Of a DNA stretch of 64,000 nt, positions 1 through 64,000 are shown piece by piece. Positions within the stretch are counted from its first letter, which is position 1, and every line of letters starts with the position of its first letter. A program made the position numbers and the translations under genes. The notes under the pieces are model-generated. The model was not told the origin of the DNA and did not search any database. It saw nothing but the letters and a program-made list of their open reading frames with translations. Source of the DNA: Candidatus Kapaibacterium sp. (lineage in GTDB: Bacteria > Bacteroidota > Ignavibacteria > Palsa-1295); the NCBI GenBank assembly GCA_017882165.1, contig JADGPZ010000003.1, positions 878-64,877 of the forward strand, in the 5' to 3' direction.

Positions 1-240
1 CGAGGTCGCCGTCCACGTCAACCCGAGATCAGTAGACTTTTTCACATCGCCTGCTCCCGCCCATACGATACCGTCCTTATAGGTCATCGCCCCACCGGAT
101 ATAGCATTAGACATCCAGAAGATTGGCTTCGTCGTCACCCGTTGCCATTGTTGGGCGCGAAGCGACTGGACGCAGAGCGGCAAGGCGCTCAGGAGCGCGA
201 CTACCGCAAAACACATGAAAGCAGAACGGCGCAGATTCAT
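1..240 (-). CDS. Partial CDS (N-terminal ~80 aa; gene continues beyond the window start) of a secreted protein with a signal peptide and a BNR/Asp-box-like motif (STDLGLTWT)
   Basis: Reverse-strand translation from ATG (plus-strand 'cat' at 238-240): MNLRRSAFMCFAVVALLSALPLCVQS... Truncated by the window edge, so absent from the ORF track. Confidence 0.35.
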   Translation of the reverse strand, partial: MNLRRSAFMCFAVVALLSALPLCVQSLRAQQWQRVTTKPIFWMSNAISGGAMTYKDGIVWAGAGDVKKSTDLGLTWTATS

Positions 241-405
241 CAGTAGAAGAGCGACACCTGAGACCTCTTGAATGTTACCACCCTTCTAATAACCTGAAAG
301 CTGGCGTTTTGTTACAGCCCAATCGCGGCATCTCGTCCGATATCGTATTTGTACGGCAACTTTGCTGCCCAAATCGCGTAGAAGCGGTCGATCTCCCGCA
401 ATTCG

Positions 406-413
406 TAACTTTG
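406..413 (+). promoter_or_regulatory. TAACTTTG: candidate Bacteroidetes-type sigmaA -7 element (TAnnTTTG) upstream of aconitase
   Basis: Exact TAnnTTTG match 24 nt upstream of ATG 437. The same motif at similar spacing recurs upstream of eno and the 58790 gene. Confidence 0.25.
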
Positions 414-436
414 CATCTCAAAAAACTGATATAACT

Positions 437-2893
437 ATGGCTCAATCATCGAACGGAGTAAACTTGCCAGTCGTAACTGCATCGCCCACGATGCAACCAT
501 TCCAGATCGCGGCGGAATCCGTTCCTATGGCCGAAATTCGCGCCAACAAGCGCGCGATGGCCGTCGAGACCACGCGAGAGTTGGTCGAGCGGGTTTATCA
601 GTGTTCGGAGAAGAACCTCGCCATCGTCCGCAAGCGGCTTGGCAGGCCACTGACGCTCGGCGAGAAGATCGTCTTCGGACATCTTGCTGAGGCTGAGACG
701 CAACCGCTCGAACGCGGCAAGAGCTTCCTGCGACTGATGGTAGACCGCGTCATCATGCAGGACGCAACGGCGCAAATGGCGATCCTACAGTTCATGCAGG
801 CTGGTAAGTTCGAGTCCGCAGTGCCGGCGAGCGTCCACTGCGATCACTTGATTCAGGCTTATGAAGGTTCCTCGACCGATCTGGGGCGCGCGCTTGATAC
901 GAACGCCGAGGTCTACAACTTTTTGAAATCCGCCTGCTCGAAGTATGGCATCGGTTTCTGGGGACCCGGCTCGGGCATTATCCATCAGGTCGTGCTGGAG
1001 AACTATGCCTTCCCCGGTGGTCTGATCATCGGCTCAGATTCGCATACGCCAAACATGGGCGGGCTTTCGATGGTCGCCATTGGCGTGGGCGGAGCGGATA
1101 CAGTGGATGCAATGGCCGGTTTTGCATGGGAGGTGCTGAATCCGAAACTCGTCGGCGTCAAGCTTACGGGCGAACTCAGCGGATGGGCAGCGCCGAAGGA
1201 CATTATCCTCCACGTCGCTGGCAAGCTAACGGTCAAAGGCGGCACGAACCGCATCATCGAATATTTCGGACCGGGCTGCGCGACGCTCTCGACCACTGGC
1301 AAAGCTACGGTCACCAATATGGGCGCGGAGATCGGCGCGACGACATCAGTCTTCCCGTTCGACCAGAACGCCGTCCGCTACATGAATGCAACCGAACGCG
1401 CAGAGCTGGGAAAACTTGCGGAGCAGTACAATCATCTGCTCACTGCCGATCCGGAAGTCGAGCAAAACCCGGAGAAGTACTTCGACGAAATTCTTGAGAT
1501 TGATCTTTCGAAATTGGAGCCGCTTATCAACGGCCCGTTTACGCCCGACCTGGCCCGGCCTGTTTCCGAAATGGCGAAGGATGCTTTGGCGAACGACTAT
1601 CCCGAGAAGGTCTCCGTGACGCTCGTTGGCTCCTGCACGAATTCGAGCTACGAGGACCTTTCCCGCGCTGCGAAGATTGCCGAGCAAGCGCGCGCCGTCG
1701 GTGCCCGCGTGAAGATGCCATTCTTCATCAATCCCGGCTCCGCACAAATTCGCGAGACGATCGAGCGCGATGGACAGCTCGCCTCGCTCGAAGCAATCGG
1801 CGGCGAGATGATGGCAAATGCCTGCGGTCCGTGCATCGGACAGTGGAAGCGCGATGACATCAAGAAGGGCGAGCGCAACACAATCATCAGTTCATACAAC
1901 CGGAATTTCCCAGGACGCAACGACGCGAATCCGGCTACGCTGGCATTCGTCGCAAGCCCGGAAGTCGTTATTGCCTACGCACTTGCTGGCGATCTCTCAA
2001 TTAATCCTTTATGTGATGAATTGACCGCCGAGGGCGGGAAGAAGTACCGCCTCACTCCCCCACCGAAAGTCGATGCCCTGCCGGCCAACGGCTACGCGGG
2101 TCGCCGCAAGGGATACATGCCGCCCGCGCCAAACGCAAGCAGCGTTGCAGTAGTCGTGGGGAGTGGCGACCCCGCCACTCCCAGCGAGCGATTGCAGATT
2201 CTCGATCCCTTCCAGCCAATGGTGAAAGATGAGATGACCGACCTGCCGGTGCTCATTAAGACCAAAGGCAAAACGACCACCGATCACATCTCGCCAGCCG
2301 GCACGTGGCTCCGGTATCGCGGACATCTCGATAAGATTTCGGATAACATGCTGACCGGCGCGATCAACGCGTGGTCCGGCGAGGCGGGCACGACGACGAA
2401 TATCTATACTCACGAAAAGAGCGTGCCGGTGCCACAGGTTGCGCGCGATTACAAGGCTCGCGGCAAGCGATGGGTCATCATTGGCGATGAGAACTATGGC
2501 GAAGGCTCGAGCCGCGAGCACGCCGCGATGTCGCCGCGATATTTGGGATGCCTCGCGGTTGTCGTGCGGAGCTTTGCCAGGATACACGAGTCCAACCTGA
2601 AGAAGCAGGGAATTCTGCCGCTCACGTTTGTCAACTCGGCGGACTATGACAAGATCAAGGAAGGGGATACCGTGTCGTTCGAGTATTTGCAGGAGCTTGA
2701 TCCTGTCCGCACGGTCAACATGAAAGTGAACCACCCCGATGGGACTTCTGAAATCATCGCGCTGGCGCATACGATGAACATGGAGCACATCGCCTGGTTC
2801 GAAGCCGGAAGCGCGCTCAATCTGATCCGTCTGCACGCGGGCGAGGCCTCGCTCACGGCCGGGATGCAGGAAGCGCCGCCGGTCGCGGCGTAA
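437..2893 (+). CDS. Aconitate hydratase (aconitase family)
   Basis: 843-aa ORF from TTG 362; probable ATG at 437 (MAQSSNG...). Aconitase hallmark motifs: IGSDSHT, GSCTNSS, CGPCIGQW, SYNRNFPGRN and SREHAA. Confidence 0.9.
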   Translation: MAQSSNGVNLPVVTASPTMQPFQIAAESVPMAEIRANKRAMAVETTRELVERVYQCSEKNLAIVRKRLGRPLTLGEKIVFGHLAEAETQPLERGKSFLRLMVDRVIMQDATAQMAILQFMQAGKFESAVPASVHCDHLIQAYEGSSTDLGRALDTNAEVYNFLKSACSKYGIGFWGPGSGIIHQVVLENYAFPGGLIIGSDSHTPNMGGLSMVAIGVGGADTVDAMAGFAWEVLNPKLVGVKLTGELSGWAAPKDIILHVAGKLTVKGGTNRIIEYFGPGCATLSTTGKATVTNMGAEIGATTSVFPFDQNAVRYMNATERAELGKLAEQYNHLLTADPEVEQNPEKYFDEILEIDLSKLEPLINGPFTPDLARPVSEMAKDALANDYPEKVSVTLVGSCTNSSYEDLSRAAKIAEQARAVGARVKMPFFINPGSAQIRETIERDGQLASLEAIGGEMMANACGPCIGQWKRDDIKKGERNTIISSYNRNFPGRNDANPATLAFVASPEVVIAYALAGDLSINPLCDELTAEGGKKYRLTPPPKVDALPANGYAGRRKGYMPPAPNASSVAVVVGSGDPATPSERLQILDPFQPMVKDEMTDLPVLIKTKGKTTTDHISPAGTWLRYRGHLDKISDNMLTGAINAWSGEAGTTTNIYTHEKSVPVPQVARDYKARGKRWVIIGDENYGEGSSREHAAMSPRYLGCLAVVVRSFARIHESNLKKQGILPLTFVNSADYDKIKEGDTVSFEYLQELDPVRTVNMKVNHPDGTSEIIALAHTMNMEHIAWFEAGSALNLIRLHAGEASLTAGMQEAPPVAA

Positions 2894-2925
2894 CTACCTG
2901 TAGCGACGTTTCGATCTTTGTCAAT

Positions 2926-3147
2926 TCAGAGCTTTTCCCACTCTTCGCGGGAGATATGCGCTTGGCGTAAGACCTTTTTCAACAGGTCAATCGCAATATC
3001 TCCGCGATGCGGATTAGGAATTTTGACTCTGCGAGAAACACCGATGTTCATGTAATCGTGATCACCTCCAGCACGAGGGCCATCAAACCCGGCGCGCCGG
3101 AGTGACGCGATCAAATCACGACGGCTAATGGGTCCGAAATGCGGCAT
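2926..3147 (-). CDS. hicA: HicA-family mRNA interferase toxin
   Basis: 73 aa. By my recollection the sequence resembles YcfA/HicA toxins. It overlaps the upstream hicB by 1 nt (TGATG). Confidence 0.6.
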   Translation of the reverse strand: MPHFGPISRRDLIASLRRAGFDGPRAGGDHDYMNIGVSRRVKIPNPHRGDIAIDLLKKVLRQAHISREEWEKL

Positions 3148-3386
3148 CAGGCTGGGACGTGCTCGTTGATGTCAATGCTATCGATAACCGGAATCTCAGC
3201 CCCATCGCGAAGACCGAGGATAAGCCACCCCTCGAGCGTACCTCGAAGGTCCTTCTCCGTATCCGCTAACGTCAACTCGTTCGCCCAGACTCCGTTGCAC
3301 TCAGGGATCTCTCCGTAAAATGACTTATCTTCTAAAATCTCGTATCTCGCGTGCCGCATCGCGGCGTCGATATATTCGGTCAGCAT
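3147..3386 (-). CDS. hicB: HicB-family antitoxin (UPF0150)
   Basis: 79 aa, ATG start, acidic. Translationally coupled to hicA, a typical type II TA organisation. Confidence 0.55.
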   Translation of the reverse strand: MLTEYIDAAMRHARYEILEDKSFYGEIPECNGVWANELTLADTEKDLRGTLEGWLILGLRDGAEIPVIDSIDINEHVPA

Positions 3387-3647
3387 GATTTTTTAACCGC
3401 GTCCGTAGCGAGGAAGTTCAGCCGTAGGGAGCCTCACCGCAGCAACATAACCGGCAGCGTGTGGACGCGGCCGTGCAGCGGATGATGCACTCGTACGCAC
3501 CCGACGCGGCGCAGGCATTCTCGGCTGCACCCTGGCGAGGCATCGCTCTCGGCCGGCATGCAGCAAGCGCCGCCGGAACCGGTGGCCGCGCAACATTTGC
3601 AGTGGGAATCGTTAGATTACCTTTCCCACACACGTTATCGAGATGCA

Positions 3648-4412
3648 ATGCTGAAGTTCACGGCCGTTTTTCTGCTTGGCGTAGCACTTCCGCATTTGAT
3701 TCATGCGCAGCAGCATCCGTTTAGGTCGGTTAGCTCTCAAGCCATAACCCTTTCCGAGCCTGAACTCGCAAGCATGGAGACAAAACAGGATCCGGGTACG
3801 GTTTTGGATAGCGGGCGATCTCTTGTGTTCTCAGCACGCACGGTCACCATTGTGATTCGCACCGGGCCGAGCGATGATATGCTCTCATATCGGATTCAGG
3901 GTCTACGAAATCCTACGCTCGACTTCCGACCTGGCGTCGAAGTGCACCTCCTCTTAGCAAACATGGACGATGACATGCACCACGATTTGCGTTTCGGCCG
4001 CAAGATGCACGCGTACATGCCCAATCCGGATACGGCTGGAACCGTTGGAACACACCGTCTTGCTCCTTCTCAGAGCGAGAAGTTCTCCGCTGAAGAAATC
4101 GTGTTCCGTTCGGTGGATACCGGGACGTTCAGCTACTTTTGCAGCGTCAAGGGGCATGCGGCTGGTGGCATGTCAGGGCATATTGTCATCGGAAGTAATC
4201 CTGCCTCTCTGGCGGCGATGCTAATTGGCCAATCTCCGATGAAGATGAGGACCACCGATGCTGGCTCACCGATGGACATGAAGCAAAGTGGCATGGAGAT
4301 GAAGTCTGGGACGATGATGGACTCAAGCAGGACGATGAAGCCGGGCATGAACATGGAACACTCCATGAACGGCCCGGCAAGTGGGGTCCTCCTCACGGAG
4401 CCGATGTCATAG
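3648..4412 (+). CDS. Secreted rusticyanin-like type-1 copper protein (cupredoxin) with a Met-rich C-terminal tail
   Basis: Signal peptide MLKFTAVFLLGVALPHLIHAQQ from ATG 3648. Cu-site motif YFCSVKGHAAGGMSGHIVIG (C-x4-H-x4-M; Cys codon 4140-4142) matches my recollection of rusticyanin (CQIPGHAATGMFGKIVV). Tail MKMRTTDAGSPMDMKQSGMEMKSGTMMDSSRTMKPGMNMEHSMNG resembles CopB/PcoB Cu(I)-binding Met motifs. The ORF ends at TAG 4410-4412, in frame with the next ORF. Confidence 0.7.
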   Translation: MLKFTAVFLLGVALPHLIHAQQHPFRSVSSQAITLSEPELASMETKQDPGTVLDSGRSLVFSARTVTIVIRTGPSDDMLSYRIQGLRNPTLDFRPGVEVHLLLANMDDDMHHDLRFGRKMHAYMPNPDTAGTVGTHRLAPSQSEKFSAEEIVFRSVDTGTFSYFCSVKGHAAGGMSGHIVIGSNPASLAAMLIGQSPMKMRTTDAGSPMDMKQSGMEMKSGTMMDSSRTMKPGMNMEHSMNGPASGVLLTEPMS

Positions 4413-4463
4413 GAGGGCTCTGGGACAAGTTGGCTTCCCGCATCCTCGCCGGTCTATGCGTCA

Positions 4464-5543
4464 ATGTACGAGAGTAATGGCTGGATGTCCATGCTGCACG
4501 GATCGATAATGCCGCGATTCGATCATCAGGGCGGGCCACGCGGCGGAGGTAAGTTTGATGCGCCGAATTGGATCATGGGGATGCTGAGCCATGACATCGG
4601 GAGTGACGGTCGCCTCACCTTCCGAGGAATGTTCAGTCTTGAGCCGTTAACCGAGGGCAGTTGTTATCCGATGCTGTTTCAAACGGGAGATACCTGGCAG
4701 GGTCAGCCCCTGATTGATTACAAAGATCCTCACAATCTCTTTAGCGAACTATCGGCAACGTACAGCCAACGATTGGCCGACCACTCATCGGCCTTCCTTT
4801 ACATCGGCTACCCGGGCGAACCAGCGCTTGGCCCCTCGGTCTTCATGCACCGACCGAGCGCGATGTCGAATCCCGATGCGCCGATCAGCCATGATTGGAT
4901 GGCCGGGACGCACATTACATTCGGAGTCGCGACTGTTGGCGTCAGCCTCGGTAATTGGAAATTGGAAGGGAGTGCGTTCAACGGAAGTGCGCCCCAGAGT
5001 CTGTATGGCTTCGATAAGCCGACGATCAATTCCTACAGTGGCCGGCTGTCGTTCAATCCGACTAACGAACTTTCCTTTCAGATATCCAGTGGACACATCA
5101 CAAATCCCGGAGGCGATAGCGTCGATCTCATCCGCTCCACCGCGTCGGCCATGTACACAAAGAATTTTGGTGACGGTTCGTGGTGGGCAACGACACTCTG
5201 TTGGGGTGAAAATCATGAGATACATTTCGCGAAGGAAGAAGCTCTCCTTCTCGAGTCGCAATACACGATTGAGGACTACAGTTTCTTTGGCCGAACCGTT
5301 TACGTTCAAAAGTCGGATGTTGAACTGGCATTCTCAGATAGCAGAACGCAACTCCATGATCTATCTGATGCAGCCATCGGGTTAACCCGGACCCTCTTCG
5401 ATCTTGCTGGAATGGAAGCTGGGATTGGCGCCCAGATTTCATATCATTTTGTACCAGAGTCCTTGCGTCCCCTCTACTCTGCTCATCCGGTTTCCTTTGA
5501 GCTATTCTTTGAAGTTCACTCTACCATCATGTCCGGAATGTGA
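4464..5543 (+). CDS. Putative outer-membrane beta-barrel protein (CopB-like?) without its own signal peptide; likely the C-terminal continuation of the upstream cupredoxin through an in-frame TAG
   Basis: 359 aa with an alternating amphipathic beta-strand pattern. N-terminus MYESNGWMSMLHG has no signal peptide. Same reading frame as 3648..4412, separated only by TAG 4410-4412. Confidence 0.45.
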   Translation: MYESNGWMSMLHGSIMPRFDHQGGPRGGGKFDAPNWIMGMLSHDIGSDGRLTFRGMFSLEPLTEGSCYPMLFQTGDTWQGQPLIDYKDPHNLFSELSATYSQRLADHSSAFLYIGYPGEPALGPSVFMHRPSAMSNPDAPISHDWMAGTHITFGVATVGVSLGNWKLEGSAFNGSAPQSLYGFDKPTINSYSGRLSFNPTNELSFQISSGHITNPGGDSVDLIRSTASAMYTKNFGDGSWWATTLCWGENHEIHFAKEEALLLESQYTIEDYSFFGRTVYVQKSDVELAFSDSRTQLHDLSDAAIGLTRTLFDLAGMEAGIGAQISYHFVPESLRPLYSAHPVSFELFFEVHSTIMSGM

Positions 5544-5799
5544 GTGGACTCCTTTGGGAAGTGTTTTGCCCGATAGCAGCTTCGGACAGCCAAGCTGGGA
5601 TTGCGGTCAACGCCACAGTGGTGTAGCGAGGTCAACCGGCGCGCAGATTACGAAGCCGCATAGGATCAGAGCAAGCGCCTTGACCCCCGAACGCCAGCGG
5701 TTGTTCGGGATGTTCAGATTCAACATATTAGTCGTGGCCTCTGGCCCGACCGAATTGTCACGGACGTTCTGGTTATCTCCGCGCGTGGCTTCCGTCAAA

Positions 5800-5930
5800 C
5801 CCCTCGCTTTTTCGGTCGGGCCAGAGTCACCGACCTACGCGTCTCGCTGGGCCGGGAAACCCGGCCACTACAGTTTGGCATTTCGTGTGCTGTGTTATGG
5901 TGTGGTTAGGGGCACCAATTAGCTCATTGA
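5800..5930. repeat. Hairpin-rich intergenic repeat element (includes ggccgggaaacccggcc 5849-5873)
   Basis: Shares gggccgggaaacccgg.ctaca with 11990-12014, followed by a similar gtgtt..ggttaggggcacc tract. Confidence 0.4.
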
Positions 5931-6255
5931 CAATGGATTCTGGGCGATTCATGAAAGAGACCGGCTCAATTGGCGAAATCCGTTCGTTTTGGGATATGAA
6001 AAGAACAAACACACGAAGCCGGATTTTCTTCCGGATGTGAAGATGCGGTGCCGTTAACTTTTCTTACGTTATCGTAAAGATAGCTAACGGTCGAAGCATG
6101 ACGCTCGCTGACTAAAGCGCGGAAGGCTTGCTCGGCAGCGCAGCCTTTCTCATACAACGGGATTGGCACAGAGACTGCTACTGTTCTTCCGGTTCGTCAA
6201 TCGGTTGAGTTGAGACACTCTCCCGCTAATCCGAAAAACGATAATAAAAGGAGCC

Positions 6256-7557
6256 GTGCGCATCAGCATGATTCGGAATAATTTTATCTTCGCCGCAGCA
6301 ATCGCGGTCACAGTCCTCGCCACAAACGGACAGTCCGCTCGGGCAAATCCGCTCTTTGCGCGGCAGTACAACACGTCGTGCTTCACGTGCCACACCTCTC
6401 CCCCGCTGCTCAATGAGTACGGCCGCCGGTTTCAGGCGAACGGCTACCAATTGCCGACGACGAGTGATAACATGGCGCAGGCAGCGCGGTCGGTGTTTCC
6501 GCTCGGACTTGTGGTGACGCCCATGGTGATGCACTCGCAGGTCCATGACAATCTCGCGGACAGCGCGATTTCGAGTTCGACCACGATTACCGGAATCATG
6601 ATGCGGTTCTTTACATCGGCATCGCTCGGGCAGCACTTCTCGTATTATGCCGGCATCCCGGTGACGGTCGCGAATGGCGAGACGAGCGTCGAGATCGAGA
6701 CGATCCATCTGCTCTACACCGATGTGCTCGGCGATGGACGCGGCGCGCTCAATTTCCAGATGGGCAAATTCCTGCTCTTCGCTCCGTTCACGCCGATGTT
6801 CTTGCTTTCCGGCGACGACCCGATCGTGTACAACGCCATGCACTACAAACCCATCGGCGAGAAGTTCGCTGCGAACGATATGAGCCTGACGAACCCGATG
6901 TTCGGCGCGAGCGCCTTCGGAACGCTCTATGGCATCGGACAGGGACTCCGCTGGCAAGTTGGAATGGTCGGCGGCAACAACAGCGACGTCGATCTCTCGA
7001 CCGCGCGCGCATTCTTCGGCTCGCTCGATCAAACCGTATTCTTCCACAATGCCCCTGCCCGATTTGGTGGCTTTTACTTCACAGGTTATCAGGATCTTTC
7101 GAGTTCGGAACCGGGGACATCAACCGCGATGGCAGGTATGCCTGGCATGGGAGGCAGTTCCGGCACGGGGCTTCTCAACCCGTGGCACAACAACGTAACG
7201 CGATTCGGCGGCGACTTGGAAATATACGACCCGTGGACCAAGCGGTTTGACTTCTTTGCGCAGTACATGGCGTGCGTGGACGACAACGTCGATAGCCTCG
7301 GGACGTCTTACAAAATGAGAGGCGGGTTCTTCGGCGTCAATGTGATTCTCATGCCGGAGAAACTCTACGCCTACGCCAGATACGATTGGATGCAGCGACT
7401 CACATATAAGAACGACCTTAGCGCCATTGATGTGGGCGTGCGATACCACGTCCTTCCGAACGTCGTCGTGACCGGCGGCGCGACGATCGCCAAAGAGGTA
7501 TCACTCATCGACCAGACGACGACATCCATTCGCGGCGGATTTCTTTTCGGATTCTAA
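6256..7557 (+). CDS. Cyc2-like fused monoheme cytochrome c / outer-membrane porin (candidate Fe(II) oxidase or extracellular electron-transfer protein)
   Basis: Signal peptide, then a single CxxCH (NPLFARQYNTSCFTCHTSPP) within ~25 aa of the mature N-terminus. The remaining ~380 aa are beta-strand-rich and end in GGFLFGF (C-terminal Phe of OM barrels). GTG 6256 or ATG 6268 start. Confidence 0.6.
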   Translation: MRISMIRNNFIFAAAIAVTVLATNGQSARANPLFARQYNTSCFTCHTSPPLLNEYGRRFQANGYQLPTTSDNMAQAARSVFPLGLVVTPMVMHSQVHDNLADSAISSSTTITGIMMRFFTSASLGQHFSYYAGIPVTVANGETSVEIETIHLLYTDVLGDGRGALNFQMGKFLLFAPFTPMFLLSGDDPIVYNAMHYKPIGEKFAANDMSLTNPMFGASAFGTLYGIGQGLRWQVGMVGGNNSDVDLSTARAFFGSLDQTVFFHNAPARFGGFYFTGYQDLSSSEPGTSTAMAGMPGMGGSSGTGLLNPWHNNVTRFGGDLEIYDPWTKRFDFFAQYMACVDDNVDSLGTSYKMRGGFFGVNVILMPEKLYAYARYDWMQRLTYKNDLSAIDVGVRYHVLPNVVVTGGATIAKEVSLIDQTTTSIRGGFLFGF

Positions 7558-7569
7558 CCAACGCAGATC

Positions 7570-8349
7570 ATGATTCTCCAATCCATTACCACCATCTGCG
7601 CGATCGGCGTCATTGCCGGTAGTTCGCTTACACTCGATCGGCCCAGCGCCGGATCGGATACGCCGGGCGCAGCTTCCGTCCCATCCGAGATGATCGCACG
7701 CGGCAAGACGGTCTTTGACATCGGCTGCTCGCCGTGCCATGGACTCGAAGGAGCGGGCGATGGCCCGCTCTCCGCCAATTTCCGGACACGCCCGCGCGAT
7801 CTCACGAAGGGTGTATACAAGAGCAGGTCCACGGCAAGCGGCCAGCTCCCCACCGATGATGACATCGACCGCGCAATCAGCGCAGGTATTCACACCAGCA
7901 CGATGCCGCCGTATCTCAAGATGTCGCCGGATGACCGCGCCGCAGTGGTGCAATACCTCAAGACGCTCGCCGTGCGCTTTACGGATTCGACCGAGTACCC
8001 GCTGGAAGTCCTCACGTTCAACCAACCGATTCCGGCAACTCCGCAGAGTATTGCGCTGGGTCGCGCAGCCTATATAAAGATGCAGTGCGATAACTGCCAC
8101 GGTGCATTTGGCAAAGGCGATGGCGTGTCATCAGAACTTCAGCACGATGATTTCGGCAACTACGTCCACACCACGGATCTCACGAACGCTTCCGATTTCA
8201 AATTCGCCCAGTCGGCGCAAGATGTCTATCGCATCTTCTCGACCGGCATGAACGGCTCACCGATGCCCTCCTATGCCGGGACGCTTCAGGACTCCGACCG
8301 CTGGCATCTCGCGAACTACGTGTGGGGTTTGCACGGTGGCGAGCGGTGA
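7570..8349 (+). CDS. Diheme c-type cytochrome (class I, c4/Cyc1-like), periplasmic
   Basis: Two CxxCH motifs (GCSPCHG and CDNCHGAFG) with Met candidates as sixth ligands, N-terminal signal/TM. Lies 12 nt downstream of the Cyc2-like gene. Confidence 0.7.
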   Translation: MILQSITTICAIGVIAGSSLTLDRPSAGSDTPGAASVPSEMIARGKTVFDIGCSPCHGLEGAGDGPLSANFRTRPRDLTKGVYKSRSTASGQLPTDDDIDRAISAGIHTSTMPPYLKMSPDDRAAVVQYLKTLAVRFTDSTEYPLEVLTFNQPIPATPQSIALGRAAYIKMQCDNCHGAFGKGDGVSSELQHDDFGNYVHTTDLTNASDFKFAQSAQDVYRIFSTGMNGSPMPSYAGTLQDSDRWHLANYVWGLHGGER

Positions 8350-8419
8350 GTAGCGACCGGTCACCCACAAGGATCATACATCGAATTGCATTGATGTTAG
8401 AACAACCTACTCTGGTGCT

Positions 8420-8680
8420 ATGGCAATCTATTTTACTCGTCACGCTCGGCAACGGCTGAAACTCTATCGGATCGACAGGAAAGCAGTTGAAGACGTTCTG
8501 ACCGACATCCGAGCCGATGAGGAGCCTATTGGCGAGAACCGGGAATTTGTCGCGGAGGCCTTTGTTCAAACCATCGGGTATCCGCTCAAGATCGCCTACA
8601 TTCGCGAAGTCGCTCGGGTGGTCGTCAAAACGCTGTATCCACTCGATAGAAAGACGAAATATGAAGATATCGTACGATAA
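8420..8680 (+). CDS. DUF4258-family protein (putative toxin of a TA-like pair)
   Basis: 86 aa. Overlaps the DUF2283 gene by 20 nt. DUF4258/DUF2283 pairing is recurrent by my recollection. Confidence 0.5.
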   Translation: MAIYFTRHARQRLKLYRIDRKAVEDVLTDIRADEEPIGENREFVAEAFVQTIGYPLKIAYIREVARVVVKTLYPLDRKTKYEDIVR

Positions 8681-8876
8681 AGAAGCAGACGCCGCTTATA
8701 TCCAGCTTTCGGATGAACAACCCGTGGCCGCCATCGAGGCCGGTGACGGCATAAACATTGACCTCACGGCCGACAAACGAATCGTCGGAATTGAAATTCT
8801 TGACGCTTCCAAAAAACTCTCGATCGACACACTCTACAAGTACGAGGTCGAGCAGGATGAGTTTGTAGGAGTGTAA
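8661..8876 (+). CDS. DUF2283-family protein (putative antitoxin partner)
   Basis: N-terminus MKISYDKEADAAYIQLSDE matches the DUF2283 signature (MKI.YD.EADA.YI.L). ATG at 8661. Confidence 0.55.
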   Translation: MKISYDKEADAAYIQLSDEQPVAAIEAGDGINIDLTADKRIVGIEILDASKKLSIDTLYKYEVEQDEFVGV

Positions 8877-8905
8877 AGCCGCGCAGGCACGTCGCCCTTT
8901 CATCC

Positions 8906-9547
8906 CTACTTCGGATACCCGACTGACTGAGCGAACAGCACTCGCTGTTCCGGTCGCAATCCGAGCTGCTGCGCGAGACCGGCCTTGTCGCAGTTGTGGA
9001 ACCAGGCCCCAAGTCCATGCGCCGCGGCGAACAGATACACGTTCGCGGCAATCATGCCGGTACTCACATAGTCGTACGACTTCTGCACGTCCGGATCGAG
9101 CAGCCCCGGCTCCTGAAATCCCGCCGTGTGAGTCAGACGATGAGTGTCAGCAACGTAGATTAGCTGCACGGGCGCGCTCGCCTCAACGCCCCGCTGACCG
9201 GGCGTCATCGCACCGGCTCGCAAGTCGCCTTCGACGACTGGCTCAAGCAAGTTATGTATCGCGTCATAGAGATACACACCATCCTCGAATGCCACATACA
9301 AATCGACCGCCTGCGAATTACTGGCAGAGGCTGCCGTCCGGCCGTAAATTCCGAGCGGACCAGTGCTGCGGTTCACGCCACAGGCAGCCCAAAGGAGATT
9401 TGAAGTCATCTGCCAAGGCAGAGGCGATGGGCTAATTCCCCGCGTTGTTTCTCGGCGCCAAAGTGATTCGAAGACCGAGAGCCCTCCTTCGTCAGCCGGT
9501 TTGGGAAGCTGAATCGCAGTTAGGGTTTGTGTTAATACGTTGTTCAT
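8906..9547 (-). CDS. Nitroreductase-family / SagB-type dehydrogenase domain protein
   Basis: 213 aa from ATG 9547 (MNNVLTQ...). Nitroreductase-like sequence by my recollection. Confidence 0.55.
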   Translation of the reverse strand: MNNVLTQTLTAIQLPKPADEGGLSVFESLWRRETTRGISPSPLPWQMTSNLLWAACGVNRSTGPLGIYGRTAASASNSQAVDLYVAFEDGVYLYDAIHNLLEPVVEGDLRAGAMTPGQRGVEASAPVQLIYVADTHRLTHTAGFQEPGLLDPDVQKSYDYVSTGMIAANVYLFAAAHGLGAWFHNCDKAGLAQQLGLRPEQRVLFAQSVGYPK

Positions 9548-9776
9548 GGCTAATCGGAACTGGAAAAAATGTGCCACAGCAAGGATGCGACGAATGCACT
9601 GCTTATTCGCTCATCCGCACCTGCCCTCGCAGCACATTGGAAGAAATCTTGATGCCACCCGGCAAATGCCGAGTGCAAGGCAGGTGTGTCAGGGTTTCCA
9701 GTAGACGCAAGCAGGGTGCCGTAGTGACGTGCTGCGCGCGTCCTCGGGCCGCTCCGTTAGGAGCGCGATATTTGTA

Positions 9777-9960
9777 GCCCCGGGTTTTAACCCGGGGTTA
9801 ACGAAGACCAAAGATTTTTTTAGCTCCGTCCAGCGCCCACGCTGGGGAGCGAAATAGTCCCGCCCGTATTATATGTCGCTCCGATGGAGCTTGCCGCACA
9901 TTTGTGATTCGCAACCGCCGGTTGAAACCGGCGGCTACAAATATTGCGCCCCTACGGAGC
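9777..9960. repeat. Cluster of GC-rich hairpins (ccccgggttttaacccgggg; ccgccggttgaaaccggcgg) in an intergenic region
   Basis: Perfect palindromes are visible. Similar hairpin clusters sit near 5800 and 11900. Confidence 0.35.
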
Positions 9961-10183
9961 GGGAGCCGCAGCACGCATCCCACTCATCCCTCACATCCCA
10001 ATAATCCCAGTTCAGCCTCCCCGCGCCGGTTTCTTCGTAAATTGCAGCATGAACAAGGGGCGCCGTATCCTCCGAAGCCCGCGCTACCCGGATTTATCGC
10101 TCGGACGCTCGACGTTTGAGCGTGCGCACGCGGAGGATCGACAAATCTTAGGACTCTTCGCTCCCAGTGGTAGTTACTATTGG

Positions 10184-11842
10184 ATGCGAAGAATGCTCGC
10201 CATCTGCTCTGTTATGATGATCAGTGCCCTCGGCTGCGCTGAGAATAGTCCGTTTACCCAGTCCTCAACGAAGTGGATGGCTGCATACATCAAGGCGTGG
10301 GGCTTCCTGAAGTATTACCACCCGGATGTAACGCAAGGTAAGGTCAACTGGGATTCGACTTTTTTGGCTCAATACCAGAAGGCATGCTCATGTAATGATG
10401 CAAAGGATTTCTCAATCATCGCATCGGATCTGATACACACCGCTGGTGGGGTAAAGTCTTATGGCTATCGGAGTCCCGATGAGTTGAAGGTACTTGATGA
10501 GTCTGATACTAATCTCCTTGACCTTAGATGGTTGAAAGACAGATCTTTGGTCACGCCGGATATTCAGAGGTCGTTGGACTCCATCCGCAGTAATGTCGTA
10601 CCTGAGTGGACTTCGTATGTTGTGCATGGGGAATCCGGTACATCCGATGTTGGAAGCGACGTTGCTCATGATTCTGACGTGACAACAACGATGCCCGTTC
10701 GGATGTTGGCGCTTGCACGATATTGGAATGTAATCGAGTACTTCGCTCCTGACAAAGATGTGATTGGCGAATCGTGGGACTCCATTCTTTATCGATTTAT
10801 CCCACGAATCGCTGCGTCGACGACCGAGAGCGAGTATCAACTTGCAATGGCAGAATGCTGTAATAGTATCCACGATACACATTCTTATACGTCCAGCGCC
10901 ACTATCGACTCGATTTTGGGGCAATATGTGTTGCCAATTCGATTGTCTCGTATCGAAGGTAAAGTTATTGTTCGTCGTCCATGTCTCGGGATTTCGACTT
11001 CATTGAAACCAGGCGACGAGATCTTGGCCATTAACGGCATGCGTTTGTCCGATCGGCGCAAGACCTTGGCCAAGCTTGCTTCCGCTTCAAACGATGCGGC
11101 ACTCGAACGAAATATTTGTTGGTGGATGACACGTTGTGCATACAAGGATTCGGTTCTCATTGAATATCGATCGGTCAATGGGATTCAATCCTGCAAAGTG
11201 AAACCGCTTACCATCGAGGAATTTAAGAAGATTGTTGAAATTGATTCGTCAAAGCACTGGAAGATTCTGGATGGTAATATTGGATTCGTTAATATGGGGG
11301 AGCTTACCGTCGCGGAAGTGAAACAGGCGATGTCGGATTTAGCTCGAACGAAGGCGATCATTTTCGATGTCCGCAATTACCCGAAAGGGACGCTATGGAG
11401 TTTGGCGACTTATCTAAGGGTGAATGCGCCTTGGGTCTCGTGGCGACGCCCAGATTTCCATTCTCCCGGCTCATTCATTCGTGAATCATCGCAAACGAAT
11501 AGCTATTTAAGTTCGACCAAGGGCTATAGAGGCCGAGTGATCGTTCTGGTTAATGAAAATACGCAGTCTCATGCTGAGTATACGGCAATGATGCTCCGAA
11601 GGGCTGAACGTTCAGTCGTGATTGGTAGTCAAACGGCCGGGGCGGATGGGAATGTTGTTCGAATGACGTTGCCCGGTGGTATCCATACGATTTTTAGCGG
11701 TCTCGGCGTCTTTTATCCCGATGGTAAACCGACTCAGCGAGTCGGAATCGTCCCAGACATCCATGTCGAGCCGACCATCGCAGGTCTTCGCGCTGGCAGA
11801 GACGAAGTCCTTGAGCGGGCGATCGAGGTTGCCAAGGAATAG
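10184..11842 (+). CDS. S41-family peptidase (C-terminal processing protease-like) lipoprotein
   Basis: Probable start MRRMLAICSVMMISALGCAEN (lipobox LGC). S41 catalytic region VIVLVNENTQSHAEYTAMMLR ... GSQTAGADGN ... GIVPDIHVEP. Confidence 0.7.
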   Translation: MRRMLAICSVMMISALGCAENSPFTQSSTKWMAAYIKAWGFLKYYHPDVTQGKVNWDSTFLAQYQKACSCNDAKDFSIIASDLIHTAGGVKSYGYRSPDELKVLDESDTNLLDLRWLKDRSLVTPDIQRSLDSIRSNVVPEWTSYVVHGESGTSDVGSDVAHDSDVTTTMPVRMLALARYWNVIEYFAPDKDVIGESWDSILYRFIPRIAASTTESEYQLAMAECCNSIHDTHSYTSSATIDSILGQYVLPIRLSRIEGKVIVRRPCLGISTSLKPGDEILAINGMRLSDRRKTLAKLASASNDAALERNICWWMTRCAYKDSVLIEYRSVNGIQSCKVKPLTIEEFKKIVEIDSSKHWKILDGNIGFVNMGELTVAEVKQAMSDLARTKAIIFDVRNYPKGTLWSLATYLRVNAPWVSWRRPDFHSPGSFIRESSQTNSYLSSTKGYRGRVIVLVNENTQSHAEYTAMMLRRAERSVVIGSQTAGADGNVVRMTLPGGIHTIFSGLGVFYPDGKPTQRVGIVPDIHVEPTIAGLRAGRDEVLERAIEVAKE

Positions 11843-11889
11843 TCTACTCCGTGCATTCTGCACTTTGTCGTTGCCGCGTCGGGCGGGTT

Positions 11890-12100
11890 AGCGTGCAACC
11901 AAAACCACACACGACCTGAGCGGCCGGTGTGCAGGTGCCGGGCAACCAGGACCTGGATCCCCGCTTCTGCGGGGATGACAATGTGGTGCGGGCCGGGAAA
12001 CCCGGACGCTACAATTTTTGACTATTTTTGGAAAGCTCTTGCGTGGCGGTTTTTCATGTGTTATATTGCTCGTGAGGTTATGGGCACCTATTCTAAAAGA
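11890..12100. repeat. Hairpin-rich intergenic repeat element (ggatccccgcttctgcggggatgaca 11955-11980; gggccgggaaacccgg 11990-12005)
   Basis: Shares motifs with 5849-5873 and with the inverted pair at 29351-29435. Confidence 0.4.
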
Positions 12101-12363
12101 ACGTGTGTCTTGTCTAACAGCAGTTTATTCATGAACTCCAATCAAAAAAGAGAAATCAAAAAAATTTGATGTGTGGCGTTTTTGGAACGGAGTGGGCATT
12201 GTTCATGAAGCACAAACGCTCGCGCGCAATAGAGCATGCGAAAAGTACATTGCCGTGTGGAAGCGGCATTGCTATCCTCAAGCGATTCTTCGCTGCGCTC
12301 AGAATGACGGACATTGAAACTGACCTTCTACCATTTTCTCGGAACAAGCCCCTCCCTGTTCCG

Positions 12364-12371
12364 TAAATTTG
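12364..12371 (+). promoter_or_regulatory. TAAATTTG: candidate -7 element (TAnnTTTG) upstream of eno
   Basis: Exact motif 26 nt upstream of ATG 12397. Confidence 0.25.
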
Positions 12372-12384
12372 CACTTCACATTAA

Positions 12385-13704
<1,320 letters not shown>

Positions 13705-13724
13705 GGGGCGAGAGCAAAAAGCAG

Positions 13725-14390
13725 ATGAAACGCGCAGCGCGTATTGGTATTACGGGAAAGCTCGGAAGCGGCAAGTCCACGCTTATGGACGTGCTTGCCT
13801 CATGCGGAATTCCGGTGATCAAGACGGATGATCTTGCGCGAGATCTCATGGTCCGGGACGCGGCGGTCCGTTCTGCCATTGAGCGGCTCGCTGGTAGCGA
13901 AGTCTATTCGGATGGTTTACTCGACCGCTCGCGGCTTGCAGCGAAGTTGTTTCACGACCCGGTACTGCGGGAGCACATCGAAGGGATCGTACACCCCGCT
14001 GTGATGCGGGAGGTCGATCTCGCATTTCGCACAGCGGAACCGAGTACACCCGTTGCCGTGGAGTCGGCACTACTGCTATCGCAGGACCTTCGGCAGCATT
14101 TCGATTATATCGTGCTGGTCGATTCCCCCGACGACGCGGTGCTGAACCGCATCCGCAACTTGAGTCATCTCAGCGATGAAGATGCTCGCGCCCGGCTGGC
14201 TGCACAGGATTACGATCACGCGAATTTCGACGAGGTCGATATTACCGTAGAAAATACCGGCGACCGCGAGGAATTCGAAGAACGCGCCCGGACGCTGGCG
14301 CAGATGCTCAAAGCACTCGCACTGCGAGACTTACCAGAGCAGCCGCTGCACAAGCGCGAGCACGATTCTGAGTCCGATGAGGAAGGCTGA
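13725..14390 (+). CDS. coaE: Dephospho-CoA kinase with an acidic C-terminal extension
   Basis: P-loop IGITGKLGSGKST, typical CoaE length plus ~30 acidic C-terminal residues. Confidence 0.75.
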   Translation: MKRAARIGITGKLGSGKSTLMDVLASCGIPVIKTDDLARDLMVRDAAVRSAIERLAGSEVYSDGLLDRSRLAAKLFHDPVLREHIEGIVHPAVMREVDLAFRTAEPSTPVAVESALLLSQDLRQHFDYIVLVDSPDDAVLNRIRNLSHLSDEDARARLAAQDYDHANFDEVDITVENTGDREEFEERARTLAQMLKALALRDLPEQPLHKREHDSESDEEG

Positions 14391-14406
14391 AGAGCATCCG
14401 CAGACC

Positions 14407-15384
14407 CTACGCGAAAGTCGTGGGATTCGCTTCGAGGTATCGCTCGGCATCAATAGCGGCCATGCAGCCGGAACCGGCAGCCGTGACGGCTTGACGATAG
14501 ACGTGATCCTGGCAATCGCCGCAAGCAAAGACGCCGGGGATATTGGTGTACGACGATTTGCCCTTTGTTTCGATGTAGCCGACCTCGTTCATGTCAATCA
14601 GGCCTCGGAATAACTCAGTGTTCGGCGAGTGGCCGATGGCAACGAAGATGCCGTTGGTCGCGACTTGTTCGGTCTTGCCTGTGACTGTATCTTCTATGAT
14701 TGCACCGGTGACGAGCTTCCTGCCCTTTTCGTCGGTGTGACCGAGGACTTCCGTGATCGCCTGATTCGTGCGCCAGTGGATTTTCGGATTCTCTTTCGCC
14801 CGGTCAAACATGATCTTCGAAGCACGGAATTCATCACGCCGGTGAACAATCGTAACGGAGTTGCAAAAGCGCGTCAGATAATTCGCTTCCTCCATTGCTG
14901 TGTCACCACCGCCAACAATGAGCACGTCCTGATTCCGGTAGAAGAAGCCATCACACGTTGCACAGGCGCTGACACCGTACCCCATGTAAATTTCCTCGCT
15001 CGGGATATTGAGCAATTTCGCCTTTGCGCCCGTCGAAATGACAACCGCTTCGGCATAGTACGTCTTGCTTCCAGCCGTAACAGCGAATGGCCGCTTCGAA
15101 AAATCAACCGCCGTGATGGTCTCGAACTTTGTGACCGTCCCGAATCGGGATACCTGCCTCCGCAGAATATCCATCATTTCCGGTCCTTGAATGCCGTGCT
15201 CGAATCCTGGGAAGTTCTCGACTTCGGTCGTGATCGTGAGTTGACCACCGGGTTGCTCGCCTTCAAACACAATCGGCGAAAGATTCGCGCGGGCCGCGTA
15301 AAGTGCAGCCGTAAACCCGGCTGGCCCGGAGCCGATGATGATAACGGGATTGACTTCTTCGCGTTTGAGGTGCGTATGGCTCAT
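14407..15384 (-). CDS. trxB: Thioredoxin-disulfide reductase
   Basis: IIIGSGPAGFTAALYAAR FAD motif, redox-active CATCDG, 325 aa. Confidence 0.9.
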   Translation of the reverse strand: MSHTHLKREEVNPVIIIGSGPAGFTAALYAARANLSPIVFEGEQPGGQLTITTEVENFPGFEHGIQGPEMMDILRRQVSRFGTVTKFETITAVDFSKRPFAVTAGSKTYYAEAVVISTGAKAKLLNIPSEEIYMGYGVSACATCDGFFYRNQDVLIVGGGDTAMEEANYLTRFCNSVTIVHRRDEFRASKIMFDRAKENPKIHWRTNQAITEVLGHTDEKGRKLVTGAIIEDTVTGKTEQVATNGIFVAIGHSPNTELFRGLIDMNEVGYIETKGKSSYTNIPGVFACGDCQDHVYRQAVTAAGSGCMAAIDAERYLEANPTTFA

Positions 15385-15386
15385 CG

Positions 15387-16322
15387 TTAATTGTTCGTTC
15401 GAGTGGCGCGGATGTTACGCTTTAGCCCAGCGAGTTTTGCGCGCTTCATGGGAGACTTGCGAAAACGAATGGAGAACTCCTCTTGCTCCATCGTTTCGAT
15501 GGTCTCACAGTCAAGCGAAAGAACTTCTTCGCGCGGGGCGAATGCTGGTATAGCAGTCGGCGTTGCAAAGCGGTTCCACGGACAGACATCCTGACAAATA
15601 TCGCAGCCGTAGATCCAACCGTTCAACTTGGAAGCAAGCTCCGGCGGAATGTCGTGCTCCGGTTTCAGCTCGATCGTGAGATACGCGATGCAGCGCCGCG
15701 CATCGATCTCGTACGGCGACGTGATCGCATCCGTTGGGCAGGCATCGATGCAGCGCGTGCAGATACCGCACATGTCCTCGGCGGGCGGATCGGATTCGAG
15801 ATCGATGTTCAGGATGATCTCGGCCAAGAAGATCCACGATCCCGCTTCGCGCGTAATGACGCTGGTATGCTTGCCGATCCAGCCAATGCCCGCGCGCTCG
15901 GCAATCTCGCGTTCGAGAAGCGGGCCCGTGTCCGTGTAGTAGCGTCCTTGCGCTTCGGGCACGATCGCTTGGATCTCTTCAAGCAACCGCGCTAACATCG
16001 ACGGGACGACCTCGTGATAATCAGTGCCCCAGGCATAGCGCGAAATCTTGTGATCGGACTCGGGAGCGATCTCGTGCGGATGATAGTAATTAATCGCCAG
16101 CGAGAGGACGCTCTTCGCATCCGGCATGATCTTCCGGACATCGCGCCGCTCCTCGTGCCGCCGCTCCATCCACTGCATGACGCCATGCGTGCCATCGGCA
16201 ATCCACGCTTGGAACCGGTCGGCAGCCTCGTCTAGCGGCTCGGCGCTCGTCACACCGGCCTTCGCAAAGCCGATTTCGAGTGCAAGTGCCTTGATGCGCG
16301 CTGTGATTTCTTGCCGGTTCAT
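15387..16322 (-). CDS. queG: tRNA epoxyqueuosine(34) reductase QueG (start uncertain; the ORF extends to 16463)
   Basis: Two 4Fe-4S ferredoxin motifs (CGICTRCIDACP, CDICQDVCPWN). QueG-like N-terminus from MNRQEITARIKALALEIGF (ATG 16322). Confidence 0.8.
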   Translation of the reverse strand: MNRQEITARIKALALEIGFAKAGVTSAEPLDEAADRFQAWIADGTHGVMQWMERRHEERRDVRKIMPDAKSVLSLAINYYHPHEIAPESDHKISRYAWGTDYHEVVPSMLARLLEEIQAIVPEAQGRYYTDTGPLLEREIAERAGIGWIGKHTSVITREAGSWIFLAEIILNIDLESDPPAEDMCGICTRCIDACPTDAITSPYEIDARRCIAYLTIELKPEHDIPPELASKLNGWIYGCDICQDVCPWNRFATPTAIPAFAPREEVLSLDCETIETMEQEEFSIRFRKSPMKRAKLAGLKRNIRATRTNN

Positions 16323-16382
16323 GGTGTTCCTTAACTTCGAAGGAGTATCAGAAGGCTCCATCAACGATAAGAATTTGTAATT

Positions 16383-18200
16383 ATGATGACCGTACACAGA
16401 AGACTTGTCCTCGCCATCATCCTTGCCTTTGCATATTGGATGCCCCACTCGGCATTTGCCCAAATCTCCATGACGTCAGCGGTGCAAGTCAGTACGGCTT
16501 TAGGCGCTCACTCCCCTGCCATGCACGTGGGCCGCGATGGCGCTGTATACGTGAGTTGGTTTCAGGCGAACGCCGATATTTATTTCAGTCGCTCGACCGA
16601 TCAGGGGCAAACGTTTGCGACGCCGGTTCGCGTCTGCAGACAGGTCACGACAAACCAGTACACCTCTCTCTTGCAGCGGGCACCGGAGTTTGCGATCGAC
16701 ACCAAAGGCGTTATTCATCTTGTCTGGACGGAAGCGCGCGTGACGAGTGCGAGTGACGTGTGGTATGTGCATTCGACCGATAGCGGCAAGACCTGGACGC
16801 CGCCACTCTCCATCATGGACCCCGGCGATTCCGCAAACTATTCGCAGGACTTCTCGGCCATTGCGTGCGACTCCTCGGACAATCTTTACGTCTCCTTTCT
16901 CGACAATCGGTACATCATGGCCAAAACGGGCAAGCATTACCGGATGCACATCGAGCGCTCGACGAATGGCGGCCAAACGTGGTCGTTACCGGTCATCGCG
17001 GATAAGCTGCCGGCTGACACCAGCGGCACATGCGAGTGCTGCCGGCAGGATATTGCCGCATCTCCAGAGGGCCACGTCTATATTGCGTTTCGCACAAATA
17101 TGACCACGCCAACCGGCGATAAGCGCGACATCTTCATCTGCCGCTCGTGGGATGGGGGCCGGACTTTCGACAGCTCCATTCGCTGCCAACTCGGCGGTTG
17201 GACGCTCGACGCGTGCCCGACGAAAGGACCGCACATTTCTCTCGACTTGAGCGAGAATCTCTTCATCGCCTGGAATGACGCTCGCGACGATATGGGAAAG
17301 CTCGTGGCATACTTCGACATGCTTCCGAAAGGCTGGAACTCAGTGTTGCCTAACTACTCTATCTCCAATAGCAACTCGCAGACAGGTCACTGGCCATACG
17401 TAGCCGTTAGTCCGACCGGACTCATCGCATACGCCTACATGCCAGGCGAGAGCCTCGGCGGACCCATCCAATTCACCTACTCATCCGACGGCGGGAACAC
17501 CTGGAACCAGTCGCGCGCGCTGCCCGGGTCGGCCGGAGACAATCAGTCGCTTCCGGAGCTTGCCTTCGACGCACGCGGCCATGTCTATGCCGTTTGGCAG
17601 GATGGCGCTGCGAATGGGATCATGTGCTCGGCAATCACTGGTCTAAATATTGCGGTTGCACCTACGAAGGTCGGACTCCCACCATTATTTTACAACATTG
17701 GTCCGATTGTGCAGCTATACTGGCTCGGCCAGTCCAAACTTCGCCTATTCACTTGGTACAGAGTGATTGTCAGCAGTGGCGGCGCTGTTGTATTCGACAG
17801 CACTGTCCGGGATACCTCTGTGACGCTTCTGACGCTTAGTCCTGGCAACTACAATTACACGATTATAGCCCATACCGTTGTCGACTCAAGCGTCGCCTCT
17901 TCGTCATTTCGTGTCGGAGCGCTCGGCGTGAATCCCGGCGAACAATACCATCCGGTCTCGATTGCCTATCCAAATCCAGCACGTTCGGGAATGGTAACCG
18001 TGTCGCTGCCGGACGCTAAGAACATTGACGTTAGTGTCGCTATCTCCGACGGCTCGGGTAGGATCGTTCGCAATATTACTTCAGCAATTTCTGATGGCGA
18101 ACTTGTACTCAATTTGCAGAGCCTTGCGAGCGGGACTTACCAGATCCAGATTACCCAGGGTGCGAATCGCTGGAATGTACCAATCATTCTCAATAACTAA
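16383..18200 (+). CDS. Secreted BNR/Asp-box repeat (sialidase-like beta-propeller) protein with a T9SS C-terminal sorting domain
   Basis: Signal peptide. Five S-x-D-x-G-x-T-W/F Asp boxes (STDQGQTF, STDSGKTW, STNGGQTW, SWDGGRTF, SSDGGNTW). C-terminal ~80 aa begins YPNPA..., typical of Por/T9SS CTDs. Confidence 0.7.
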   Translation: MMTVHRRLVLAIILAFAYWMPHSAFAQISMTSAVQVSTALGAHSPAMHVGRDGAVYVSWFQANADIYFSRSTDQGQTFATPVRVCRQVTTNQYTSLLQRAPEFAIDTKGVIHLVWTEARVTSASDVWYVHSTDSGKTWTPPLSIMDPGDSANYSQDFSAIACDSSDNLYVSFLDNRYIMAKTGKHYRMHIERSTNGGQTWSLPVIADKLPADTSGTCECCRQDIAASPEGHVYIAFRTNMTTPTGDKRDIFICRSWDGGRTFDSSIRCQLGGWTLDACPTKGPHISLDLSENLFIAWNDARDDMGKLVAYFDMLPKGWNSVLPNYSISNSNSQTGHWPYVAVSPTGLIAYAYMPGESLGGPIQFTYSSDGGNTWNQSRALPGSAGDNQSLPELAFDARGHVYAVWQDGAANGIMCSAITGLNIAVAPTKVGLPPLFYNIGPIVQLYWLGQSKLRLFTWYRVIVSSGGAVVFDSTVRDTSVTLLTLSPGNYNYTIIAHTVVDSSVASSSFRVGALGVNPGEQYHPVSIAYPNPARSGMVTVSLPDAKNIDVSVAISDGSGRIVRNITSAISDGELVLNLQSLASGTYQIQITQGANRWNVPIILNN

Positions 18201-18203
18201 ACT

Positions 18204-18611
18204 TCATCGTACCCAAACCTCTTCCCCGTCGAGCTTGACTTCATAGACTCGAATGCTCCCTGCCGCACCAATTTGCTGGCCGGTGTGCATGTCGAATATC
18301 CAGCCGTGCAAGGGGCAGGCAACCTGGCAGGTGTCGCAATCGACAAAGCCGGTTGCCATTACCGGCGAAGTCTCGTGCGGGCAGATATTCGAAATAGCGA
18401 GGATTTGTCCGTCGATATTGAAGATCGCGACCTCATCACCATCGCTATAGACGACCTTGCCTCGCTTCCCGATTGGTGGGATTTCCGAGATTTGGCAGGC
18501 ATAGAAGAATGTGCGCGGCTCTTTGCCGTTGGCATCCGCGTTCAACTCTTGCCTTGCCGCTTCGAGGGCTTCGTCGTCGATCTCGCTCACGCGTGTTCTA
18601 TCACGCTTCAA
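18204..18611 (-). CDS. Rieske [2Fe-2S] domain protein (NirD-like small ferredoxin); N-terminus uncertain
   Basis: CPHE...CPLHGW Rieske ligands. The track ORF begins with TTG and overlaps the pgk end; the true start may be later. Confidence 0.6.
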   Translation of the reverse strand: MKRDRTRVSEIDDEALEAARQELNADANGKEPRTFFYACQISEIPPIGKRGKVVYSDGDEVAIFNIDGQILAISNICPHETSPVMATGFVDCDTCQVACPLHGWIFDMHTGQQIGAAGSIRVYEVKLDGEEVWVR

Positions 18612-19791
18612 GTGCCTTCACTCCCGGCAATACTTTGCCTTCGAGAAATTCGAGGCTCGCGCCGCCACCTGTGGAGACGTGCGACATTTTGTCTGCAAGT
18701 CCGGATTGTTCGAGCGCGGCGACGCTATCGCCGCCACCCACAACGGTTGTCGCACCCGCAGCAGTCGCGTCCGCCAATGCGCGCGCGACTTCGAGCGTAC
18801 CCGTGGCGAAGTTCGGCATTTCGAAGACGCCCATCGGGCCGTTCCAGACAATCGTCTTAGCGCGCGCAATCTCCGCGCGAAACTGACTGATGGCCTCACG
18901 ACCAATATCCACACCGATCCAGTCGGCAGGAATTGCATCGACGCTTACCGTTTTGTACTCTGCCTCGTTCTTGAATTCACTGGCAATCACTGTATCGACC
19001 GGTAACACGAGTCGATCGCCGGCCTTCGCAAGGAGTGCCTTCGCCATCTCGATCTTATCTGCTTCGACGAGCGACTTGCCGATTTCCTTGCCCTGCGCCT
19101 TCAGGAACGTGTACATCATGCCACCGCCGATCAGCACTTTGTCAGTGCGCTGGAGCAGGCTTTCGATCACGTCAATCTTCCCGGAAATCTTCGCGCCTCC
19201 AATGATGGCGACGAATGGCTTTGCAGGACTTGAGAGCACGCCACCCAGATACTTCAACTCCTTGTCCATCAAGTATCCAGCGGCCTTGACACTGACGAAA
19301 TGTGTAATGCCCTCGATCGAGGCATGGGCACGGTGGGCGGCACCGAAGGCATCATCGACATAGACCTCGCAGAGTTTCGCGAGCGACTGAGCGAATGCCG
19401 GATCGTTCTTCTCTTCTTCGGGATGGAAGCGAAGATTCTCAAGCAGAAGTACTTCGCCGGGCTTAATCAGGTTTGCAAGGGCCTCGACTTCAGCGCCCAC
19501 GCAATCACCTGCGAATCTGATCTGCGCCGTCAGCAGCTCCTGCAAGTGTTTGAAGACCGGAAGTAACGAGTATTTCTCAGTCGGCACACCTTTTGGACGG
19601 CCAAGATGGCTTGCAATGATGAGCCTGGCTCCGCGATCGAGCAAGGCCTTCACCGTCGGCAAAGTAGCTCGAATCCGCGTGTCATCGGTGATGGTGTATG
19701 GTGCCTCCTTAGTGAGCGGTACGTTGAAATCAACGCGGAGAAACACCCGCTTGCCGCTTACATCAATGTCGTCAATCGTCTTGTAGGTCAT
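18601..19791 (-). CDS. pgk: Phosphoglycerate kinase
   Basis: 396 aa, MTYKTIDDIDVSGKRVFLRVDFNVP canonical PGK N-terminus. Confidence 0.97.
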   Translation of the reverse strand: MTYKTIDDIDVSGKRVFLRVDFNVPLTKEAPYTITDDTRIRATLPTVKALLDRGARLIIASHLGRPKGVPTEKYSLLPVFKHLQELLTAQIRFAGDCVGAEVEALANLIKPGEVLLLENLRFHPEEEKNDPAFAQSLAKLCEVYVDDAFGAAHRAHASIEGITHFVSVKAAGYLMDKELKYLGGVLSSPAKPFVAIIGGAKISGKIDVIESLLQRTDKVLIGGGMMYTFLKAQGKEIGKSLVEADKIEMAKALLAKAGDRLVLPVDTVIASEFKNEAEYKTVSVDAIPADWIGVDIGREAISQFRAEIARAKTIVWNGPMGVFEMPNFATGTLEVARALADATAAGATTVVGGGDSVAALEQSGLADKMSHVSTGGGASLEFLEGKVLPGVKALEA

Positions 19792-19798
19792 ACGAGTT

Positions 19799-20974
19799 TT
19801 ATGGGAGGTGATTTAACAAGCTTTCAAACTGGCTGTTCCACACACGCTCGCTGAATTCGCGTTCGATTTTGTCTCTGGCCGCAACGCCCATCCGCTCGCG
19901 AACTCCGGATTTCGTCGCAAGCGTGTACATCGCCTCAGCGATTTTGCGTGGATCGTCAGTAACAAAAAAGCCGGTAATATTATCCTCAATGAATGTTTCC
20001 GGCCCGCCGCATCGAGTCGAGATAACCGGTAGCCCACAAGCCATTGCCTCCATCGCTGCAATGCCGAGTCCTTCCTGTTCGCTTGTTAGAACCAGAGCCG
20101 TCGAAGATCCGTAGAGATCGATCAACTCCGCATCCGATATTCCCGAAAGGGTCTCAAATGTCACTCCGCCTTGCCTGGGATAGTCAGGCATTACACTTGA
20201 AACGACGGTCGCAACAAAGTCCAGACCCGGCGACACTCGGTGCAGTTCCGCACAGGCTGCAATGAAGAGATCAACGCGCTTTCGCGGATCGTTCGCACGG
20301 CCGACGAAGAGAAATCGCGGTCGCCCGTTGTGAGGTGCCGATGACCGAAAGAGATCTGTATCAATCGGGAATGGCCAGACTTCGATAGGATTCGCAGTCA
20401 AACGCCGAATATGGTTGCGCGCATCGTTGCTCACAGCAAGTATTTGACTTGCTTGAGAGAGCACGCGCGCCTCCGCTTTCAGGACTGGGAGCATCCCGAG
20501 TCGTTCGACAAGCGCCGTGATACTCCGAGAGCTTCGCAGACGCTCCCCTCGATCCGAAGTCACGGTCGAGGAAACCCAAGCCGCGTACTTCTTGCCAAGG
20601 GAGGCGAGGGGCAAACCAGTATGCGCGGAGCCTGTGACGAGAAAGAAGTTGTCGAACGCCGCAAGTTCTCGACTCCACAAGCGATTCGCACGAATACGGT
20701 TCGGCTCCCACTCGGGCAGGCGTGCACCAATAGCAATCGCTCGCATTCCTCGGAACTCGTAATGCTTTGATTTAGCCGAGATATTCAATTCACCACGCAA
20801 GATATTAACAACGGAAGAGCTAAGCTCAGGATGCTCCGCGAAACGAGCGTAGTGAACGATCGTTGGTTCGAGACCCGCTGCCTCAGCCCGCCGGTAGAGA
20901 TACTCGACCAACCGGAGGACGCCGCCAAAATTCGCTGGGTCCTGCGTGACGATCGCGAGTCTTCGCGTCATCAC
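19799..20974 (-). CDS. Glycosyltransferase family 4 (GT-B)
   Basis: EGLGIAAMEAMACGLPVISTRCGGPETFI, the E-x7-E-like GT4 C-terminal domain. Confidence 0.75.
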   Translation of the reverse strand: MMTRRLAIVTQDPANFGGVLRLVEYLYRRAEAAGLEPTIVHYARFAEHPELSSSVVNILRGELNISAKSKHYEFRGMRAIAIGARLPEWEPNRIRANRLWSRELAAFDNFFLVTGSAHTGLPLASLGKKYAAWVSSTVTSDRGERLRSSRSITALVERLGMLPVLKAEARVLSQASQILAVSNDARNHIRRLTANPIEVWPFPIDTDLFRSSAPHNGRPRFLFVGRANDPRKRVDLFIAACAELHRVSPGLDFVATVVSSVMPDYPRQGGVTFETLSGISDAELIDLYGSSTALVLTSEQEGLGIAAMEAMACGLPVISTRCGGPETFIEDNITGFFVTDDPRKIAEAMYTLATKSGVRERMGVAARDKIEREFSERVWNSQFESLLNHLP

Positions 20975-23665
20975 TTAGACCGTCGTTTCTCGCTCCGGCT
21001 CTGGCTGGGGTAGCCGCTTAGGCCGGAACGGAAGAAATTGTTCGAGGAAGCTCCGCTTCGGAGTGCCCGGTGTCGAGGAGTAATAATGGTAGTACTGATA
21101 GTATTTGTAGTATGAACCGTAAGCATTCGCCACGTTGAAATTATTCAGTACCACGCCAAGCATATTCGCACCGGATCGCTCGATCGAGTCCACCGCGCGG
21201 AGCAGTGCATCGATGCGGGTCACATCCGCGCGGGCAATGAGGATCGTCGCGTCTGCGGAATGGCTGAGCAAAAGGGCGTCAGTCACCGCCACAACCGGCG
21301 GCGTGTCCAGCAGGACCATGTCGAACTCTTCTCGCAAACGTTCGATTAGTTGGCCCATTCGATGCGATCCGAGGAGTTCTGCCGGATTCGGCGGAATAAT
21401 GCCGCATGGAAGAATGTAGAGATTTTCTACGTCCGTTGGCCGGATCGCCTCTTCGAATGTTGCCCGTTCAAAGAGAAGATTGGTGAGACCCGGCTCGCGC
21501 GGAAGTCCAAATACGGAATGCAAGACGGGGCGGCGAAGATCGGCATCGACGAGAAGCGTCTTCTTCCCCGATTGCGCCATCACAATCCCGATATTTGAGG
21601 ACGTTGTGGACTTGCCTTCCTGCGGGGCCGAACTCGTGATAGCGAGGACTTGTATCTCGCGATCGAGTCCACTGAAGAGAACCGTTGTTCGGAGCGAGCG
21701 ATAGGCCTCGGCAACGGAAGAATGCGGATCGAGATGAGAAGCGCGATGCGGCGTGAACTTCGGGCGTTCGGCGCTTGCCACGTCGGGTGAAATTGAAAGC
21801 GGCTGCGACGGATGATTGATCACCGGGATTGTGGCAAGCAGCGGCAGGTTCTCCGCCTCGATCTGGTCCGGCGTCCGGATGGTCGAGTCGAGGAATGAAA
21901 GCAAAATGACGATACCAATACCAATCGCAAGTCCGAGCAGTGCGCCGGTGACAACAGCCGATTGGCGATTTGGCCGAATCGGTGTGGCAACCAGCGCCGC
22001 AGGGTCCTCGGCCTTCACGTTGCCGAAGACAGATTCTTCGGTCATCCATGCTTCGAGATAGCGGTCCTCCAACTGCCCATACATTTTCTCGGCCACGCCT
22101 TGCGATCGCCTGAGCGCGGAAGTCTGCACGATCTTTTCCGGCATTCCCATGGCCTCATTATGCAATTCGGCGAGTTTCAGATCATATTCGGCAAGCACAG
22201 TGGAATCCTGCCCGATCCGCAGCTTCGCGCTGAGGATGTTTTGCCGAAGTGACGAAATGGTACCGAGCGAACTCGATTCCGTCGCATATCTCATGTCGCC
22301 ATTCTTCTGGTCCGTTGGATTCGCAACAATCACCTGAGAGTGGAGAAACTTCTGGCTCGACTGACGAAGCTTCGCTTCGAGCACGGCCTTCCGCTCCTTC
22401 TTCGAATCGATATCGTCTTTGAGAAACTTCTTGGTGCGCGGGTCCATGATGCTGTTGGACATCTCCATGCTCTGAATCTCGAACTGCGCCTCGGTCAACT
22501 CCTTCTGGAGCATGTTGATATACGGCTCGAGCGTCAGATTGTCGTAATAGTTTTTTTCGACCGTATCCAGATTCGTTGTGAGATCGGCGTAGACCCTCCG
22601 GTTCAGATTGAGATCGATCTCCACGCCCTGTCTCTTTTGCTTGAGGTCTTCATACTGATTTGTAATACTCTTGGCAATATCTTCAGCAGTCATGCCGCTG
22701 GTTGTCCCAAGATAATCGCGAAGCTTATTCTCGACCCGGCGCAACGAGTCGAAGCTGCGCTGCTTCTGGTCGAAGAGATATTGCTTGAGGGATTCGGAAT
22801 TTGCGCGCACGCGTGCTTGGTTGTCCTTGACGAACACGGCAACGTAGAGATTGGCAAGGAAGGCCGCATCGAGTGGCGTGTATGCCTCGGATGTGATAAC
22901 CAAGTAATCGTTCGTAGCCTCCGGCGCAATGTTAACGGCTGCCGATGCGCGTGCCTCGAGCGTTCCGGTCTCCGCAATGCCACGCAGGAGCGGCATCTTC
23001 GGATTATCGTTGATACGGATAACCGCAAGTTGCCGTGGGTCCGGTGGTACATTCTTCGCCGAGCCAAAGGCATCCACGAATAGCGAGTCGATCTCGGTAC
23101 GATCTCCGATCGCATAAGAATGCAGGAGCCGCCCAACATGCTGGCTTACGAGATGCGACTTGAAAAACTGCATCTCGTTACCGATGCTGTGGTCCTCCGG
23201 CGCTGGTCCGAGCATTTGTTGGACTTGCGTCGGACCCGGCGGATGGTCGATGAAGAGCCGTGCCGAGGCGCCATAGATATATGGCTTCGAGTAAGTCGAG
23301 TATACCGCGTAGGCAAACACGATGATGAACGTGGAGAGGATGATCCACCTCCCCCGGTACATCACCTTGATGAGCTCGGAGAGATTGAGCTTGCGCTCGA
23401 CCGGCTTCCGTCGGCGGGCCGTTCCACCCCCAGCGCCCATGCCGGATGAAGTTTGCGATCCGCTACGTCCGAAGTTCGGGTTTTCGCCTGGCGTCAGCTT
23501 GGCAAAACCCATCGCTGTGGGCTCGAAGCCGCTTTTTGACGCACCGCTTGCCGAAGGGCTTTCCGGAGCGGTGCGCGTTGCGAATCTGCCACGCGAAGTC
23601 CGACGGCGCGAGGCGCCATCGTTCGGCAGACCGTTCTTAGGTAGGTCAGATTTTGAAGCAGGCAT
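20975..23665 (-). CDS. Polysaccharide biosynthesis tyrosine autokinase (Wzc/EpsB-like BY-kinase) with a ~100-aa disordered N-terminal extension
   Basis: Wzz/GumC-like periplasmic domain, then Walker A ITSSAPQEGKSTTSSNIG, VDADLRRP and a C-terminal Tyr cluster YGSYYKYYQYYHYY. ATG at 23665. Confidence 0.8.
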   Translation of the reverse strand: MPASKSDLPKNGLPNDGASRRRTSRGRFATRTAPESPSASGASKSGFEPTAMGFAKLTPGENPNFGRSGSQTSSGMGAGGGTARRRKPVERKLNLSELIKVMYRGRWIILSTFIIVFAYAVYSTYSKPYIYGASARLFIDHPPGPTQVQQMLGPAPEDHSIGNEMQFFKSHLVSQHVGRLLHSYAIGDRTEIDSLFVDAFGSAKNVPPDPRQLAVIRINDNPKMPLLRGIAETGTLEARASAAVNIAPEATNDYLVITSEAYTPLDAAFLANLYVAVFVKDNQARVRANSESLKQYLFDQKQRSFDSLRRVENKLRDYLGTTSGMTAEDIAKSITNQYEDLKQKRQGVEIDLNLNRRVYADLTTNLDTVEKNYYDNLTLEPYINMLQKELTEAQFEIQSMEMSNSIMDPRTKKFLKDDIDSKKERKAVLEAKLRQSSQKFLHSQVIVANPTDQKNGDMRYATESSSLGTISSLRQNILSAKLRIGQDSTVLAEYDLKLAELHNEAMGMPEKIVQTSALRRSQGVAEKMYGQLEDRYLEAWMTEESVFGNVKAEDPAALVATPIRPNRQSAVVTGALLGLAIGIGIVILLSFLDSTIRTPDQIEAENLPLLATIPVINHPSQPLSISPDVASAERPKFTPHRASHLDPHSSVAEAYRSLRTTVLFSGLDREIQVLAITSSAPQEGKSTTSSNIGIVMAQSGKKTLLVDADLRRPVLHSVFGLPREPGLTNLLFERATFEEAIRPTDVENLYILPCGIIPPNPAELLGSHRMGQLIERLREEFDMVLLDTPPVVAVTDALLLSHSADATILIARADVTRIDALLRAVDSIERSGANMLGVVLNNFNVANAYGSYYKYYQYYHYYSSTPGTPKRSFLEQFLPFRPKRLPQPEPERETTV

Positions 23666-23781
23666 AACTTACGTTCGCTCTTCGAGTCGCTGTGTGGCAA
23701 GCCGCTCTCCGATCACGGCAAACTTGGACGGATCGCGGTAAAAGATGGACGAAATCAGATATGATATTAGTTCCGCCAGTA

Positions 23782-24615
23782 CTACATACCGAAGAACCTC
23801 TTTCGTTTCGCAGGCGAGGGCTTGCCGGTTCTGGAAAGCCGTTTCCGGATGGCCGTGAGATTGGCCTCGTCCAATTCAATCGCTGGAATTGGTCTGCCTT
23901 CGCAAACAGCAAGCGGGTTCTCGGTGACCATTCTGTCCGCAACGATGGGACGCGCAAAGTTTCTGGTCCGCTCTTCCATCTCCTTCAGAAGTTCATACGC
24001 CCCCGGCCAGCTTGTGAAGGGTCGCGTTTTGACATTGTGGGCATCGCTGGCCACGATCGAGACAAGCCCCGACTCGACAAGCGCCAGCGCACACGCCTCG
24101 AACGACTCGCCCAGTTCGCCAAGAAGGCACCCCGTCGTCACCTGCAAGTGCGCGCCCTGCCGCACAAACTCGAGCGCAAGCTCCGGATTTCGAAGCACAC
24201 CCATATTCCGCTCCGGATGCGCAATGATGGGAATGATTCCGGCCAGACGGTAGTCAAAGAGAAGTTGACTAAAGTACGGTGGCACCTGATCGAAGTCCAT
24301 TTCGAGCAAGATGTACTTCGACTGCTCTGACGCTGTAAACTCCTTCCGTGTTACGACCTCGCGCGTCTCGGAGGTAGCTCGCACTTCTCCACCGAGATAG
24401 AGGTCCATCGCGGGCCGCCGATCCAGAACAAGTTGGAATTTCTCCTTGTGGTGCGCGTGCCGCGGCAGCTCGTCCAACCGGCCACGGATATGGGGCGTCG
24501 TCAGGATCGCGGTCACACCGCACGCGCGCGCCTGCTCGATCATCGCGAGCGCAGCCTCCACGGACTCCGCGCCATCATCGACGCCTGGCACCAAATGGCA
24601 ATGGATATCAACCAC
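23782..24615 (-). CDS. CpsB/CapC-family PHP-domain protein-tyrosine phosphatase
   Basis: MVDIHCHLVPGVDDGA PHP motif (GTG start), 277 aa. Adjacent to the BY-kinase. Confidence 0.75.
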   Translation of the reverse strand: MVDIHCHLVPGVDDGAESVEAALAMIEQARACGVTAILTTPHIRGRLDELPRHAHHKEKFQLVLDRRPAMDLYLGGEVRATSETREVVTRKEFTASEQSKYILLEMDFDQVPPYFSQLLFDYRLAGIIPIIAHPERNMGVLRNPELALEFVRQGAHLQVTTGCLLGELGESFEACALALVESGLVSIVASDAHNVKTRPFTSWPGAYELLKEMEERTRNFARPIVADRMVTENPLAVCEGRPIPAIELDEANLTAIRKRLSRTGKPSPAKRKRFFGM

Positions 24616-25627
24616 TCTCTGCCTCCTTCAATTTGCTCGCCGATCCAATCGAAACACCTTCTCCAATGAGCACACCGAGTCCTGCAAGCGTGACGCTGAT
24701 GTAGCTCAACGCATGCGTGGCAATTGCATAAGCAAGCGCAACGGCTGCTGGAACGCCAAAGATCATCGCCAGCCCTGTCTTGATCAAAGCATGATACGAT
24801 CCGGTCGCGCCGGGTGTCGGAATCGTATACGCAATGCCCGAGAGCGTAAGCAGCAGACACGCATCCCCAAACGTCAGCGACATCGTAGCATCAAAGCCTT
24901 GCATCGATACCCACATCGAAACGCCATAGAGCAGCCAAATACCAGCGGTACCAATAACCAGCGGTAGAATCGCAGAGCGATCCAAACCGCGAAGCCCAAG
25001 CGAAAACTCAAGCGCGATCTTCTCCACTCGTTTCGCAAATCGCTCTGGCAATCGCTTGACAAAGATATTGACGAATTGCAGTGTCCTCCGCTCACTAAAA
25101 AACATGAGGATGAAGAGGATCAACACGGCGAGCATTGCTGCTAAGATCGCAACCCCAGTGCCAGAAAACATGGAGGAGACTTTCGTCAACTTCGAACCAT
25201 ACGCCCATAGCGAGTAGATCATCAGTGCCGCCAACGCCAGAACATCCGCAAGCCGCTCGACAACGACGCTCGCAAGAGCGCCGGCCATCGGAATCTGCTC
25301 GCCGCGTGACATCAGGTACGGACGCACCAACTCGCCTGAGCGCGGGATGAGATTGTTCATCCCGTAACCTGCGATGGTAGCCCGAAACGCTCGCCAGAAG
25401 CTCGTCTGCCGCTTGAGAGGCCTGAGCACGATCTGCCACCGAAACGCGCGCACGGCATGAGAAAGAAACATCAGCACGATGCCGCCAAGCAGCGGCAGAA
25501 TGTGCGCGTCCTCGATCGAACGAATGGCCTCCGACAAATCCTGCCCGCGAAAGGCGAGATACAGAAGCCCTATGGTAACAAGGGCAATGGCGAGGTACTG
25601 AAGGGCGCGACGGTTCAAGCTTGGCAA
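24608..25627 (-). CDS. UPF0104 / lysylphosphatidylglycerol-synthase-TM-like (flippase-like) membrane protein
   Basis: Multi-TM. HAVRAFRWQIVLRPL matches the family signature by my recollection. TTG start in the track. Confidence 0.5.
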   Translation of the reverse strand: MPSLNRRALQYLAIALVTIGLLYLAFRGQDLSEAIRSIEDAHILPLLGGIVLMFLSHAVRAFRWQIVLRPLKRQTSFWRAFRATIAGYGMNNLIPRSGELVRPYLMSRGEQIPMAGALASVVVERLADVLALAALMIYSLWAYGSKLTKVSSMFSGTGVAILAAMLAVLILFILMFFSERRTLQFVNIFVKRLPERFAKRVEKIALEFSLGLRGLDRSAILPLVIGTAGIWLLYGVSMWVSMQGFDATMSLTFGDACLLLTLSGIAYTIPTPGATGSYHALIKTGLAMIFGVPAAVALAYAIATHALSYISVTLAGLGVLIGEGVSIGSASKLKEAESG

Positions 25628-26172
25628 ATTGATTGGCCATTACAACGCACCAAAACGCCTTTCATTCCGCAGCCCGCGATATTCCCCCTCGTCGGCATTG
25701 CGAGAAGGCCGAAGGCCGGTCCCGAGGAAACGAGGGAAGCAATCCCGTCTCGTTAGCCTGAACTCCACGGACGACTACGACTGACCTGACTTAAGCCCTA
25801 CCTGCCACAAGGCAAATAGCTTTCATCTGCTTGTTTGTTCTTTCAAAGTTCATGAACCCGCTGTGGCGGGCCGCAAATGCGCTGATTTCGCGATCTTGCC
25901 TTTCACAGAGCAGTCAATTTCTCTCTTTTGAATTGTCATTTAATGAACGCCCTCTCCTTACCCATGAGCCGCGATGAATCAATTGTCAATGAGCAAATTG
26001 CCGGCACCTCTTGTCATCCTTCATCCATCAGCCTTCATCCTTTTCCCCAGAAATGGTGCCTATGACCATCACAACCAATATACGACACGAAAAACCCCGA
26101 TGCAAGCACTTTCGCAAAAATTCGTAAAATTGTTGCGACCGTGGATCATCACAGTGCCGGAGGCACGCAATG

Positions 26173-26355
26173 TTAGTAGCCGGTGACGCAAGTCACCGGG
26201 TGGCGAGCGGTATGAGATTCAGAGTCCCGAAAGGGACGGCATGTGTCGCTGGCAGAAGATTGCATGTCGTCACTCCGTGACTTTCCGGATCGCGCGGGCA
26301 TCGTTTCCGGTGACTCACGTCACCGGCTACCAACATTCCGTCCCGTTGGGACTCG
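26173..26355. repeat. Two tandem ~127-bp-spaced modules, each a perfect palindrome CCGGTGAC-N4-GTCACCGG (26180-26199; 26307-26326) followed by a GTCCC-N4-GGGAC hairpin (26224-26237; 26340-26352)
   Basis: Read directly; lies in a 0.9-kb non-coding stretch at the edge of the low-GC island. Confidence 0.5.
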
Positions 26356-26563
26356 GAGCCGCGACGCATCCCACCCATCCCAGTTCAGACATCCCCGCAC
26401 TCCACCCGCTCAGGCCGCGTGTGGTTTTGGTTGCACGCGAACCCACTTGGGCGCGGCAGCGACAAAGTGCCGGAGCCACGAAGTACCCGCAGCCAGGGGT
26501 GGAGCGAGCTGCACCTATTGTGCGGCGAAGCGGAACCCCGTGATGTTTGTTCAAAAAAAATCA

Positions 26564-27535
26564 TCAACGTTTTGGACGCAAAGATTCGCTCAGTTGTGTA
26601 ATTGTATCTAATAACTTAATGCAGGCTGGGCGAGCTATATCAAGCGCATTCGACTCATATTGCCAGGCTTTCGGCTGGAATCTTGGTCGACGAACCACAT
26701 AAGGTTTAACGAAAACTTTAATCCCGTCTGGATCATTTTCCATAAAAACATAAAAGGAAATCATTCTTTGAATTTCCTGCTCACCGAAAGGCTTACCGCA
26801 ATCAGGATCTCTGCAAAGATGTGAATCAGTCATATAGCCTAATGGCGGAAAAAACAGTAACGAACCCTCACCATAATCCCCCCAATCCATCCAAGCACCA
26901 GCAGCTATCCCGATTCTTTGCAAGAGGTCATTTACCGACTCTAAAAATCTCTTCTGCAATACAAAATAGATTGGCGTGAAAACGAATTCAGAATCCGGCC
27001 GTGGTTTTGCAACACCGAAATTCAAGGTTTTGGAGGACAAAGCGCCTTGCAAGAAATCAGGCGGTAGAAACTTTTGGTATTCAACATGCCCTCCTCCGCT
27101 CGACCGGCGTCCTCCGAACATAGACTCCCCAGAGGCACCAGTGTCGCTATTGAGATGCCTGTGTCCGATCCAATGACGAAGGCAATGATTTTCAAGAGTT
27201 CGAACAATTGTGTCATGTAAAATCACAAAACTAAAATCGACGGTATCGCAGCTGTTAGAATTACCACTAAACAGCACGGTGGTCGCCGAGTCGGACCACC
27301 AAGTGAGTTTATGGCATTCGTGATCGTCCTCACCGAGGATGGTCACCGAATCAAACAATTGGAAATAAATTGGATACAGTGGATTGAGTGGGTCGCGTAG
27401 GGATGCCAGAAGCAACTTTCCCGGCTTTGCAGGTCCGCAATCCGCTTCTTGAGCGTAGACGCTACTTGAACTCCGCAAAGAAACTTGAACGATAAGTGTA
27501 ATGATCAAAAAGTGGTAGCAAGATTTTCGAGTCAT
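26564..27535 (-). CDS. Secreted hypothetical protein
   Basis: Signal peptide (MTRKSCYHFLIITLIVQVSLRSSSSVYAQ); low-GC (~45%) island; start overlaps the upstream membrane-protein gene (ATGA). Confidence 0.4.
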   Translation of the reverse strand: MTRKSCYHFLIITLIVQVSLRSSSSVYAQEADCGPAKPGKLLLASLRDPLNPLYPIYFQLFDSVTILGEDDHECHKLTWWSDSATTVLFSGNSNSCDTVDFSFVILHDTIVRTLENHCLRHWIGHRHLNSDTGASGESMFGGRRSSGGGHVEYQKFLPPDFLQGALSSKTLNFGVAKPRPDSEFVFTPIYFVLQKRFLESVNDLLQRIGIAAGAWMDWGDYGEGSLLFFPPLGYMTDSHLCRDPDCGKPFGEQEIQRMISFYVFMENDPDGIKVFVKPYVVRRPRFQPKAWQYESNALDIARPACIKLLDTITQLSESLRPKR

Positions 27536-27942
27536 TGAACTTCTCCTCCTGGTTGTAGGTCATTCCCTTGAAGAAAATAAAATGCGAGCATCCCCGTGAT
27601 TAGGAATGAAGAACGTGAACGAATATCCTGGATCATGCCGACAGTCTCGGTCGCGTCACTCATTGTATAAATTAAGAATACGAAGCAACCGGCGTAGATT
27701 ATCGAGACAACAATAGCCACAGTGTCTAAGCCCACACTTACAACCTCTTTGCGCTTATGACGATACTTCTCGAACAAGAAGACGAGCATCGTCGTTAGAG
27801 GTGGAGCAAATGTGTCGAACACTTGGGTCTCCAGTCTCGAAAACTCACCGCCTAATCCGGTGGCATGCACTAACGCAAAGGACAGGCAGAGCGCAAAGCA
27901 ACCTAACCAAAACAGCACCAGAGTAATGTGAATTTTCCTCAT
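27532..27942 (-). CDS. Small integral membrane protein (4 predicted TM)
   Basis: Hydrophobic segments; co-oriented and overlapping with 26564..27535. Confidence 0.4.
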   Translation of the reverse strand: MRKIHITLVLFWLGCFALCLSFALVHATGLGGEFSRLETQVFDTFAPPLTTMLVFLFEKYRHKRKEVVSVGLDTVAIVVSIIYAGCFVFLIYTMSDATETVGMIQDIRSRSSFLITGMLAFYFLQGNDLQPGGEVQ

Positions 27943-28142
27943 TATGACGAGTGAGCAATGACAATTACTTTCATTAGACCTACAAACATACGCAATTCAG
28001 ATGATTTTGTCAAGCTCAATGTCATAACAACCTCCCTGCTCCCCGCTCGCATCCTCCACCTGCGCGCGTTTGAAGGTCGAGCGGCCCAGCGAAGACTCAG
28101 GATGAGAAAGTCTTAAGTGTCAGTCATCAATCGTTTGGATGT

Positions 28143-28799
28143 CTACTCGTCCATCACCTCATCCTCCGATACCTTCGGGTACAAGAGGTCGAAGAAGTTA
28201 CTCCAGAGTGGGCGCAACGATTCATAAGTCTCAAAACCACGTCTGTTTTGGGATTTAAATCGTCTCTCCCATTCTCCACTAGAGTGTATATTGATTAGAC
28301 GCCACATGGTATCGATGGTCATCATTCCAAAATCGATGAAGTCGCGCAGCAATACACTACCGATGGGGGATGTACCAGGGTAAGCGCCTACACGGAAGGC
28401 GCTCTTCCCCTCAAACTCTGTGTGGCGATACTTAGCCAGTGTTTTCGCGTCAGGATGCACAAACTCGGAATAAAAATCAACGACTCGGTTTCTTGACTCT
28501 GTTCTGAATCCATCCAAGAGGATTGATGCGGTCAGCAAGCCCTTAGCATGGTCTCCATCATAGACTGCAATGAGACGGTCATGCACCGCTTTTGGATGTA
28601 GCGTCTTATACCAGCGAGCCCGTTGGGTCTGATCATCTCCTCCTAAGTCTGCAAAAGAGTCAAAGAAATCAAAGTCAACGAGACTTAGCGCGAGCGCCTC
28701 CGCCACTTCTGCGAATACCCTGAAGACGCCCGCCGCTTGGGTATAGTACTTTCGTACTAAAAGTAGCCTTGCCGCACGCAGCTGGTTAAGTAGTTCCAT
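28143..28799 (-). CDS. Hypothetical protein (218 aa), no recognisable family
   Basis: Clean ORF in the low-GC island, downstream of an acidic 97-aa ORF. Confidence 0.4.
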   Translation of the reverse strand: MELLNQLRAARLLLVRKYYTQAAGVFRVFAEVAEALALSLVDFDFFDSFADLGGDDQTQRARWYKTLHPKAVHDRLIAVYDGDHAKGLLTASILLDGFRTESRNRVVDFYSEFVHPDAKTLAKYRHTEFEGKSAFRVGAYPGTSPIGSVLLRDFIDFGMMTIDTMWRLINIHSSGEWERRFKSQNRRGFETYESLRPLWSNFFDLLYPKVSEDEVMDE

Positions 28800-28850
28800 A
28801 AAGTGCAGAGTGAAGACAAGGAAGGCGGGCGACCTTACCGGGCGATGCGA

Positions 28851-29144
28851 TCAAATGAAGTCCTTCTCCTCTCCCATTGAGACTTGCGCGGCGTAGCGGG
28901 ACACTTCCTCAGCTTGAAGTTGAAAACAGAACAAAGTGAAGTCAAGCAGACTTAAGGTGGGTTCTATATCTGCTAAATCCTCATCGCTCGGACAATCGAT
29001 TTTCAGGAAATCTCTGTACCCGACGAAATATGCCAACACCTCTTCGCTGGAGTATTCGAACTTCAGGCACCACTTGGTTGCGCACTCCTCACTCCAAACA
29101 AGCGATAGCCGTTCTCTGAAGAGCTCTTTAGTATGTTCATTCAT
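28851..29144 (-). CDS. Hypothetical small acidic protein (97 aa)
   Basis: ORF in the island, upstream partner of the 218-aa ORF. Overlaps the methyltransferase-remnant ORF end. Confidence 0.35.
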   Translation of the reverse strand: MNEHTKELFRERLSLVWSEECATKWCLKFEYSSEEVLAYFVGYRDFLKIDCPSDEDLADIEPTLSLLDFTLFCFQLQAEEVSRYAAQVSMGEEKDFI

Positions 29145-29382
29145 AGGGGTTGTCAGTCGGAGCCTTTGCCTGGTCGACGTTCACTTTGCGAGTCCTGCCG
29201 AACTCTGAGTAATCGCGCTTCGAATTAAACGGCGGATCGAGATAAATCAGATCGACCGTCTCATCCTTGATGTGCTCTCGCGGAGGATGTGGAGGTTGTC
29301 GCCGAAATAGAGTTTGTTCATTCCTCACATTGAACGCAGTTTCCCGTATGTCATTCCCGCGAACGCGGGAATCCAGGCCCAC
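29137..29382 (-). pseudogene. Remnant of an N4/N6 DNA methyltransferase (N-terminal DPPF motif region only)
   Basis: ORF residues ...REHIKDETVDLIYLDPPFNSKRDYSEF match the N-terminal motif of N6_N4 methylases. The sequence breaks off after ~30 aa. Its upstream part is built from the hairpin repeat at 29351-29375. Confidence 0.5.
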
Positions 29383-29435
29383 CCGAACGTGGTCCTATCC
29401 CGAGAACATGGATCCCCGCGTTCGCGGGGATGACA
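29351..29435. repeat. Inverted-repeat (MITE/REP-like) element: gtcattcccgcgaacgcgggaatcc (29351-29375) and its near reverse complement ggatccccgcgttcgcggggatgaca (29410-29435)
   Basis: The two arms are ~90% reverse-complementary and each is itself a hairpin. One arm recurs at 11955-11980. Confidence 0.55.
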
Positions 29436-29579
29436 TACGGGCGGGATGGTGCCTGTCATCAGGCGTGCAATTTACGAAGAAATTGGCCCGAGGCACGCCG
29501 TCCGTTCAGAAAACTGAAACTCTCTCTGGCGCACACTGTTTACGGTGCGCACGATTAACCCAATTTTTTTCAGAGACTC

Positions 29580-29675
29580 ATGCCAAGCGGAAAGAAGCGT
29601 AAGCGCCATAAAATGGCCACCCACAAACGAAAGAAACGTCTTCGTAAGAATCGTCATAAGAAGCGTATTCGTTAG
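29580..29675 (+). CDS. Small basic protein, probable ribosomal protein bS22-like (31 aa)
   Basis: ATG 29580, TAG 29673-29675. MPSGKKRKRHKMATHKRKKRLRKNRHKKRIR resembles the bS22 pattern (MGSVIKKRRKRMxKKKHRKLLxxTRxQRR) by my recollection. Below the ORF-track size cutoff. Confidence 0.45.
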   Translation: MPSGKKRKRHKMATHKRKKRLRKNRHKKRIR

Positions 29676-29756
29676 TCGGCGATAACCACCCCCCATCGTA
29701 GGCGATGGCCCCCGCCTTGAAAAGGCGGGGGAGTTAGTGCCGGGGTAAACAAGTTA

Positions 29757-29794
29757 AGCCTCATGCAGCCATGCGCTGCGTGAGGCTTTCGTTT
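29757..29794 (+). terminator. Candidate intrinsic terminator downstream of the bS22-like gene
   Basis: 12-bp stem gcctcatgcagc / gctgcgtgaggc (one G-U pair), loop catgc, then tttcgttttgc. Confidence 0.4.
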
Positions 29795-29853
29795 TGCTTA
29801 GAGGAAGCTTTAGTGTCTGCCCGTAAGTCATTGCAGGAATGACTTTAAACAGC

Positions 29854-29886
29854 CGAAGCAATCTCCTTTGAAAGAGATTGCTTCGC
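29854..29886. terminator. Hairpin gaagcaatctc-ctttgaaag-agattgcttc between convergent genes; possible bidirectional terminator
   Basis: 11-bp perfect stem; weak T-runs on both sides. Confidence 0.3.
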
Positions 29887-29928
29887 TTTGCTCACAATGA
29901 AAGAGTCGATTGACGACTCGCCTGGAGT

Positions 29929-32037
29929 CTACCGGTTGCCCATGTTATCATCCTCGAACGGACGCCTCGGGCTGCGACGCGCGGGACCTTGTGTAGGCCG
30001 CACGTTGGTCGAATAAACGACTTGTCCCCGGACACCCTTCTGCGGCACTCCGCTTGTCGGTGGCTGGCGATCCTCCCTCGGCGGACCTTGCTCACCGCCC
30101 TGCGGTCGTCCTCTTGACGGTCCACCTTGCGGTCTGCCGCCTCCGCCACCGTATGATCTGCCACCACCGTAGCCTCCTCCTTGCTGGCCGCCGCCATAGC
30201 CACCGCCTTGACCGCCACGCTGCGGCGGACGTCCTCCTCCACGGCCATACCCGCCTCCCGATGGACGCGGCGCGTAGCCACCACCAACCGGACGGTCATA
30301 ATTGCCACCGCCTTCTGGCGGCTTCTGATAGCTGCCGCCTGGCGTCGGACGCTCATAGCTGCCCCCTGAAGGACGCGGAGCATAGCCACCGCCTGCCGGT
30401 CGCCCATAGCCTCCACCACCCGCCGGTCGATCGTAGCCTCCACCTGCTGGACGACCGTAACCTCCCTGACGCGGCGGTCTGCCCTGTCCGGGACCGCCTT
30501 GCGGCTGCCATCCACCTGCGGCTTGGCGTCCGCGCTGAGGCGGGCCGCCTCTGTAGCCACCCTGCCGTTGACCAGATTGCCCACCTTGTCTCGGGCCGCG
30601 CGGTGCTGGCCCGCTCCCCGGTTCGCGCCGGCGAATGCCGCCCGGCCCTGCTTCTCCGATAAATTTCCGCTCCTGTGGTTTCCCACCACGCTTGAACGGT
30701 TTGCGCTCGCCCTTCGGAATCATGACGCGCTTGCCTTTGGCGGCATCGAAACGCTTGCTGTTTCCTTTGCGCTGCGGCTTCTGACGTGGCTTGCGCGCCT
30801 TCCGTGCCGGAGGCACGGTTGCGCCCCATGCTTCTTCTTCCAATCGAGCCTGCTCGCGTACGGGCGCGGCGATGAACTGAAACGTATCCGCGCCGATAAT
30901 CTTGTCGGCGATAGCTTTGCCACTCCAGAATGCGGAGGCGATCGAACTTTGTCCGGCGACGAAATCACCTGCGAGATACAGCGGCGATTTGAACTCGTCC
31001 TGCTTGATCGTATCGACCGTGAATGGCGAGGACGAAAGGAATGCGGCCGGCCAACGCTGGATCTCGCCATAGACCACGTCCGGCAGCGCCACGTCGAGGA
31101 CGTCCTCAAAGACGCGCTCGATTGCGGCGAAGGTCTCCTTGTCGGACTTCAGCACATACTCGCGGCTGATGTCGGCGCCAAGTTGCAGCACAAACGCCAT
31201 CTCATTCTTGCGCTGTCCAAGCTTGCGGCGCTCGCCTTCCTGCGAGAGCCAGAAGACCGGCGCCGTAACATCGTCGGTGAAAAGCGCCGAGAAGTGATCT
31301 TTGAATTTGATCTTCGTCGTTCCAAACATCGCGCCGATCATCGGCTCGTAGTTCACCTCGTTGAGGAGGTCGCAAATGCGCTTGACTTTCTTGTTCTTGT
31401 CTGCATGTGGCAGCAATAACGCAAGCACATAAGGCGCGGGCATTGCGATGACCACGCCATCCGATGGCATGGCCTCGCCGCGCTGATTGCGGAGCGTATA
31501 ACCTTTGTCCTCGAAGACGAGATCGCTGATGCGCGTGTGTGTCCGCACGGGGATGTCCTTGACGAGGGCATCGGCCAGGACCTTGAAGCCGCCATCGAGA
31601 TAATTCCAATTCGGCACCTCGACCTGCTGCGCGGATGCGATGGACCGGCCATCGAAGCGATAGACTGGACCGGGAAATGGCAGTAAGTGTTCGAGCACGC
31701 CGCGCTCTTCGCAGACGGCACGGAGCAACGCGCGGGCGTCGGTCTCGAGTTGGTTCACGCTGAGCGGCGAAAGGTCAAGCCGTTGCGTGCCGGAGTCCAT
31801 TGTCCGGTATCCGACATTGCGTGTGGACGCACGCCCGCCAAGTCCGCGCGACCACTCGAGGACGGTCACGTCCTTGCCGGCGCGGTGGAGAAAATATGCG
31901 GCGGACAGACCGGCAAAGCCTCCGCCAATAACGGTAATCATAATCTGGTGATGCTTCGTGTGTGGCTCGTTTCTTAGGCGAGCTGTGAGTTTCTGAATCA
32001 AAAAAAGGGACCACCCCAAAGCGAGGTGCGGGTCCAC
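29929..32037 (-). CDS. FAD-dependent oxidoreductase (amine-oxidase/Rossmann fold, ~400 aa) fused to a ~280-aa Lys/Arg-rich then Gly/Pro/Arg/Gln-rich repeat tail
   Basis: N-terminus MITVIGGGFAGLSAAYFLHRAGKDVTVLEWSRGLGGRAS (GxGxxG FAD motif). Tail has a KPRQKPQRKGNSKR... basic stretch, then degenerate repeats GGGY(G/D/A)RP(A/S)GG. Confidence 0.65.
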   Translation of the reverse strand: MDPHLALGWSLFLIQKLTARLRNEPHTKHHQIMITVIGGGFAGLSAAYFLHRAGKDVTVLEWSRGLGGRASTRNVGYRTMDSGTQRLDLSPLSVNQLETDARALLRAVCEERGVLEHLLPFPGPVYRFDGRSIASAQQVEVPNWNYLDGGFKVLADALVKDIPVRTHTRISDLVFEDKGYTLRNQRGEAMPSDGVVIAMPAPYVLALLLPHADKNKKVKRICDLLNEVNYEPMIGAMFGTTKIKFKDHFSALFTDDVTAPVFWLSQEGERRKLGQRKNEMAFVLQLGADISREYVLKSDKETFAAIERVFEDVLDVALPDVVYGEIQRWPAAFLSSSPFTVDTIKQDEFKSPLYLAGDFVAGQSSIASAFWSGKAIADKIIGADTFQFIAAPVREQARLEEEAWGATVPPARKARKPRQKPQRKGNSKRFDAAKGKRVMIPKGERKPFKRGGKPQERKFIGEAGPGGIRRREPGSGPAPRGPRQGGQSGQRQGGYRGGPPQRGRQAAGGWQPQGGPGQGRPPRQGGYGRPAGGGYDRPAGGGGYGRPAGGGYAPRPSGGSYERPTPGGSYQKPPEGGGNYDRPVGGGYAPRPSGGGYGRGGGRPPQRGGQGGGYGGGQQGGGYGGGRSYGGGGGRPQGGPSRGRPQGGEQGPPREDRQPPTSGVPQKGVRGQVVYSTNVRPTQGPARRSPRRPFEDDNMGNR
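30117..30450 (-). repeat. Degenerate in-frame tandem repeats (~27-30 nt units, ccaccgcc-rich) encoding GGGYGRPAGG-like units of the oxidoreductase tail
   Basis: Visible periodicity in both protein and DNA. Confidence 0.45.
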
Positions 32038-32334
32038 AAGAACAAATTTATTGCGCGCAGCGCTGAGCCGCCACGACCGTTCCAGTATGTATTGTCAGTT
32101 GAACTTTCTCCCGTGGGAGAAAAAAGAGCACGCGGGAAGCCAATCCGGTTCAGTGAGAGTCTTCCACTTTTTCAAACCAACCAGCCCGCCTAAACCATGC
32201 TCGTGGCGCGACCGGCAAAACTTCCTTCTACAATCCTCTCCGAGAGGACTTTCAACTGTTATGGAATCGCATCCTCCTGTGAGGAGTTCCAGCCGAGTGG
32301 TACGAAGACAGCGAAAGAATGATGAATTCCGAGG

Positions 32335-32526
32335 CTACTTGGCCTCTTCCACGACCACCAGATGCTGGACGGCCCGGATCATGCCTCGAATGGCAGGCGT
32401 GTCGTTGTGAACGGCAACGTAGTGAGGACGTCCGAGACCGAGCGCCTTGATCGTGCGCTTATGCTGCTCGAGCGTGTCGCACGTGGAGCGCGTTTGCCGG
32501 ATGAGAATCTTCTTTGTCGGTGCCAT
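32335..32526 (-). CDS. rpmD: 50S ribosomal protein L30
   Basis: 63 aa; ...TLEQHKRTIKALGLGRP...DTPAIRGMIRAVQHLVVVEE matches L30 by my recollection. Confidence 0.85.
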   Translation of the reverse strand: MAPTKKILIRQTRSTCDTLEQHKRTIKALGLGRPHYVAVHNDTPAIRGMIRAVQHLVVVEEAK

Positions 32527-32576
32527 GATTAACCACCCCCTGCCCCCTCCTTCGAAAGGAGGGGGTAATGATAATA

Positions 32577-33080
32577 TTACCCGTTAAAAACTTTTGTCAG
32601 CGAAACGCCGCGTCGTTCGGAAACCATCGACGCATCGTTCAGCGATTCCAATGCCGCCATCGTCGCTTTCACAAGGTTGTGCGGATTCGATGAACCTTGC
32701 GATTTTGTCAGAATGTCCTGGACGCCTGCGAGTTCGAGTACTGCTCGAACACCACCGCCGGCAATCAGCCCCGTTCCGGGCGAAGCCGGCTTCAGCATAA
32801 CCTTGCCGGCGCCAAATTTGCCTAACGTCATGTGCGGGATCGTACCCCGGCGAAGTGGCACGGAGCGAACATTGCGCTTCGCGTCTTCCGTCGCCTTGGA
32901 CACAGCATCGGCTACTTCGTTCGACTTGCCAAGACCAATACCGACATGCCCCTGACCATCGCCAACGGCGACGATCGCATTGAAGCTAAACCGGCGTCCA
33001 CCTTTGACAACCTTCGCAACGCGATTGACCGCGACGAGCTTGTCCTTGAGATTGAGTTCCGCTGAGCGAATTTTTGACAC
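32577..33080 (-). CDS. rpsE: 30S ribosomal protein S5
   Basis: Position in the spc cluster; [10 protein letters not shown] and GAGLIAGG S5 motifs. Confidence 0.9.
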
Positions 33081-33096
33081 GCTGTATTCCTACAAA

Positions 33097-33453
33097 TTAA
33101 AACACCAGTCCGCCTTCACGCGCGCCATCGGCGAGCGCTTTGACGCGACCATGATAGAGATACCCATTGCGGTCGAACACCGCCGACGTAATGCCCTTTT
33201 CCACTGCGGCCTGCGCGAGGACCTTACCGGTCTGCTTCGCAAGCTCCGTTTTGGGACCCTTGAGTCCCTTGCTGCTTGCGGCCGCAACCGTGAATCCCTG
33301 CGCATCATCAATGAGTTGCGCGTAGACGCCGGTGTTGCTCCGGAAGATGACCAGACGCGGCCGCTCGGCCGTACCCTGGATCTTGTTGTGGATCGTGTGC
33401 CTGCGCCGCTCGCGTCGGCGAGCCTTGGCCTGCAAATGAAGTTTCGATGCCAT
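33097..33453 (-). CDS. rplR: 50S ribosomal protein L18
   Basis: 118 aa, [12 protein letters not shown]...[10 protein letters not shown], cluster position. Confidence 0.9.
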
Positions 33454-33478
33454 TGCTGTTCCTGCTTAGCTTCTTATC

Positions 33479-34018
33479 TTACTTTCCTGCGGTCTTACCG
33501 GCCTTGCGAATGATCTTCTCGCCCGCATACTTCACGCCCTTGCCCTTGTAGGGTTCTGGCGGACGCATCGAGCGGATCTTCGCGGCCACGGCTCCGACCA
33601 ATTGCTTGTCGATACCCGAAACGGTAATCTGAGTCGGCGCGGGAACATCGACCGTGATCTCATCCGGGACCACAAGCACGATGGGGTGCGAATACCCGAG
33701 CGCGAACTGCACCCATTTTCCCTTCTTCTCAGCCTTGTAACCAACGCCGACAAGTTCAAGCTTCTTTTGGAAGCCCGTCGTCACGCCTTCGACCATGTTG
33801 TTCGCAAGCGCGCGCGAAAGCCCATGCAGCGCGCGAACGCGGCGATCCTCGCTCGATCGCGTGAACGTAAGCTGGTCCTGCTCGATATGCGCGGTCACGA
33901 CTTCCGGCAGCCGCTGCGATAGCTGGCCCTTCGGTCCCTTGACCTGAAGCTCGCCTTTGACATCGACCACGGTTACACCTTTCGGGATCGTGATTACTTT
34001 TCTTCCTATTCTCGACAT
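33479..34018 (-). CDS. rplF: 50S ribosomal protein L6
   Basis: MSRIGRKVITIPKGVTV..., 179 aa. Confidence 0.92.
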   Translation of the reverse strand: MSRIGRKVITIPKGVTVVDVKGELQVKGPKGQLSQRLPEVVTAHIEQDQLTFTRSSEDRRVRALHGLSRALANNMVEGVTTGFQKKLELVGVGYKAEKKGKWVQFALGYSHPIVLVVPDEITVDVPAPTQITVSGIDKQLVGAVAAKIRSMRPPEPYKGKGVKYAGEKIIRKAGKTAGK

Positions 34019-34116
34019 AATCTTCTTTTTTCGCTTACGCTAATCCGAAATCGGACGCTGCAGCATTTTTTTAGATTTCATAAATTCTATAGAATCTATA
34101 GAATAATCAAAACCTT

Positions 34117-34506
34117 TTACCAAACGTAACAAAGCACTTCGCCGCCGACATTCGCCTGACGGGCTTGCTTATCGGTCATGAGGCCTTTCGGCGTCGAAAG
34201 GATCGCGATCCCAAGCCCGGAGAGCACACGCGGTGTCTCCGTTGCTTTCGTATACCGTCGAAGTCCCGGCGTCGAAATACGCTTGAGACCCATGATCGCC
34301 GGCTGCCCGTTCGTGTACTTCAGCGTCACGCGGAGCATCCCCTGTTTCGTATCCTCGATCCGCTCGATCGAGTCGATATAGCCTTGCTCGCGCATGATCT
34401 CGGCCATCGCAAATTTCAGGTTCGAAGCCGGCACATCGACATACTTATGCCGCGCGCCCAGCGCGTTGCGCACTCGGGTCAAAAAATCGCCAATCGTATC
34501 CATCAA
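34117..34506 (-). CDS. rpsH: 30S ribosomal protein S8
   Basis: [15 protein letters not shown]..., 129 aa. Confidence 0.92.
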
Positions 34507-34551
34507 GAATTCAAAATAATCAAAATGTCCAGCTCCGCTCGTGCGACGCTA

Positions 34552-34737
34552 TTACCAGCTCGACTTCCGTACGCCGGGTATCTTTCCCTCTAATGCCAGC
34601 TCCCGAAAACAGAGCCGACAGATCCCGAACTTCCGGTAGTACGCGCGTGACCGCCCACAGCGGTTGCATCGGTTGTGCACGCGTGTCGCAAACTTCGGTT
34701 TGCGCTTCGCTTTGACTCTCAGGGCTAATCGTGCCAT
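34552..34737 (-). CDS. rpsN: 30S ribosomal protein S14 type Z (zinc-binding)
   Basis: 61 aa, [25 protein letters not shown] zinc-ribbon form. Confidence 0.9.
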
Positions 34738-34782
34738 CTCTGAAGTGCTAAAGTGCTATTCTTAGTACGAAACTGCTGGTGT

Positions 34783-35505
34783 TTAGGCCGTTTCCGTTTC
34801 GCGCTTGCGGAACGGCAGACCAAACGCTTTCAAAAGTTCGAGCGCTTCCTCGTCCGTGCGGGCGCTGGTCGCGAACGTAATGTCCATTCCCGTGATCTTC
34901 GAAACCTTATCGACATCGATTTCCGGGAAGATAATCTGCTCGCGAATGCCGAGCGTGTAGTTGCCACGGCCGTCGAACGACTTATCCGGAATACCGCGGA
35001 AATCGCGGATACGCGGGATGGCCGTCGTCATGAGCCGATCCAAAAACTCGTACATGCGCGCCCGGCGCAGTGTGACGCGGCATCCAATCGCCTGGTTCTC
35101 GCGAAGCTTGAAGTTCGAAATCGACTTTTTCGACTTGGTGATCGCGGGCTTCTGACCTGTGACGGCTTCAAGATCGCGGACGGCTGCCTCGAGCAACTTC
35201 GGATCGCTCGCAGCGGCGCCGACGCCGATATTGATTGCGATCTTATCGATGCGTGGTACTTGATTCACATTTTCGTAACCGAATCGCTTCATCAGCGACG
35301 GTACGACATCGCTGCGATATTTCAGCAGTAACCGTGCGGGCGGAATGGGGCGATCCTTCGCCTGGAACGCCTCGGCATGTGGTTCGCCGCGGCCACCAGA
35401 CTTTTTGTCGCCCTTCCCCTTACCCTCGCCCTTCGGCGTCTTGGGTTTTCCTTCACCGGCTGCCGGAGCGGCCTTCGGTTGTTTCTTTGCTTTCTCTTCT
35501 GCCAT
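34783..35505 (-). CDS. rplE: 50S ribosomal protein L5 with a ~55-aa Lys/Gly-rich N-terminal extension
   Basis: Core [39 protein letters not shown] at 35505 with no internal ATG before the core, so the extension appears real. Confidence 0.88.
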
Positions 35506-35552
35506 TTTTTCTTGTCCTAAGCAACGATATTGGCCGTTGCTCCTAAGCTTAG

Positions 35553-35882
35553 TTATGCGAGCACGTCCCCGGAGCGCTTCGAGAAGCGCTCGAACCGGAC
35601 CTTGCCCTCTGTGCCGATGAGTTCGCGCTTGCCGATGCGCGTCCGAAGATTCGTCTTCGGATCGACGAGCATCACGTTCGATGCATCGATCGGAGCTTCG
35701 CGGACGGTGATGCCGCCCTTCTGGTTCTTCTGCGACGGACGCTCGTGCTTGTGCTGCGTGTTCACACCCTCGACGAGCACTTTGTTCGTCTCGGGGTAAA
35801 CCCGAAGTACCTTACCATGCTTGCCACGGCTCTTGCCCGTGATCACTTCGACGATATCGTTCTTCTTGACTCTCATGTTCAA
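35553..35882 (-). CDS. rplX: 50S ribosomal protein L24
   Basis: [25 protein letters not shown] (KOW motif). Confidence 0.9.
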
Positions 35883-36247
35883 ATTACCTCCGGCGCCAGC
35901 GAAACGATTTTCATATATTGCCGCTCGCGAAGCTCGCGGGCGACCGGTCCGAAGATGCGCGTGCCACGCGGCTCGCCCTGGGCGTTGAGCAATACGACCG
36001 CGTTCTCGTCGAACCGGATGAAACTGCCGTCTTTCCGGCCGTACTCCTTTTTCGTCCGCACGATGACCGCCTTCGAAACTTCGCCCTTCTTCACCTGCCC
36101 ATTCGGAATCGCCGACTTGACGCTGACGACGACCACGTCGCCCAGACCGGCATAGCGCCGGTCATGCCCGCCCAGAATGCGGATGCAACGCACCTTCTTG
36201 GCGCCCGAATTATCGGCTACGATTAAGTTCGTTTCTTCCTGTACCAT
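35879..36247 (-). CDS. rplN: 50S ribosomal protein L14
   Basis: [23 protein letters not shown], 122 aa. Confidence 0.95.
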
Positions 36248-36285
36248 AACTACTCCAGTATCTCTCCCAAACAGAGAGGGATGTG

Positions 36286-36576
36286 CTACTTCGCTCGTTC
36301 CAAAACTTCTACAACGCGCCAGCGCTTCGTCTTCGAGAGCGGGCGAGTCTCCATGATGCGGACCGTGTCACCGGTCTTGGCATCGCTATTCTCGTCGTGC
36401 GCGACAAATGTCGTCGTCTTCTTAAAGTACTTCTTGTACAGCGGATGCGGCACCTGACGCACAAGGCTCACGATGACGGTCTTCTGCATTTTATCGCTGA
36501 CGACCTTCCCGACGCGCTCCTTGCGATGTCCGCGCACCACTGCGCTCACTTGTTCGCTCGTTTGATTCTCTGGCAT
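36286..36576 (-). CDS. rpsQ: 30S ribosomal protein S17
   Basis: Cluster position; [14 protein letters not shown]...HDEN S17 pattern. Confidence 0.88.
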
Positions 36577-36584
36577 GATAAAAA

Positions 36585-36791
36585 TTATTTCGCCAATGGC
36601 TTGCGATCCCGGAGCGACGTTTCCATCCGCGCGATGTCGCGGCGAAGCGTGCGGAACTGCGCGTGATTGTCAAGCTGTCCGATCGTCTTCTGGAATGTAA
36701 GCGAGGTCATTCGCGAGCGTGTATCCGCGATTTGCTTCAACACCTCTGCTTCGCTCAAATTCGCAAGCTCTGCGTATTTCGTACCCTTCAT
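36585..36791 (-). CDS. rpmC: 50S ribosomal protein L29
   Basis: 68 aa, [20 protein letters not shown].... Confidence 0.85.
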
Positions 36792-36801
36792 TGCTTCCCC
36801 T

Positions 36802-37221
36802 TTACTCTACGTAATCCGGCCGAACGACGACCTTTGTCTTCACCGGAAGCTTGTGCCCCGCAAGTCGAAATGCTTCCTCGGCAAGCTCTTTTGTAATGCC
36901 GCCGATCTCGAACATGATGCGCCCCGGCCGGATGACCGCGACCCAAAATTCAGGAGATCCCTTGCCAGATCCCATACGGGTCTCTGCGGGCTTCTTCGTC
37001 ACCGGCTTGTCCGGAAAGATCCGAATCCAAATTTTTCCGTCGCGCTTCATCGTACGCGAAAGCGTGACGCGAACAGCTTCGATCTGGCGGCTCGTGATCC
37101 AGCCTGACTCCAACGCCTTGAGGCCGAAGGAGCCGAATGCGAACTGCGTACCGCGAGTCTCGTTACCCGAGACTTTGCCGCGCATCGCTTTGCGATATTT
37201 TACTCTCTTTGGAAGAAGCAT
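36802..37221 (-). CDS. rplP: 50S ribosomal protein L16
   Basis: [16 protein letters not shown]..., 139 aa. Confidence 0.95.
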
Positions 37222-37245
37222 CTTCTTCTATTGCTACTCTTCTAA

Positions 37246-38157
37246 TTATTCAGCCGCTGTTTGTGTCCGGGTCCGAAGCGTCGGCTTTGGGCCATCGCTT
37301 CCCGATGCGCTACGCCCGGCTCCATCGTGTGATCCGCCGCGAGCACCGCCGCGCGTCCTTGGACCCCGATCTCCCGTGCCGCGATCGCCTCCACCTTCGC
37401 CCGAATCATCGCCGCGTCCACGTCCACCGCGACGGCGGCGTTCGCCACCGGCTGCGGAAACGATCGGACGTTTGTCCTTCTGCTCGACACCGTTTACGGC
37501 GGTTTCGGCGGCGATCTGGAGTGGCGTCTGACCGATGATGTCACCGTGGCAAACCCAAACCTTCACGCCAATCGAACCATACACCGTATGCGCTGTCGAA
37601 CGTGCAAAATCTATGTCGGCGCGGAGCGTGTGCAGCGGGATACGTCCCTCTTTATACTGCTCGCTTCTCGCGATTTCCGCACCACCAAGTCGTCCGCCGC
37701 ACATGACGCGAATGCCCTCGGCACCGGCGCGCATCGCAGCCGAAATGGAGCCCTTCATGGCGCGGCGGAAGGAAATGCGCCCCTCAAGTTGCTGCGCGAT
37801 CTGATCGGCAACAAGTTGAGCATCCGTCTCCGGCCGTTTCACTTCGTTGATAAGGATCTTCACTTCCTTACCACCCGTAATATTCTTTAGCTCCTCTTCA
37901 AGCTGCGCGATCTCTTTGCCGCTCTTGCCGATCACGACACCCGGTCGTGAGGTATGGATGGTCAGCACGACGCGCTTCGTCGTGCGGTCGAGCGTAAGCT
38001 TCGAAATTCCGGCGCGTTTCAGACGGTTCTTTACGTAAGATCGAATGAGGTTATCCTCTTCGAGCTTCTGCGCGAAATTCTTGTCGTCGTACCAGCGCGC
38101 GTCCCACGGTCTGGTTACCGCGACTCTGAAGCCAATGGGGTGTGTTTTTTGTCCCAA
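37246..38157 (-). CDS. rpsC: 30S ribosomal protein S3 with a Gly/Arg/Asp-rich C-terminal extension (~70 aa)
   Basis: MGQKTHPIGFRV..., KH domain; tail GGERRRRGGRGRGDDSGEGGGDRGTGDRGPR.... Confidence 0.92.
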   Translation of the reverse strand: MGQKTHPIGFRVAVTRPWDARWYDDKNFAQKLEEDNLIRSYVKNRLKRAGISKLTLDRTTKRVVLTIHTSRPGVVIGKSGKEIAQLEEELKNITGGKEVKILINEVKRPETDAQLVADQIAQQLEGRISFRRAMKGSISAAMRAGAEGIRVMCGGRLGGAEIARSEQYKEGRIPLHTLRADIDFARSTAHTVYGSIGVKVWVCHGDIIGQTPLQIAAETAVNGVEQKDKRPIVSAAGGERRRRGGRGRGDDSGEGGGDRGTGDRGPRTRGGARGGSHDGAGRSASGSDGPKPTLRTRTQTAAE

Positions 38158-38175
38158 ATTATCTTCCTATCGTCT

Positions 38176-38628
38176 TTAACTTGCCGTAGTTGGTGTTGCT
38201 GCCGCCGGAGTCGCAATGGCTTTCGGCGTCGCAGCTCCTTCTTTCTTACTTCCTCGCACAGGCTTGCGCGATGCCCGCAGCCCAAGTTCATCGCTGACGA
38301 CGATCCTGAGATGATTCGAGCGCTTTCGCACCCGGAAGGCACGACCCATCGGCGCCGGAAGCACACGCTTGAGCATCGCTCCGCCATCGGCGGAACACTC
38401 GCGCACATACAATTCCTCGACATCGAACCGCGAATTCTCGGGGTCCATCTGAAAATTCGAGATCGCGCTGCGAAGCGTCTTCTCGGCCACGACCGATGCG
38501 TGGTTCGGCGTGAAGTGGAGGATCGAAAGAGCCTCCGGCACCCGCTTGCCTCGGATCTGATCGAGCACGATCCGCATCTTCCGCGGTGAGCTCTGAATGT
38601 TACGCTTAATTGCGTGCGCTTGCTTCAT
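38176..38628 (-). CDS. rplV: 50S ribosomal protein L22 (with a C-terminal extension)
   Basis: MKQAHAIKRNIQSSPRKMRIV..., cluster position. Confidence 0.9.
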   Translation of the reverse strand: MKQAHAIKRNIQSSPRKMRIVLDQIRGKRVPEALSILHFTPNHASVVAEKTLRSAISNFQMDPENSRFDVEELYVRECSADGGAMLKRVLPAPMGRAFRVRKRSNHLRIVVSDELGLRASRKPVRGSKKEGAATPKAIATPAAATPTTAS

Positions 38629-38633
38629 TATAC

Positions 38634-38915
38634 TTATTTCGTCGCTACTTCGGTCTTCGTTCCTGAGTGTCCACGGAAGGTCCGCGTTGGCGAAAACTCG
38701 CCGAGCTTGTGTCCCACCATGTTCTCCGTCACATAGACCGGAATGAACTTGTTACCATTGTGGACCGTGAAGGTGTGACCGACAAAATCCGGCGAGATCG
38801 TTGAGGATCGCGACCAGGTCTTCACCACTTTCTTCTGACGAGCAGCATTGAGCGTCTCCACTTTTCGGAGCAGCTTCTCGTCAATGAACGGTCCTTTTTT
38901 CAGCGAACGTGACAT
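38634..38915 (-). CDS. rpsS: 30S ribosomal protein S19
   Basis: [16 protein letters not shown]...[12 protein letters not shown]. Confidence 0.95.
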
Positions 38916-38921
38916 ACTTTT

Positions 38922-39758
38922 TTATTTCGTGCGGCGCTTAACGATGTACTTATTCGATGCGTTCTTACGCTTCCGGGTCTTGAGGCCCTTTGAAAGCTGT
39001 CCCCACGGCGACTTCGGATGTTTGCGTCCTCCGCCCGACTTCGACTTACCTTCGCCACCACCCATCGGGTGATCGACCGGGTTCATCGCCATACCGCGCG
39101 TCTGCGGACGAATACCGAGCCAGCGTGAACGTCCGGCCTTGCCCCAGCTAATATTGAAGAAGTCAGAGTTTCCGACCTGTCCGATCGTCGCGAAGCATTC
39201 AAGGCGAATCTTGCGCGTCTCGCCGGATGGGAGACGAATCGTTGCGAACTCACCCTCCTTGGCCATCACCTGGCACGCATTGCCGGCGGAGCGAGCGATC
39301 TGCCCGCCGCGGCCCGCGCGCAGCTCCACATTGTGGACGAACGTGCCGAGCGGCATATTCTTCAGCGGCAAAGTATTGCCAACGTTAATTTCGCTTTCCG
39401 CTCCGGACGTGATCGTCGCACCGACATCCAGTCCACCGGGAGCGAGGATGTAACGCTTCTCGCCATCCGCATACTGGATGAGTGCGATGCGGCAGCTCCG
39501 GTTCGGATCGTATTCGATCGCGGTGACCTTGCCGGGCACCATGATTTTGTCCCGCTTGAAGTCGATTACGCGGTACATCCGCTTGTGGCCACCGCCACGA
39601 TGCCGTGACGTGATGCGTCCCGTGTTGCCGCGGCCACCCGACTTGCGGAGTGGCTCGAGCAGCGCCTTCTCCGGCGTGGTCTTCGTGACCTCGTCGAATG
39701 TCGAGATCGAATAGTACCGCGTCGCCGGCGTTCTTGGTTTTAGATTCCTAATAGCCAT
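38922..39758 (-). CDS. rplB: 50S ribosomal protein L2
   Basis: 278 aa, [14 protein letters not shown]...GGGHK. Confidence 0.96.
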
Positions 39759-39763
39759 TGCTC

Positions 39764-40081
39764 TTACAACGCTCCTTTATCTTTCGCCTCGACCGGCGCG
39801 AAAATATCGATCGTCTGACCGGCTTCAAGGTGTACGATTGCCTTCTTGTAGCCCTGCTTAATGCCACGCCGCACGCCCTTGCGCGTATTCTGCGTCTTGT
39901 GCTTCGGCTTGCGCCACGAGGTCTGAACGCTCTTGACCGCGACACCGAACTTGCGCGCAACCGCCTGAGCGATCTCGATCTTGTTCGTATCCGGCAGAAC
40001 TTCGAAGTGATAGATCCCCTTCTCGGCCTGCAAGGTCGCTTTCTCGGTCAGCAGCGGACGTTTTAAAACTTCTCGTACCAT
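39764..40081 (-). CDS. rplW: 50S ribosomal protein L23
   Basis: [15 protein letters not shown]... Confidence 0.9.
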
Positions 40082-40101
40082 GATTCTTCCCTGATGTCCC
40101 G

Positions 40102-40776
40102 TTACGCCGGTATAGAAATGTGCTCGACTTCCGGCAATTCGTTCGCCATGCCGTTAAACGTATTTTCGATCATCTTCACGGCGGATTCCTCGGCGATCAC
40201 GGCGCGCGATTTCCAAATCTCGTACATCGAAACCTTATCGGCCGCGAGCACCGTCAGGGTCGGGATGTTCCGTCCGCTGAGAAACAGCGTGCCGTTGTCA
40301 CCAGCCGTAAGCAAGAGCGCCTGCTTCTTATCGAGTTGCAGTGCGTTAAGCACCTCTTGCACCTGCTTCGTGCGCGCACCGCTAAAATTCAAATCTTCAA
40401 CAACGACGAACGCGTTCTTCTGAACTTTTTCCGAAAGAGCGCTCTTCCGCGCGAGCTGCTTCACCTTGCGTGAGAGCTTCTGCGTGTACTTATGCGGCTT
40501 CGGTCCGAACATCGTGCCACCACCCGGATGCAGCGGGCTCTTGATGTCACCCTGGCGCGCCCGGCCGGTGCCCTTTTGGCGAAACAGCTTCCTCGTCGAG
40601 CCGGCAACTTCGCTGCGACCCTTGGTCTTGGCCGTTCCCTGGCGCTGCGCCGCGAGATAGGCATTAATCGAGAGCCACATCGCATGCTCGTGCGGCTCGA
40701 TCGCGAAAATGTCGTCCGGCAGGTCGATCATTCGACCCGTGCCCGTACCGCTCTTGCTTAAAACTTCGAGTTCCAT
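40102..40776 (-). CDS. rplD: 50S ribosomal protein L4
   Basis: 224 aa, ...QKGTGRARQGDIKSPLHPGGG.... Confidence 0.92.
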   Translation of the reverse strand: MELEVLSKSGTGTGRMIDLPDDIFAIEPHEHAMWLSINAYLAAQRQGTAKTKGRSEVAGSTRKLFRQKGTGRARQGDIKSPLHPGGGTMFGPKPHKYTQKLSRKVKQLARKSALSEKVQKNAFVVVEDLNFSGARTKQVQEVLNALQLDKKQALLLTAGDNGTLFLSGRNIPTLTVLAADKVSMYEIWKSRAVIAEESAVKMIENTFNGMANELPEVEHISIPA

Positions 40777-40825
40777 GTGTTTTCGATAGATTCTATGGAT
40801 TCGATAGATTCTATAAAATCTACTC

Positions 40826-41461
40826 TTACGCTTTTACTATCTCGACCACCTGATTCTTCGCACCGGCAAACGAGCCGCTGACTAAAATCAGATTTTGATC
40901 GGCCACGATCCGCACGACGCGAAGATTCCGAGTGGTAATCCTCTTGCCGCCCATGCGACCACCCATGCGCTGCCCCTTGAACACGCGCGAAGGATAGCTC
41001 GAAGAGCCGATCGAACCGGGATGGCGCTGGCGATCCGACTGACCGTGCGTGGACTGTCCAATACCACCAAAATGGTGGCGCTTGACGACGCCCTGAAATC
41101 CGCGGCCTTTCGATGTCCCGACGACGTGTACGACGTCGCCTTCGGCGAAAATATCCGGCACCTTAATCTCGGCTCCCAGCGCGAACGAAGCGATCTTCTC
41201 ATCCGAAAAGGACCGCACTTCCTTCACGTAACGCTTCGCCGATGTTCCCGCCTTGTCGAAGTGCCCCTTCTCGGGCTTGTTCAACTTGCGCTCCGCCATG
41301 TCCTCAAAAGCAAGCTGCACGGCGGCGTAGCCGTCGCGCGCCTTCGTCTTGACTTGCGTGACGTAGCACGGGCCGACTTCCAAAACGGTCACGGGCACAT
41401 ATTGCCCCTGATCGTCGAAGACCCCCGTCATGCCAACTTTTTTTCCAAATAGTGCGCTCAT
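40826..41461 (-). CDS. rplC: 50S ribosomal protein L3
   Basis: MSALFGKKVGMTGVFDD... Confidence 0.95.
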   Translation of the reverse strand: MSALFGKKVGMTGVFDDQGQYVPVTVLEVGPCYVTQVKTKARDGYAAVQLAFEDMAERKLNKPEKGHFDKAGTSAKRYVKEVRSFSDEKIASFALGAEIKVPDIFAEGDVVHVVGTSKGRGFQGVVKRHHFGGIGQSTHGQSDRQRHPGSIGSSSYPSRVFKGQRMGGRMGGKRITTRNLRVVRIVADQNLILVSGSFAGAKNQVVEIVKA

Positions 41462-41566
41462 TGTGTCAATTGCGAATTACGAATTACGAATCACGAATGC
41501 GCCATGTGGCTTCTGTCCGAATTACGACCCATTCGTAATCCGTCATTCGCAATCAATAATTAAGCG

Positions 41567-41869
41567 TCACACCTTGATCTCTACTTCTACTCCCGCCGGC
41601 AACTCGAGCTTCATCAGCGAATCGACGGTGCGGCTGTTCGAATTCAAAATGTCGATGAGCCGCTTGTGGGCGCGGATCTCGAACTGCTCGCGGCTCTTCT
41701 TATCCACGTGCGGCGAGCGGTTGACCGTATAGATCGACTTCTTCGTCGGAAGAGGGATCGGTCCAGAGACCACGCAGCCTGTCGGCTTGACGGTCCGGAT
41801 GATCTTCTCCGCGCTCTTGTCGATCAGGTTATGATCGTACGACTTTAATTTGATTCGAATCTTCTGCAT
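41567..41869 (-). CDS. rpsJ: 30S ribosomal protein S10
   Basis: [24 protein letters not shown]..., 100 aa. Confidence 0.96.
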
Positions 41870-41898
41870 TATTCTTTTTGATGCCCTCTCTCGTCCGG

Positions 41899-41937
41899 GG
41901 AGGGAAAAAGAAAGCGCGCATCCAAAAAGATGCGCGC
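41899..41937 (-). terminator. Intrinsic terminator / attenuator between tuf and rpsJ
   Basis: Minus-strand hairpin gcgcgcatc-ttttt-ggatgcgcgc followed by tttctttttccc. Confidence 0.5.
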
Positions 41938-41945
41938 TTCAAGAA

Positions 41946-43154
41946 TTACTTCGTGATCTTATCGACGACTCCGGCTCCGACCGTGCGTCCGCCTTCGCGG
42001 ATAGCAAAGCGAAGTCCTTCTTCCATGGCGATCGGGCTAATTAGCTCGATCTTCATTTGGACGGAATCGCCCGGCATCACCATCTCGACGCCTTCTGGCA
42101 GCGTCGCAACGCCAGTCACATCCGTCGTGCGGAAGTAAAACTGGGGGCGATAGCCATTGAAAAACGGCGTATGACGTCCACCCTCTTCCTTCGAAAGCAC
42201 GTACACCTTCGCTTCGAAGTTCGTGTGTGGCGTGATCGAGCCGGGCTTCGCGATGACCTGACCACGCTCGAGATCGTTCTTCTCGACGCCGCGGAGCAGC
42301 AGACCGCAATTATCGCCAGCCGTACCTTCATCAAGCTCCTTACGGAACATCTCGACGCCCGTGACGACCGTCTTCTTGTGCTGGCCGAGACCGATGATCT
42401 CGACTTCCTCGCCAACGCGAACCTTACCGCGCTCGATGCGGCCCGTGCCAACCGTACCGCGACCGGTGATTGAGAACACGTCCTCGATCGACATCAGGAA
42501 CGGCTTATCGACATCGCGAACCGGAGTCGGGATGTAACTATCGACCGCATCCATAAGGTCGTAGATGCACTTGAGGCGAGGATCATCCGGCGTTGTGCTC
42601 GGATCGGAGCCGGCGTTCAGCGCGTTCAACGCGGAACCCGGAATGATCGGGATCTCGTCTCCCGGAAATTCATACTTGCTGAGCAGCTCGCGAACCTCGA
42701 GTTCAACGAGTTCGAGCAGCTCCGGATCGGCCGCATCGACCTTGTTCATAAATACAACGATACGGGGCACGCCAACCTGACGAGCGAGCAGGATGTGCTC
42801 GCGGGTCTGCGGCATCGGGCCATCCGTCGCGGCAACGACCAGAATGGCACCGTCCATCTGCGCGGCACCCGTGATCATGTTCTTGACATAATCGGCATGG
42901 CCGGGACAGTCCACGTGCGCGTAGTGACGGGCAGCCGTCTCATACTCGACGTGGGCCGTGGCGATTGTGATTCCACGGGCGCGCTCTTCGGGCGCGTTAT
43001 CGATGGAATCGAACGTGCGCACCTGGGTGCCCGGCAATTTTTTCGCGAGCGCCATCGTGATCGCGGCGGTCAGCGTGGTCTTGCCGTGATCGACGTGGCC
43101 AATGGTGCCTACGTTGACGTGCGGCTTGGAGCGGTCAAATTTTGCTTTTGCCAT
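41946..43154 (-). CDS. tuf: Elongation factor Tu
   Basis: 402 aa, [33 protein letters not shown]. Confidence 0.98.
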
Positions 43155-43628
43155 TGCAGTGATTAATTAGACGTCTCGATTGTCTGAAAAAACCTGTTCG
43201 GAGCACGCACACCACACCCATACGAGTGTGATCTCATACTCCTAAAAAACGTTGTTCGTTACATTGAAAGCGTGAACGCGATCCGTCTCGACGCTTTGCG
43301 TCACGCTTTACGAGAGGCCGGCCGAAAAACTCGGGGCCACTTTCCAGATCCGCATGCGGAACGCTCGGAATGCCTTTCCCTTGATGGGAAGCCCCTGACG
43401 GGGCAAGGCAGAACACGTCCTCCGGTAGAACCAAAGTCGTCTATTCTTAGCGCTCTGATGGATACAGAGGCGGATCGTTTCAATGAACCCTCGAACGAAG
43501 AAGCAAAAAAATCGCGATTGAAAGCGTGATTCTGGCGTTCTTCCTTACGAGGCGCGCTAATAACTGGCCCTCGACGTGAAGAGTTTCGAATTTCTTGCTC
43601 ATTCCTAAGCTATTTTTAAGGCATCCTC

Positions 43629-46073
43629 ATGCGCCTATTCGCTATTCGAGAGACTATGAAGCAGCACACCCTCTCGATCTTTCTCCTATTGGTGGTACTG
43701 CTTTTAGCCTTTTTTCCGATTCTTTTTCAGGGAAAGCTCCTGCTTCCGACGGATTTGGGCGACTCCATGACTTTGCCGTTTTCACAGAGCTACGGCCCGC
43801 AGCAGGCACAAAATGCATACGTATCGGACGGCCTCTTTCAATTCTACCCGTACAAGCTCCTTCTTCGCGATGCGTGGCAACATGGTCGATTCGCGTTTTG
43901 GAATCCACTCAATCTCTGCGGCTATCCGGCCTATGCCGAAACGATGTCGACGAATTTCGATGTCCTGAACATTGTACTGCTTCTGTTTTCGATGCCGTTT
44001 GCTTTTCACCTCTATCTGATCTTGCCTCTCCTCATTGCCGGTAGTGGCTTCTATTGCTTCCTCACAAGTTACAACGTGAATATTTGGATCGCACGAATAT
44101 TCGCGACGAGCTACATGCTCTGCGGCCTCTTCATCACGCATCTGCTCCCGCATTTTATGCCCGGCTCGATGTGCTGGGCGCCGGTCGTTTGTTTATTTCT
44201 CAAACGATATTTCGATCGAGGCAGCAACGGTCAGATTTTGCTTGCCGGCGCATTCCTTTGTCTCGGCTTCCTTGGCGGGAATATGCAGACCGCAATGTTC
44301 CTGGCCATCCTCATGGCATTCTATTCGTTGACCTACTGGTCGAAGACCGGGCCAATTCCCTTCACGACGCGCGTCATTGCTTTTGCGAGCGTGCTCACCA
44401 TCGGAGTGTTCTTGAGCGCGATTATGTGGCTGCCGACGCTCGAGCTTTTTTGGAATGTGATGCGCGATGGCTTGGTCTCTTCGACAAGCCTCACCCGAGG
44501 CTATTCCCCGCTTCAACGTTTGCTCAGTATCCCGATGCTCTTGACATTTTTCATTCCATCCATTGCCGGAAGCGCATCGGGCATGAGCATCTACAAAAGC
44601 ATCGGTGTTTTTACGATTGATTTTAACGCCGCAATCGGTTACATCCCTCTGCTCATCGGATTTTGGGCCGCGATCAAATACTGGAGGGACCGAACGATCC
44701 TTCCATTTGCCCTGATGGTGTTTTGTGGTTTCCTCTTTCCGATCGCGACACCGCTCTTTCGCTTTCTCTACCACCGCTTTTTCATCGTCGCCATTTTCGG
44801 ATTATGCGGAGCGGGAGCCATTGGATTTCAGCGTGTGCTCGATGACGACGATGCGCGTGAGTCCGCACGGCGATTGCTCCGATATTCTTTCTATGCTTTT
44901 GCAGTAGTCGCCGGACTGATCGTAACCGTCGGGCTGCTCATTCTTACGAACCACGAGCGGGCATGGGCGATGGGTGTGAAATACCTGCTGCCTCGGTTCG
45001 AACACATCTCGTTCGCCGAAGGCAATCATGCCTGGGTTGTCGATTATATGCGCGCAACGATCGATAGCTATTCGCTTGATTCGCCGGTCATGCTTCTTTC
45101 GCTCCTCTCGATTGCGATTGGATACTACTTGCTCCATACGCTCCTCCGCGCTCCGAACCGGAATCAGAACGTGAAGCTGGCTGGCATTTGGGCCATCGGC
45201 GCGTTCCAGGTGGCGATGTTCGCTTACACGTGGCTCCCGCACGTCGACTCCAAATCATTTCCTCTGCTTCCGCGCACGCACCTCACGGATCTTCTCAGCC
45301 ATGACAGCTCCGCGCGCGTGTTTGTGGACCGCCGGTCGCATCCGAACGAGCAATATCTTTTGATCGACAACGAGAATGCAGCGTATGGGATTGCAGTCAT
45401 CAGCGGCTTTGAGAGCCTCCTGCCACGGAGCTTCTATCTGCATGTTCCACGGCTCACGAACGACTCAACGATGCCCGCGAAGTTACTTGGACTCCTGAAC
45501 GTAAGATACATTCTCACCGGGAACAGCAGTCATCTTTCGAGCAGCGAATTTGAACTATTGGGCTCAGGCAAATGGCGTCTGTGGAAGAATCGTGCGCCCG
45601 TCCGTCGCGCCTGGTTCTCCGATCGTGTGATAATTTCGCCGAACGATTCGACAACGCTTGCAATGCTGGATGACACTGCGTTCGATCCTCGCGTCGTCGC
45701 GTTCACAGGAGAAAGTGTCGAATCACTGGCATCTCCGCTTCCATCGCTAACAGCAACCGCGAATATCATTGTAGACAAGCCCGAGTCGGTCATGATCGAG
45801 ACCTCTAATGACTATCCGGGATACTTGGTATTATCGGACACCTATTATCCCGGCTGGGAGTGCTTTGTCGATGGACACAAGCGGGAAATCCACCGGGCAA
45901 ATTACGCGATGCGCGCGGTCTATCTGGAAGCAGGCAAGCACCGCGTCGCATTTGTGTTTGACCCAATGAGCTATCAGATCGGCAAGTGGATCTCGATACT
46001 CGCGCTCGCTGGCATCCTCGGGTTCGGTGCGCTCGGGCTTGTTCGGCGTTCGTCATTCGCGAAATCTGAATGA
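43629..46073 (+). CDS. YfhO-family integral membrane protein (putative membrane glycosyltransferase/glycan-modifying protein), paralog 1
   Basis: 814 aa. N-terminal ~450 aa polytopic, then an extracytoplasmic domain. ~35-40% identical to the next ORF. Motifs FWNP..L.GYP, IARIFAT.YML and LLP.ATPLF..YHRFF. 4-nt ATGA overlap with paralog 2. Confidence 0.55.
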   Translation: MRLFAIRETMKQHTLSIFLLLVVLLLAFFPILFQGKLLLPTDLGDSMTLPFSQSYGPQQAQNAYVSDGLFQFYPYKLLLRDAWQHGRFAFWNPLNLCGYPAYAETMSTNFDVLNIVLLLFSMPFAFHLYLILPLLIAGSGFYCFLTSYNVNIWIARIFATSYMLCGLFITHLLPHFMPGSMCWAPVVCLFLKRYFDRGSNGQILLAGAFLCLGFLGGNMQTAMFLAILMAFYSLTYWSKTGPIPFTTRVIAFASVLTIGVFLSAIMWLPTLELFWNVMRDGLVSSTSLTRGYSPLQRLLSIPMLLTFFIPSIAGSASGMSIYKSIGVFTIDFNAAIGYIPLLIGFWAAIKYWRDRTILPFALMVFCGFLFPIATPLFRFLYHRFFIVAIFGLCGAGAIGFQRVLDDDDARESARRLLRYSFYAFAVVAGLIVTVGLLILTNHERAWAMGVKYLLPRFEHISFAEGNHAWVVDYMRATIDSYSLDSPVMLLSLLSIAIGYYLLHTLLRAPNRNQNVKLAGIWAIGAFQVAMFAYTWLPHVDSKSFPLLPRTHLTDLLSHDSSARVFVDRRSHPNEQYLLIDNENAAYGIAVISGFESLLPRSFYLHVPRLTNDSTMPAKLLGLLNVRYILTGNSSHLSSSEFELLGSGKWRLWKNRAPVRRAWFSDRVIISPNDSTTLAMLDDTAFDPRVVAFTGESVESLASPLPSLTATANIIVDKPESVMIETSNDYPGYLVLSDTYYPGWECFVDGHKREIHRANYAMRAVYLEAGKHRVAFVFDPMSYQIGKWISILALAGILGFGALGLVRRSSFAKSE

Positions 46074-48484
46074 GCCTGACTCGATCGCGCACGGAAATCC
46101 GGCAAGCGTTCGTAACGCTTGCTCTGCTCGCGCTTGCGCTTGGCGCAACATTCTTCCCGGTTCTCTTCGAAGGGAAGTCACTCTTGCCCAGCGATCTCAT
46201 CAATACGATGACGCTCCCGTTCTCCGAATCGTATCAGGCGCCGCACGCATACAATTCTCTCGTCACGGATGGCTACTTCCAATTTTACCCACTAAAATAT
46301 CTTACGTCTCAAGCGTTCGAGAGTGGTCATTTTGCATTTTGGAATCCCTTCATTCTTAATGGCTATCCGCAGTACGTCGAAGGAATGTGGACATACAATC
46401 CCATTCTTCTGTTGCCGCTGTCCTTCGCCGTTCGCCTCAATTTTCTTTTGATTTTTCCGCTCCTCGTCGCAGGCTTCGGGATGTACTTGCTGCTTCGTGA
46501 TTACGCCGTGCGTGTTGGTATCGCTCGCATATTCGCAACAGCATACATGCTGAACGCGCTCTTCCTCACCCATCTCCTGGCACATTTCATTCCCGCCGCA
46601 TTCAGCTTTGCGCCGTGGATATTGTTCTTTCTCCACCGGTATCATACCAATGCTCGGTTACCATCAATCGCTCTTGCCCGTATCACGCTCGGTCTCGGCA
46701 TCTTATCAGGCAATGTGCAAACGGCCGCTTTTCTCTTTTATATTGCTGCGTGCTATTGGCTTGCGTTAAAATGGAGCAGTGAGAGACGACTGAACGTGCG
46801 CCCGCTTGCATTGGCACTTCTCATCGGAATTGGGATCGGAATGGTGTATCTCCTTCCGGCCAGTGAAATGCTACATGAGGTCACGAACGGCGGCGTATCG
46901 TTCTCGACAAGTTTTCAGCGTGGGTACAGTTTCGCTTCTCGCCTGTTGAGCCTGCCGCTTCTCGTGACATTCTTCTTGCCTCAACTGGCCGGATCGATCC
47001 GTGGAGTAACACTTCCGGCCAGTATCGGAGTCTTTCCGATTGATTTCCAGGGCGCGATCAGCTTTGTGCCGCTTCTTCTCGCGATTTGGGGAAGCATGCA
47101 CCTGTGGAAGACTAAGCCAGAAATCCGGCCATTCGTTTTGCTTGGCATAACGGGATTGCTGCTCCCCATCGCGACTCCACTCTTTCACCTTGTTTACCAT
47201 CGCTTCTTCGTGGTCTTCGTGCTGGGGGCCTGTGGAGCCGGGGCCATCGCATTAGAAGAGATTTTGCAGAACGACAAATGGAAGCACAGCATCGTCCGAT
47301 GGCTCGCGTGGGCTTCGGTCCTGTTGGGAGTGCTAATCGTGCTACTGTCGGTCTCGTCGTGTATTTTGTATTTTGAGCATGAACGTGTTCTCTCAATGGC
47401 GAGAGAATATCTACTCCCTCGCTTTGCGCAAGCGGCGTTCGCCTCAGGCAACGAGAGCTGGATCGCATCGCGAATTCGAGAGGCGGTCGAGTACTGGAGT
47501 ATTCTCAGGCCGGAATGGATTGCGGCGATTGCAAGCAGCATGGTAGCCGTTGGCGTCGTGTACCTGGGGATCAGCAAGAGAATCCTCTCGCACCCTCGGA
47601 TACTTGCCGTCCTGTGGGTAATAACGACGTTCCAGCTTGTCCTCTTTGCGCGGTCCTGGCTGCCTGCCACCGATACGCAACGCTTCCCACTCTACCCCTC
47701 AACTTCCGAGACACGACTCTTACAATCGCTCAGCGTGAACTCGCGAGTTTGCTTCTTCCGCCAGATAGCCCCCGGCAAGCAAACGATGTTCATTGATAAT
47801 GAGAACATCATATACAGCATTCGCGAGGCTACGGGTTATGAGAGCCTTACTCCGCGCTGCCTCTTCAATGCGATCGGCGTGACCCCGGATGCTGCCACAC
47901 AACGTCTGCTCTCGCGTTTCAACGTCGGTACAATTTGCACGGCTCTTCCGATTGCTGACACCACGCAACTCACCACGTTGGTGCGCGGGCCAATATGGAT
48001 TTATCGCCTCAATTCCCCGACGCCAAGAGCATTCCTTACGTGCAGTACCGCAACGTTGCCAAACGACCGGTTGGTACTCGATTCGTTACGCTACAGTCTT
48101 TCGCCGTGGCCGGCGGCCCTGTTTACAGGAGACCAAAAGCCCGTTGCGATGAGCGCGACTATCGATCAACATGATTCGGTCTCACTCCTCGAAGATTCTG
48201 GCAGCAGAATTGTTTTTCGAACGCATTCGGATCAGTCGGAATACTTCGTCCTGACGGACACATATTATCCCGGCTGGATCTGCACGGTTGATGGCGTTGA
48301 AACGGAAACGCAGCGCTGCAATTATGCAATGCGGGCGGTGCTGCTTCATCCGGGATATCATACCGTTGAGTACCGATTCGAGCCTAAGTCATTTCGATTG
48401 GGACTCTGGCTCAGTATTGTCTCAGCTTGCCTGCTTGCGTTGGTTATTCCCTATGACTTCTTTCGGCGACGGCTGGCAAAATAA
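46070..48484 (+). CDS. YfhO-family integral membrane protein, paralog 2
   Basis: 804 aa, same architecture and conserved blocks as paralog 1. Confidence 0.55.
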   Translation: MSLTRSRTEIRQAFVTLALLALALGATFFPVLFEGKSLLPSDLINTMTLPFSESYQAPHAYNSLVTDGYFQFYPLKYLTSQAFESGHFAFWNPFILNGYPQYVEGMWTYNPILLLPLSFAVRLNFLLIFPLLVAGFGMYLLLRDYAVRVGIARIFATAYMLNALFLTHLLAHFIPAAFSFAPWILFFLHRYHTNARLPSIALARITLGLGILSGNVQTAAFLFYIAACYWLALKWSSERRLNVRPLALALLIGIGIGMVYLLPASEMLHEVTNGGVSFSTSFQRGYSFASRLLSLPLLVTFFLPQLAGSIRGVTLPASIGVFPIDFQGAISFVPLLLAIWGSMHLWKTKPEIRPFVLLGITGLLLPIATPLFHLVYHRFFVVFVLGACGAGAIALEEILQNDKWKHSIVRWLAWASVLLGVLIVLLSVSSCILYFEHERVLSMAREYLLPRFAQAAFASGNESWIASRIREAVEYWSILRPEWIAAIASSMVAVGVVYLGISKRILSHPRILAVLWVITTFQLVLFARSWLPATDTQRFPLYPSTSETRLLQSLSVNSRVCFFRQIAPGKQTMFIDNENIIYSIREATGYESLTPRCLFNAIGVTPDAATQRLLSRFNVGTICTALPIADTTQLTTLVRGPIWIYRLNSPTPRAFLTCSTATLPNDRLVLDSLRYSLSPWPAALFTGDQKPVAMSATIDQHDSVSLLEDSGSRIVFRTHSDQSEYFVLTDTYYPGWICTVDGVETETQRCNYAMRAVLLHPGYHTVEYRFEPKSFRLGLWLSIVSACLLALVIPYDFFRRRLAK

Positions 48485-50121
48485 ATGCCAATTGCCGACA
48501 GGCAGGTGAGCGCTATGGAGGCAAGAGTGACATTCGTACCGGCGATTTCTGCATCCGAAGTCTCCAACCGAATCGTAAGCACGGAGTGCCCTGCGGGGAG
48601 CCCTACGCGGGTCCGTCCGATAGAATCGGGTTCGGTATGCGATCGGATGCCATTCACGGTTGCAACCCACTCCGGCCAGTAATACAGATGGAGGGTGGCC
48701 GTTGAGGGGTGGGCTATGGTGATCTCATAGCTTCGCTCATTGGGGTGCTCATAGCGCGTCGTAACAGAGCCAGGAGAGTCCAGCATGAAGTGCGGCTCGT
48801 TCGCGCTGGCACTGTAGCGATGACCAACAGAATCCATCGGGATCGTTATTGTCCGCGAGTAGAACTCTCCGCGTGCTTCCATCGAGGAAACCACATGTGT
48901 TCCGATCCTCAAGTTTAGCATGGATGCTCCTTCGATGCCAGTCGTGACAATGAGCCAGGACAGGAGCATCAGAACTATTGCTCGCGGCAAAATCGGATTC
49001 CTCTCGGTGTCCTGAATCAGAAACACAATTGCCAGAAGCATCAAGATCATATCCATGCGCCAAGGGAATTGGATCATGTGAATCGGTAGGATCCATGATG
49101 AAAGAAAATTGAATACAAAGGGAAATTGGAAAACGAGACCAATCGTCCATGCGGCGAAAAAGAATCGGTATTGTGCCGCCTGTTGCCCGGCGCGTCGCTG
49201 ACCTCGTGCTTCTCTTTGGACAGCCCTGAACCAGATTGCGGCCAATGAAAGAAATATGAGCGGAATTACGATACGCGTTTGAAGATAACCGCCATTGACC
49301 GTCTCCAAGAGCGGCGAGTGCTCCCCCGTCGGAAACAAGTTGTCGAGACCGAGTCGGCCCAGGTGCAACACAGCCGGCAGTAAGCAGACCGATGCGATCC
49401 CACACGACAGCAGCAGTGACCATACTCCGAGCGCCGATCGTTCCCAATCTCTACCGAGTATCAGAAGCGCAGTCCCGAGAAGAAGAAGGAGACTGATGCC
49501 GGACGGGATACTACTCAGAAGAACCGCAGCGCAACCGAGCGTGGAGAGGAGGAAGCGCCACCAGGTCGAGCGGTCGTAAATACTCAATGCGCACACCAGG
49601 AAGACCAGTGGCATAAATGAGAAGGAGACGACTTCCGAGAGCGAACCACGAGTGAAGAGCGTAAAATAAACATAGGGATTGAAGGCATAGATGAGACTCC
49701 CGGCTAAAACTTGGCGACGGTCAAGTGCAAGCGAACGTAAAAGTATTCGCATGAAAAAGAAACTGCCAAGATAAGCAACGGCTGCAACAATCCGAAAGAG
49801 CATCTCGGATGAGAATGCCGGGCCAACCCACGCAATCACGGATGCCAACAGGTAGGTAATGGGAGGATAATAATAGAAGACGGGAGAGCCCAGTCCGTAA
49901 AATGAGAGGTGCGACCACCGCGGCCACCAACTAAAATAGGCGAAGATTTCACGGAAGGCTCCAATCCAAAAGATGTGTACACTCGCATCGTGACCGTCGA
50001 TCCGCAGAAAGACGAGCGATGTCACGTGAACTGCTGCAAGCACGAAACCAGCAAAGATGAGCAGTTGCGGACGTCGGACTTCCGCTGTGAAGCGCCGAAG
50101 CATGAGTGGAATATCGGTCAT
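48451..50121 (-). CDS. Polytopic membrane protein with an extracytoplasmic C-terminal domain (GT-C-like / glycan polymerase-like), unassigned family
   Basis: 556 aa, ~10 TM then a soluble domain. Its 3' end overlaps the 3' end of YfhO paralog 2 by 34 nt. Confidence 0.4.
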   Translation of the reverse strand: MTDIPLMLRRFTAEVRRPQLLIFAGFVLAAVHVTSLVFLRIDGHDASVHIFWIGAFREIFAYFSWWPRWSHLSFYGLGSPVFYYYPPITYLLASVIAWVGPAFSSEMLFRIVAAVAYLGSFFFMRILLRSLALDRRQVLAGSLIYAFNPYVYFTLFTRGSLSEVVSFSFMPLVFLVCALSIYDRSTWWRFLLSTLGCAAVLLSSIPSGISLLLLLGTALLILGRDWERSALGVWSLLLSCGIASVCLLPAVLHLGRLGLDNLFPTGEHSPLLETVNGGYLQTRIVIPLIFLSLAAIWFRAVQREARGQRRAGQQAAQYRFFFAAWTIGLVFQFPFVFNFLSSWILPIHMIQFPWRMDMILMLLAIVFLIQDTERNPILPRAIVLMLLSWLIVTTGIEGASMLNLRIGTHVVSSMEARGEFYSRTITIPMDSVGHRYSASANEPHFMLDSPGSVTTRYEHPNERSYEITIAHPSTATLHLYYWPEWVATVNGIRSHTEPDSIGRTRVGLPAGHSVLTIRLETSDAEIAGTNVTLASIALTCLSAIGIYFASRRRKKS

Positions 50122-50133
50122 CCGTTATAGATT

Positions 50134-51462
50134 CTACGCGGCAATCGGCTGCAAACGTCGAATTGCGCGGCGTGTAAACGTGATCTGCCCCGACCGAAGC
50201 GTCGCAATGAGCGCCACGTCACGATAACTCCAGCGCCCACTAATTTGTTTGGCGTGCAGTTGAATCATGACAAACAGAACCGCCATCATGCTCGACATGT
50301 AGTCCCCATACATAATCCCGAAGAAGCTTGCCGCACCATAGATAACTAAGCACTGAATAAGGAATTGACCATAGAAGAAGTCCTCCTCGGTTCGCCGCAG
50401 TCTGAAGCTGATGAGGACCGACTTCCACACGCATCCAAACAGCCACACAAAGGCCACCAGCCCGGTGATTCCAGCACGAAGCGGCCAGTAGAGATAGGCA
50501 TTATGCGTACCCAGAGTCGTGTACACGGCCGAAATTGGCATTCGATAGTATGTCTTCCATGGAATTCCTACGGGGACTCCTAATATCGGATGTTGCCAGA
50601 TATTCTGGAGTACGTTAGGAAGTTCCAACAACCGGATGTAGGCCGAACCTTCGCCCGCCGGAGCAACAATCCCTGAGAGACGAAGAAATACGTTGAGGGG
50701 ATTGATGATAATCGCCAATAAAACGAACGAAAGCAGAAACGCTCCCAGAGCCACCGCTTGGCGGCCCCTCCGTTGCTTCGGAAGCGTCACAAACATGCTC
50801 AGGATCGCGCCCAGCGTCGCAACCATCGCGGTTCTCCGATAGCCGAGAATCATCACGGCAACCATCAATGGAGTGGCAGCAATCACAACCCATTGTAGCT
50901 TCTTTAACGCTGTACCCCGATAGTGAAGGAACACCACGCCAGCCAGAATGCCGACGGAGATCAGGTAGGCATCCCGCCATAGTTGAATAACTCCCCAACT
51001 CTTCGATACGTCGTGCGAGAAAAACTGGACGCTAAGCCCATCGAGGCATTTTGCGATTGCGGCCCAGATGATGATCTTAATAAGGATGTCTCGATCTGAC
51101 TCGTCCCGAAATGTATTGCTAATCAAAAAGAAGAAAAATGGAAGAGCAAATGCTTCATGCGCCTCGAGGACACCGACATACCGCTGCGTGATGATCGATC
51201 CCCGGAACCAGGAGAAAAAGAGGACAAAGGCGACGAGCAGTAACGGTCCGGCAAAATACGAGCGCCGAACACGAAAGTCTCCTGTCATCGTCCGCTCAAG
51301 CAGAAGCACGACGGCCAGGAGAATTCCGATCTCCTCGACAATTGAAAGACCGCCCACCGTCGGAATCAACTCGTTCAGTTGGAGGAGAGAGCCACTGACC
51401 ATGTTTCCCTGCCAGAGGAGAAGCCAGCAAAGGAAATACTTCAGAGTCCGAAATGAGAGCAT
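50134..51462 (-). CDS. O-antigen ligase/polymerase-like (Wzy/WaaL family) membrane protein
   Basis: ~12 TM with a large periplasmic loop. Probable start MLSFRTLKYF (ATG 51462); the track's GTG start is 51510. Confidence 0.5.
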   Translation of the reverse strand: MLSFRTLKYFLCWLLLWQGNMVSGSLLQLNELIPTVGGLSIVEEIGILLAVVLLLERTMTGDFRVRRSYFAGPLLLVAFVLFFSWFRGSIITQRYVGVLEAHEAFALPFFFFLISNTFRDESDRDILIKIIIWAAIAKCLDGLSVQFFSHDVSKSWGVIQLWRDAYLISVGILAGVVFLHYRGTALKKLQWVVIAATPLMVAVMILGYRRTAMVATLGAILSMFVTLPKQRRGRQAVALGAFLLSFVLLAIIINPLNVFLRLSGIVAPAGEGSAYIRLLELPNVLQNIWQHPILGVPVGIPWKTYYRMPISAVYTTLGTHNAYLYWPLRAGITGLVAFVWLFGCVWKSVLISFRLRRTEEDFFYGQFLIQCLVIYGAASFFGIMYGDYMSSMMAVLFVMIQLHAKQISGRWSYRDVALIATLRSGQITFTRRAIRRLQPIAA

Positions 51463-51506
51463 GCTGGTCTCTTCCGTTCTACCGGCGCGATTGAGGAATG
51501 ATACAC

Positions 51507-52760
51507 TCACGAAGATAGATGACGATCGAAATAAATCGCTCCGCTGCGAGTTGGGGGTCTGGATGCGGCCGTTGAACGTACAGCCAAACCCATCATGGAG
51601 ATATATCCGAGATACAGGATTGTCAATGCAGCACCGGCTGTTAAACCCAGCAGTAGCATCGGCAGCCGTTTCGGGCTCGAACGGACATCCGGCGTGCGAG
51701 CAAGGTCGAGGATCGTGATGATCGACTTCTCACGCTCCTGATTGATCTTCTGCTGCTCAACTTCTCGATTCAAATAGGTTACGACCGGCTCAAGCGCAGC
51801 GCGGCGCAGAAGCAGATTCGCATAGACGCGGTTGACTTCCGGCATTTCATTGAATGCAGGACCGATCTCTGAACTCCGTTGATACTGTTGCAGAACAGCG
51901 CTCGCCGCACTCGCGCGAGCTGTTGCTTTCGCACGCGCGCTTCCACGCTCCGTAAATTCGCGAGATAAGGCGTTGGCTTCGATTGCCGCCTCGTCCTGAT
52001 CGGCTCTCAACTGAGCTATCTGCTCGATGGCAGCAATGGTTTGCGTCTTCAATTGAACGATTCCATGCTCCTGCTCGAATCGCTCCTGCACCATGCTGAA
52101 AGAATCAAGATCCGCTTTCCGGCTTGCATATTCTGATTCCGCGTAGAGCAGTTGGATGTGCGCGTCGTTCTTGATCTCGCGCAGGAATAAGCTATCCATC
52201 GCGTGAATCGCGAGATTGGCGAGCCGCGCTGACAACTGGCGCGCTTCTTCCTTCTCCTGTGCCGTGGAAAACCACGGCGTCGAAACCGACGCCTTGACAT
52301 CAACTTTTGAAAAATTTGGTAAGACCACAAGCGCCTGTTCGATTGCCGAGATCACGTCATCGTGCGAACCGGAATCATCATGATAATGGCGGGCGATCAG
52401 GGAATCCTGTGCGAGGCACTCGGCCACCGCGCGAGACTCAAGGATATTCTGCAGGAGATCGACAGAGGGGTTCTCAACTTCCTTCAATATCTTCAGCGCA
52501 TAGCCCGCATTCAAACCCGAGAGCAAACCTGACGAAGAGAGGCGATCCGGAGGGAGAATCCGTGTTTCCGCCTCGAACGTGTAGGGCATGACATATGTCG
52601 CCGCAAGAAACACTCCGCCCGAAATAAGGACAAGCGCAATCGCCACCCACTTGTGGCGTGCGACGAGCGCGAGGTAGTCCAGGATGTGGACATCCGGTTT
52701 CAAATCAGGAACAACAGGCTCGGGAATTACCGACTCTGTTGTGTGAGGCAGTTGCTGCAT
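51507..52760 (-). CDS. Polysaccharide chain-length determinant (Wzz/GumC-like, PCP family) protein
   Basis: N- and C-terminal TM helices flanking a coiled-coil periplasmic domain; N-terminus LDYLALVARHKWVAIALVLISG typical of Wzz. Confidence 0.55.
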   Translation of the reverse strand: MQQLPHTTESVIPEPVVPDLKPDVHILDYLALVARHKWVAIALVLISGGVFLAATYVMPYTFEAETRILPPDRLSSSGLLSGLNAGYALKILKEVENPSVDLLQNILESRAVAECLAQDSLIARHYHDDSGSHDDVISAIEQALVVLPNFSKVDVKASVSTPWFSTAQEKEEARQLSARLANLAIHAMDSLFLREIKNDAHIQLLYAESEYASRKADLDSFSMVQERFEQEHGIVQLKTQTIAAIEQIAQLRADQDEAAIEANALSREFTERGSARAKATARASAASAVLQQYQRSSEIGPAFNEMPEVNRVYANLLLRRAALEPVVTYLNREVEQQKINQEREKSIITILDLARTPDVRSSPKRLPMLLLGLTAGAALTILYLGYISMMGLAVRSTAASRPPTRSGAIYFDRHLSS

Positions 52761-52868
52761 TGCTCCAGTAGGCAGTGGTTCAGGCCATCAACGTTAAGCC
52801 GCTGACTCCGTTTCCCTGCGGGAGGGTAAATATGAATGCCTATCGGTAATCGCCAGAGCGGTCGCGGC

Positions 52869-54965
52869 CTATGCCGCGACCCCCGTCTTGCCCTTTGCAG
52901 CCTCGATGATCTGTTCCTGGATCGAGCGCGGCGCTTCTTCGTAGCGGGAGAATTGCATGGTGTAAATCGCGCGCCCCTGCGACATCGAACGCATCACCGT
53001 CGCGTACCCAAACATTTCCGAAAGCGGAACGGAAGCTTTGATCACCTGCGCGTCAGACCGAGCAGTCATACTCTCGATCTTCCCGCGGCGCTTTGTCAAA
53101 TCACCGATCACATCGCCCATGTAATCTTCGGGTGTGACAACTTCGACATCCATGATTGGCTCGAGGATTACCGGGTGTGCCTTCCGAGCGCCTTCCTTGA
53201 ACGCCATCGAGCCTGCGATCTTAAACGCCATTTCGCTCGAATCGACTTCGTGGAAGGAGCCTTCGAAGAGCTTCACCTTGATATCTTCGACCGGATAGCC
53301 GGCGATGATCCCGTTCTTCATCGCTTCGACAATGCCAGCCGAGACCGGCGCGATATACTCCTTCGGGATCGAGCCGCCGACGATGGCATTCACGAATTCG
53401 TAGCCCTTGCCTGGCTCGTTTGGCTCGAGTTCGATCCAAACGTGACCGAACTGACCGCGGCCACCCGATTGACGCACAAACTTCCCTTCCTGCGTGACTT
53501 TCTTCCGAATGGTCTCTTTGTATGCGACTTGTGGCTTGCCAACATTCGCCTCAACGCGAAACTCGCGTTTCATGCGATCGACGAGAATCTCCAGATGCAA
53601 CTCGCCCATTCCGGAAAGAATGGTTTGCCCCGTCTCTTCATCGGTCTTGACTCTGAACGTCGGATCTTCGTCCGCAAGCTTCTGCAATGCCTCACCCATC
53701 TTCTCCGAGTCTGCTTTCGTCTTCGGCTCGACCGCGAGCGAGATGACAGGCTCCGGAAAGATCATGCGCTCGAGCACGATTGGATCGTCCTCATCACAGA
53801 GGGTATCTCCGGTGCGCGTTTGCTTCAGACCTACCGCCGCACAGATGTCTCCCGTATATGCTTCCTCGATGTCCTCGCGATGATTCGCGTGCATTCGAAG
53901 GATGCGCCCGATCCGCTCCTTGCGGCCACTGATGGAGTTCAGCACATACGAACCGGCCTTCAGCGTACCGGAATAAACGCGGAAGAACGTCAGCTTGCCG
54001 ACAAACGGGTCGGTCATGATCTTGAACGCAATCGCGGCGAACTTCTCGTTGTCGCGCGGCTCCCGGCTAATATGGTCCGTGAGGTTGAGATGGTGTCCTT
54101 CGACCGCGCCAACATCCAGCGGATTCGGCAGATAATCGACAACGGCATCCAACAGGTTCTGTACACCCTTGTTTTTGAACGCCGATCCGCACATCACCGG
54201 AATAATCTTCGACTGGATCACGGCTTCACGAAGTACGCGCATCACCTCCTCCGAAGTGATTTCTTGCCCTTCCAGATACTTCACAAGCAGCGTGTCGTCA
54301 ACCTCCGCAACGGATTCGAAGAGGCGCGTGCGCCACTCTTTCGCATGTTCTTTCAGATTCTCCGGAATCGGAACGTCTTCGAAGGTCGAGCCCAGCGTGT
54401 TCTCATTATACATGCGGGCCGTGTTCGTGACGAGATCGATCACACCGGCGAACAACTCCCCCTCGCCGATTGGAAGATTGATCGGAATCGGATTGGCTTT
54501 GAGCCGCTCCTTGATCATCTCTATGACATTGAAAAAGTTCGCACCGGTGCGGTCCATCTTATTGACGAACGCAATGCGTGGCACGCCGTACTTATTGGCC
54601 TGACGCCAGACCGTCTCCGATTGCGGTTCGACGCCACCAACTGCGCAAAAAAGCGCGACCGCACCATCGAGCACGCGGAGCGACCGCTCGACTTCGACGG
54701 TAAAATCGACGTGACCGGGCGTATCAATGATATTGATCTGGGTATCACGCCATACGCAGGCTGTCGCAGCAGACGTAATCGTGATGCCCCGCTCCTTCTC
54801 CTGCTCCATCCAGTCCATGGTTGCGCCGCCATCATGGACTTCACCCATCCGGTGGACGACGCCCGTATAGAACAGGATCCGCTCAGTCGTCGTCGTCTTT
54901 CCGGCGTCGATATGCGCCATGATCCCGATGTTCCGAGTGTGTGCGAGTGCGTATTTGCGTGGCAT
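52869..54965 (-). CDS. fusA: Elongation factor G
   Basis: 698 aa, [24 protein letters not shown].... No rpsL/rpsG adjacent. Confidence 0.95.
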
Positions 54966-55169
54966 AAAACTCTATGTGTGCTTTCTATCCGATAACAACG
55001 ATATGGCCCATTTCCTGCAATTTGAACCAGAGAGGGCCTCCAACATGGTATTCTGAGCGTTGGGGCGCGGCATTAACCGCACACAGGCTGGCTTAGTTCA
55101 GAAGTGGTGTCGGTGGGATGAAATCCTAATATTCGCGCGACAAACGCCCAAACTCCGTATTTTCGCCCC

Positions 55170-56750
55170 ATGTTCTCCCGTTGCTACTCCGCTACTACCC
55201 AAGGAATCGAAGCTTATACCGTCGAAATCGAGACGCACGTCGAGGCTCACGTGCCGAGTTATGCCATCGTCGGACTGCCGGACTCGGCCGTCCGCGAGAG
55301 TAAGGAGCGCGTGCTCAGCGCCATGAAGAATAGCGCCCTGCCGTTCGACACGAACCGCAAGATTACGATCAATCTTGCCCCGGCCGACATTCGCAAAGAG
55401 GGCAGCGCCTTCGATCTGCCGATTGCGCTCGGACTTCTTGCGACTGGTGGTGTCGTCGATACCGAACGCCTGCAAGAGTATGTCCTGCTCGGCGAACTTG
55501 CCCTCGACGGGACAGTGCGGCCCGTCCGCGGCTCGCTGAACGTTGCTCTGCATACTCGAAAGCTTCGAGAGAAACTGCCGAATCTCAAAGGCATGATCGT
55601 GCCTCTGGAGAATGCCAAGGAGGCCGGACTCGTGCAGGAGATCGATGTCTATGGCGTTCGCACGCTCCGCGAGGCTGTGGACATTCTGAACGGGCTGCTC
55701 ACGCCCGATCCGATTCGTATTGACATTGACAAAATCTTCCGCGAAGATACGCACGAAGGAATGCTCGACTTCTCCGACGTGAAGGGACAGGAGGCCGTCA
55801 AGCGCGCGTTGGAAGTCGCTGCAGCCGGTGGTCATAATATCATCATGGTCGGCGCGCCCGGATCGGGCAAGAGCATGTTGGCAAAGCGCTTTCCATCCAT
55901 CATGCCACCGCTCACGTTCGACGAAGCGCTCGAGACAACCAAGATTCATAGCGTGGCCGGTACGCTTGCGCCTAATACTCCCCTGCTCACTTCGCGTCCC
56001 TTCCGCTCGCCGCATCATACGATTTCGGATGCCGCACTCGTCGGCGGCGGGATGGCGAACATTCGGCCTGGCGAGATTTCGCTCGCGCACCACGGGGTGC
56101 TCTTTCTCGACGAGCTTCCGGAATTCCAGCGCAACGTGCTCGAAGTCCTGCGCCAGCCGCTCGAAGACGGCTCGATCAGGATCTCGCGTACGCGCATGAC
56201 CGTCGAGTATCCCGCGAGCTTCATGCTCATCTGCGCGATGAACCCCTGTCCGTGTGGACACTTCGGCTCGACGATCCACGCCTGCACCTGCGCCGAGGGA
56301 GCGATCCAACGGTACATGAGCAAAGTCTCGGGACCGTTGCTCGACCGCATCGACATTCACATTGAAGTCCCGAGCGTGAAGGTCGAAGATCTGTCGAAGA
56401 AATCAACTGGCGAACCATCGAAGAAGATTCGCGAGCGCGTCATAGCGGCACGCGAGCGGCAAACGCGCCGATACATGGACGCGACCATCCCTGGCAGCAA
56501 ACGGCGCATCTACAAGAATGCTGACTTGCCTCCAAAACTCGTCGAGCAATTTTGTGAGATCGGCGAAGAAGGCCGAAACGTCCTCAAGATGGCGATGAAC
56601 CGGATGGGTTACTCCGCGCGCGCATACGACCGTATCCTCAAAGTCGCTCGCACCATCGCCGATCTGGCCGGTGTAGAGAATATTACGACTGCTCATCTCA
56701 GCGAGGCAATCCAATACCGTAGTCTTGACCGGCAATTCTGGAATGCGTGA
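55170..56750 (+). CDS. YifB/ComM-family Mg-chelatase-like AAA+ ATPase
   Basis: N-terminus MFSRCYSATTQGIEAYTVEIETHV...IVGLPDSAVRESKERV; Walker A GAPGSGKSM; 526 aa. Confidence 0.85.
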   Translation: MFSRCYSATTQGIEAYTVEIETHVEAHVPSYAIVGLPDSAVRESKERVLSAMKNSALPFDTNRKITINLAPADIRKEGSAFDLPIALGLLATGGVVDTERLQEYVLLGELALDGTVRPVRGSLNVALHTRKLREKLPNLKGMIVPLENAKEAGLVQEIDVYGVRTLREAVDILNGLLTPDPIRIDIDKIFREDTHEGMLDFSDVKGQEAVKRALEVAAAGGHNIIMVGAPGSGKSMLAKRFPSIMPPLTFDEALETTKIHSVAGTLAPNTPLLTSRPFRSPHHTISDAALVGGGMANIRPGEISLAHHGVLFLDELPEFQRNVLEVLRQPLEDGSIRISRTRMTVEYPASFMLICAMNPCPCGHFGSTIHACTCAEGAIQRYMSKVSGPLLDRIDIHIEVPSVKVEDLSKKSTGEPSKKIRERVIAARERQTRRYMDATIPGSKRRIYKNADLPPKLVEQFCEIGEEGRNVLKMAMNRMGYSARAYDRILKVARTIADLAGVENITTAHLSEAIQYRSLDRQFWNA

Positions 56751-56829
56751 TGGCTTTGCGTGATGATGGAAACCCGTCGCACTTGCAAACGGTTATCGCG
56801 CCCGCAATATATATCAGCTTGCCCGGTGT

Positions 56830-56902
<73 letters not shown>

Positions 56903-56988
56903 CACAGGGCAAATATGAATAGAAAAATGGAATTAGGAGGGAGGAATGACCGTTAGCGGCAGCCCTCATTGCTAATGAGTGCGGTTCT

Positions 56989-57062
56989 GGAGTGGTAGTT
57001 CAGTTGGTTAGAACGCCTGCCTGTCACGTAGGAGGTCGCGGGTTCGAGTCCCGTCCGCTCCG
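56989..57062 (+). tRNA. tRNA-Asp (anticodon GUC)
   Basis: GGAGTGGTAGTTCAGTTGGTTAGAACGCCTGCCTGTCACGTAGGAGGTCGCGGGTTCGAGTCCCGTCCGCTCCG is near-identical in pattern to canonical bacterial tRNA-Asp; discriminator G73. Confidence 0.9.
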
Positions 57063-57226
57063 CATACTGTAGAGTAACGAGTGATGAGAAACGAGTATCG
57101 AGCACTCGGTCTTTCATCACTCGTTTCTCATTACTGACACATTTCTCACGCAACTTCTTACAGCCCGCCTCGTTCTAGTAGGCAAGAAGAATCATCCACA
57201 CACTCTTTCACACTTTGGAGGGTATC

Positions 57227-57859
57227 ATGAGACTATTCGGACGATCAGGTTTATTAGGAGCGGCAATTGCGCTTGTCATTGGCGCCGGAGTTCTCTCGGC
57301 GAGCCTGAACTCCTGTGCGGCGATCAACGCGCTGGCAAACCTCCAGCACATTCAGTTTAAGCTGAGTGATGTGCAGAGCGTTCGGCTTGCCGGTATCGAC
57401 GTGAGAAACAAGCACAGCGTCTCCGATTTTAGCGTGATGGACGGCCTCAGTCTGATGAACGCTTTCTCTTCCGGGCGATTCCCACTCACATTCACACTGA
57501 ACGTTGAAGCCAAAAATCCGAACGCTCCGAACGCGGCTTATGGCGCGCTGAAAGTAATCGATCTCCCTTGGCGGCTGTTGCTGAATGGGCATGAGACGAT
57601 CAGCGGCAATATTGGCGGCCCGGTTGGTGTGCCGCCCGGAGGACAGACTACAATCATTCCTCTGCAAGTGACCGTCGATCTCAAGCAGTTCTTTGCGAAT
57701 CAGGGTTACAATGACATGCTCCAGCTTGCTCTTGCGCTCTCCGGTCAGGGCGGCGTTTCGCAAGTCCAACTCAAAACGACGCCGACGATGTCCACGCCGC
57801 TCGGCAACGTCCGGTATCCCGGCGAGTTAACGGTTGTCAGCACGGAATTTCGATCATAG
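57227..57859 (+). CDS. Hypothetical lipoprotein (possibly LEA-2/WHy-like)
   Basis: ATG 57227, MRLFGRSGLLGAAIALVIGAGVLSASLNSC lipobox-like. Flanked by agtaacgagtgatgag direct repeats. Confidence 0.4.
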   Translation: MRLFGRSGLLGAAIALVIGAGVLSASLNSCAAINALANLQHIQFKLSDVQSVRLAGIDVRNKHSVSDFSVMDGLSLMNAFSSGRFPLTFTLNVEAKNPNAPNAAYGALKVIDLPWRLLLNGHETISGNIGGPVGVPPGGQTTIIPLQVTVDLKQFFANQGYNDMLQLALALSGQGGVSQVQLKTTPTMSTPLGNVRYPGELTVVSTEFRS

Positions 57860-57895
57860 TAACGAGTGATGAGTAACGAGTGAAGAAACGACTCG

Positions 57896-58606
57896 TTGCT
57901 TCTTACTCGTTATCCATTTACCTTGCGTAAGAACGGAATCATCATCGCGATCGACGGGCCGACAGCGTCCGGCAAGAGCACGACGGCGAAACAAGTCGCC
58001 GCTCGTTTGGGCTTTCTCCATTTGAATACTGGCGCGATGTACCGCGCGTTCGCGCTGCTGGTTCGCCGGCGCGATCATCATGGCCACGATCCCGCTCGCG
58101 TTCATACGCTCATCGAGCAGGCGGACATCCGCTTCTCCCCCGCTGGCGTGATTCAACTCGATGGCGCCGATGTCTCGCGCGAAATTCAGGAGCCGGACAT
58201 TGCCTTGCTCGCCAGCGAGCTTTCGACGAACCCGGAAGTCCGCGCCAAGCTGCTCCTGAAGCAGCGCGCTATCGGCAACGATGGCGGGGTTGTGCTCGAA
58301 GGCCGCGACATTGGAACGGTCGTCTTCCCCGATGCCGAGTTGAAGATCTTCCTCGTCGCCGACGCTTTGGTTCGTGCCCAGCGCCGCCAACTCGAGATGG
58401 AGCGTCTGGGCACGCACATTCCGCTCGAAGAGTTACGCCAACAGCTCGAAGAGCGCGACCGGCGCGACTCCGAGCGCCCCATCTCACCGCTCCGCAAAGC
58501 GCCAGATGCAATCGAAGTTGATACGACAAATTTGACGTTCGATGGGCAGGTGGAGCGCGTGTACGAAATGGCGCGAGACATCATGTCGCAAGAGGATCTT
58601 ACTTAG
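57896..58606 (+). CDS. cmk: Cytidylate kinase (true start probably TTG 57923, MRKNGIIIAIDGP)
   Basis: IIIAIDGPTASGKSTTAKQVAARLGFLHLNTGAMYRA, canonical Cmk. Confidence 0.85.
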   Translation: MLLTRYPFTLRKNGIIIAIDGPTASGKSTTAKQVAARLGFLHLNTGAMYRAFALLVRRRDHHGHDPARVHTLIEQADIRFSPAGVIQLDGADVSREIQEPDIALLASELSTNPEVRAKLLLKQRAIGNDGGVVLEGRDIGTVVFPDAELKIFLVADALVRAQRRQLEMERLGTHIPLEELRQQLEERDRRDSERPISPLRKAPDAIEVDTTNLTFDGQVERVYEMARDIMSQEDLT

Positions 58607-58632
58607 AACTCGCAATTAACACTTAGTACCTT

Positions 58633-58720
58633 GATTGTCACCGTCGATAAGAATTCCGGATTTTGCTGGGGCGTGGTTCGGGCCGTGAACATCGCCGAGG
58701 CGGAGCTTGCCGGGCAATAA
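58633..58720 (+). repeat. Duplicated copy (~92% identity) of the first ~80 nt of ispH (compare 59464-59550); encodes LIVTVDKNSGFCWGVVRAVNIAEAELAGQ*
   Basis: Direct alignment of ttgattgtcaccgtcgataagaattccggattttgctggggcgtggttcgggccgtgaacatcgccgaggcggagcttgccgggcaataa with the ispH 5' end. Confidence 0.6.
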
Positions 58721-58757
58721 GACGGGAACAAAGCTTGCATCTCTCACTGAGACTTCG

Positions 58758-58765
58758 TATATTTG
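58758..58765 (+). promoter_or_regulatory. TATATTTG: candidate -7 element (TAnnTTTG) upstream of the 58790 gene
   Basis: Exact motif 25 nt upstream of ATG 58790. Confidence 0.25.
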
Positions 58766-58789
58766 TGACCTTACAAACGATTGTTTCTT

Positions 58790-59419
58790 ATGTCAAAGCT
58801 GTGTTTCCTCCTTCTTCTTTTCCTTCTCGCCACATCGTTGCGAGCGCAAACAACGCGGAATGCCGAGCATCTCACGGCAGAGATCAAAACAAAGGGCGGC
58901 GAAGTGTTTCGAGGCCAGATTACGCGGGAGACGGCGGACACCGTCTTTATCATCAACGACCAAGGCAAGCAGGAGTTCGTGTTGCGATCGAGGATCGAAT
59001 CGATCTCCTACGCGGCACACCGGCTCGCCGATTTTGGTGAAGTTGGCATAACCATCGGGACCCCGTCCGGCTTAAACCTCGTCGCTGGCTATATGTGGCG
59101 ACATGTCGGAGTCCGACTGAGTGGTCTCTATCTCGGCAGCATTTCTGGAGTGCAGTTGGGCATCCCCATCAACATTGCGCGCTTCGAGAGCACCTCTCAC
59201 GACATTTCGCTCGTTGCCGCCACCAGCTCCATTACGACGCATCAAACGGATGTGTTTGGTGGGACAACGGAAGTGAATCACAACTTCACGGGTGTCGGCC
59301 CCGCGTACGAACTGAATGCTGGAGGATTCTATCTGGAACTGGGACTCCTCTTCGGGAGCGGGACCTATAGCAGTCCGCAGCTCGCCTTCCAAATCGGGTA
59401 CGTTCATGCGTTCCGCTGA
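58790..59419 (+). CDS. Secreted hypothetical protein (possible small outer-membrane beta-barrel)
   Basis: MSKLCFLLLLFLLATSLRAQ signal peptide; C-terminal ...FQIGYVHAFR; inserted between the two copies of the ispH 5' segment. Confidence 0.45.
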   Translation: MSKLCFLLLLFLLATSLRAQTTRNAEHLTAEIKTKGGEVFRGQITRETADTVFIINDQGKQEFVLRSRIESISYAAHRLADFGEVGITIGTPSGLNLVAGYMWRHVGVRLSGLYLGSISGVQLGIPINIARFESTSHDISLVAATSSITTHQTDVFGGTTEVNHNFTGVGPAYELNAGGFYLELGLLFGSGTYSSPQLAFQIGYVHAFR

Positions 59420-59460
59420 GGGACTTAACTTTTGATAGCAAGCTTGCGTTTGCTAAGTGG

Positions 59461-60420
59461 ATGCAAGTCACCGTTGATAAGAATTCAGGATTTTGCTGGG
59501 GTGTGGTTCGGGCAGTGAACATCGCAGAGGCGGAGCTTGCCGGACAATCCGGAAATGGCCGCGCACCTCGGCTCTACTCCCTCGGCGACATCATCCACAA
59601 TCCCGTCGAAGTCGATCGTCTTCGCTCCGAAGGCCTTGAGACGATTTCGCACGCCGATTTCGAGCGCATTGCCGAAGAGAACCGGACTTGCGGAATTGAA
59701 TCCAAAATACTCATCCGTGCTCACGGCGAGCCGCCATCGACATACGCCAAACTCGAAGAGCTTGGACTGGGAGTCGTGAATGCCACCTGCCCGGTGGTCG
59801 GCAAGGTGCAGGAACGCATCCGAAAGTTTTACGACAAGGGCTACCAGATGGTCATCTTCGGCAAGAAGGATCACGCCGAGGTCGTTGGATTGCGCGGTGT
59901 CGTCAACGACGAAGCAATCGTGGTGCTAACGGTCGAAGAAGCACTCGATAAAATAAAGTTCGATCGCCCGACGGTGCTCTTCTCGCAAACCACGATGGAC
60001 CGGCCAACCTTCCGCGAAATTCGCGACCGCTTGAAAGAGCGTATCGCCGATCTCGTTGTGGATACAATGGAAGAGACCGCAATCGAATTCCAGGCAAAGG
60101 ACACGATTTGCGGTCAGGTTTCGGGCCGCGAAGCGAAGCTCGCCGAGCTTGCACGTCAGCAGGATCTCGTGATTTTTGTCGCCGGACACAACAGCTCGAA
60201 TGGCAAAGTCCTCTTCAACGTAGCGAAGGACGCCAACCCGAACACCTACTTCATCGAGGACGAGCGAGAACTTCAGCCGGAGTGGTTTGCGAACTTGAAT
60301 AACGTCGCGGTCACCGGCGCCACGAGCACACCGCAATGGCTGATGCAGCGCGTTGGCGATGCGATCTACAAGATGTGTGGCGAGCCGGAAAAGGCGGAGT
60401 TGTTACCAATTCTCACATAG
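59461..60420 (+). CDS. ispH: 4-hydroxy-3-methylbut-2-enyl diphosphate reductase
   Basis: 319 aa, MQVTVDKNSGFCWGVVRAV..., IspH/LytB family Cys ligands. Confidence 0.85.
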   Translation: MQVTVDKNSGFCWGVVRAVNIAEAELAGQSGNGRAPRLYSLGDIIHNPVEVDRLRSEGLETISHADFERIAEENRTCGIESKILIRAHGEPPSTYAKLEELGLGVVNATCPVVGKVQERIRKFYDKGYQMVIFGKKDHAEVVGLRGVVNDEAIVVLTVEEALDKIKFDRPTVLFSQTTMDRPTFREIRDRLKERIADLVVDTMEETAIEFQAKDTICGQVSGREAKLAELARQQDLVIFVAGHNSSNGKVLFNVAKDANPNTYFIEDERELQPEWFANLNNVAVTGATSTPQWLMQRVGDAIYKMCGEPEKAELLPILT

Positions 60421-60441
60421 GGACACGCCGCTGGCGTGTCC

Positions 60442-61032
60442 CTACGCAGCCTCTTTCAACGCCGCTCTAATCAGCGCCTCCACGCTTTTCGCCGATTCCG
60501 GTTTATCCCGCACAACGCTTCGGATTGCCTTCTCCGCCACAACCCGCTGATATCCGAGCGCGACAAGCGCTTGCAGTGCATCGCTCCGAACCTTGGCAGC
60601 GCCGGTGGTTGGCGGCGCATACGTCTCTTCCTTCAGCAGTTTGTCACGGAGTTCCACGATGAGCCGTTCGGCAGTTTTACGACCAATGCCTGGAATCGCT
60701 GTCAATCGGCCTGTATCTGCCGAGCCGATGGCCTCGCGAAGATGCTCCGCGCCGAGTCCAGAAAGAATGCCGACCGCCGTCTTTGGTCCGATGCCGCTGA
60801 CACCAACGACCAGATCGAAGAGTGCGCGCTCCTCCATGGAAGCAAAGCCATAGAGCGTCATGGAATCTTCTCGAACGACCAGGCGTGTCCACACCTCACA
60901 CTCACCTCCGAGCTTGCCGGCCTGTTCGTAGGCTTCCTGCGTGCACAGGACTTCGTAGCCGACGCCTGCGGCCTCGATGACGATCGTAAAGGGTGCTTTG
61001 TGCCGGACTTTGCCTCGAAGGAGTGAGATCAC
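60442..61032 (-). CDS. ruvA: Holliday junction branch migration protein RuvA (probable GTG start at 61032)
   Basis: From GTG: (M)ISLLRGKVRHKAPFTIVIEAAGVGYEV..., ~197 aa, domain III at the C-terminus. Confidence 0.8.
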   Translation of the reverse strand: MISLLRGKVRHKAPFTIVIEAAGVGYEVLCTQEAYEQAGKLGGECEVWTRLVVREDSMTLYGFASMEERALFDLVVGVSGIGPKTAVGILSGLGAEHLREAIGSADTGRLTAIPGIGRKTAERLIVELRDKLLKEETYAPPTTGAAKVRSDALQALVALGYQRVVAEKAIRSVVRDKPESAKSVEALIRAALKEAA

Positions 61033-61194
61033 GAAGAGAACCTGGATTACGCGGATTGAGGGCGGCGCAACCATGGTTGCGCCAGATTACACGGATTGAT
61101 TTCGGGATTGACAAGCACTGACATGCGAAATCAGTTTCCGGGTTTGAGTAATATAGCGCCGGGCGTTTCCTCCCGGCGCTACAGGCATAATGGC

Positions 61195-61884
61195 TTAGCT
61201 GCCCACCGTCAACGTCAACTCGGGATGCTCTTGCCTCATGAAGCTCACCGCGACGCCGATATTGAAAAGGATCGCGAAGAGTGCTCCGACAAAAGTAACG
61301 TAGCTGAGTGCGGTCGAGACCGCTCCGAAAACAAAGCCAACGAGATAGAAAATGCCACTGGCAAAACCGCAGAGGTTGACCCATTTGGCAAACGTCTTTG
61401 TCCGCGCCGACGCCAATGCTGCTACGAATGTGACCAAAGCCATTGCTCCCACGCCTGCGGTCTCCGTGTAGAACCGCAATTGTTGCACGGCTTGCGATAA
61501 GCCGAGGGAGTTGGTGGATGCATAATCGAGCGCAGACATTCGAACGCCATACACTCCGATCGTCCCGGCTACAAAGAACAGAGCGGACGCGATGACGCCC
61601 CATCCACCGAGTATGATTCCGAGCCACGGCTGCTTCCGGGAGAACTTTTGGGTATATGCTGCGGCAAGGATAAAGGTTGTGAACGCAAAAACCCAATCGG
61701 AGAAGTAGGCCACGGTCCAACCACTTTTGTGATCGACCATACATTTGGCGGCCTTGGCCGTGCTTTCCCAATCCGACACCTGCATCCCCCATTGTGGTAG
61801 AGCGACCATGTAAATAGCCCCCACCACGATGAGAAACAACGACTGCACCAATGCCGCCTGCGCGGCAAGCTTACGAATACTCAT
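61195..61884 (-). CDS. Hypothetical integral membrane protein (6 TM)
   Basis: Hydrophobic periodicity; preferred over the overlapping Arg-rich frame 60902..61792. Confidence 0.45.
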   Translation of the reverse strand: MSIRKLAAQAALVQSLFLIVVGAIYMVALPQWGMQVSDWESTAKAAKCMVDHKSGWTVAYFSDWVFAFTTFILAAAYTQKFSRKQPWLGIILGGWGVIASALFFVAGTIGVYGVRMSALDYASTNSLGLSQAVQQLRFYTETAGVGAMALVTFVAALASARTKTFAKWVNLCGFASGIFYLVGFVFGAVSTALSYVTFVGALFAILFNIGVAVSFMRQEHPELTLTVGS

Positions 61885-61991
61885 AATCCCAATCTCCCGG
61901 TTAGTGAATGAAAAACGGATACGAAGGAAGTGCTACAATAATACGAAATCAGAGTGCAAAAAGCAAGCTCCTTCCTGCCGCGTCACAACAA

Positions 61992-63959
61992 TCATCCCAT
62001 TCTGCGCCAGGCAATCTCGTACTGAGTGCGTCCGGCGTGTCGCTTTGGCGCTGGTTTGGCAGCCGTCTTCGGCTTCACTGGTTGCGCGCTCACAGCCGGA
62101 GCTGCAGCCGTTTCAACGGCCTTCAGTGGTACCGGAGAAGACTTCCCGCCAAACTTCAAAAGCTTAAGCTCGCGGTACGCAGGCGTGTTCGGCACGATGG
62201 CCGGCGGGGGATCTTCGCGCGTGCCAGTGAGATAATAGTTGATAAGCTTCCGCGCGATTGGCGCGGAGACGACGCCACCAAATCCTGCATTCTCAACGAG
62301 CACGCAAATCGCGATCTTCGGTTGATCGTACGGCGCGAAGCAATCGAACCACGCGTGGTCCTTGCCGTGCGGATTTTGCGCCGTGCCGGTCTTGCCGGCG
62401 ATCATGATCTTCGAGCCTGGAATTGCGGCCTGATGCGCCGTGCCACCCGGTTCGTTGACGACGCCATACATCGCACGCCGGACGGTCTCGATCACCGAGT
62501 CCGGCACATGAATCTTTCGCGATTTGTAAGCCACGGTGTCCCACTTTCCTGTCGCCATGTTGCAAATCATTCTGGCCGCATGGGGCTGCACCCACACTCC
62601 GTGGTTCGCCCATGTCGCCATGTAGGCTGCCTGTTGCATTGGCGTCACGCCGATCTCGCCCTGGCCAATGCCCTGACTCACGACATATCCAAGCGTCCAT
62701 CCGCGCGGATAGAGCTTGTTCATCCGCTTGGTGTTCGGGATGTAGCCGCTGCCTTCGTGTCCGACATCGACGCCCGTCGGCTGATCGAAGCCGAACTCAC
62801 GCGCGTACTTGTACATCGAGTCGATCCCGAGCTTCAGCACCATTCGATAATAAAACACATCGCACGAGCGGACGATGGACTGGTGAATATCCACAGAGCC
62901 GTGAACGGCATCGTCGTTATACGTATGATTGCCAAACGTAAACGAACCCGGACAGGAGAGCTTGAAATCGAACGGGATCGTCTTGGTCGTGAGACATGCT
63001 GCTGCCATCATGAGCTTCCACGTCGAACCGGGCGGGTAGCGCGTTTGCGTTGCGCGATTGTAGAGTGGATGATCGGGATCGAGCATCACCGACTGATACT
63101 CTCGCTTCGAAGTCTTGCCGGAAAAGAGATCGAGATCGAAATCGGGTTTCGAGACAAGCGCGAGTATGTCACCATTTCGCGGATCGAGCGCGACGATCGC
63201 ACCGTGGTAAGCCCCAAGCAATTGCTCGGCGTATTCCTGCAAGTCGATATCCATGCCGAGTTGCACGTTGTCGCCATCGAGGCCGGGCACATCGGTGATG
63301 CCGTTGTTCAATCGTGACTGCGCTTGCCCGCGCGCATCGACGGCTTTGAACTCATAGCCCTTCGCGCCGCGCAACTCGCGCTCGCGGACCTGCTCCATGC
63401 CCGTCGTGCCGACGACATCGCCGGGATGATAGTAATCGCTATCGGCGGTGCTATCGAGGCGGTTCAGCATGGACTCCGAAATTTCCTTCGTGTAGCCGAG
63501 CAAATGCGAGGCACGCACCGGCGCAACATACTCGCGCTTCGACTCCGAGACGATGTCAACACCCGGTAACAGGTCCCGACGCTCCTCGATCGCCGCGATG
63601 ATCCGCGCATCGGCATCGCGCCAGACTTTGATGGGCTGGAACCGCGTATAAAATCCGCCCTGATTGATCCGCTCCAGAATGTAATTCGTATCGACGCCGA
63701 GAATGCGCGCGAGCAGTGGAAGCGTCTGCTTGCGAACGGGATCGAAATCCTGCCGTGTGACAGCAATACTGAATGAAGGCACACTCGCCGCCACGACGCG
63801 GCCCCGGCGGTCATAGATCGTGCCGCGCACGGGCACGCGCTCGATCTTTTTCAGACCCTGCTCGATCGCCGCGCCGCGCAGCGCGGGACCTTCGACGATC
63901 TGAAGCTGCACGAAGCGCACGAGGAATCCGAGGAACACGATAATAATCGCGCCCGCCAT
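61992..63959 (-). CDS. Penicillin-binding protein 2-type peptidoglycan D,D-transpeptidase (MrdA/FtsI family)
   Basis: N-terminal TM (MAGAIIIVFLGFLV from ATG 63959), dimerisation domain, transpeptidase SxxK (PPGSTWK), SxN/KTG motifs. Confidence 0.85.
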   Translation of the reverse strand: MAGAIIIVFLGFLVRFVQLQIVEGPALRGAAIEQGLKKIERVPVRGTIYDRRGRVVAASVPSFSIAVTRQDFDPVRKQTLPLLARILGVDTNYILERINQGGFYTRFQPIKVWRDADARIIAAIEERRDLLPGVDIVSESKREYVAPVRASHLLGYTKEISESMLNRLDSTADSDYYHPGDVVGTTGMEQVRERELRGAKGYEFKAVDARGQAQSRLNNGITDVPGLDGDNVQLGMDIDLQEYAEQLLGAYHGAIVALDPRNGDILALVSKPDFDLDLFSGKTSKREYQSVMLDPDHPLYNRATQTRYPPGSTWKLMMAAACLTTKTIPFDFKLSCPGSFTFGNHTYNDDAVHGSVDIHQSIVRSCDVFYYRMVLKLGIDSMYKYAREFGFDQPTGVDVGHEGSGYIPNTKRMNKLYPRGWTLGYVVSQGIGQGEIGVTPMQQAAYMATWANHGVWVQPHAARMICNMATGKWDTVAYKSRKIHVPDSVIETVRRAMYGVVNEPGGTAHQAAIPGSKIMIAGKTGTAQNPHGKDHAWFDCFAPYDQPKIAICVLVENAGFGGVVSAPIARKLINYYLTGTREDPPPAIVPNTPAYRELKLLKFGGKSSPVPLKAVETAAAPAVSAQPVKPKTAAKPAPKRHAGRTQYEIAWRRMG

Positions 63960-64000
63960 AATCCGCCCACGCAAGGGCGATGCAAACTCGTGTTCGTTCA

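Follow-up and report, generated by a model that had tools for sequence, protein, structure and literature searches.

The window analyzed here is a 64,000-nucleotide stretch of a Candidatus Kapaibacterium sp. contig (JADGPZ010000003.1). The locus of interest comprises the following features:

2926–3386, minus strand: HicA/HicB-like toxin–antitoxin pair (Pfam HicA_toxin E 3.7e-8, UPF0150 E 1.3e-27)
3648–4412, plus strand: secreted rusticyanin-like type-1 copper cupredoxin, 254 aa from MLKF, ending at an in-frame TAG
4410–4412, plus strand: the in-frame TAG stop that splits the cupredoxin–porin frame
4413–5543, plus strand: porin half of the split gene, with a 359-aa ORF from ATG 4464 and no signal peptide
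5544–6255: 712-bp gap without a convincing ORF, between the barrel ORF and cyc2
5731–5834: long hairpin in the gap (24-nt inverted repeat, 88% complementary; fold z-score −3.56)
6256–7557, plus strand: predicted Cyc2-family fused monoheme cytochrome-porin, 433 aa from GTG 6256
7570–8349, plus strand: diheme class-I cytochrome c, classed by homology as Kustc0457 type, 259 aa (CSPCH and CDNCH)
8420–8876, plus strand: DUF4258-like/DUF2283 small gene pair (DUF2283 E 5e-17; DUF4258 weak, E 0.008)

All ORFs described in a first-pass annotation were confirmed on the plus strand at their coordinates. That annotation overlooked the common frame of the cupredoxin and barrel ORFs, as well as the 712-bp ORF-free gap. 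It had placed the redox genes in a region bracketed by toxin–antitoxin genes, and such pairs are present: HicA/HicB flanks the cupredoxin–porin gene and is missing from the syntenic relative L001, while the DUF4258-like/DUF2283 pair lies downstream of the diheme cytochrome gene. The T9SS it mentioned is represented by a Por_Secre_tail protein at 16383–18200. It had also noted the lack of a terminal oxidase, and our search of the 64-kb window detected no homologs of cbb3 oxidase, Rieske protein or cytochrome b.

The cupredoxin ORF opens at 3558 and was read from MLKF at 3648. Its rusticyanin-like domain occupies residues ~40–181 and is followed by a 73-residue tail containing 14 methionines. 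The copper site, YFCSVKGHAAGGMSGHIVIG, has the C-x4-H-x4-M spacing and GHAA.GM.G.IV context that had been attributed to it, and rusticyanin is the closest match in both NCBIfam and the PDB. Alignment with rusticyanin 2cak (E 1.1e-11, residues 39–181) spans the full domain and retains the H/C/H/M ligands, whose loss had been raised as a possible objection. The resemblance has limits, however. The match to the rusticyanin model TIGR03095 (E 2.6e-21) scores 76.4 bits against an equivalog cut-off of 146.7, and Asp replaces the acid-stability residue Ser86 that follows the first His ligand in rusticyanin (PDB 1RCY, 2CAK). The window protein also differs in its Met-rich tail and in its family, whose members make up the N-terminal part of porins or belong to a copper-resistance island. 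The label rusticyanin-like is accurate as to the nearest match, but the protein falls below the equivalog threshold and is a fragment of a porin fusion.

The cupredoxin and barrel ORFs share one frame and are parted by the TAG at 4410–4412 alone (translation of 4350–4520, ...LTEPMS*EGSGTSWLPASSPVYASMYES). The closest homologs are single proteins of 576–652 aa that join a cupredoxin, a Met-rich linker and a porin; the window cupredoxin is colinear with their N-terminal domains, and they carry Q, K or M (CAG, AAG, ATG) at the position of the TAG codon. The same TAG is found in three other assemblies, one of them from a strain 98.85% identical, and it serves as an ordinary stop here, terminating 8 of 30 genes. 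Judged from these alignments, the cupredoxin is the N-terminal half of a cupredoxin–porin fusion gene cut by an in-frame TAG. The 359-aa ORF behind it (4464–5543) is confidently predicted to fold as an OprP-like 16-strand-type barrel, and this porin half is probably decaying. Comparison with one second strain, which yields only 13 coding substitutions, gave 1 synonymous and 0 nonsynonymous changes in the cupredoxin part and 2 synonymous and 10 nonsynonymous changes in the barrel part. Because these substitutions are few and most of them lie together at the barrel ORF's 3′ end, next to a divergent intergenic stretch, the pattern could reflect a recombination boundary instead of decay.

N-terminal modules in the porin-fusion family are cupredoxins, HMBD domains (PF19335) or Met-rich stretches. 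CPH-motif, His-rich copper P-type ATPases adjoin two of the three fused homolog loci examined, and a stand-alone cupredoxin homolog sits in a copper-resistance island with CsoR, ATPase, multicopper oxidase, CopB and Csp genes. In copper tolerance, a cupredoxin that pairs a His-Cys-His-Met site with Met-rich segments has a precedent in CopI, the green periplasmic cupredoxin of Rubrivivax gelatinosus (PMC13308877). The likeness drawn here is one of features: both are single-domain cupredoxins with this ligand set and flexible Met-rich segments, and homologs of the window protein occur in copper-resistance gene clusters. In CopI, however, the Met-rich part is an internal loop, whereas here it is a C-terminal linker to the porin, and copper genes are absent from the window locus itself. 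PcoB/CopB similarly place an outer-membrane barrel after a Met-rich segment in copper-resistance contexts, but the window barrel has no match to Pfam CopB (PF05275), its family has a larger, OprP-like barrel, and the N-terminal module there may be a cupredoxin or HMBD domain. Copper handling is the likely role of the cupredoxin–porin unit (3648–5543).

The 433-aa protein (a 429-aa product starting at ATG 6268 in the public call) possesses the signal peptide, single CXXCH (NPLFARQYNTSCFTCH) and terminal Phe ascribed to it, ending in ...LFGF. It carries AXPXFAR[Q/K][T/Y], CXXCH and PXL, which together with a length of at least 365 aa make up the published Cyc2 criteria. The predicted structure, proposed earlier as a check, is a confident barrel whose top structural match is OprP (2o4v), also the template reported for Cyc2PV-1, followed by other general porins. 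This ranking, together with a Candidatus Kryptonium locus in which the cyc2–diheme pair adjoins phoU-pstBAC, is what could be said for a plain anion/phosphate porin whose CXXCH is coincidental, a case the first-pass annotation had itself named as refuting. That reading is now effectively refuted and we consider it extremely improbable. Resemblance to OprP is itself a published Cyc2 trait, and a c-type cytochrome is nearly always paired with the cyc2-like gene. The heme motif is not due to chance, since C42, C45 and H46 are invariant in 30/30 members of the Cyc2-like family and exactly one CXXCH is present in 125/125 full-length distant top representatives from a family profile search, which retrieved 3713 relatives. 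The CXXCH with its flanking P-x-F-A...P-x-L-N residues is likewise invariant in the 30 members, at 30–72% identity. By motif and predicted fold, the protein is a genuine Cyc2-type outer-membrane cytochrome-porin, as had been proposed.

Beyond these motifs, it shares with the characterized Cyc2 family (A. ferrooxidans Cyc2, Leptospirillum Cyt572, Mariprofundus Cyc2PV-1; Keffer et al., 2021, PMC8406198) a length of about 400–430 aa, a 16-strand-type barrel and a c-type cytochrome gene directly 3′ of cyc2. It differs in its host, a non-phototrophic Kapabacteria/Ignavibacteria-type member of the Bacteroidota, and in an extra MAGMPGMGG loop found in the window protein and its two closest relatives; our assignment by motif and fold is made at the level of the Cyc2 family, above clusters 1, 2 and 3. 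The partner cytochrome is of another diheme family, and relatives of the locus add an upstream Cu-site-like/CarboxypepD_reg protein.

The 259-aa partner had been described as a diheme c4-like cytochrome comparable to Cyc1. It is a secreted diheme class-I cytochrome linked to cyc2, with two Cytochrom_C stretches (Pfam, E 9e-23), but its type is another. Residues 36–254 match PDB 6H5L_B at E 1.1e-52, whereas no c4 cytochrome appears among its PDB matches even at E ≤ 10, and a c4/Cyc1 identity is excluded. 6H5L chain B is Kustc0457, a structurally characterized electron-transfer subunit of the Kuenenia HAO-like nitrite reductase complex (PMC8042395). Homology extends over 219 residues; both have two class-I heme c domains and are electron-transfer partners of another redox protein, although this partner is an octaheme HAO in Kuenenia and a Cyc2-type porin-cytochrome here. 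By homology the protein is a Kustc0457-type cytochrome and a conserved downstream partner of the cyc2-like gene.

We compared the locus with 32 related Cyc2 loci from Kapabacteria, Ignavibacteria and Kryptonia. A diheme homolog lies directly downstream of cyc2 in 31/32, a monoheme c gene is nearby in 10/32, and the module has Rieske/cytochrome b genes beside it in 5/32, cbb3 in 4/32, NirK-like in 2/32 and NosZ in 2/32. A rusticyanin-like gene was found in none of the 32. Instead, 21/32 carry directly upstream of cyc2 a Cu-site-like gene with a CarboxypepD_reg domain and an invariant H..H..C..H..M pattern, at the position taken here by the 712-bp gap; it is missing from 11/32, Kryptonia-type loci among them, so no copper partner is strictly required. 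The gap itself has no Pfam or Rfam matches, and tblastn and HMM searches found no remnant of the gene at the window locus.

As to how the two units are related, we somewhat favor the view that the Cyc2–diheme pair (6256–8349) and the split cupredoxin–porin (3648–5543) are unrelated neighbors. The pair would form an outer-membrane electron-entry device, in which the heme plugging the OprP-like porin oxidizes a soluble reductant (Fe(II) being the most plausible) and the electron passes to the periplasmic diheme cytochrome, then onward to respiratory enzymes from other parts of the genome (cbb3 oxidase, a bc-type complex, NirK or NosZ), genes for which adjoin the module in relatives. We infer both the Fe(II) substrate and this direction of flow; the gene layout of relatives, with the diheme gene 3′ of cyc2 and cbb3 or Rieske/cytochrome b nearby, fits the published route from Cyc2 through a periplasmic cytochrome to cbb3 or bc1 (PMC7029218). 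The copper-homeostasis fusion would have been inserted along with the HicAB pair and then broken by the nonsense mutation, leaving as its exportable product a rusticyanin-like cupredoxin that is detached from the barrel and has a Met-rich tail reminiscent of CopI, and a porin half that, lacking a signal peptide, is apparently decaying.

The two-unit view has points counting against it: this locus lacks the Cu-site-like gene that usually precedes cyc2, and the cupredoxin upstream is co-oriented, intact and apparently under constraint. The cupredoxin could have been recruited to the pair. In the strongest form of this alternative, the nonsense mutation freed the cupredoxin, which now replaces the usual Cu-site-like protein as the periplasmic branch-point carrier of one rus-like chain, with Cyc2 oxidizing Fe(II) and the diheme protein in the Cyc1 role. 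Adjacency and common orientation of the three genes, the rusticyanin match with its four ligands and spacing, and a cupredoxin part free of amino-acid changes between strains where the barrel has several all speak for it. We nevertheless regard it as unlikely, given the absence of the cupredoxin from all 32 related loci, the porin-fused or copper-resistance setting of its homologs, the gap with its strong hairpin, the missed equivalog cut-off and Asp at the Ser86 position, the dispensability of a copper partner in relatives and the absence of oxidase genes nearby. The A. ferrooxidans rus operon (cyc2-cyc1-cup-coxBACD-rus) does resemble the locus in combining an outer-membrane Cyc2-type protein, a diheme c and a rusticyanin-like cupredoxin, here on one strand within 4.7 kb, but gene order differs, oxidase genes are lacking, the diheme cytochrome is not c4, and the gap parts two units. 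The proposed rus-operon-like module is not borne out as a conserved Acidithiobacillus-style iron-oxidation operon, because its "rusticyanin" is the front half of a TAG-cut copper–porin gene.

A separate question is whether the Cyc2–diheme pair is a redox module other than an energy-conserving Fe(II) oxidase, one that might send electrons outward to Fe(III) or humics, serve in Fe(II)/redox detoxification, or take up electrons for denitrification enzymes. According to published work, it is uncertain what divergent Cyc2 homologs of the Cluster 3 type do; Kapabacteria/Ignavibacteria-type lineages are known chiefly as heterotrophs, and Cyc2 homologs are reported from Fe(III)-reducing Ignavibacteriaceae and generalist heterotrophic Ignavibacteriales. 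Some loci place the module by NirK-like and NosZ genes and not by cbb3 alone, and the Kuenenia diheme homolog feeds electrons to a reductive enzyme. On the other hand, all biochemically tested members (A. ferrooxidans Cyc2, Leptospirillum Cyt572, Cyc2PV-1) oxidize Fe(II), a single heme in a narrow porin fits a soluble donor and not solid acceptors, and a cbb3 oxidase lies beside the module in four loci. On balance a non-oxidase role seems rather doubtful.

Cyc2 homologs from Ignavibacteriales/Ignavibacteriaceae MAGs appear in earlier surveys (PMC8478452, PMC6344600, PMC13594681), so cyc2 is not undescribed in the broad lineage, contrary to a possibility that had been raised. Nor does the idea of an acquired accessory system hold for the Cyc2–diheme pair: in a relative that is 72% identical it lies between aconitase and enolase just as it does here, so it is not a recent acquisition, and it is conserved across Kapabacteria, Ignavibacteria and Kryptonia. 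From synteny and conservation, the pair is best described as a lineage-conserved element and not an acquired accessory one. What the locus contains is a genuine Cyc2-type module, in a form specific to the lineage, beside a decayed copper-homeostasis gene.

The locus lies among housekeeping genes. It is bracketed by small toxin-antitoxin-like pairs, as the first-pass annotation had described. Its features are as follows.

362–2893, flank: aconitase
2926–3386, minus strand, flank: HicA/HicB, a toxin-antitoxin-like pair
3648–4412, plus strand: secreted cupredoxin, 254 aa (ORF call; the ORF opens at 3558)
4464–5543, plus strand: 'barrel' ORF, 359 aa (ORF call)
5544–6255: 712-bp stretch with no convincing ORF, between the 'barrel' ORF and the Cyc2-like gene
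6256–7557, plus strand: Cyc2-like protein, 433 aa (ORF call)
7570–8349, plus strand: diheme cytochrome, 259 aa (ORF call)
8420–8876, flank: DUF4258-like/DUF2283 pair, toxin-antitoxin-like
Housekeeping flank: nitroreductase, S41 peptidase and enolase (12397–13704)

The motifs named in the first-pass annotation are present, namely YFCSVKGHAAGGMSGHIVIG in the cupredoxin, NPLFARQYNTSCFTCH past the signal peptide of the 433-aa protein, which ends in Phe, and CSPCH and CDNCH in the 259-aa protein. The remainder of the window is core chromosome, including PGK, ribosomal proteins, EF-Tu, capsule genes and a T9SS-tailed protein. Scans for sigma-70 and TAnnTTTG promoters gave scores no better than chance. 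In a lower-GC part of the window (0.485–0.51), an Rfam match to the Acido-Lenti-1 sRNA lies on the minus strand at 26153–26199, scoring 37.9 bits against a gathering score of 37 bits.

By published motif, length and fold criteria, the 433-aa protein belongs to the Cyc2 family of cytochrome-porins; no model in Pfam or NCBIfam matches it. By the definition of Keffer et al. (2021; PMC8406198), a Cyc2 carries a signal peptide and only one CXXCH. An AXPXFAR[Q/K][T/Y] motif, described as unique to Cyc2, stands shortly upstream of the CXXCH and a PXL about four residues downstream of it, and the protein measures 365 aa or more and ends in a 16-strand porin of OprO/OprP-like structure. All four elements are found in the window protein, in agreement with the initial proposal of a Cyc2-like cytochrome-porin: it has the signal peptide and one CXXCH (MRISMIRNNFIFAAAIAVTVLATNGQSARA / NPLFARQYNTSCFTCH), ANPLFARQY stands three residues ahead of the first Cys, the PXL follows as CFTCH-TSP-PLL, and the protein exceeds the minimum length and has a modelled C-terminal porin of the 16-strand OprO/OprP-like type. 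All 30 family members compared keep the heme residues C42, C45 and H46, P50 and L52 are likewise invariant in the family, and the residues of A-N-P-L-F-A-R-Q-Y-NTS-CFTCH-TSP-P-L-L are invariant or nearly so in 30 homologs of 30–72% identity. A family profile searched against 1.84 billion representatives retrieved 3713 proteins at E ≤ 1e-3. Among the best of these 3713, exactly one CXXCH is present in all 125 full-length top hits, and 85 of the 125 carry a P-x-F-A-[RH]-[QK]-[TYF] core at the window's distance from the heme; the same spacing is found in 78 of 78 distant representatives that carry the AXPXFAR[Q/K][T/Y] motif. On these grounds, we rejected the idea of an anion porin with a coincidental CXXCH.

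A PDB sequence search with the Cyc2-like profile returned nothing meaningful, which is expected since, to our knowledge, no Cyc2 structure has been solved. Cluster members of ten distant representatives are labelled only 'hypothetical protein' or Nitrospiria, with no named Cyc2 among them. The barrel also contains an extra low-confidence loop, TSTAMAGMPGMGGSSG (window ~7120–7170, residues ~288–304), present only in the window protein and the two relatives closest to it. Motifs of the MPGM type also occur in the Met-rich tails of copper-associated cupredoxins, and a link of the loop to copper is speculative.

The diheme cytochrome possesses two class-I heme c domains (Pfam Cytochrom_C twice, E 8.8e-23). 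Its sole strong structural relative is chain B of PDB entry 6H5L, to which it is homologous over its full length (6h5l_B: E 1.1e-52, 182 bits, residues 36–254 on 2–218, 219 residues). This chain is Kustc0457, a diheme subunit that extends the heme circuit of the HAO-like nitrite reductase of Kuenenia (PMC8042395). Of the original description as a c4/Cyc1-like protein, the two secreted class-I heme domains hold and the sequence relationship to c4 does not, as cytochrome c4 is absent among the 36 PDB matches at E ≤ 10. The protein has a Cyc1-like role by position, yet is outside the c4/Cyc1 family. Similarity to the NCBIfam model for Leptospirillum cytochrome 579 (the window protein scores 41 bits, the monoheme protein of the relatives 38) is far under the cut-off of 280 and hence of little weight.

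The 47 close homologs of the Cyc2-like protein come from Kapabacteria, Ignavibacteria-type and Kryptonia MAGs, and gene neighbourhoods were counted over 32 non-redundant loci, each with a full-length Cyc2-like relative. In 31 of the 32 loci the next gene downstream, co-oriented with the Cyc2-like gene, encodes a homolog of the window's diheme cytochrome; a gene for a membrane-anchored protein of ~260 aa lies directly upstream in 21, and a monoheme cytochrome c gene is found past the diheme gene in 10. Rieske/cytochrome b genes (5/32) and cbb3 oxidase genes (4/32) occur within 8 kb of the Cyc2-like gene, and NirK-like and NosZ genes at two loci each. This arrangement fits the route accepted for neutrophilic iron oxidisers, which leads from Cyc2 through a periplasmic cytochrome to cbb3, or to bc1 in reverse (PMC7029218). 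The Kryptonia loci hold the Cyc2-like/diheme pair only, without the gene upstream, and the pair is therefore the core unit. In the closest relative (72% identity, GCA_030706365.1) the module occupies the aconitase-to-enolase interval, as it does in the window; the pair is therefore ancestral at this position and no recent acquisition, contrary to the acquired system first suggested.

Two further observations concern these neighbourhoods. In Candidatus Kryptonium thompsonii (L027, 8001–12371) the pair adjoins a peroxiredoxin gene and an opposite-strand phoU-pstB-pstA-pstC cluster, phosphate-transport neighbours that are curious in view of the OprP-like fold. A beta-elimination lyase gene (tryptophanase/tyrosine phenol-lyase family) lies within 8 kb of the Cyc2-like gene at 7 of the 32 loci; in L003 (5653–7038) and L004 (5628–6998) it stands between the Rieske/cytochrome b genes and the Cyc2 module.

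The upstream ~260-aa protein is missing from the window and is represented by the following genes in related loci.

L001, 9191–9976
L002, 7189–8004
L004, 7242–7982

It carries a C-terminal CarboxypepD_reg domain and the pattern H-N-x-H ... C-D-x(1-2)-H-x-W-M, which is invariant in 24 of 24 sequences. This pattern is a marginal candidate for a type-1-copper-like site: the match to amicyanin is weak (E 0.13), hhalign aligns it in the right register with a probability of 3.7%, and a PDB search with the part that holds the pattern gave no match. The protein is a candidate for a new type-1-copper-like partner to Cyc2-type proteins.

The cupredoxin of the window, initially annotated as rusticyanin-like, retains the copper site that this name implies. 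TIGR03095 matches it with an E of 2.6e-21 over model positions 3–147 of 148 and PDB rusticyanins with an E of 1e-11, with the His, Cys, His and Met ligands aligned and the same C-x4-H-x4-M loop; in the alignment, MHHD of the window protein stands opposite GFGH[S/D] of 2cak and 1gy1, and CSVKGHAAGGM opposite CQIPGHAATGM. Judged by its sequence, the protein is as rusticyanin-like as could be asked outside the acidophiles. However, it fails as a rusticyanin proper, since its 76.4 bits do not reach the TIGR03095 equivalog cut-off of 146.7, the position of Ser86 holds Asp (His-Asp), as in the S86D mutant 1gy1, and its tail of 73 residues is Met-rich (14 Met). According to work cited in PMC10654088, Ser86 beside the first His ligand is linked to acid stability and high potential. 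The cupredoxin also lacks the setting of a free carrier encoded with cyc2, cyc1 and cox; the homologs nearest to it are either fused to a porin or encoded alone within a copper-resistance island.

In the window, the cupredoxin and the 'barrel' ORF are one broken gene. The two share one frame, divided by a lone TAG at 4410–4412, and the 17 codons from the TAG to the next ATG encode EGSGTSWLPASSPVYAS, a motif nearly invariant among homologs of the 'barrel' ORF. The closest of these homologs (57–74% identity) are single proteins of 576–652 aa, built in the order signal peptide, rusticyanin-like cupredoxin, Met-rich linker and barrel, with Q, K or M (CAG, AAG, ATG) at the position of the stop. The same TAG is found in three other metagenome assemblies, one of which represents a strain 98.85% identical. 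Recoding of TAG was considered and rejected as unlikely, because TAG terminates 8 of the 30 confident genes of the window. Read from the ATG at 4464, the porin half has no signal peptide, and the window barrel has Cys at the near-invariant Gly84 and Ser at the near-invariant Pro370. Between the two strains, the cupredoxin part differs by one synonymous and no nonsynonymous changes and the porin part by two synonymous and ten nonsynonymous, few changes that cluster towards the 3' end. The substitutions in the porin half are consistent with decay.

Compared with the second strain (L006), the window differs at 13 of 115 positions directly 3' of the 'barrel' ORF (5544–5658), at 8 positions in the last ~125 nt of that ORF, and at none of the 248 nt upstream of the cupredoxin. 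This step in divergence may mark the edge of a recombination event or an indel at the inserted gene's 3' end.

The barrel belongs to a family of more than 6620 detectable members, OprP-like porins without a Pfam model, whose N-terminal modules comprise Met-rich stretches, the heavy-metal-binding domain PF19335 and the rusticyanin-like cupredoxin. The cupredoxin module is present in 13 of the top 120 members (the best 120 of more than 6620). Profile-profile comparison of this barrel with the Cyc2-like barrel gave a probability of 3%, and the two porins are analogous, without detectable homology. The neighbourhoods of three fused homologs were examined.

L012, 8001–9731
L013, 8001–9851
L014, 8001–9959

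In L012 and L014 (two of the three) the gene after the fusion encodes a P-type ATPase whose CPH motif and His-rich N-terminus are the hallmark of P1B-3 copper pumps, and at one of these two loci an HMA protein follows as well; the third fused homolog stands alone. A stand-alone 209-aa cupredoxin homolog lies in an island with CsoR, ATPases, a multicopper oxidase, CopB and Csp. A Cyc2-like gene is absent from the three fused-homolog loci and from this island. A functional precedent by analogy is CopI, a His-Cys-His-Met cupredoxin whose Met-rich segments capture Cu(I) for oxidation (PMC13308877); in the window cupredoxin the ligand set and a Met-rich tail are present. Copper-resistance contexts are found at loci of its homologs, whereas the window locus has no copper genes. 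On the homolog neighbourhoods and the CopI precedent, we assign the cupredoxin-porin unit a putative function in copper handling at the cell envelope, and in the window it would be reduced to a secretable, putatively CopI-like cupredoxin and a porin fragment that is probably dead. The barrel family seems to be a still uncharacterised outer-membrane part of the copper-export machinery.

The first-pass annotation had joined both units into a rus-operon-like module. A rus-type operon would combine Cyc2, a diheme cytochrome, a cupredoxin and a terminal oxidase, and this combination is not found. The conserved part is the Cyc2–diheme pair alone; a rusticyanin-like gene occurs in none of the 32 Cyc2-like loci, and no terminal oxidase was detected within the window, as had already been remarked. 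The cautious reading is a juxtaposition of two units, in which the HicAB pair and the cupredoxin-porin gene would have been inserted upstream of the ancestral pair. An ORF-free gap of 712 bp with a strong hairpin divides the two. The hairpin (5731–5834) is formed by a 24-nt inverted repeat, 88% complementary and 56 nt apart, has a folding energy of −52 kcal/mol (z-score −3.6), and is unique in the window; nothing in Rfam matches it, and no T-run comes after it. Small minus-strand ORFs in the gap have no family match.

Alternatively, the TAG, which falls at the domain boundary, could have freed a soluble, rusticyanin-like blue copper protein that now serves the Cyc2–diheme pair in place of the upstream Cu-site-like protein. 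The cupredoxin ORF is intact and co-oriented with the pair, and the usual upstream gene has been lost without trace, with no remnant detected in 5544–6255 by tblastn or a maximally sensitive HMM. Comparative support for recruitment is nil, however, as none of the 32 related loci has a recruited cupredoxin, and we consider it improbable. If it were true, gene decay would have re-created an Acidithiobacillus-like chain from Cyc2 through a cupredoxin to a cytochrome in a Bacteroidota lineage. In a related, speculative reading, intact cupredoxin-porin fusions would be counterparts of Cyc2 with a copper cofactor, oxidising Fe(II) or Cu(I) at the outer membrane. Juxtaposition remains the reading that we prefer.

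Iron oxidation by microbes is inferred from metagenomes mainly through the genetic marker Cyc2, whose divergent homologs are acknowledged to be of uncertain function. Cyc2 homologs in MAGs of Ignavibacteriales/Ignavibacteriaceae have been listed in FeGenie-type surveys and treated as uncertain (PMC8478452, PMC6344600, PMC13594681), and the collection of papers searched contained none that connects Kapaibacter and cyc2. The conserved operon (Cu-site-like protein, Cyc2-type protein, Kustc0457-type diheme cytochrome and often a monoheme cytochrome) appears to be new, as do its links at some loci with bc, cbb3, NirK and NosZ genes and the recognition of the 'rusticyanin' as a fragment of a copper-associated porin fusion. 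The latter carries a caution, that 'rusticyanin' annotations beside cyc2 can be copper-homeostasis genes. The analysis also points to a very large uncharacterised porin family, associated with copper ATPases, whose N-termini bear Met-rich, HMBD or cupredoxin modules. The Cyc2-type/Kustc0457-type pair, tightly conserved in Kapabacteria, Ignavibacteria and Kryptonia, is a defined and testable module with which one can ask whether these widespread 'heterotrophs' oxidise iron.

Follow-up and report, generated by a model that had tools for sequence, protein, structure and literature searches.

An inherited nonsense codon in a cupredoxin-porin gene of Candidatus Kapaibacterium sp. and the copper-linked family to which the gene belongs

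In the 64,000-nucleotide stretch analysed here (the window), two adjacent open reading frames, at 3648-4412 and 4464-5543, are probably the two parts of one gene from a widespread family of outer-membrane cupredoxin-porin fusions, truncated by a nonsense codon. We give this reading a probability of about 0.75; it takes the cupredoxin half to be perhaps functional, the barrel half to be a remnant, and the role of the family to be copper handling. The broken gene at this locus is ordinary, and it should not be taken for a novel system of iron oxidation or recoding. Of wider interest is a barrel family that has no Pfam or NCBIfam model and that carries interchangeable periplasmic metal-binding modules (cupredoxin, HMBD or a Met/His-rich leader).

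Gene layout and orthologues

The first ORF begins with the ATG at 3648, contains 254 codons and has the TAG at 4410-4412 as its terminator. Both 3648 and 4464 are divisible by 3, so that the ATG at 4464 shares the frame of the first; upon translation of 3648-5543, only one internal stop was detected and the frame was open to 5543. This confirmed the initial annotation, which had placed a single in-frame TAG between the cupredoxin and barrel ORFs. An alternative upstream ATG at 3558 exists in the same ORF listing, and 3648 was preferred as the likely start because orthologues begin at its MLKF/MLKY equivalent. The features of the gene are as follows:

3648-3707, + strand: predicted Sec signal peptide, MLKFTAVFLLGVALPHLIHA followed by QQ, in which a basic residue, a hydrophobic stretch and an ending similar to A-x-A were recognised by eye; orthologues start at the same place
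3714-4196, + strand: rusticyanin-like cupredoxin domain with a complete type-1 copper site (H112, C165, H170 and M175; C-x4-H-x4-M)
4197-4409, + strand: Met-rich linker or tail, probably disordered, with 14 Met in 71 residues
4410-4412, + strand: in-frame TAG nonsense codon that replaces an ancestral Gln codon (CAG), aligned with Q/CAG in relatives
4413-4463, + strand: start of the former barrel domain, with the conserved motif EGSGTSWLPASSPVYAS, now unreachable, no in-frame start codon
4464-5543, + strand: remainder of the region that once coded for the porin barrel, a 359-codon ORF that lacks an export signal and is under relaxed constraint

The 254-aa cupredoxin half is intact, and the codons of its copper ligands lie at 3981-3983 (H112), 4140-4142 (C165), 4155-4157 (H170) and 4170-4172 (M175). 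The equivalent of the tether in the structure model of the orthologue P0004 (residues 194-238) had a pLDDT below 50, and its length differs between the aligned orthologues. No CxxCH was found in the 631-residue translation of both halves. Comparison with the P0004 model showed a barrel fold of roughly 16 strands, similar to that of general porins, and the conserved barrel loops are long, with many His, Met and Asp residues (QHPHD; GYPGEPALGPPxFMHR; APxSHHWxDATH). Invariant His residues lie at 272, 351, 390, 404 and 411 in P0004. The NCBIfam search of the barrel gave no matches, and the PDB sequence search returned only cupredoxin matches.

The chance of a same-frame adjacency is by itself 1-in-3; nonetheless, the two halves are more than chance neighbours, because codons that lack any start encode a motif of the family. 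The 17 codons from the TAG to the first possible start (ATG 4464) encode EGSGTSWLPASSP, the most conserved motif of the family, in which E256, G257, S258, G259, T260, W262, P264 and P268 are invariant among 14 sequences, and no in-frame ATG, GTG or TTG is present within 4413-4463. The 359-aa ORF begins MYESNGWMSMLHG and has no signal peptide, as previously proposed.

The orthologues demonstrated the fused architecture directly. Both halves form one uninterrupted ORF in 68 of 71 related genome loci, which settled whether homologues are single ORFs or two genes, and the single-ORF orthologues in genome loci and metagenome proteins span 576-694 codons. The 13 metagenome orthologues (576-652 aa) align end to end over the junction and cover 98-99% of the post-TAG query. 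In agreement, the suggestion of one ancestral gene of ~630 aa, encoding a signal peptide, a cupredoxin, a Met-rich linker and a beta-barrel, was borne out by the genome and metagenome orthologues alike. The same annotation had considered the architecture unusual, a view that was not supported, as the fusion is present in at least 71 species-level genomes. The family is widespread, copper-linked and uncharacterised, and no description of a cupredoxin-porin fusion family was found in the literature. One orthologue from Abditibacteriaceae (L017) has an independent in-frame TAG in the tether, at nt 10526, a position that differs from that of the window. Two further candidates were rejected: the apparent change of frame in L060 comes from a run of N, and P0016 (358 aa), considered as a possible second barrel-only case, is cut by the end of its 1.7-kb contig, where the gene has its first base at position 13.

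The barrel is shared by more than 6,600 database proteins, and neither Pfam nor NCBIfam holds a model for it. In relatives with 43-50% identity, the cupredoxin is replaced by an HMBD domain (PF19335) or by a Met/His-rich leader, and both kinds keep the entry motif (D/E)GSG(T/S)xW.P; all the barrel-only relatives have their own signal peptide and Met-rich leader inside the same ORF. The cupredoxin subfamily, on the other side of the fusion, also includes P0172, in which a cupredoxin is fused to CusF, as well as P0177 and P0178, cupredoxins that stand alone and have Met/His-rich tails.

The nonsense codon and the region downstream

The column of the TAG is Q in 10 of the 13 metagenome orthologues, the codon is CAG in 6/6 of the closest genome lineages, and sense codons for Q, R, K, M and E occupy the position in other orthologues. 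The same TCA TAG GAG was found in the Logan assemblies of SRR10489837, SRR30681715 and SRR30681716; reproducibility was judged at the level of assemblies. These three runs with the stop correspond to two strains that are 99.2% identical, the second one (L088 and L089, hereafter strain B) showing 43 mismatches to the window over 5,658 nt. When JGI metagenome contigs were scanned for exact matches to the junction, with the mutated position left free, none was found, and the scan therefore gave no population evidence for a CAG allele. Collectively, these data demonstrated both the reality and the age of the codon: the TAG is a genuine, inherited nonsense mutation, a C-to-T transition of CAG. The notion that the true codon is CAG and the gene intact has a negligible probability. 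The change does amount to a single transition, in a metagenome-assembled contig of 65,423 bp, but the same base was recovered in independent assemblies of three runs with distant accessions, two of which are from the distinct strain.

The comparison of the two strains demonstrated relaxed constraint after the stop. The post-TAG region showed 9 nonsynonymous and 2 synonymous changes, that is, only 11 substitutions, 7 of them in the last 22 codons beside a probable recombination or insertion boundary, while the aconitase gene of the same strains showed 1 nonsynonymous and 11 synonymous changes (Fisher p = 6e-4). When the divergent last 22 codons were removed, 1 synonymous and 3 nonsynonymous changes were left in the post-TAG region (p = 0.027). 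Conserved positions were affected in both strains: the invariant D304 is replaced by E in strain B, and the nearly invariant G339 and P625 are C and S, respectively, in the window. Moreover, private deviations at otherwise invariant barrel columns were most numerous in the window, 6 out of 130, with 0-2 in the closest relatives. The post-TAG frame is open over 376 codons, which is expected at ~1% divergence and uninformative either way. The cupredoxin part contained 0 nonsynonymous and 1 synonymous change in 254 codons, a count with no statistical power. From these sequence data, the barrel half looks like a decaying, non-functional remnant that is gathering replacements, and the truncated 254-aa secreted cupredoxin with its Met-rich tail may still work. 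The initial annotation had listed a pseudogene, a sequencing error and programmed readthrough as explanations for the stop; the inherited mutation, found in three runs and two strains and followed by relaxed constraint, upholds the first of them, the second is discarded, and nothing supported the third.

Functional recoding is an alternative explanation. Under it, a suppressor tRNA, near-cognate tRNA-Gln or pyrrolysine would read through the TAG, and a regulated two-product gene would give mostly soluble cupredoxin and some full-length cupredoxin-porin. Because the stop falls precisely where the disordered tether gives way to the barrel, each of the two products would be well formed. Both strains keep the stop with an open frame behind it, and a second, independent TAG is found in the tether of L017. 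In E. coli, leaky UAG codons most often receive Gln; natural readthrough at a low level through near-cognate tRNA-Gln may occur, and it would bring back the ancestral amino acid. We consider recoding unlikely, however. The stop is not conserved, a sense codon being present in 68/71 orthologous loci and the TAG of L017 being elsewhere, and the excess of nonsynonymous changes downstream and the loss of invariant residues in both strains are at odds with a barrel still in use. Reassignment of TAG in this genome was rejected, as ORF pairs in the same frame were split by TAG no more often than by TAA or TGA, and TAG terminates 10 of the 34 long ORFs in the window, about a third. No tRNA with a CUA anticodon was found within the 64-kb window, where only tRNA-Ala and tRNA-Asp are encoded. 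The fold of 4395-4500 did not reveal a stimulatory RNA structure after the stop, since it was not unusually structured (z = +0.67 versus shuffles). The promoter and terminator scan of 3300-6300 found nothing above chance.

It is highly improbable that the gene has become a functional pair, with the barrel translated alone from ATG 4464 or by re-initiation and still reaching the outer membrane. The 359-codon ORF is open and an AGGAGG overlaps the stop (4411-4416); yet this stretch is the coding sequence for Q-E-G and is common to intact orthologues, the barrel ORF lacks a signal peptide and has lost the invariant EGSGTSW..P motif, and its constraint is relaxed. The barrel-only relatives, which have a signal peptide and a Met-rich leader of their own, also speak against it.

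Our preferred explanation, the nonsense truncation, is as follows. In this lineage, a C-to-T change turned the CAG at the tether/barrel boundary into TAG, and translation now ends at 4412. The product would be a 254-aa secreted cupredoxin with a Met-rich tail, like the natural stand-alone members of the subfamily, and the barrel half, which lacks both a signal peptide and a start ahead of the conserved motif at its N-terminus, would be non-functional.

Insertion site and copper gene neighbourhoods

The gene is preceded by two copies of a direct repeat:

2828-2882, + strand: copy 1 of the 55-nt repeat, at the 3' end of the aconitase gene, with 87% identity to 3522-3576
3522-3576, + strand: second copy of the repeat (55 nt), shortly before the cupredoxin gene and marking the insertion site; it shares 87% identity with the 3' end of aconitase in the relative L090

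These copies flank hicAB genes, and a third copy is located after the gene in strain B (L088). Downstream of the cupredoxin-porin gene, the window contains Cyc2-like and dihaem cytochrome c genes, and the initial annotation had described the ancestral gene as a copper analogue of the Cyc2 fusion next door. As a functional link, this was not sustained by the related loci: a Cyc2-like or dihaem cytochrome neighbour was found in 0 of 80, and in the closest relative genome the aconitase, Cyc2-like and dihaem cytochrome genes are present but the cupredoxin-porin gene is not. Its position beside the Cyc2-like gene is incidental, because the cupredoxin-porin gene occupies an insertion spot.

These observations also bear on the possibility that the family serves as a counterpart of Cyc2 with copper as the cofactor, a redox conduit for electrons from extracellular Fe(II) or some other donor and not a copper channel, and that it once worked with the adjacent cytochrome genes here. 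The N-terminal redox domain followed by a porin of ~16 strands parallels Cyc2, the cupredoxin is closest to rusticyanin, an electron carrier of iron oxidation, and the gene order in the window (cupredoxin-porin, Cyc2-like, dihaem cytochrome c) is reminiscent of rus, cyc2 and cyc1. Cytochromes are also found elsewhere: a monohaem cytochrome c gene lies 22 nt after the fusion gene in L012, and small cytochromes c are near it in 10 loci. We regard this conduit as quite improbable, given the 0/80 count, the closest relative with its cytochrome pair alone, and the repeats that place the gene at an insertion site. Moreover, CopA, Cus and HMA genes recur as its neighbours, sister architectures replace the cupredoxin with a non-redox HMBD or with Met/His-rich stretches, and in the window the cupredoxin-porin gene is inactivated and the cytochrome pair intact. 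There is likewise little probability that the family is a redox-active outer-membrane module oxidising Cu(I) or another extracellular or periplasmic reductant, with electrons passed to c-type cytochromes, in which the tether TAGs of the window and L017 would be tolerated or would act as leaky switches setting the ratio of soluble to porin-anchored protein.

The neighbourhoods of the orthologues demonstrated a link to copper genes. In L002 and L004, a copper-type P1B ATPase is encoded directly downstream of the gene (TIGR01511, 584-618 bits vs a cut-off of 397), and such an ATPase was found at most 10 kb away in 12 of 71 loci. In L010, L012 and L014, the gene is inside a cluster of OMF, MFP, CusF-like and CusA-family genes, and HMA proteins are also among the orthologue neighbours. 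No cop or cus genes were found in the 64-kb window. Conserved small upstream ORFs had no match in the Pfam scan and only weak CzcI and HYC_CC_PP matches in NCBIfam. The relatives with copper-gene neighbours belong to Acidobacteriota, to the Ignavibacteria/Kapabacteria/Bacteroidota group and to other phyla.

Intact members of the family consist of a Sec signal peptide, a periplasmic rusticyanin-like type-1 copper domain, a disordered Met-rich tether and a porin-like barrel of ~16 strands. Under the copper-handling reading, they would act in the cell envelope: periplasmic Cu(I) would be bound by the tether and the cupredoxin and may be oxidised at the type-1 site, possibly with electrons handed to a c-type cytochrome, and the barrel, which has invariant His, Met and Asp residues in its long conserved loops, would let copper pass through the outer membrane. 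From the domains and the neighbouring genes we infer the substrate (copper), the redox step and the transport direction. To our knowledge, the passage of copper through the outer membrane is poorly understood outside Proteobacteria, and the role of PcoB is still debated. The family is a concrete candidate for this passage.

Comparison with known systems

Rusticyanin from Acidithiobacillus ferrooxidans (PDB 1cur/1rcy; TIGR03095) has the type-1 site with His, Cys, His and Met, in the spacing C-x4-H-x4-M, that is also present in the window cupredoxin, but the two are only ~24% identical. In agreement, the TIGR03095 scores of the window protein (76.4 bits) and P0004 (67.2 bits) were below the curated cut-off of 146.7 bits. 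Rusticyanin is a free protein, whereas the family cupredoxin is tethered to a porin. Its context is iron oxidation (cyc2, cyc1, cox), whereas the orthologues adjoin copper-export genes, and a Cyc2-like neighbour is found only in the window.

In PcoB/CopB, known from copper-resistance contexts, an outer-membrane barrel follows a disordered, Met-rich periplasmic N-terminus and has a genetic partner, the multicopper oxidase PcoA (PMC9210255, PMC7558416). The family resembles these proteins in the Met-rich disordered region before the barrel (14 Met/71 residues; model pLDDT <50). However, the barrel of PcoB has 12 strands and is OmpLA-like (PMC9210255), whereas that of the family has ~16 and is general-porin-like, and the Pfam search of 4413-5540 found no family at E ≤ 0.1, PF05275 (CopB) included. 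The earlier label of a CopB-like barrel was therefore abandoned. PcoA, moreover, is a separate three-domain oxidase, and the family cupredoxin consists of one type-1 domain on the same polypeptide as the barrel. CopI, a plastocyanin-like protein of copper tolerance in Rubrivivax gelatinosus, is periplasmic, has a single blue-copper domain, and is linked to copA and inducible by copper (PMC7558416). By description, the truncated 254-aa product would resemble CopI in its type-1 ligands, Met-rich tail and predicted export, although the ancestral state of the family is a porin fusion.

The likeness to Cyc2 is one of architecture only, with an N-terminal redox-cofactor domain and a ~16-strand C-terminal porin in one polypeptide. 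Cyc2 has the haem motif CxxCH, whereas the family lacks it, has type-1 copper as cofactor and a long Met-rich tether, and showed no association with iron-oxidation genes in 80 loci. Finally, the general 16-stranded porins (Omp-Pst1, OprP, DcaP, PorB and Omp32) share 8-12% sequence identity with the family barrel, to which the family adds long, strongly conserved His/Met/Asp-rich loops and an N-terminal metal-binding module.

The interrupted reading frame and its orthologues

Translation of positions 3648-5543 revealed one internal stop and no other, and confirmed that cupredoxin and barrel ORFs share a frame across a single TAG:

3648 (ATG) to TAG 4410-4412, plus strand: cupredoxin ORF, 254 codons, by translation
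4464 (ATG) to 5543, same frame as 3648: downstream barrel ORF, 359 aa, beginning MYESNGW

The upstream half starts with a plausible Sec signal peptide, contains a cupredoxin whose four type-1 ligands are all present (H112, C165, H170, and M175, spaced as C-x4-H-x4-M), and ends in a tail of 71 residues, 14 of which are Met. No export signal was seen in the 359-aa downstream ORF, and no in-frame ATG, GTG, or TTG was found between the TAG and position 4464. The 17 'non-coding' codons at 4413-4463 encode EGSGTSWLPASSPVYAS, a motif conserved more strongly than any other in the family alignment, indicating that coding continuity past the TAG is not a chance coincidence of frame. Recoding or readthrough of the stop codon, an option of the initial annotation, is improbable, as TAG ends 10 of the 34 long ORFs and thus serves this genome as a regular stop codon, no excess was seen of same-frame ORF pairs divided by a TAG, and neither a suppressor tRNA in the window nor a notable RNA structure 3' of the stop was found.

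The proposal of one ancestral gene cut by a nonsense codon was borne out by the orthologues. A protein search with the post-TAG translation as query returned more than 6,600 relatives, and the nearest intact sequences (P0002-P0015, 54-74% identical and mostly 576-652 aa long) spanned 98-99% of this query and carried the cupredoxin at the N-terminus. Their alignment was unbroken across the junction, and the TAG column was occupied by Q in 10 of 13 orthologues and by K, E, or M in the remainder. When one genome per species was scanned with a cupredoxin-domain profile, 80 loci were obtained, mostly from Acidobacteriota (Pyrinomonadaceae, Blastocatellia, Chloracidobacterium), the others being from Ignavibacteriae, Kapaibacterium and Bacteroidetes MAGs, Abditibacteriaceae, and Fimbriimonadales. 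These, together with L002-L004, which were fetched via homologues, gave 71 loci with both parts after duplicates were dropped; this is not the unusual architecture initially supposed. A single uninterrupted ORF of 573-694 codons was present in 68 of the 71, the exceptions being L060 (interrupted by a stretch of N), L053 (frameshifted within the tether, its contig having low coverage), and L017 (with an in-frame TAG in the tether). The codon matching the TAG was CAG in all six closest lineages, indicating that the lesion is a single C-to-T transition.

The TAG of L017, at nt 10526 of the Abditibacteriaceae chromosome OZ255721.1 (GGC TAG GAC), is a second and independent one within the Met-rich tether. 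It leaves a complete cupredoxin (P0175, 213 aa) and a stranded barrel, and is a putative mutation or long-read error. L053 and the proteins P0171 and P0174 are also broken, or end oddly, in or just past this low-complexity tether. These several relatives, gathered with no systematic count, suggest that frameshifts, slippage, or misassembly happen readily in the tether.

Inheritance of the stop and apparent decay of the barrel half

The 254-aa product was encoded on the 65,423-bp NCBI contig, the source of the window, and in the Logan assemblies of three runs. SRR10489837 differed from the window by 1 mismatch in 6,294 nt, and SRR30681715 and SRR30681716 contained a second strain, which was 99.24% identical to it (43 mismatches in 5,658 nt). 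The context TCA TAG GAG was common to the contig and all three assemblies; since it recurs in three runs and two strains, the sequencing error first considered is excluded, as is an assembly error, and the mutation either arose before the two strains diverged or was passed on together with the locus.

Coding differences separating the strains (region; synonymous; nonsynonymous)
aconitase; 11; 1
cupredoxin ORF; 1; 0 (too few to reveal selection)
post-TAG region; 2; 9

The post-TAG counts differed from those of aconitase (Fisher p = 6e-4), and when the last 22, very divergent codons were removed, 1 synonymous and 3 nonsynonymous differences were left (p = 0.027). Moreover, the invariant D304 is E in the second strain, and the window strain has C at the nearly invariant G339 and S at P625. 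In a leave-one-out comparison, the window barrel alone deviated at 6 of 130 columns that are invariant elsewhere, the highest count of the 14 sequences, against 0-2 in its closest relatives. Judged from these substitutions, the barrel half is apparently decaying behind a stop shared by two strains. Collectively, the evidence showed that this is a nonsense-truncated gene, and the locus an ordinary broken gene. The intact cupredoxin half could still be produced in the periplasm as a soluble protein; P0177, P0178, and a 196-aa paralogue in L012 are naturally occurring stand-alone relatives whose tails are rich in Met/His.

At positions 5472-5658, covering the last 22 barrel codons and an intergenic stretch, divergence from the second-strain locus L088 was about 12%, compared with 0.4% upstream, and past this region the two no longer align. 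This suggests a recombination or insertion boundary near the barrel 3' end.

Genomic neighbourhoods

The initial annotation saw the gene as a copper counterpart of the adjacent Cyc2. The relevant features are:

2828-2882 and 3522-3576: aconitase 3'-end sequence as a 55-nt direct repeat, copies 87% identical
2926-3386, minus strand: hicA/hicB, flanked by the repeat copies
6256-7557: Cyc2-like protein, about 430 aa, N-terminal CFTCH haem motif
7570-8349: dihaem cytochrome c, directly after the Cyc2-like gene

Searches with the window's proteins found a Cyc2-like or dihaem cytochrome gene near the gene in none of the 80 loci. The nearest relative among the genomes found (GCA_030706365.1, locus L090; aconitase about 89% identical in amino acids, Cyc2-like protein 68.5%, dihaem cytochrome 72.9%) has the order aconitase, nitroreductase, CarboxypepD_reg protein, Cyc2-like, dihaem cytochrome c, keeping the pair (10001-12110) with no hicAB, cupredoxin, or barrel gene. 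A third repeat copy follows the cupredoxin-barrel gene in the second strain (L088 8249-8329). The repeat copies and L090, which lacks the inserts, place the gene at a hot spot for insertions where aconitase has its 3' end, in what looks like serial insertion of small cassettes; adjacency to the Cyc2-like pair is thus incidental, and a functional link to it is not supported. The Cyc2-like protein had no match in Pfam or NCBIfam, and it belongs to a small family, whose 47 database members come from Kapabacteria, Bacteroidota, and Kryptobacter; the label describes architecture, kinship to canonical Cyc2 and the porin fold being putative.

No cop or cus genes were found in the window. Among relatives, a copper-type P1B ATPase lies directly 3' of the gene in L002 and L004 (TIGR01511, 618 and 584 bits vs a 397 cut-off), followed in L004 by an HMA protein, and such an ATPase is at most 10 kb away in 12 of the 71 loci. 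A cus-like heavy-metal efflux cluster contains the fusion gene in L010, L012, and L014 (from MAGs of Bacteroidetes, Ignavibacteriae, and Kapaibacterium), its order being TolC-like OMF, adaptor with a CusF-like end, stand-alone cupredoxin paralogue, fusion gene, monohaem cytochrome c, a pair of CusF-like genes, and a pump of the CusA/CzcA family (1,121 bits vs a 701 cut-off). In barrel relatives that lack the cupredoxin, its place is taken by a Met/His-rich leader or by the HMBD domain (PF19335), always behind their own signal peptide; one such relative, in Mucilaginibacter, lies in the gene order HYC_CC_PP, barrel, DUF3347, HMA. P0172 (284 aa) joins the same cupredoxin subfamily to a CusF-like Cu(I)-binding domain, not a porin, another modular combination that points to copper. 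With copper neighbours and no Cyc2-like or dihaem gene in the 80 loci, a copper conduit in the cell envelope is the best-supported mechanism. The intact protein would form this conduit, its Met-rich tether and cupredoxin acting as periplasmic copper acceptor or donor and possibly as Cu(I) oxidant, by analogy with the PcoA/PcoB pair and CopI (PMC7558416); we infer the transport direction and redox step.

The cupredoxin paralogue of L010, L012, and L014 (194-196 aa) is immediately 5' of the fusion gene, and in L012 a membrane-anchored monohaem cytochrome c, a possible redox partner, follows the fusion gene after 22 nt. In 52 of the 71 loci (e.g., L060 9388-9816, L012 6025-6390, L004 9230-9595), the gene is preceded on the same strand, at a distance of about 158 nt, by an ORF for a small, secreted, Cys/His-rich protein of about 120-145 aa. 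This ORF is absent from the window; it matched CzcI (E 1e-3) or HYC_CC_PP (E 6e-5) weakly, and nothing in Pfam.

The intact protein and known systems

An AlphaFold2 model of the orthologue P0004 (69% identical in the barrel), built on a 58-sequence alignment, had a mean pLDDT of 84.8 and showed a folded N-terminal domain and, after a disordered stretch (194-238), a large barrel. Sequence searches agreed with the model: rusticyanin was the sole strong match in the PDB (E 1e-11), and TIGR03095 scored 76 bits, under its 147-bit cut-off, so the domain is rusticyanin-like, not rusticyanin. The barrel matched nothing in Pfam, NCBIfam, or PDB sequences. Its original CopB-like label was rejected because PcoB is 12-stranded and OmpLA-like (PMC9210255). 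Across 58 diverse family members, invariant residues, including five His, concentrate in the entry motif SGT.W.P and in long inter-strand loops with His/Met/Asp-rich motifs (QHPHD, GYPGEPALGPPxFMHR, and APxSHHWxDATH); from this conservation, the loops may bind metal and either line the pore or narrow it.

The barrel family (P0017-P0120 among its members) comprises more than 6,600 proteins with interchangeable N-terminal metal-binding modules and has no Pfam or NCBIfam model. No description of it or of a cupredoxin-porin fusion was found in an incomplete searchable library, which is absence of evidence only. The protein failed the defining tests for rusticyanin, PcoB/CopB, and Cyc2 alike. We regard the family as a variation on components already known from copper homeostasis, and the interest lies with this uncharacterised family, not with the stop codon. 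The N-terminal domain resembles rusticyanin and the barrel a general porin; in architecture the protein is parallel to Cyc2, and in its likely role to PcoA/PcoB, or to CopI with an outer-membrane channel.

Follow-up and report, generated by a model that had tools for sequence, protein, structure and literature searches.

Cyc2 proteins, in which a single heme domain is fused to an outer-membrane pore, let iron-oxidising bacteria draw electrons from dissolved Fe(II), and they are the main genomic marker from which microbial iron oxidation is inferred in metagenomes. The criteria of Keffer et al. 2021 (PMC8406198) comprise an AXPXFAR[Q/K][T/Y] motif, a CXXCH motif, a PXL motif, a length of at least 365 residues and a porin, and the barrel published for the family is OprP-like (PMC8406198). 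The authors of the family note that what divergent clades do has yet to be verified and that they might have other functions. Cyc2PV-1 from Mariprofundus ferrooxydans is biochemically characterised and is reported to be an Fe(II) oxidase (PMC8406198); in ~430 residues it combines a signal peptide ending in alanine, an xPxFAR motif, five further residues, a CxxCH, a PxLNx[FY]GR segment and an OprP-like barrel, and it carries one heme.

In the rus operon of Acidithiobacillus ferrooxidans (cyc2-cyc1-...-rus; PMC7029218), the cytochrome-porin gene is directly followed by a gene for a diheme cytochrome c, and electrons are proposed to flow from the outer membrane through the periplasm to an oxidase; the published scheme runs from Cyc2 to diheme Cyc1 and on to a cbb3 oxidase or a bc1 complex (PMC7029218). 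The MtrCAB, MtoAB and PioAB systems resemble Cyc2 in that electrons cross the outer membrane via a barrel, but there a separate decaheme cytochrome sits in a 26-strand barrel, whereas the protein described here joins one heme to a barrel that is smaller and belongs to the 16-strand porin class.

The gene described here comes from the genome of a Kapabacteria-like soil bacterium, and surveys have flagged Cyc2 matches in Ignavibacteriales and Bacteroidetes bins. We know of no cultured Kapabacterium that oxidises iron, and the literature that we searched contained no paper that links Cyc2 with iron oxidation by Kapabacteria or that discusses Cyc2 in Kapabacteria.

Architecture and conservation of the cyc2-like gene

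The cyc2-like gene lies at 6256..7557 on the + strand of the window (the whole 64-kb stretch of DNA that was analysed), and all features given below for this gene are on the same strand. The open reading frame starts with GTG at 6256, ends with the stop codon at 7555..7557 and encodes 433 residues that are read as a fusion of a monoheme cytochrome c and an outer-membrane β-barrel. An alternative ATG at 6268, which is the start in the NCBI gene call (P0001), would give 429 residues, so that with either start the protein is longer than the minimum of 365 residues expected of Cyc2. The N-terminus consists of MRISMIRNNFIFAAAIAVTVLATNGQSARA before and NPLFARQYNTSCFTCHTSPPLLNEYGRRF after the predicted cleavage site; by inspection, it has the basic n-region, hydrophobic core and A-x-A site of a classical signal peptide (residues 1–30, 6256..6345), predicted to be cut between SARA and NP.

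The segment A30-N-P-L-F-A-R-Q-Y38 (6343..6369) fits the AXPXFAR[Q/K][T/Y] signature (PMC8406198), and R36 sits five residues ahead of C42, the first residue of the heme c attachment site CFTCH (C42, C45 and H46; 6379..6393), which is found in the context ANPLFARQYNTSCFTCHTSPPLL. The PXL motif follows as P50-L51-L52 (6403..6411) and continues as N-E-Y-G-R, which in a pairwise alignment parallels PALNAFGR of Cyc2PV-1. The remainder is a predicted β-barrel porin domain of ~350 residues (residues 84–433, 6505..7554), with a long internal loop at residues 173–214 and a C-terminal phenylalanine.

The first-pass annotation had described a single CxxCH close to the mature N-terminus, with no further heme motifs and a long region of strands ending in GGFLFGF, and each of these points was borne out. 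If cleavage follows A30, the CxxCH (C42..H46) begins 12 residues into the mature protein; a motif scan of the whole sequence found no second CxxCH and no CxxxCH, CxxxxCH or CxxCK, and the protein has just three cysteines (42, 45 and 340). An AlphaFold2 model predicts a β-barrel, with a mean pLDDT of 77.7 and values mostly between 80 and 94 in the barrel blocks, and the sequence ends in GGFLFGF as described. The model is consistent with the 16-strand OprO/OprP-like porin expected at the C-terminus of Cyc2; the best structural match of the predicted barrel is the phosphate porin OprP, at 11% identity, and other general porins score nearly as high. From the barrel fold and the C-terminal phenylalanine, both of which are consistent with it, we infer an outer-membrane location. 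For the cytochrome domain, confidence in the model is low (pLDDT 38–59), and any placement of the heme in the pore is therefore tentative.

The residues around the heme site are strongly conserved within the family. None of the 32 aligned homologs departs from P32, F34, A35, C42, C45, H46, P50 or L52, N53 and G56 are likewise invariant in the family alignment, and 51 of 54 close family members contain exactly one CxxCH; because of this invariance and this count, the CxxCH can be taken to be more than a chance pattern. The spacing of five residues between the arginine and the first cysteine is shared by 52 close homologs and by 114 Zetaproteobacterial Cyc2 sequences. The gap between the heme-site histidine and the proline differs, being three residues here and in most representative matches as against four in Zetaproteobacterial Cyc2, which places the proline of PXL at +4 from H46 rather than at +5. 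Purifying selection acts on the gene, with a dN/dS of ~0.09 relative to the closest ortholog, in locus L043 (dN 0.21; dS 2.3, which is saturated).

The family is large. An exhaustive profile search returned 4,121 representatives at E<=1e-3, a number in keeping with a superfamily of great size; the ~52 homolog clusters of the cyc2-like protein all lack names, and cluster look-ups for ten distant representatives yielded no informative ones.

Relationship to characterised Cyc2 proteins

Neither Pfam nor NCBIfam gave any match for the cyc2-like protein, so no curated profile either confirms or contradicts a Cyc2 assignment; the same searches returned no match to an unrelated porin family and, together with the predicted barrel, leave the two objections that the first-pass annotation had named against its own reading, a best profile hit to such a family and the lack of barrel topology, without support. 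Sequence searches of the PDB, whether the protein or the family profile served as query, gave nothing meaningful, and a word-indexed profile search retrieved the close family alone and did not reach known Cyc2.

Cyc2PV-1 was found (as P0209) by using its published mass spectrometry peptides, concatenated, as a query. In profile–profile comparisons with hhalign, the family profile aligns with that of Zetaproteobacterial Cyc2 over 375 columns (Prob 97.8%, E 8e-13), a broader family profile does so at Prob 99.3% and E 1e-20, and the cytochrome domain alone gives Prob 98.5% and E 3e-15. With the family HMM, Cyc2PV-1 reaches 48 bits (E 7e-8 for a database of 1.8 billion). In the reverse direction, the cyc2-like protein reaches 25.5 bits with the Zetaproteobacterial Cyc2 HMM (E 0.57, again at library scale), and none of its 145 nearest representatives exceeds 55 bits with that HMM. 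The porin halves have no detectable sequence similarity in a porin-only profile comparison (Prob 1.5–5%). For this reason we make no claim that the barrels are homologous in sequence, and the case for homology over the full length is built on architecture and fold class. The similarity to biochemically characterised Cyc2 is thus significant for, and carried by, the cytochrome domain, which these profile matches indicate to be homologous.

The protein shares with Cyc2PV-1 the order of elements from signal peptide to barrel and the single heme, and Cyc2PV-1 reads SEA followed by IPAFARQ at the same cleavage position. It differs in having one residue fewer between CxxCH and PxL, in ending in FGF where Cyc2PV-1 ends in EGLL, in barrel sequences that are not detectably alike, in its Bacteroidota host and in an identity of ~18% in the profile alignment. 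Cluster 1 Cyc2, the group of the neutrophilic iron oxidisers among Zetaproteobacteria, Gallionellaceae and Chlorobium, was represented in this comparison by its Zetaproteobacterial members; the close relationship to them that is expected of a Cluster 1 protein was not found. Judged from these alignments, the cyc2-like protein is not a Cluster 1 Cyc2 and belongs to a separate, divergent clade of Kapabacteria, Ignavibacteria and Kryptonia.

The protein has every published sequence and architecture feature of Cyc2 that can be assessed here. The match to the architecture of the outer-membrane Fe(II) oxidase Cyc2 that was first read from the sequence accordingly stands as regards these features, the cytochrome-domain profile and the barrel, but does not extend to closeness to the Zetaproteobacterial Cluster 1 proteins. 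As the protein lies outside Cluster 1, Fe(II) oxidase activity is something that we infer, on the basis of the family to which it belongs and of the genes around it.

The diheme cytochrome and the gene neighbourhood

A diheme cytochrome c gene (7570..8349, + strand) begins 12 nt downstream of the cyc2-like gene, and we propose that the two are co-transcribed. Its product has an N-terminal hydrophobic segment, probably for export or anchoring, two heme sites (CSPCH at 7726..7740 and CDNCH at 8086..8100) and two Pfam Cytochrom_C domains (E 9e-23), and the dN/dS of the gene is ~0.08. Over residues 36–254 it matches chain B of PDB 6h5l (E 1e-52), the diheme cytochrome of Kuenenia stuttgartiensis, with both heme sites conserved. 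The two proteins differ in their partners, an HAO-like octaheme protein in Kuenenia and a monoheme cytochrome-porin here, and the protein in the window carries the hydrophobic N-terminal anchor or signal where some relatives have a lipoprotein box. Among the PDB sequence matches at E<=0.01, of which 6h5l_B is the best, no chain is named cytochrome c4. The partner would fit the role of Cyc1, but by these matches it is homologous to the diheme redox partner from Kuenenia and does not appear to be of the c4/Cyc1 type.

The pairing recurs in the family. In ~30 of 42 related loci, the gene that comes directly after the cyc2-like one encodes a diheme cytochrome. Genes for a cupredoxin-like protein that has a CarboxypepD_reg domain occur in 25 loci, for heme-copper oxidase subunit I in 13, and for a Rieske protein together with cytochrome b in nine; this linkage matches the published scheme from Cyc2 via Cyc1 to cbb3 or bc1 (PMC7029218). 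The 64-kb window itself contains no terminal oxidase, no Rieske/cytochrome b genes and no counterpart of the relatives' cupredoxin-like partner. In the closest relative the cupredoxin-like gene precedes cyc2; here it is missing and the locus is rearranged, with no remnant of the gene in the 700-bp gap (5544..6255) or across the whole window. A promoter and terminator scan of 5400..8950 gave results at chance level, and Rfam returned no RNA family near the cyc2-like gene.

The likeness to the A. ferrooxidans rus operon is one of gene order as described. The locus differs from that operon in its diheme partner, in the lack of aa3 oxidase genes in the window, and in that the nearby rusticyanin-like domain sits in a broken copper-associated gene outside the operon.

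This upstream gene, at 3648..5543, is a fusion in which a rusticyanin-like cupredoxin is joined to a copper-associated protein, and it is broken by a nonsense codon; the predicted truncated product has 254 residues. In the open reading frame that holds the cupredoxin domain (3648..4412), all four type-1 copper ligands (His...Cys-x4-His-x4-Met) align with rusticyanin, and the score against TIGR03095 is 76.4 bits, below the equivalog cut-off of 146.7; by this measure the domain is rusticyanin-like and is not a rusticyanin. The idea that 3648..4412 completes a chain of the Acidithiobacillus type was considered and rejected, the frame being the N-terminal domain of the interrupted copper-associated gene. 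The copper-associated family never co-occurs with the cyc2-like motif in the 80 loci examined. For the second frame (4413..5540), a first metagenome scan found nothing, and a single-sequence AlphaFold2 model had a pLDDT of 32.

A candidate electron path, its alternatives and its meaning

Taken together, the gene probably encodes an outer-membrane protein of the Cyc2 superfamily that passes electrons from Fe(II) to the diheme cytochrome and on to an oxidase. After removal of the signal peptide, an N-terminal domain of ~50 residues would hold one covalently bound heme c, fused to a porin-type β-barrel of the OprP class; dissolved Fe(II) would enter the pore and be oxidised at the heme, and the electron would pass to the diheme cytochrome c, the putative periplasmic acceptor, and from there to a respiratory oxidase with its genes in another part of the genome. 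Where relatives are concerned, the acceptor may be either a cbb3-type oxidase with fused CcoNO or a Rieske/cytochrome b complex, from the same gene cluster. Both the direction in which electrons flow and the nature of the terminal acceptor are presumed, and the path proposed from outer membrane to periplasm to oxidase is that of A. ferrooxidans (PMC7029218).

The same architecture could serve another purpose, such as electron exchange with a different redox species that is extracellular or can permeate the pore (humic quinones, Mn(II), reduced sulfur or another metal), the outward exit of electrons, or mainly the detoxification of Fe(II) in place of energy gain. Every functionally tested Cyc2 in our comparison is distant from this clade, and some MAGs of Ignavibacteriaceae and Bacteroidetes are reported to combine Cyc2-like genes with genes for iron reduction. 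However, the signature residues flanking the heme are those of iron oxidases, the recurrent linkage to cbb3-type oxidases, bc-type complexes and cupredoxin-like genes suggests that electrons are fed into an aerobic chain, and a single heme in so narrow a pore, of 16 strands, would go well with a donor that is small and dissolved (an argument from PMC8406198). On this evidence we regard such another role as rather unlikely.

It is very improbable that the protein is an OprP-like anion or phosphate porin in which the heme domain is a plug or sensor of no respiratory role. PhoU, PstB and two-component genes, found within 8 kb in 13 of the 42 related loci, would suit such a porin, as would the rank of OprP as best structural match; that match is close to those of other general porins, and OprP and OprO (PDB 2o4v) have no heme domain and no match at the sequence level. 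Moreover, conservation along the protein is highest at and around the heme motif, the gene tightly linked to it encodes a diheme cytochrome and has no part in phosphate uptake, and pho-type genes are absent from both the window and L043. The loss of the cupredoxin-like partner, the rearrangement and the nonsense codon in the neighbour at 3648..5543 could also mean that the gene is a decaying relic, perhaps no longer functional, an explanation that the evidence leaves with hardly any likelihood: the reading frame is intact and keeps all family-invariant residues, dN/dS is low for both genes of the pair, the 12-nt spacing between them is kept, and the region is near-identical across independent assemblies.

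The favoured reading is thus that of a Cyc2-superfamily protein feeding electrons from Fe(II) into a respiratory chain. A single gene call of this kind is unsurprising by itself, the family being large and phylogenetically scattered; the clade-wide pairing with a diheme cytochrome and the frequent linkage to cbb3 and bc complexes provide a concrete and testable electron path, and the gene is a candidate for extending or limiting the use of Cyc2 as an iron-oxidation marker beyond the validated Cluster 1. More tentatively, and with some doubt, these loci might represent a lineage-specific Cyc2 clade of the non-phototrophic sister classes of Chlorobia (Kapabacteria, Ignavibacteria and Kryptonia), with an electron-transfer module of its own that serves Fe(II) oxidation or another form of electron uptake and that may comprise a cupredoxin-like protein, the cytochrome-porin, a diheme cytochrome of the Kuenenia type, a monoheme cytochrome and nearby cbb3/bc complexes. 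If this module does oxidise Fe(II), iron oxidation or outer-membrane electron uptake would be widespread and unrecognised in these mostly soil and hot-spring heterotrophs, and the trait would be separate from the Cyc2 of proteobacterial type that reached photoferrotrophic Chlorobium by transfer (PMC9342728).

The cytochrome-porin gene and its Cyc2 signature

The cyc2-like open reading frame (ORF) occupies positions 6256..7557 (+), exactly where the first-pass annotation had placed it, and encodes 433 aa from a GTG at 6256 that is preceded by an AAGGAG box (6248..6253, +); an alternative ATG at 6268 (+) yields the 429-aa product of the NCBI gene call (P0001, 100% identity). Judged by inspection only, the protein opens with a signal peptide whose A-x-A site would be cut after A30, and the predicted mature protein starts NPLFARQYNTSCFTCHTSPPLLNEYGRRF. 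There is one CxxCH (CFTCH, residues 42–46) among a total of three cysteines and no variant heme motif anywhere in the protein, in agreement with the earlier description of a single heme site near the mature N-terminus with no others following; the translated ORF likewise ends in the expected GGFLFGF.

Keffer et al. (2021, PMC8406198) defined Cyc2 proteins, outer-membrane Fe(II) oxidases that combine a heme domain with a porin, by a signal peptide, a single CXXCH and a minimum length of 365 aa. According to the same study, the motif AXPXFAR[Q/K][T/Y] upstream of CXXCH is unique to Cyc2, and further characteristics are a PXL just downstream of CXXCH and a 16-strand porin that resembles OprO/OprP in structure. 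The 433-aa window protein contains A30-N-P-L-F-A-R-Q-Y38, with five residues separating R36 from C42, and P50-L-L52. Both here and in Cyc2PV-1 of Mariprofundus ferrooxydans PV-1, the predicted signal-peptidase cut falls directly after the alanine of “AXP”, which would place the heme site some twelve residues into the mature protein. P32, F34, A35, C42, C45, H46, P50, L52, N53 and G56 do not vary across 32 aligned homologs, so the CxxCH is constrained and not a chance occurrence.

The barrel on which the first-pass reading depended is indeed predicted. An AlphaFold2 model built from the 32-sequence alignment (mean pLDDT 77.7, pTM 0.75) forms a barrel at residues 84–433, in blocks mostly of pLDDT 80–94, with a long loop containing short helices at residues 173–214, whilst the cytochrome domain is modelled at low confidence (pLDDT 38–59), as expected without heme. 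DSSP assigns 19 strand segments, or about 17 once two kinked pairs are joined, a tally of segments rather than of coordinates, and the predicted fold class is that of the 16-strand porins; OprP is the homolog reported for the Cyc2 porin (PMC8406198).

Relationship to authentic Cyc2 and to the host

No Pfam or NCBIfam model matched the cyc2-like protein, so the profile search proposed earlier returned no unrelated porin family, and the PDB contained no sequence relatives. A search of 5.8 billion proteins recovered about 50 clusters of close relatives (30–72% identity, all full length), all of them “hypothetical”, with existing names pointing to Bacteroidota, Candidatus Kapabacteria and Kryptobacter. 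Searched exhaustively with the HMM, 1.84 billion representatives yielded 4,121 proteins at E≤1e-3, of which 128 reach E≤1e-30, indicating that the close clade makes up a minor part of a large superfamily. The 42 related loci recovered from one-genome-per-species contigs lie nearly all in Ignavibacteriota, Kapaibacterium or Kryptoniota bins, and weaker relatives occur on such contigs in Acidobacteriota and Gammaproteobacteria.

For comparison with authentic Cyc2, the tandem-MS peptides of Cyc2PV-1 (Table S1 of PMC8406198) were concatenated into a query, whose top match was a 436-aa protein of Mariprofundus ferrooxydans (P0209). This protein contains the MS peptides spot-checked by eye, among them QTGAACLSCHFQTFPALNAFGR and the C-terminal TVNGG...IEFEGLL, and was therefore identified as Cyc2PV-1; two peptides differed from the table by one or two residues, which we took as transcription errors. 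Pairwise BLASTP aligned the window protein with Cyc2PV-1 in the cytochrome region only (35% identity, 57 residues, E 5e-7). Against 34 Zetaproteobacterial Cyc2 sequences, the 32-sequence family alignment matched with Prob 97.8% and E 8e-13 (375 collinear columns, 18% identity) and a broader profile of 170 sequences with Prob 99.3% and E 1e-20, and the family HMM scored Cyc2PV-1 at 48 bits (E 7e-8 on a scale of 1.8 billion sequences). Compared alone, the cytochrome domains matched at Prob 98.5% and E 3e-15, but the barrels reached only Prob 1.5–5%, even though the broad profile aligned them collinearly across 278 columns; homology of the barrels therefore rests on architecture and fold. Within Cyc2 itself the cytochrome domain is conserved and the porin poorly so, with full-length identities of 17–23% between clusters (PMC8406198).

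The gap between CxxCH and PxL is three residues in most of the nearest 145 representatives and four in Zetaproteobacterial Cyc2, and none of the 145 exceeds 55 bits with the Zetaproteobacterial HMM, placing the window protein outside Cluster 1, the Cyc2 of neutrophilic iron oxidisers, as represented by its Zetaproteobacterial members. Judged from sequence by every testable criterion, the protein belongs to the Cyc2 superfamily, Cluster 1 excluded, and we regard it as almost certainly a cytochrome-porin of that superfamily. The Cyc2 architecture proposed in the first-pass annotation thus stands in its signature, heme-domain homology to Zetaproteobacterial Cyc2 and predicted barrel, and stops short of Cluster 1.

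EF-Tu and ribosomal protein L2 of the window share 90%-identity clusters with proteins of Candidatus Kapabacteria MAGs, and the window also encodes a ribosomal protein operon, PGK, enolase, aconitase and a T9SS-sorted protein, which together point to a Kapabacteria-like Bacteroidota host and a chromosomal cyc2-like gene. The closest sequenced relative (GCA_030706365.1, locus L043) has the same neighbourhood of aconitase ... cyc2-like, diheme ... enolase, which argues for vertical inheritance between the two genomes. Elsewhere, the window contains two tRNAs (56830..56902 and 56989..57062) and a match to the Rfam Acido-Lenti-1 sRNA (26153..26199, −; 37.9 bits, gathering score 37).

The diheme cytochrome and neighbouring genes

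The diheme cytochrome c gene (7570..8349, +; 259 aa) starts 12 nt after the cyc2-like stop, and in about 30 of the 42 loci the cyc2-like gene is likewise followed directly by a homolog of it. Its product contains CSPCH and CDNCH, matches Pfam Cytochrom_C (E 9e-23) and has an N-terminal hydrophobic segment, where one subgroup of relatives carries a lipoprotein box. It is not recognisable as a cytochrome c4; it is clearly related to chain B of PDB entry 6h5l (E 1e-52, residues 36–254), an entry for the HAO-like enzyme of Kuenenia stuttgartiensis, and we take chain B to be the diheme partner of that enzyme. A sub-threshold match to the NCBIfam model for Leptospirillum cytochrome 579, the periplasmic acceptor of the Cyc2 homolog Cyt572, probably reflects generic cytochrome c similarity only (E 2e-10, 40.7 bits, cut-off 280).

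In close relatives the operon runs from a gene for a cupredoxin-like protein of 250–300 aa through the cyc2-like and diheme genes to a monoheme cytochrome, with a fused CcoN-CcoO cbb3-type oxidase and a CcoP-like gene about 4 kb beyond. The cupredoxin-like partner, found in 25 of 42 loci (195–300 aa, C-terminal CarboxypepD_reg, pattern H...C-x(2-3)-H-x2-M), precedes the cyc2-like gene in L001, L002–L005, L007, L011 and L043 and follows it in L034/L037; for Pfam Copper-bind, the Acidobacteriota member alone scores at threshold. In Kryptonia-type loci the genes directly upstream encode heme-copper oxidase subunit I and an SCO1-like protein. A number of genomes encode a second cyc2-like paralog (473–495 aa, motif MPNFARKYSLGCSSCH) followed by a monoheme cytochrome, Rieske protein and cytochrome b, a stretch located immediately upstream of the main operon in L002 (2352..6811), L003 (3046..7043) and L004 (1816..5593). 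These clusters run parallel to the published model in which electrons pass from Cyc2 to diheme Cyc1 and on to a cbb3 oxidase or bc1 (PMC7029218).

The window contains the two-gene core only, at a locus rearranged relative to L043; nowhere in its 64 kb is there a copy of the operon's cupredoxin-like gene, an oxidase gene or a Rieske/cytochrome b gene. Positions 5544..6255, the 700 bp leading up to the cyc2-like gene and the place of the cupredoxin-like/CarboxypepD_reg gene in relatives, contain no convincing ORF, cupredoxin-gene remnant, Rfam family or above-chance promoter. Directly after the diheme gene are two small overlapping ORFs (8420..8876, +; weakly DUF4258-like, and DUF2283, E 5e-17) that look like a toxin-antitoxin pair; L043 has other genes at this position and a nitroreductase gene on the opposite side of the operon. 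Genes for PhoU, PstB and two-component regulators occur no more than 8 kb from the cyc2-like gene in 13 of 42 loci (among them L013, L015, L016, L018–L020, L023, L024 and L028–L031; absent from the window and L043), a linkage that is curious beside an OprP-like barrel and may simply reflect synteny that related genomes have in common.

A rusticyanin-like ORF (3648..4412, +) lies 1.8 kb upstream of the cyc2-like gene and encodes a signal peptide and a cupredoxin domain, then a Met-rich tail; it scores 76 bits with NCBIfam TIGR03095 (cut-off 146.7) and E 1e-11 with PDB rusticyanin, with all four type-1 copper ligands aligned. Between it and ORF 4464..5543 stands a single TAG in frame (4410..4412, +), and similarity to relatives starts immediately past this codon. 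The downstream part belongs to a family of more than 511 relatives, apparently mostly from soil metagenomes to judge by contig names, whose N-termini usually consist of a signal peptide followed by a metal-binding domain (CPxH...CPKCGM) and a stretch rich in His and Met. The family junction PMSREGSGTSW (51 of 80 loci) reads PMS*EGSGTSW in the window, the TAG standing in place of the conserved R/Q, so that 3648..5543 is one gene broken by a nonsense mutation; the TAG recurs in three independent assemblies 99.2–99.98% identical to the window. Among the members examined, only the window copy has the cupredoxin N-terminal domain. Plasmid-borne homologs adjoin copper P-type ATPases and other copper-resistance genes, none of the 80 family loci has the cyc2-like motif and none of the 42 cyc2-like loci has a relative of this gene, which is most likely a copper-homeostasis gene outside the Cyc2 pathway. 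Between aconitase and the cupredoxin gene lies a HicA/HicB-type toxin-antitoxin pair (2894..3650, −), as annotated in the near-identical contig L044; positions 3521..3593 repeat about 70 bp from the 3' end of aconitase, a duplication that suggests an insertion.

Proposed electron route and its alternatives

The window protein combines a fused architecture and Cyc2 signature with a heme domain homologous to that of a characterised Fe(II) oxidase and an OprP-class barrel, and is tightly and conservedly coupled to an exported diheme cytochrome, with recurrent linkage to oxygen reductases in relatives. Were it to work as Cyc2 does, the barrel would sit in the outer membrane, dissolved Fe(II) would reach the single heme via the pore, and the electron would pass to the diheme cytochrome and from there to a high-affinity oxidase encoded elsewhere in the genome. 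We consider this full Fe(II)-oxidising mechanism reasonably probable.

The main alternative retains the same cytochrome-porin machine and gives it another redox partner or the other direction; the family's authors explicitly leave another function open for divergent Cyc2 clades, and we judge it improbable, though deserving of consideration. A plain anion-porin role, for which the OprP-class barrel might speak, is unlikely, given the conserved heme motif and a diheme cytochrome as tightly coupled neighbour. It is also unlikely that the cyc2-like gene is a decaying relic: it and the diheme gene are both under purifying selection (dN 0.21 and 0.19 against the L043 orthologs, with dS saturated at ~2.3).

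FeGenie-type surveys have reported Cyc2 matches in Ignavibacteriales, Ignavibacteriaceae and Bacteroidetes bins, so a Cyc2-like gene in that part of the tree is not new in kind. One Chlorobi study describes Cyc2 as present in photoferrotrophic Chlorobi and absent from their non-phototrophic close relatives, and the literature within our reach contained no paper on Cyc2 in Kapabacteria or Kryptonia. On these grounds, the conserved, clade-specific module of cupredoxin-like, cyc2-like, diheme and monoheme cytochrome genes with nearby oxidase/bc genes may be previously undescribed.

Follow-up and report, generated by a model that had tools for sequence, protein, structure and literature searches.

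A low-GC islet beside a break in the S10-spc ribosomal protein cluster of a Kapabacteria-like bacterium: two adjacent and probably separate features

Genes and features of the locus

The window (the whole 64-kb stretch of DNA that was analysed) contains the following features, given here in descending order of position.

41946-43154, tuf (identity confirmed), directly upstream of the S10-spc cluster
32335..41869, minus strand, S10-spc ribosomal protein cluster, rpsJ to rpmD, 20 genes (Pfam and annotation on contig L001)
41567-41869, minus strand, rpsJ, upstream end of the cluster
32335-32526, minus strand, rpmD, last gene of the cluster (TIGR01308 match, 2.3e-18)
32012..32028, minus strand, terminator-like hairpin with T-run, about 300 nt downstream of rpmD (consensus scan only)
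29929..31941, minus strand, FAD-dependent amine-oxidase-type oxidoreductase (Pfam Amino_oxidase, 1.4e-20; NAD_binding_8)
29756-29788, terminator hairpin of the bS22 gene (consensus scan)
29580..29675, plus strand, bS22 ribosomal protein gene, 31 aa, convergent with the oxidoreductase (phmmer against PDB)
29343..29441, no strand assigned, MITE/REP-like element, two 33-nt inverted arms (GTCATTCCCGCGAAnGCGGGAATCCA) 33 nt apart
26541..29355, no strand assigned, compositionally foreign core (the islet), 2815 bp, 47.0% GC
29191..29324, minus strand, DNA methyltransferase pseudogene, N-terminal ~44 of ~570 codons, with motif DPPF
28851..29144, minus strand, isl97, orphan open reading frame (ORF) of 97 aa, first gene of pair 2
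28143..28799, minus strand, isl218, orphan ORF of 218 aa, second gene of pair 2
27532..27942, minus strand, isl136, small multi-pass membrane protein, first gene of cassette 1
26564..27535, minus strand, isl323, 323 aa, second gene of cassette 1
26307-26353, plus strand, Acido-Lenti-1 (RF01687) motif (cmscan)
26153-26199, minus strand, Acido-Lenti-1 (RF01687) motif (cmscan)
24608..25627, minus strand, LPG_synthase_TM-family membrane protein, left flank (Pfam)

From rpsJ to rpmD no gene of the S10-spc cluster is missing, as an earlier note on this DNA had stated, and all of its genes lie on the minus strand. Pfam matches identify S10, L3, L4, L23, L2, S19, L22, S3, L16 and S14, and L29, S17, L14, L24, L5, S8, L6, L18, S5 and L30 are annotated by way of contig L001, which matches the window at 100% identity. 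Neither tblastn with the proteins of contig L030 nor a survey of ORFs found rplO, secY or map anywhere in the 64-kb window, so that rplO-secY is indeed missing downstream of rpmD and the synteny break noticed there is real. No transposable element was found at the rpmD junction. Judged from its sequence, the hairpin at 32012..32028 probably marks where the truncated spc transcript ends.

The gene that follows rpmD is, as first described, an oxidoreductase; it possesses a C-terminal tail of ~270 aa rich in Arg, Gly, Pro and Tyr. Its ORF is open to position 32037 and its homologues begin at Met33 (MITVIGGG). These homologues, which are 72-83% identical, are found in 12 Kapabacteria/Ignavibacteriota genomes, and in most of these the gene has other, conserved upstream neighbours. 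The tiny bS22-like gene that had been counted as part of the island is present and is a genuine bS22, with phmmer matches in PDB to 9i5v_10 (4.6e-10), 7jil_5 (30S protein S22, 1.9e-09) and 8fmw_V (bS22, 1.3e-05), but it is not cargo. A 97% identical ORF occupies the same convergent position in contigs L003 and L010, and a motif upstream of the gene (~29513-29550) can be aligned in relatives; because of this conservation the gene and its motif are assigned to the core genome. The low GC content of the ORF (44.8%) is explained by its being only 96 bp long and rich in Lys and Arg.

Composition and content of the islet

The islet (26541-29355) was delimited as the maximal-scoring low-GC segment, and its score was reached by 0 of 300 block shuffles. 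When the sequence is compared by intervals of 2.5 kb, none deviates as strongly as 26501-29000 (tetranucleotide z = 4.2, GC z = -3.7), and GC3 is 0.42-0.55 in the four islet ORFs versus 0.57-0.73 in 25 host genes. The tract described earlier (~4 kb of ~45% GC in a ~59% background) exists, but only ~2.8 of its 4.3 kb are deviant, at 47.0% GC in a window of 55.5% (56.5% in the ribosomal operon). The full span first outlined (25628-29930) has 49.6% GC, and its left 0.9 kb (25628-26563) is ordinary non-coding spacer of 54.6% GC that holds the palindromes. Farther left, the LPG_synthase_TM gene opens a normal-GC run of exopolysaccharide type, comprising a CpsB phosphatase, a Wzc-like kinase and a GT4 glycosyltransferase-family gene (Pfam; GC3 0.64-0.69). 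Nothing marks an insertion here: neither an integrase or transposase nor a tRNA gene was found, and the islet has no direct repeats at its flanks.

Cassette 1 consists, as had been read from the letters, of a putatively secreted protein and a small membrane protein in one operon: the stop of isl136 overlaps the start of isl323. Hydrophobic segments in isl136 include residues 2-31 and 66-97 plus others, and isl323 has 8 Cys and an N-terminus that resembles a Sec-type signal peptide. When 1.84 billion representatives were searched exhaustively with HMMER, isl323 matched only itself and one protein, P0003 (E = 1e-4); in a pairwise alignment the C-terminal 138 aa of the two show 28% identity, and both have an LCxxxDCGKPxG motif. 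The 140-aa ORF that adjoins P0003 is in turn 34% identical to isl136 over its full length (E = 2e-22), and cassette 1 thus recurs as an adjacent pair, in reversed gene order, in an unrelated 391-kb contig (L104), where it has 43.9% GC between flanks of 55.8% and 54.4%. Its genes are paired, the larger protein has a signal peptide and a conserved C-terminal domain behind a variable N-terminus, and the unit recurs at low GC in an unrelated genome. On these grounds cassette 1 is most plausibly, if with low confidence, a mobile unit in which an exported protein is coupled with a membrane partner, such as a toxin/effector with an immunity protein.

The second module, the two-gene unit listed earlier as unknown, is likewise present. 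Its first product, isl97, is acidic (21 D+E versus 9 K+R; GC3 0.55), has no match in Pfam, NCBIfam, PADLOC or PHROGs, and is also called as a gene on Logan contig L094. Its second, isl218, is predicted to be all-helical; among 5.8 billion proteins it matches only itself, and plasmids, phages and PDB gave no match. AF2 models of isl323 (pLDDT 33.8) and isl218 (pLDDT 38.6) are unusable. Altogether the four islet ORFs have no family matches and essentially no homologues.

At the right end of the islet lies the methyltransferase stump, confirmed here as both frameshifted and truncated. The pseudogene carries a +2 frameshift, ends after ...NSKRDYSEF and reads, in two frames, as MNKLYFGDNLHILRE / HIKDETVDLIYLDPPFNSKRDYSEF. 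When the frame is repaired, the peptide matches DNA methyltransferases of plasmids, with identities of up to 75.7% (E = 8e-14), and nothing of a 572-aa homologue beyond its residues 12-55 can be found anywhere in the window. PADLOC assigns the stump to MTase_II (2.7e-4) and is otherwise empty on the islet; neither a restriction gene nor any recognised defence protein was found. The REP/MITE-like inverted repeats were also correctly noticed: the element lies 22 nt upstream of the pseudogene start, at the right islet edge, and its arms are 94% complementary and occur in just these two copies in the window, where none would be expected. Its DNA fold has an energy of -40.3 kcal/mol (z = -6.4), and the same element, with identical architecture, is found in Kapabacteria relatives (L007:180-253 and L005:1983).

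The two perfect-palindrome modules that had been placed in the low-GC region do contain perfect 8-bp-stem palindromes, but they are Acido-Lenti-1 motifs and stand outside the low-GC core, in non-coding DNA of normal GC. In cmscan they score 37.9 and 36.8 bits, the gathering score being 37. The two copies are divergent, with a 107-nt spacer, and alignment reveals one compensatory change between them (G-C to C-G, in the second stem). Pair and spacer together can fold as one ~210-nt RNA hairpin (-104.8 kcal/mol, z = -5.9). No further copies were found, either elsewhere in the window or among 146 kb of sequence from relatives.

Origin of the operon break and of the islet

The rpmD gene is also the operon end in the closest metagenomic relatives with enough sequence (L015, L016, L017 and L019/L020; rpsE 90-96% identical), in which it is followed by convergent Sua5 and AtuA genes on the opposite strand, with no islet gene and no oxidoreductase. 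The operon of L026/27 (86%) likewise stops at rpmD. The order rpmD-rplO-secY-map is intact in L023, L024 and L069 (83-88%), in three Kapabacteria-type contigs (L095-L097) and in ~50 loci of distant relatives (<=79%). A detached rplO-secY-map-infA-rpsM-rpsK-rpsD operon with non-ribosomal genes upstream is encountered in L099-L101 and in a contig of a Kapabacteria MAG (L102), that is, in two Kapabacteria-type lineages. These four contigs share no gene with the window, and their membership of the clade with the rpmD break is plausible; they point to relocation of the distal spc half rather than its displacement by an insert. Since the closest relatives that lack islet genes also end at rpmD, the break is taken to be older than the islet and common to the clade.

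These observations bear directly on the claim that an island was inserted where the operon should continue. For such a single event, in which an insertion after rpmD displaced rplO-secY, speak the distance of the islet from rpmD (<3 kb), a window without rplO-secY and a compositionally foreign tract; yet the closest relatives share the break and carry no island gene, the islet does not touch rpmD but is separated from it by the terminator-like hairpin, the 2-kb core oxidoreductase and the core bS22 gene, and past the islet there is an exopolysaccharide locus where ribosomal genes would have to resume. The claim is abandoned here, as a single event is extremely improbable. Very unlikely, too, is an artefact of assembly or binning, a chimeric contig in which the low-GC tract or the rpmD junction would join DNA of different organisms. 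The window does come from a metagenome-type assembly, there are abrupt steps in composition at 26.54 kb and 29.36 kb, and repeats (the MITE and the Acido-Lenti pair) lie near both edges, where assemblers can mis-join. However, Logan contig L001 covers window positions 37142-31040 at 100% (rpmD, spacer and oxidoreductase) and L094 covers 29236-28063 (isl218, isl97 and the point where the methyltransferase stump adjoins), though both stem from one sample (SRR10489837), are 100% identical to the window and may be the same reads assembled differently, and this support spans neither the junction at ~26.5 kb nor that at 29.36-29.5 kb. In addition, contig L014, from another study, has the same rpmD-spacer junction at 84.7% nucleotide identity, bS22 is convergent with the oxidoreductase in L003 and L010, and the presence of the MITE family in Kapabacteria relatives ties the right edge to the lineage.

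It is also conceivable, if unlikely, that the four ORFs are native genes, lineage-restricted, weakly expressed and fast-evolving or de novo, whose low GC would reflect relaxed codon selection. The near-absence of homologues and of any mobility gene, att-like repeat or tRNA would fit, as would another low-GC patch (10137-11633) that lies inside an ordinary Peptidase_S41 gene. Against this, the cassette 1 pair is again ~11 GC points under its flanks in the unrelated contig, the tract contains a decayed DNA methyltransferase, typically a mobile defence gene, and its tetranucleotide deviation is the strongest in the window.

The locus is thus best read, and with fair assurance, as two adjacent and separate things, an old clade-wide operon split and a later acquired 2.8-kb islet. 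The spc operon would have been cut between rpmD and rplO long ago in the Kapabacteria-like lineage of the window, and the distal block (rplO-secY-map-infA-rpmJ-rpsM-rpsK-rpsD...) would now stand elsewhere as its own operon. DNA beyond rpmD would have been reshuffled after the split, the FAD oxidoreductase and convergent bS22 coming to lie there in this genome and in one other lineage. After the split, the islet would have lodged between the bS22 gene and the exopolysaccharide locus, bearing isl136 with isl323, isl97 with isl218, and the methyltransferase N-terminus. No sufficiently close genome without the islet at this site was found for a presence/absence comparison; from composition, orphan status and the recurrence of cassette 1 in L104 we infer that the islet is horizontally acquired and decayed, a fairly ordinary acquired patch in a rearrangement-prone spot. 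The patch of foreign DNA claimed earlier stands, being lineage-specific, compositionally deviant and decayed, with small repeats nearby. In its most likely history, a restriction-modification-type or other mobile segment would have been gained horizontally, its methyltransferase then lost to a frameshift and a deletion, and other cassettes gained or retained; as no mobility gene remains, the islet would now be fixed cargo. That the site is a hotspot for acquired DNA is a reasonable suggestion with slight support, as relatives differ both in the gene next after rpmD and in those that lie downstream of the oxidoreductase.

Comparison with known systems

A published study of ribosomal cluster contiguity describes a similar lineage-specific loss of contiguity in a highly conserved cluster, with insertions followed by full disconnection, which the diverging neighbourhood among descendants resembles here. 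The cut lies, however, inside the spc operon (rpmD/rplO) rather than between operons, and the clade is uncultured, Kapabacteria-like and outside the coverage of that study. The bS22 gene is an ordinary orthologue with no notable difference, its residues 1-29 being nearly identical to those of Bacteroidota bS22 (PDB 7JIL chain 5; 9I5V).

With genomic islets and small defence-type islands the islet shares atypical composition, orphan genes, a truncated DNA methyltransferase, abutting small repeats and a polysaccharide locus next door, but it has no integrase, recombinase, tRNA or direct repeats, and no restriction gene or recognised defence protein. Cassette 1 resembles polymorphic toxin/immunity pairs in its tight linkage, in a partner that is a small membrane protein, in the variable N-terminus and conserved ~135-aa C-terminal domain of the larger protein, and in its occurrence in unrelated genomes with foreign composition. 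It differs from them in that gene order flips between its two occurrences and in the absence of a recognisable toxin, immunity or trafficking domain, so that the likeness is one of resemblance only.

The Acido-Lenti-1 motifs (RF01687; Weinberg et al. 2010, PMC2864571) retain the two-hairpin architecture and conserved linker of the published motif, with scores at the gathering threshold. The host here is Kapabacteria-like, not a member of the Acidobacteria or Lentisphaerae, and the motifs occur as an inverted pair 107 nt apart that is able to form one long hairpin.

The ribosomal operon and its end at rpmD

Twelve genomes assembled from metagenomes, with the labels Candidatus Kapaibacterium, Ignavibacteriota or Bacteroidetes, encode oxidoreductases 72-83% identical to the one found next to the ribosomal cluster of the window, and the source of the window is therefore an uncultured Kapabacteria-like bacterium. 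The cluster and the gene that follows it are arranged as listed here.

41946-43154, minus strand: tuf, directly upstream of rpsJ
41567-41869 (rpsJ) to 32335-32526 (rpmD), minus strand: 20 ribosomal genes, unbroken and in order (Pfam or NCBIfam)
32028-32012: terminator-like hairpin and T-run, after rpmD and before the oxidoreductase gene
next after this hairpin: oxidoreductase gene of the FAD amine-oxidase family (Pfam, 1.4e-20)

An earlier note had described the S10-spc cluster as complete from rpsJ to rpmD, and all 20 genes are indeed present on one strand. It had also reported that rplO-secY are missing after rpmD and that an oxidoreductase gene follows instead, and both observations hold. 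Searches by tblastn with RplO, SecY and Map of L030 (a related locus; identity verified by Pfam) returned no match to rplO, secY or map in the entire 64-kb window, nor did a survey of all its long ORFs reveal any of the three. The operon thus stops at rpmD, and the canonical contiguous S10-spc-alpha order, in which rplO-secY(-map/adk)-infA-rpmJ-rpsM come directly after rpmD, is not found. At the other end of the cluster (41946-43628), no fusA, rpsG or rpsL precedes tuf; the genes found there are two for YfhO-like membrane proteins, encoded on the opposite strand. On this side too, that of the str operon, the cluster seems to be interrupted.

The junction between rpmD and the oxidoreductase recurs at 100% identity in L001, a Logan contig built independently, the sample of which may be the source of the window. 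More telling is L014, a contig from a different study and a different organism: it aligns with the window at 84.7% nucleotide identity over a stretch running from rpsE past rpmD to the end of the spacer, where the oxidoreductase starts. That start is probably Met33, at position 31941, as every homologue begins there. The tail of the protein (29929-30837, minus strand) is a low-complexity stretch of about 270 aa, rich in Arg, Gly, Pro and Tyr, with GGYGRPAGGGY-type repeats and a GC content of 67%; conservation of the tail is evident from the full-length alignment of homologues in L002 and L007. The gene is flanked by two ribosomal-protein loci in the window and adjoins bS22 in two related loci (L003 and L010).

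The operon break is inherited and independent of the islet

RpsE served as query for a metagenome scan, which yielded 80 loci; in each, the gene after rpmD was examined. In the relatives with 90-96% identical rpsE and enough downstream sequence (L015, L016, L017 and L019/L020) no rplO follows rpmD; Sua5 and AtuA genes (Pfam-checked) come after it on the opposite strand. Contiguity of rpmD and rplO is likewise broken in L026/L027 (86% rpsE), and the order rpmD-rplO-secY-map is kept in L023, L024 and L069 (83-88%) as well as in about 50 loci at 79% or less. The synteny break that the earlier note placed after rpmD is therefore real. Its proposed cause, an island inserted into the operon, does not survive this comparison: the oxidoreductase and every island gene are absent from all 80 loci, so that the closest relatives are broken without any island gene, and the cut between rpmD and rplO is a feature inherited within the subclade that exists without the island. 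What resembled an island insertion in the most conserved bacterial gene cluster is actually an inherited operon split, which makes this result mostly a correction, and the foreign DNA beside the break is a separate, later event.

The destination of the missing genes was approached through the contexts of the groups nearest to the SecY of L024. Three of these (L095, L096 and L097/98) are canonical, and in the group of proteins P0007/8/9 rplO-secY-map-infA-rpsM-rpsK-rpsD form a stand-alone operon. Upstream of the detached rplO-secY operon lies a divergent AraC-type regulator gene in L099-L101, and unrelated small ORFs in L102, a Kapabacteria MAG. Such rplO-led operons fit a relocation of the distal spc block; the contigs L099-L102, which have no gene in common with the window, may plausibly belong to its clade. 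For annotation of the Kapabacteria-like group, an spc operon ending at rpmD is genuine and should not be taken to indicate misassembly, and rplO-secY are to be looked for in an operon of their own.

The oxidoreductase has conserved upstream neighbours in 8-10 of the 12 related genomes, and these are missing in the window; its placement after rpmD accordingly represents a second, younger rearrangement. The short gene between rpmD and Sua5 also varies among the rpmD-terminated relatives, L015 having a weakly PsbP-like ORF of 172 aa (8838-9356), L016 an ORF of 125 aa (8824-9198), and L017 and L019 none, which is further small-scale variability right after rpmD. Since the neighbourhoods after rpmD and after the oxidoreductase differ among relatives, we infer that the DNA downstream of both genes is prone to rearrangement.

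Composition, limits and gene content of the islet

The island had been drawn at 25628-29930, as some 4 kb of about 45% GC against a background of about 59%. An anomalous tract is real by windowed GC, tetranucleotides and GC3, but these figures exaggerate it: the span has 49.6% GC, the ribosomal operon 56.5% and the whole window 55.5%. The maximal-scoring low-GC segment, here called the islet, is 26541-29355 (2815 bp, 47.0% GC), with a score of 125.7 against a shuffle mean of 32.6 and maximum of 62, a score reached by none of 300 block shuffles. The 2.5-kb interval 26501-29000 is the top outlier of the whole sequence (tetranucleotide z = 4.2, GC z = -3.7), and GC3 of the four islet ORFs is 0.42-0.55 versus 0.57-0.73 in 25 host genes. 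The islet thus combines the atypical composition and codon usage of a classical genomic island. Of the extent first proposed only these 2815 bp stand; the left 0.9 kb (25628-26563) was rejected as part of the island on its normal GC of 54.6%, and the right end holds the core gene bS22. The second-strongest low-GC segment of the window (10137-11633, 1497 bp, 47.6% GC) is part of a 632-aa ORF whose C-terminal domain is Peptidase_S41. The islet and its surroundings comprise the following features, the four islet ORFs being named by their length in amino acids.

left flank: LPG_synthase_TM, CpsB, Wzc-like kinase and GT4 glycosyltransferase genes, a normal-GC exopolysaccharide-type run (Pfam)
26180-26199 and 26307-26326: palindromes CCGGTGAC-N4-GTCACCGG, the first hairpins of two divergent Acido-Lenti-1 matches
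26564-27535, minus strand: isl323, with a signal-peptide-like N-terminus and 8 Cys
27532-27942, minus strand: isl136, a multi-pass membrane protein
28143-28799, minus strand: isl218, no family match
28851-29144, minus strand: isl97, acidic, no family match
29191-29324, minus strand: methyltransferase pseudogene, start ATG at 29321
29343-29441: MITE-like element, 22 nt upstream of the pseudogene start, with 33-nt arms that are 94% complementary
29580-29675, plus strand: bS22 gene, matching chains of solved Bacteroidota and other ribosomes

The bS22 ORF matches ribosome chains 9i5v_10 (4.6e-10), 7jil_5 (1.9e-09) and 8fmw_V (1.3e-05), and Pfam COX24_C at only 1.8. In L003 and L010 a 97% identical bS22 ORF is likewise found downstream of the oxidoreductase gene and convergent with it. 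It is on this conservation in relatives that bS22 was rejected as island cargo; the ORF is a bona fide bS22 and a core gene, one that is real in Kapabacteria-like genomes and easily missed. In all three loci (29513-29550 on the plus strand in the window, L003 and L010) a conserved motif, GAAACTCTCTC...ACTGTTT(C/A), precedes the bS22 start by 30-70 nt and could be a promoter or leader element. Five separate hairpins, including GTCATTGCAGGAATGAC and CGAAGCAATCTC...GAGATTGCTTCG, are found in the 250 bp (29690-29925) between the convergent bS22 and oxidoreductase genes; two are terminator-like and the others may be further small repeats.

Alignment with relatives, proposed earlier as a means of defining the island boundaries, succeeded on the right, where homology extends to approximately 29510, so that the DNA specific to the lineage has its limit shortly past the repeat at 29343-29441; the 12 Kapabacteria genomes from an oxidoreductase-centred scan are syntenic with the window on neither side. 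Elements with the same architecture as this repeat, which is single-copy in the 64-kb window, occur in the Kapabacteria loci L005 and L007, and it therefore belongs to a repeat family of this lineage. Short, non-coding, bounded by terminal inverted repeats and present in multiple copies in the lineage, it bears out the REP/MITE-like repeats of the earlier note.

The methyltransferase stump had likewise been recognized correctly. It reads MNKLYFGDNLHILRE from ATG 29321 and then HIKDETVDLIYLDPPFNSKRDYSEF after a +2 frameshift, and the repaired 40-aa peptide is up to 75.7% identical (E = 8e-14) to annotated plasmid DNA methyltransferases. The DPP[YF] catalytic motif and conserved N-terminal context of N6/N4 methyltransferases are retained (LIYLDPPFNS), whereas an intact frame including the AdoMet-binding region is not, and residues 12-55 of a 572-aa homologue are the sole part represented anywhere in the window. 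The gene is thus a pseudogene, frameshifted and more than 90% deleted. Restriction-modification-type DNA appears to have been present at the islet formerly and to have decayed since.

The remaining ORFs form two gene pairs. The first, isl97 and isl218, has no family match in Pfam, NCBIfam, PADLOC or PHROGs, in keeping with its earlier description as a two-gene module without assigned function. Among 5.8 billion proteins isl218 matched only itself, plasmid, phage and PDB searches with it returned nothing, and its single-sequence AlphaFold model is unusable (pLDDT 38.6). The second pair, referred to as cassette 1 (27942-26564), does have the character of the operon of a secreted protein and a small membrane protein that was originally proposed, the stop of isl136 overlapping the start of isl323. 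A homology search with isl323 recovered the query itself only; scanning 1.84 billion representatives exhaustively with HMMER added a single weak relative, P0003 (E = 1e-4), which aligns with the C-terminal 138 residues only, at 28% identity, and has the LCxxxDCGKPxG motif in common. A model of isl323 from this two-sequence alignment is likewise unusable (pLDDT 33.8). Directly after P0003 on its 391-kb contig (L104) lies a gene for a membrane protein of 140 aa, which matches isl136 along the full length with 34% identity (E = 2e-22), so that isl136 and isl323 constitute a conserved two-gene unit, with the order swapped. The unit on L104 has 43.9% GC against 55.8% and 54.4% in its flanks, and this recurrence at low GC is the best single evidence for mobile cargo rather than native DNA.

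Beside the second cassette copy, L104 carries at 7385-9323 several long inverted repeats (45-nt and 31-nt arms) and a tail-sheath-like ORF beginning MTEYLAPGVYVEE that is split in two pieces; identified by eye, this may be a contractile-injection-system locus.

Possible mobility of the islet and comparison with other ribosomal-cluster breaks

The islet is a 2.8-kb, compositionally foreign tract of orphan gene pairs and a dead methyltransferase, abutted by a lineage-typical MITE, and we infer that it was acquired horizontally. No integrase, recombinase or transposase is encoded by the island ORFs (Pfam, NCBIfam, PHROGs), no tRNA lies at the islet (the window's only tRNAs are at 56.8-57.1 kb), no flanking pair of direct repeats was found around it, and PADLOC recognised no defence protein beyond the methyltransferase stump. 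None of the 100-odd related loci has any of the island genes, none is syntenic at the junction between bS22 and the exopolysaccharide genes or supplies an empty-site comparator, and look-ups of the exact isl323, isl136 and LPG-synthase proteins matched no contig. Small islets that lack an integrase and contain decayed methyltransferases are common.

The products of cassette 1 may be an exported, Cys-rich effector with a conserved C-terminal LCxxxDCGKPxG domain and a dedicated small multi-pass membrane partner. The cassette would then pass between soil bacteria that are only distantly related, and might be a new system for effector/immunity or surface-modulation functions. A toxin or immunity domain, as would be expected of a polymorphic toxin pair, was not detected in it by Pfam, NCBIfam, PADLOC or PHROGs, and viral-contig scans with both cassette-1 alignments gave no match.

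The two perfect-palindrome modules assigned to the island are present, but they lie outside the low-GC islet and belong to matches to the Acido-Lenti-1 motif (RF01687), which score 37.9 bits, just above, and 36.8 bits, just below, the gathering score of 37. The DNA around this pair, between the LPG_synthase_TM gene and the islet, is non-coding and of normal GC. Alignment of the copies shows one compensatory change (G-C to C-G) in the second hairpin, and the two copies with their 107-nt spacer can be folded as one hairpin of about 210 nt (-104.8 kcal/mol, z = -5.9). Just as well, the inverted pair could be an element at the DNA level, and the 'RNA motif' could be the repeat that terminates a small mobile DNA element. 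No further copy occurs in the window, in 146 kb of related genomes or in L104. The small 3' hairpin has a third, partial copy (CAAAGTGCCGGAGCCACG) at 26463-26484, 313 nt from the left full copy. Only two elements have some discovery value: the cassette, which occurs in two genomes unrelated to each other, and the Acido-Lenti-1 pair. We regard it as rather unlikely that isl136, isl323 and their L104 relative are a new mobile two-gene cassette and that, separately, the Acido-Lenti-1 pair is a mobile-element terminal repeat.

Disruptions of ribosomal-cluster contiguity tend to precede further synteny loss (Brandis 2021, PMC8046335). The break after rpmD is the same kind of event as the breaks described there, with the difference that here the cut is intra-operonic and belongs to an uncultured clade.
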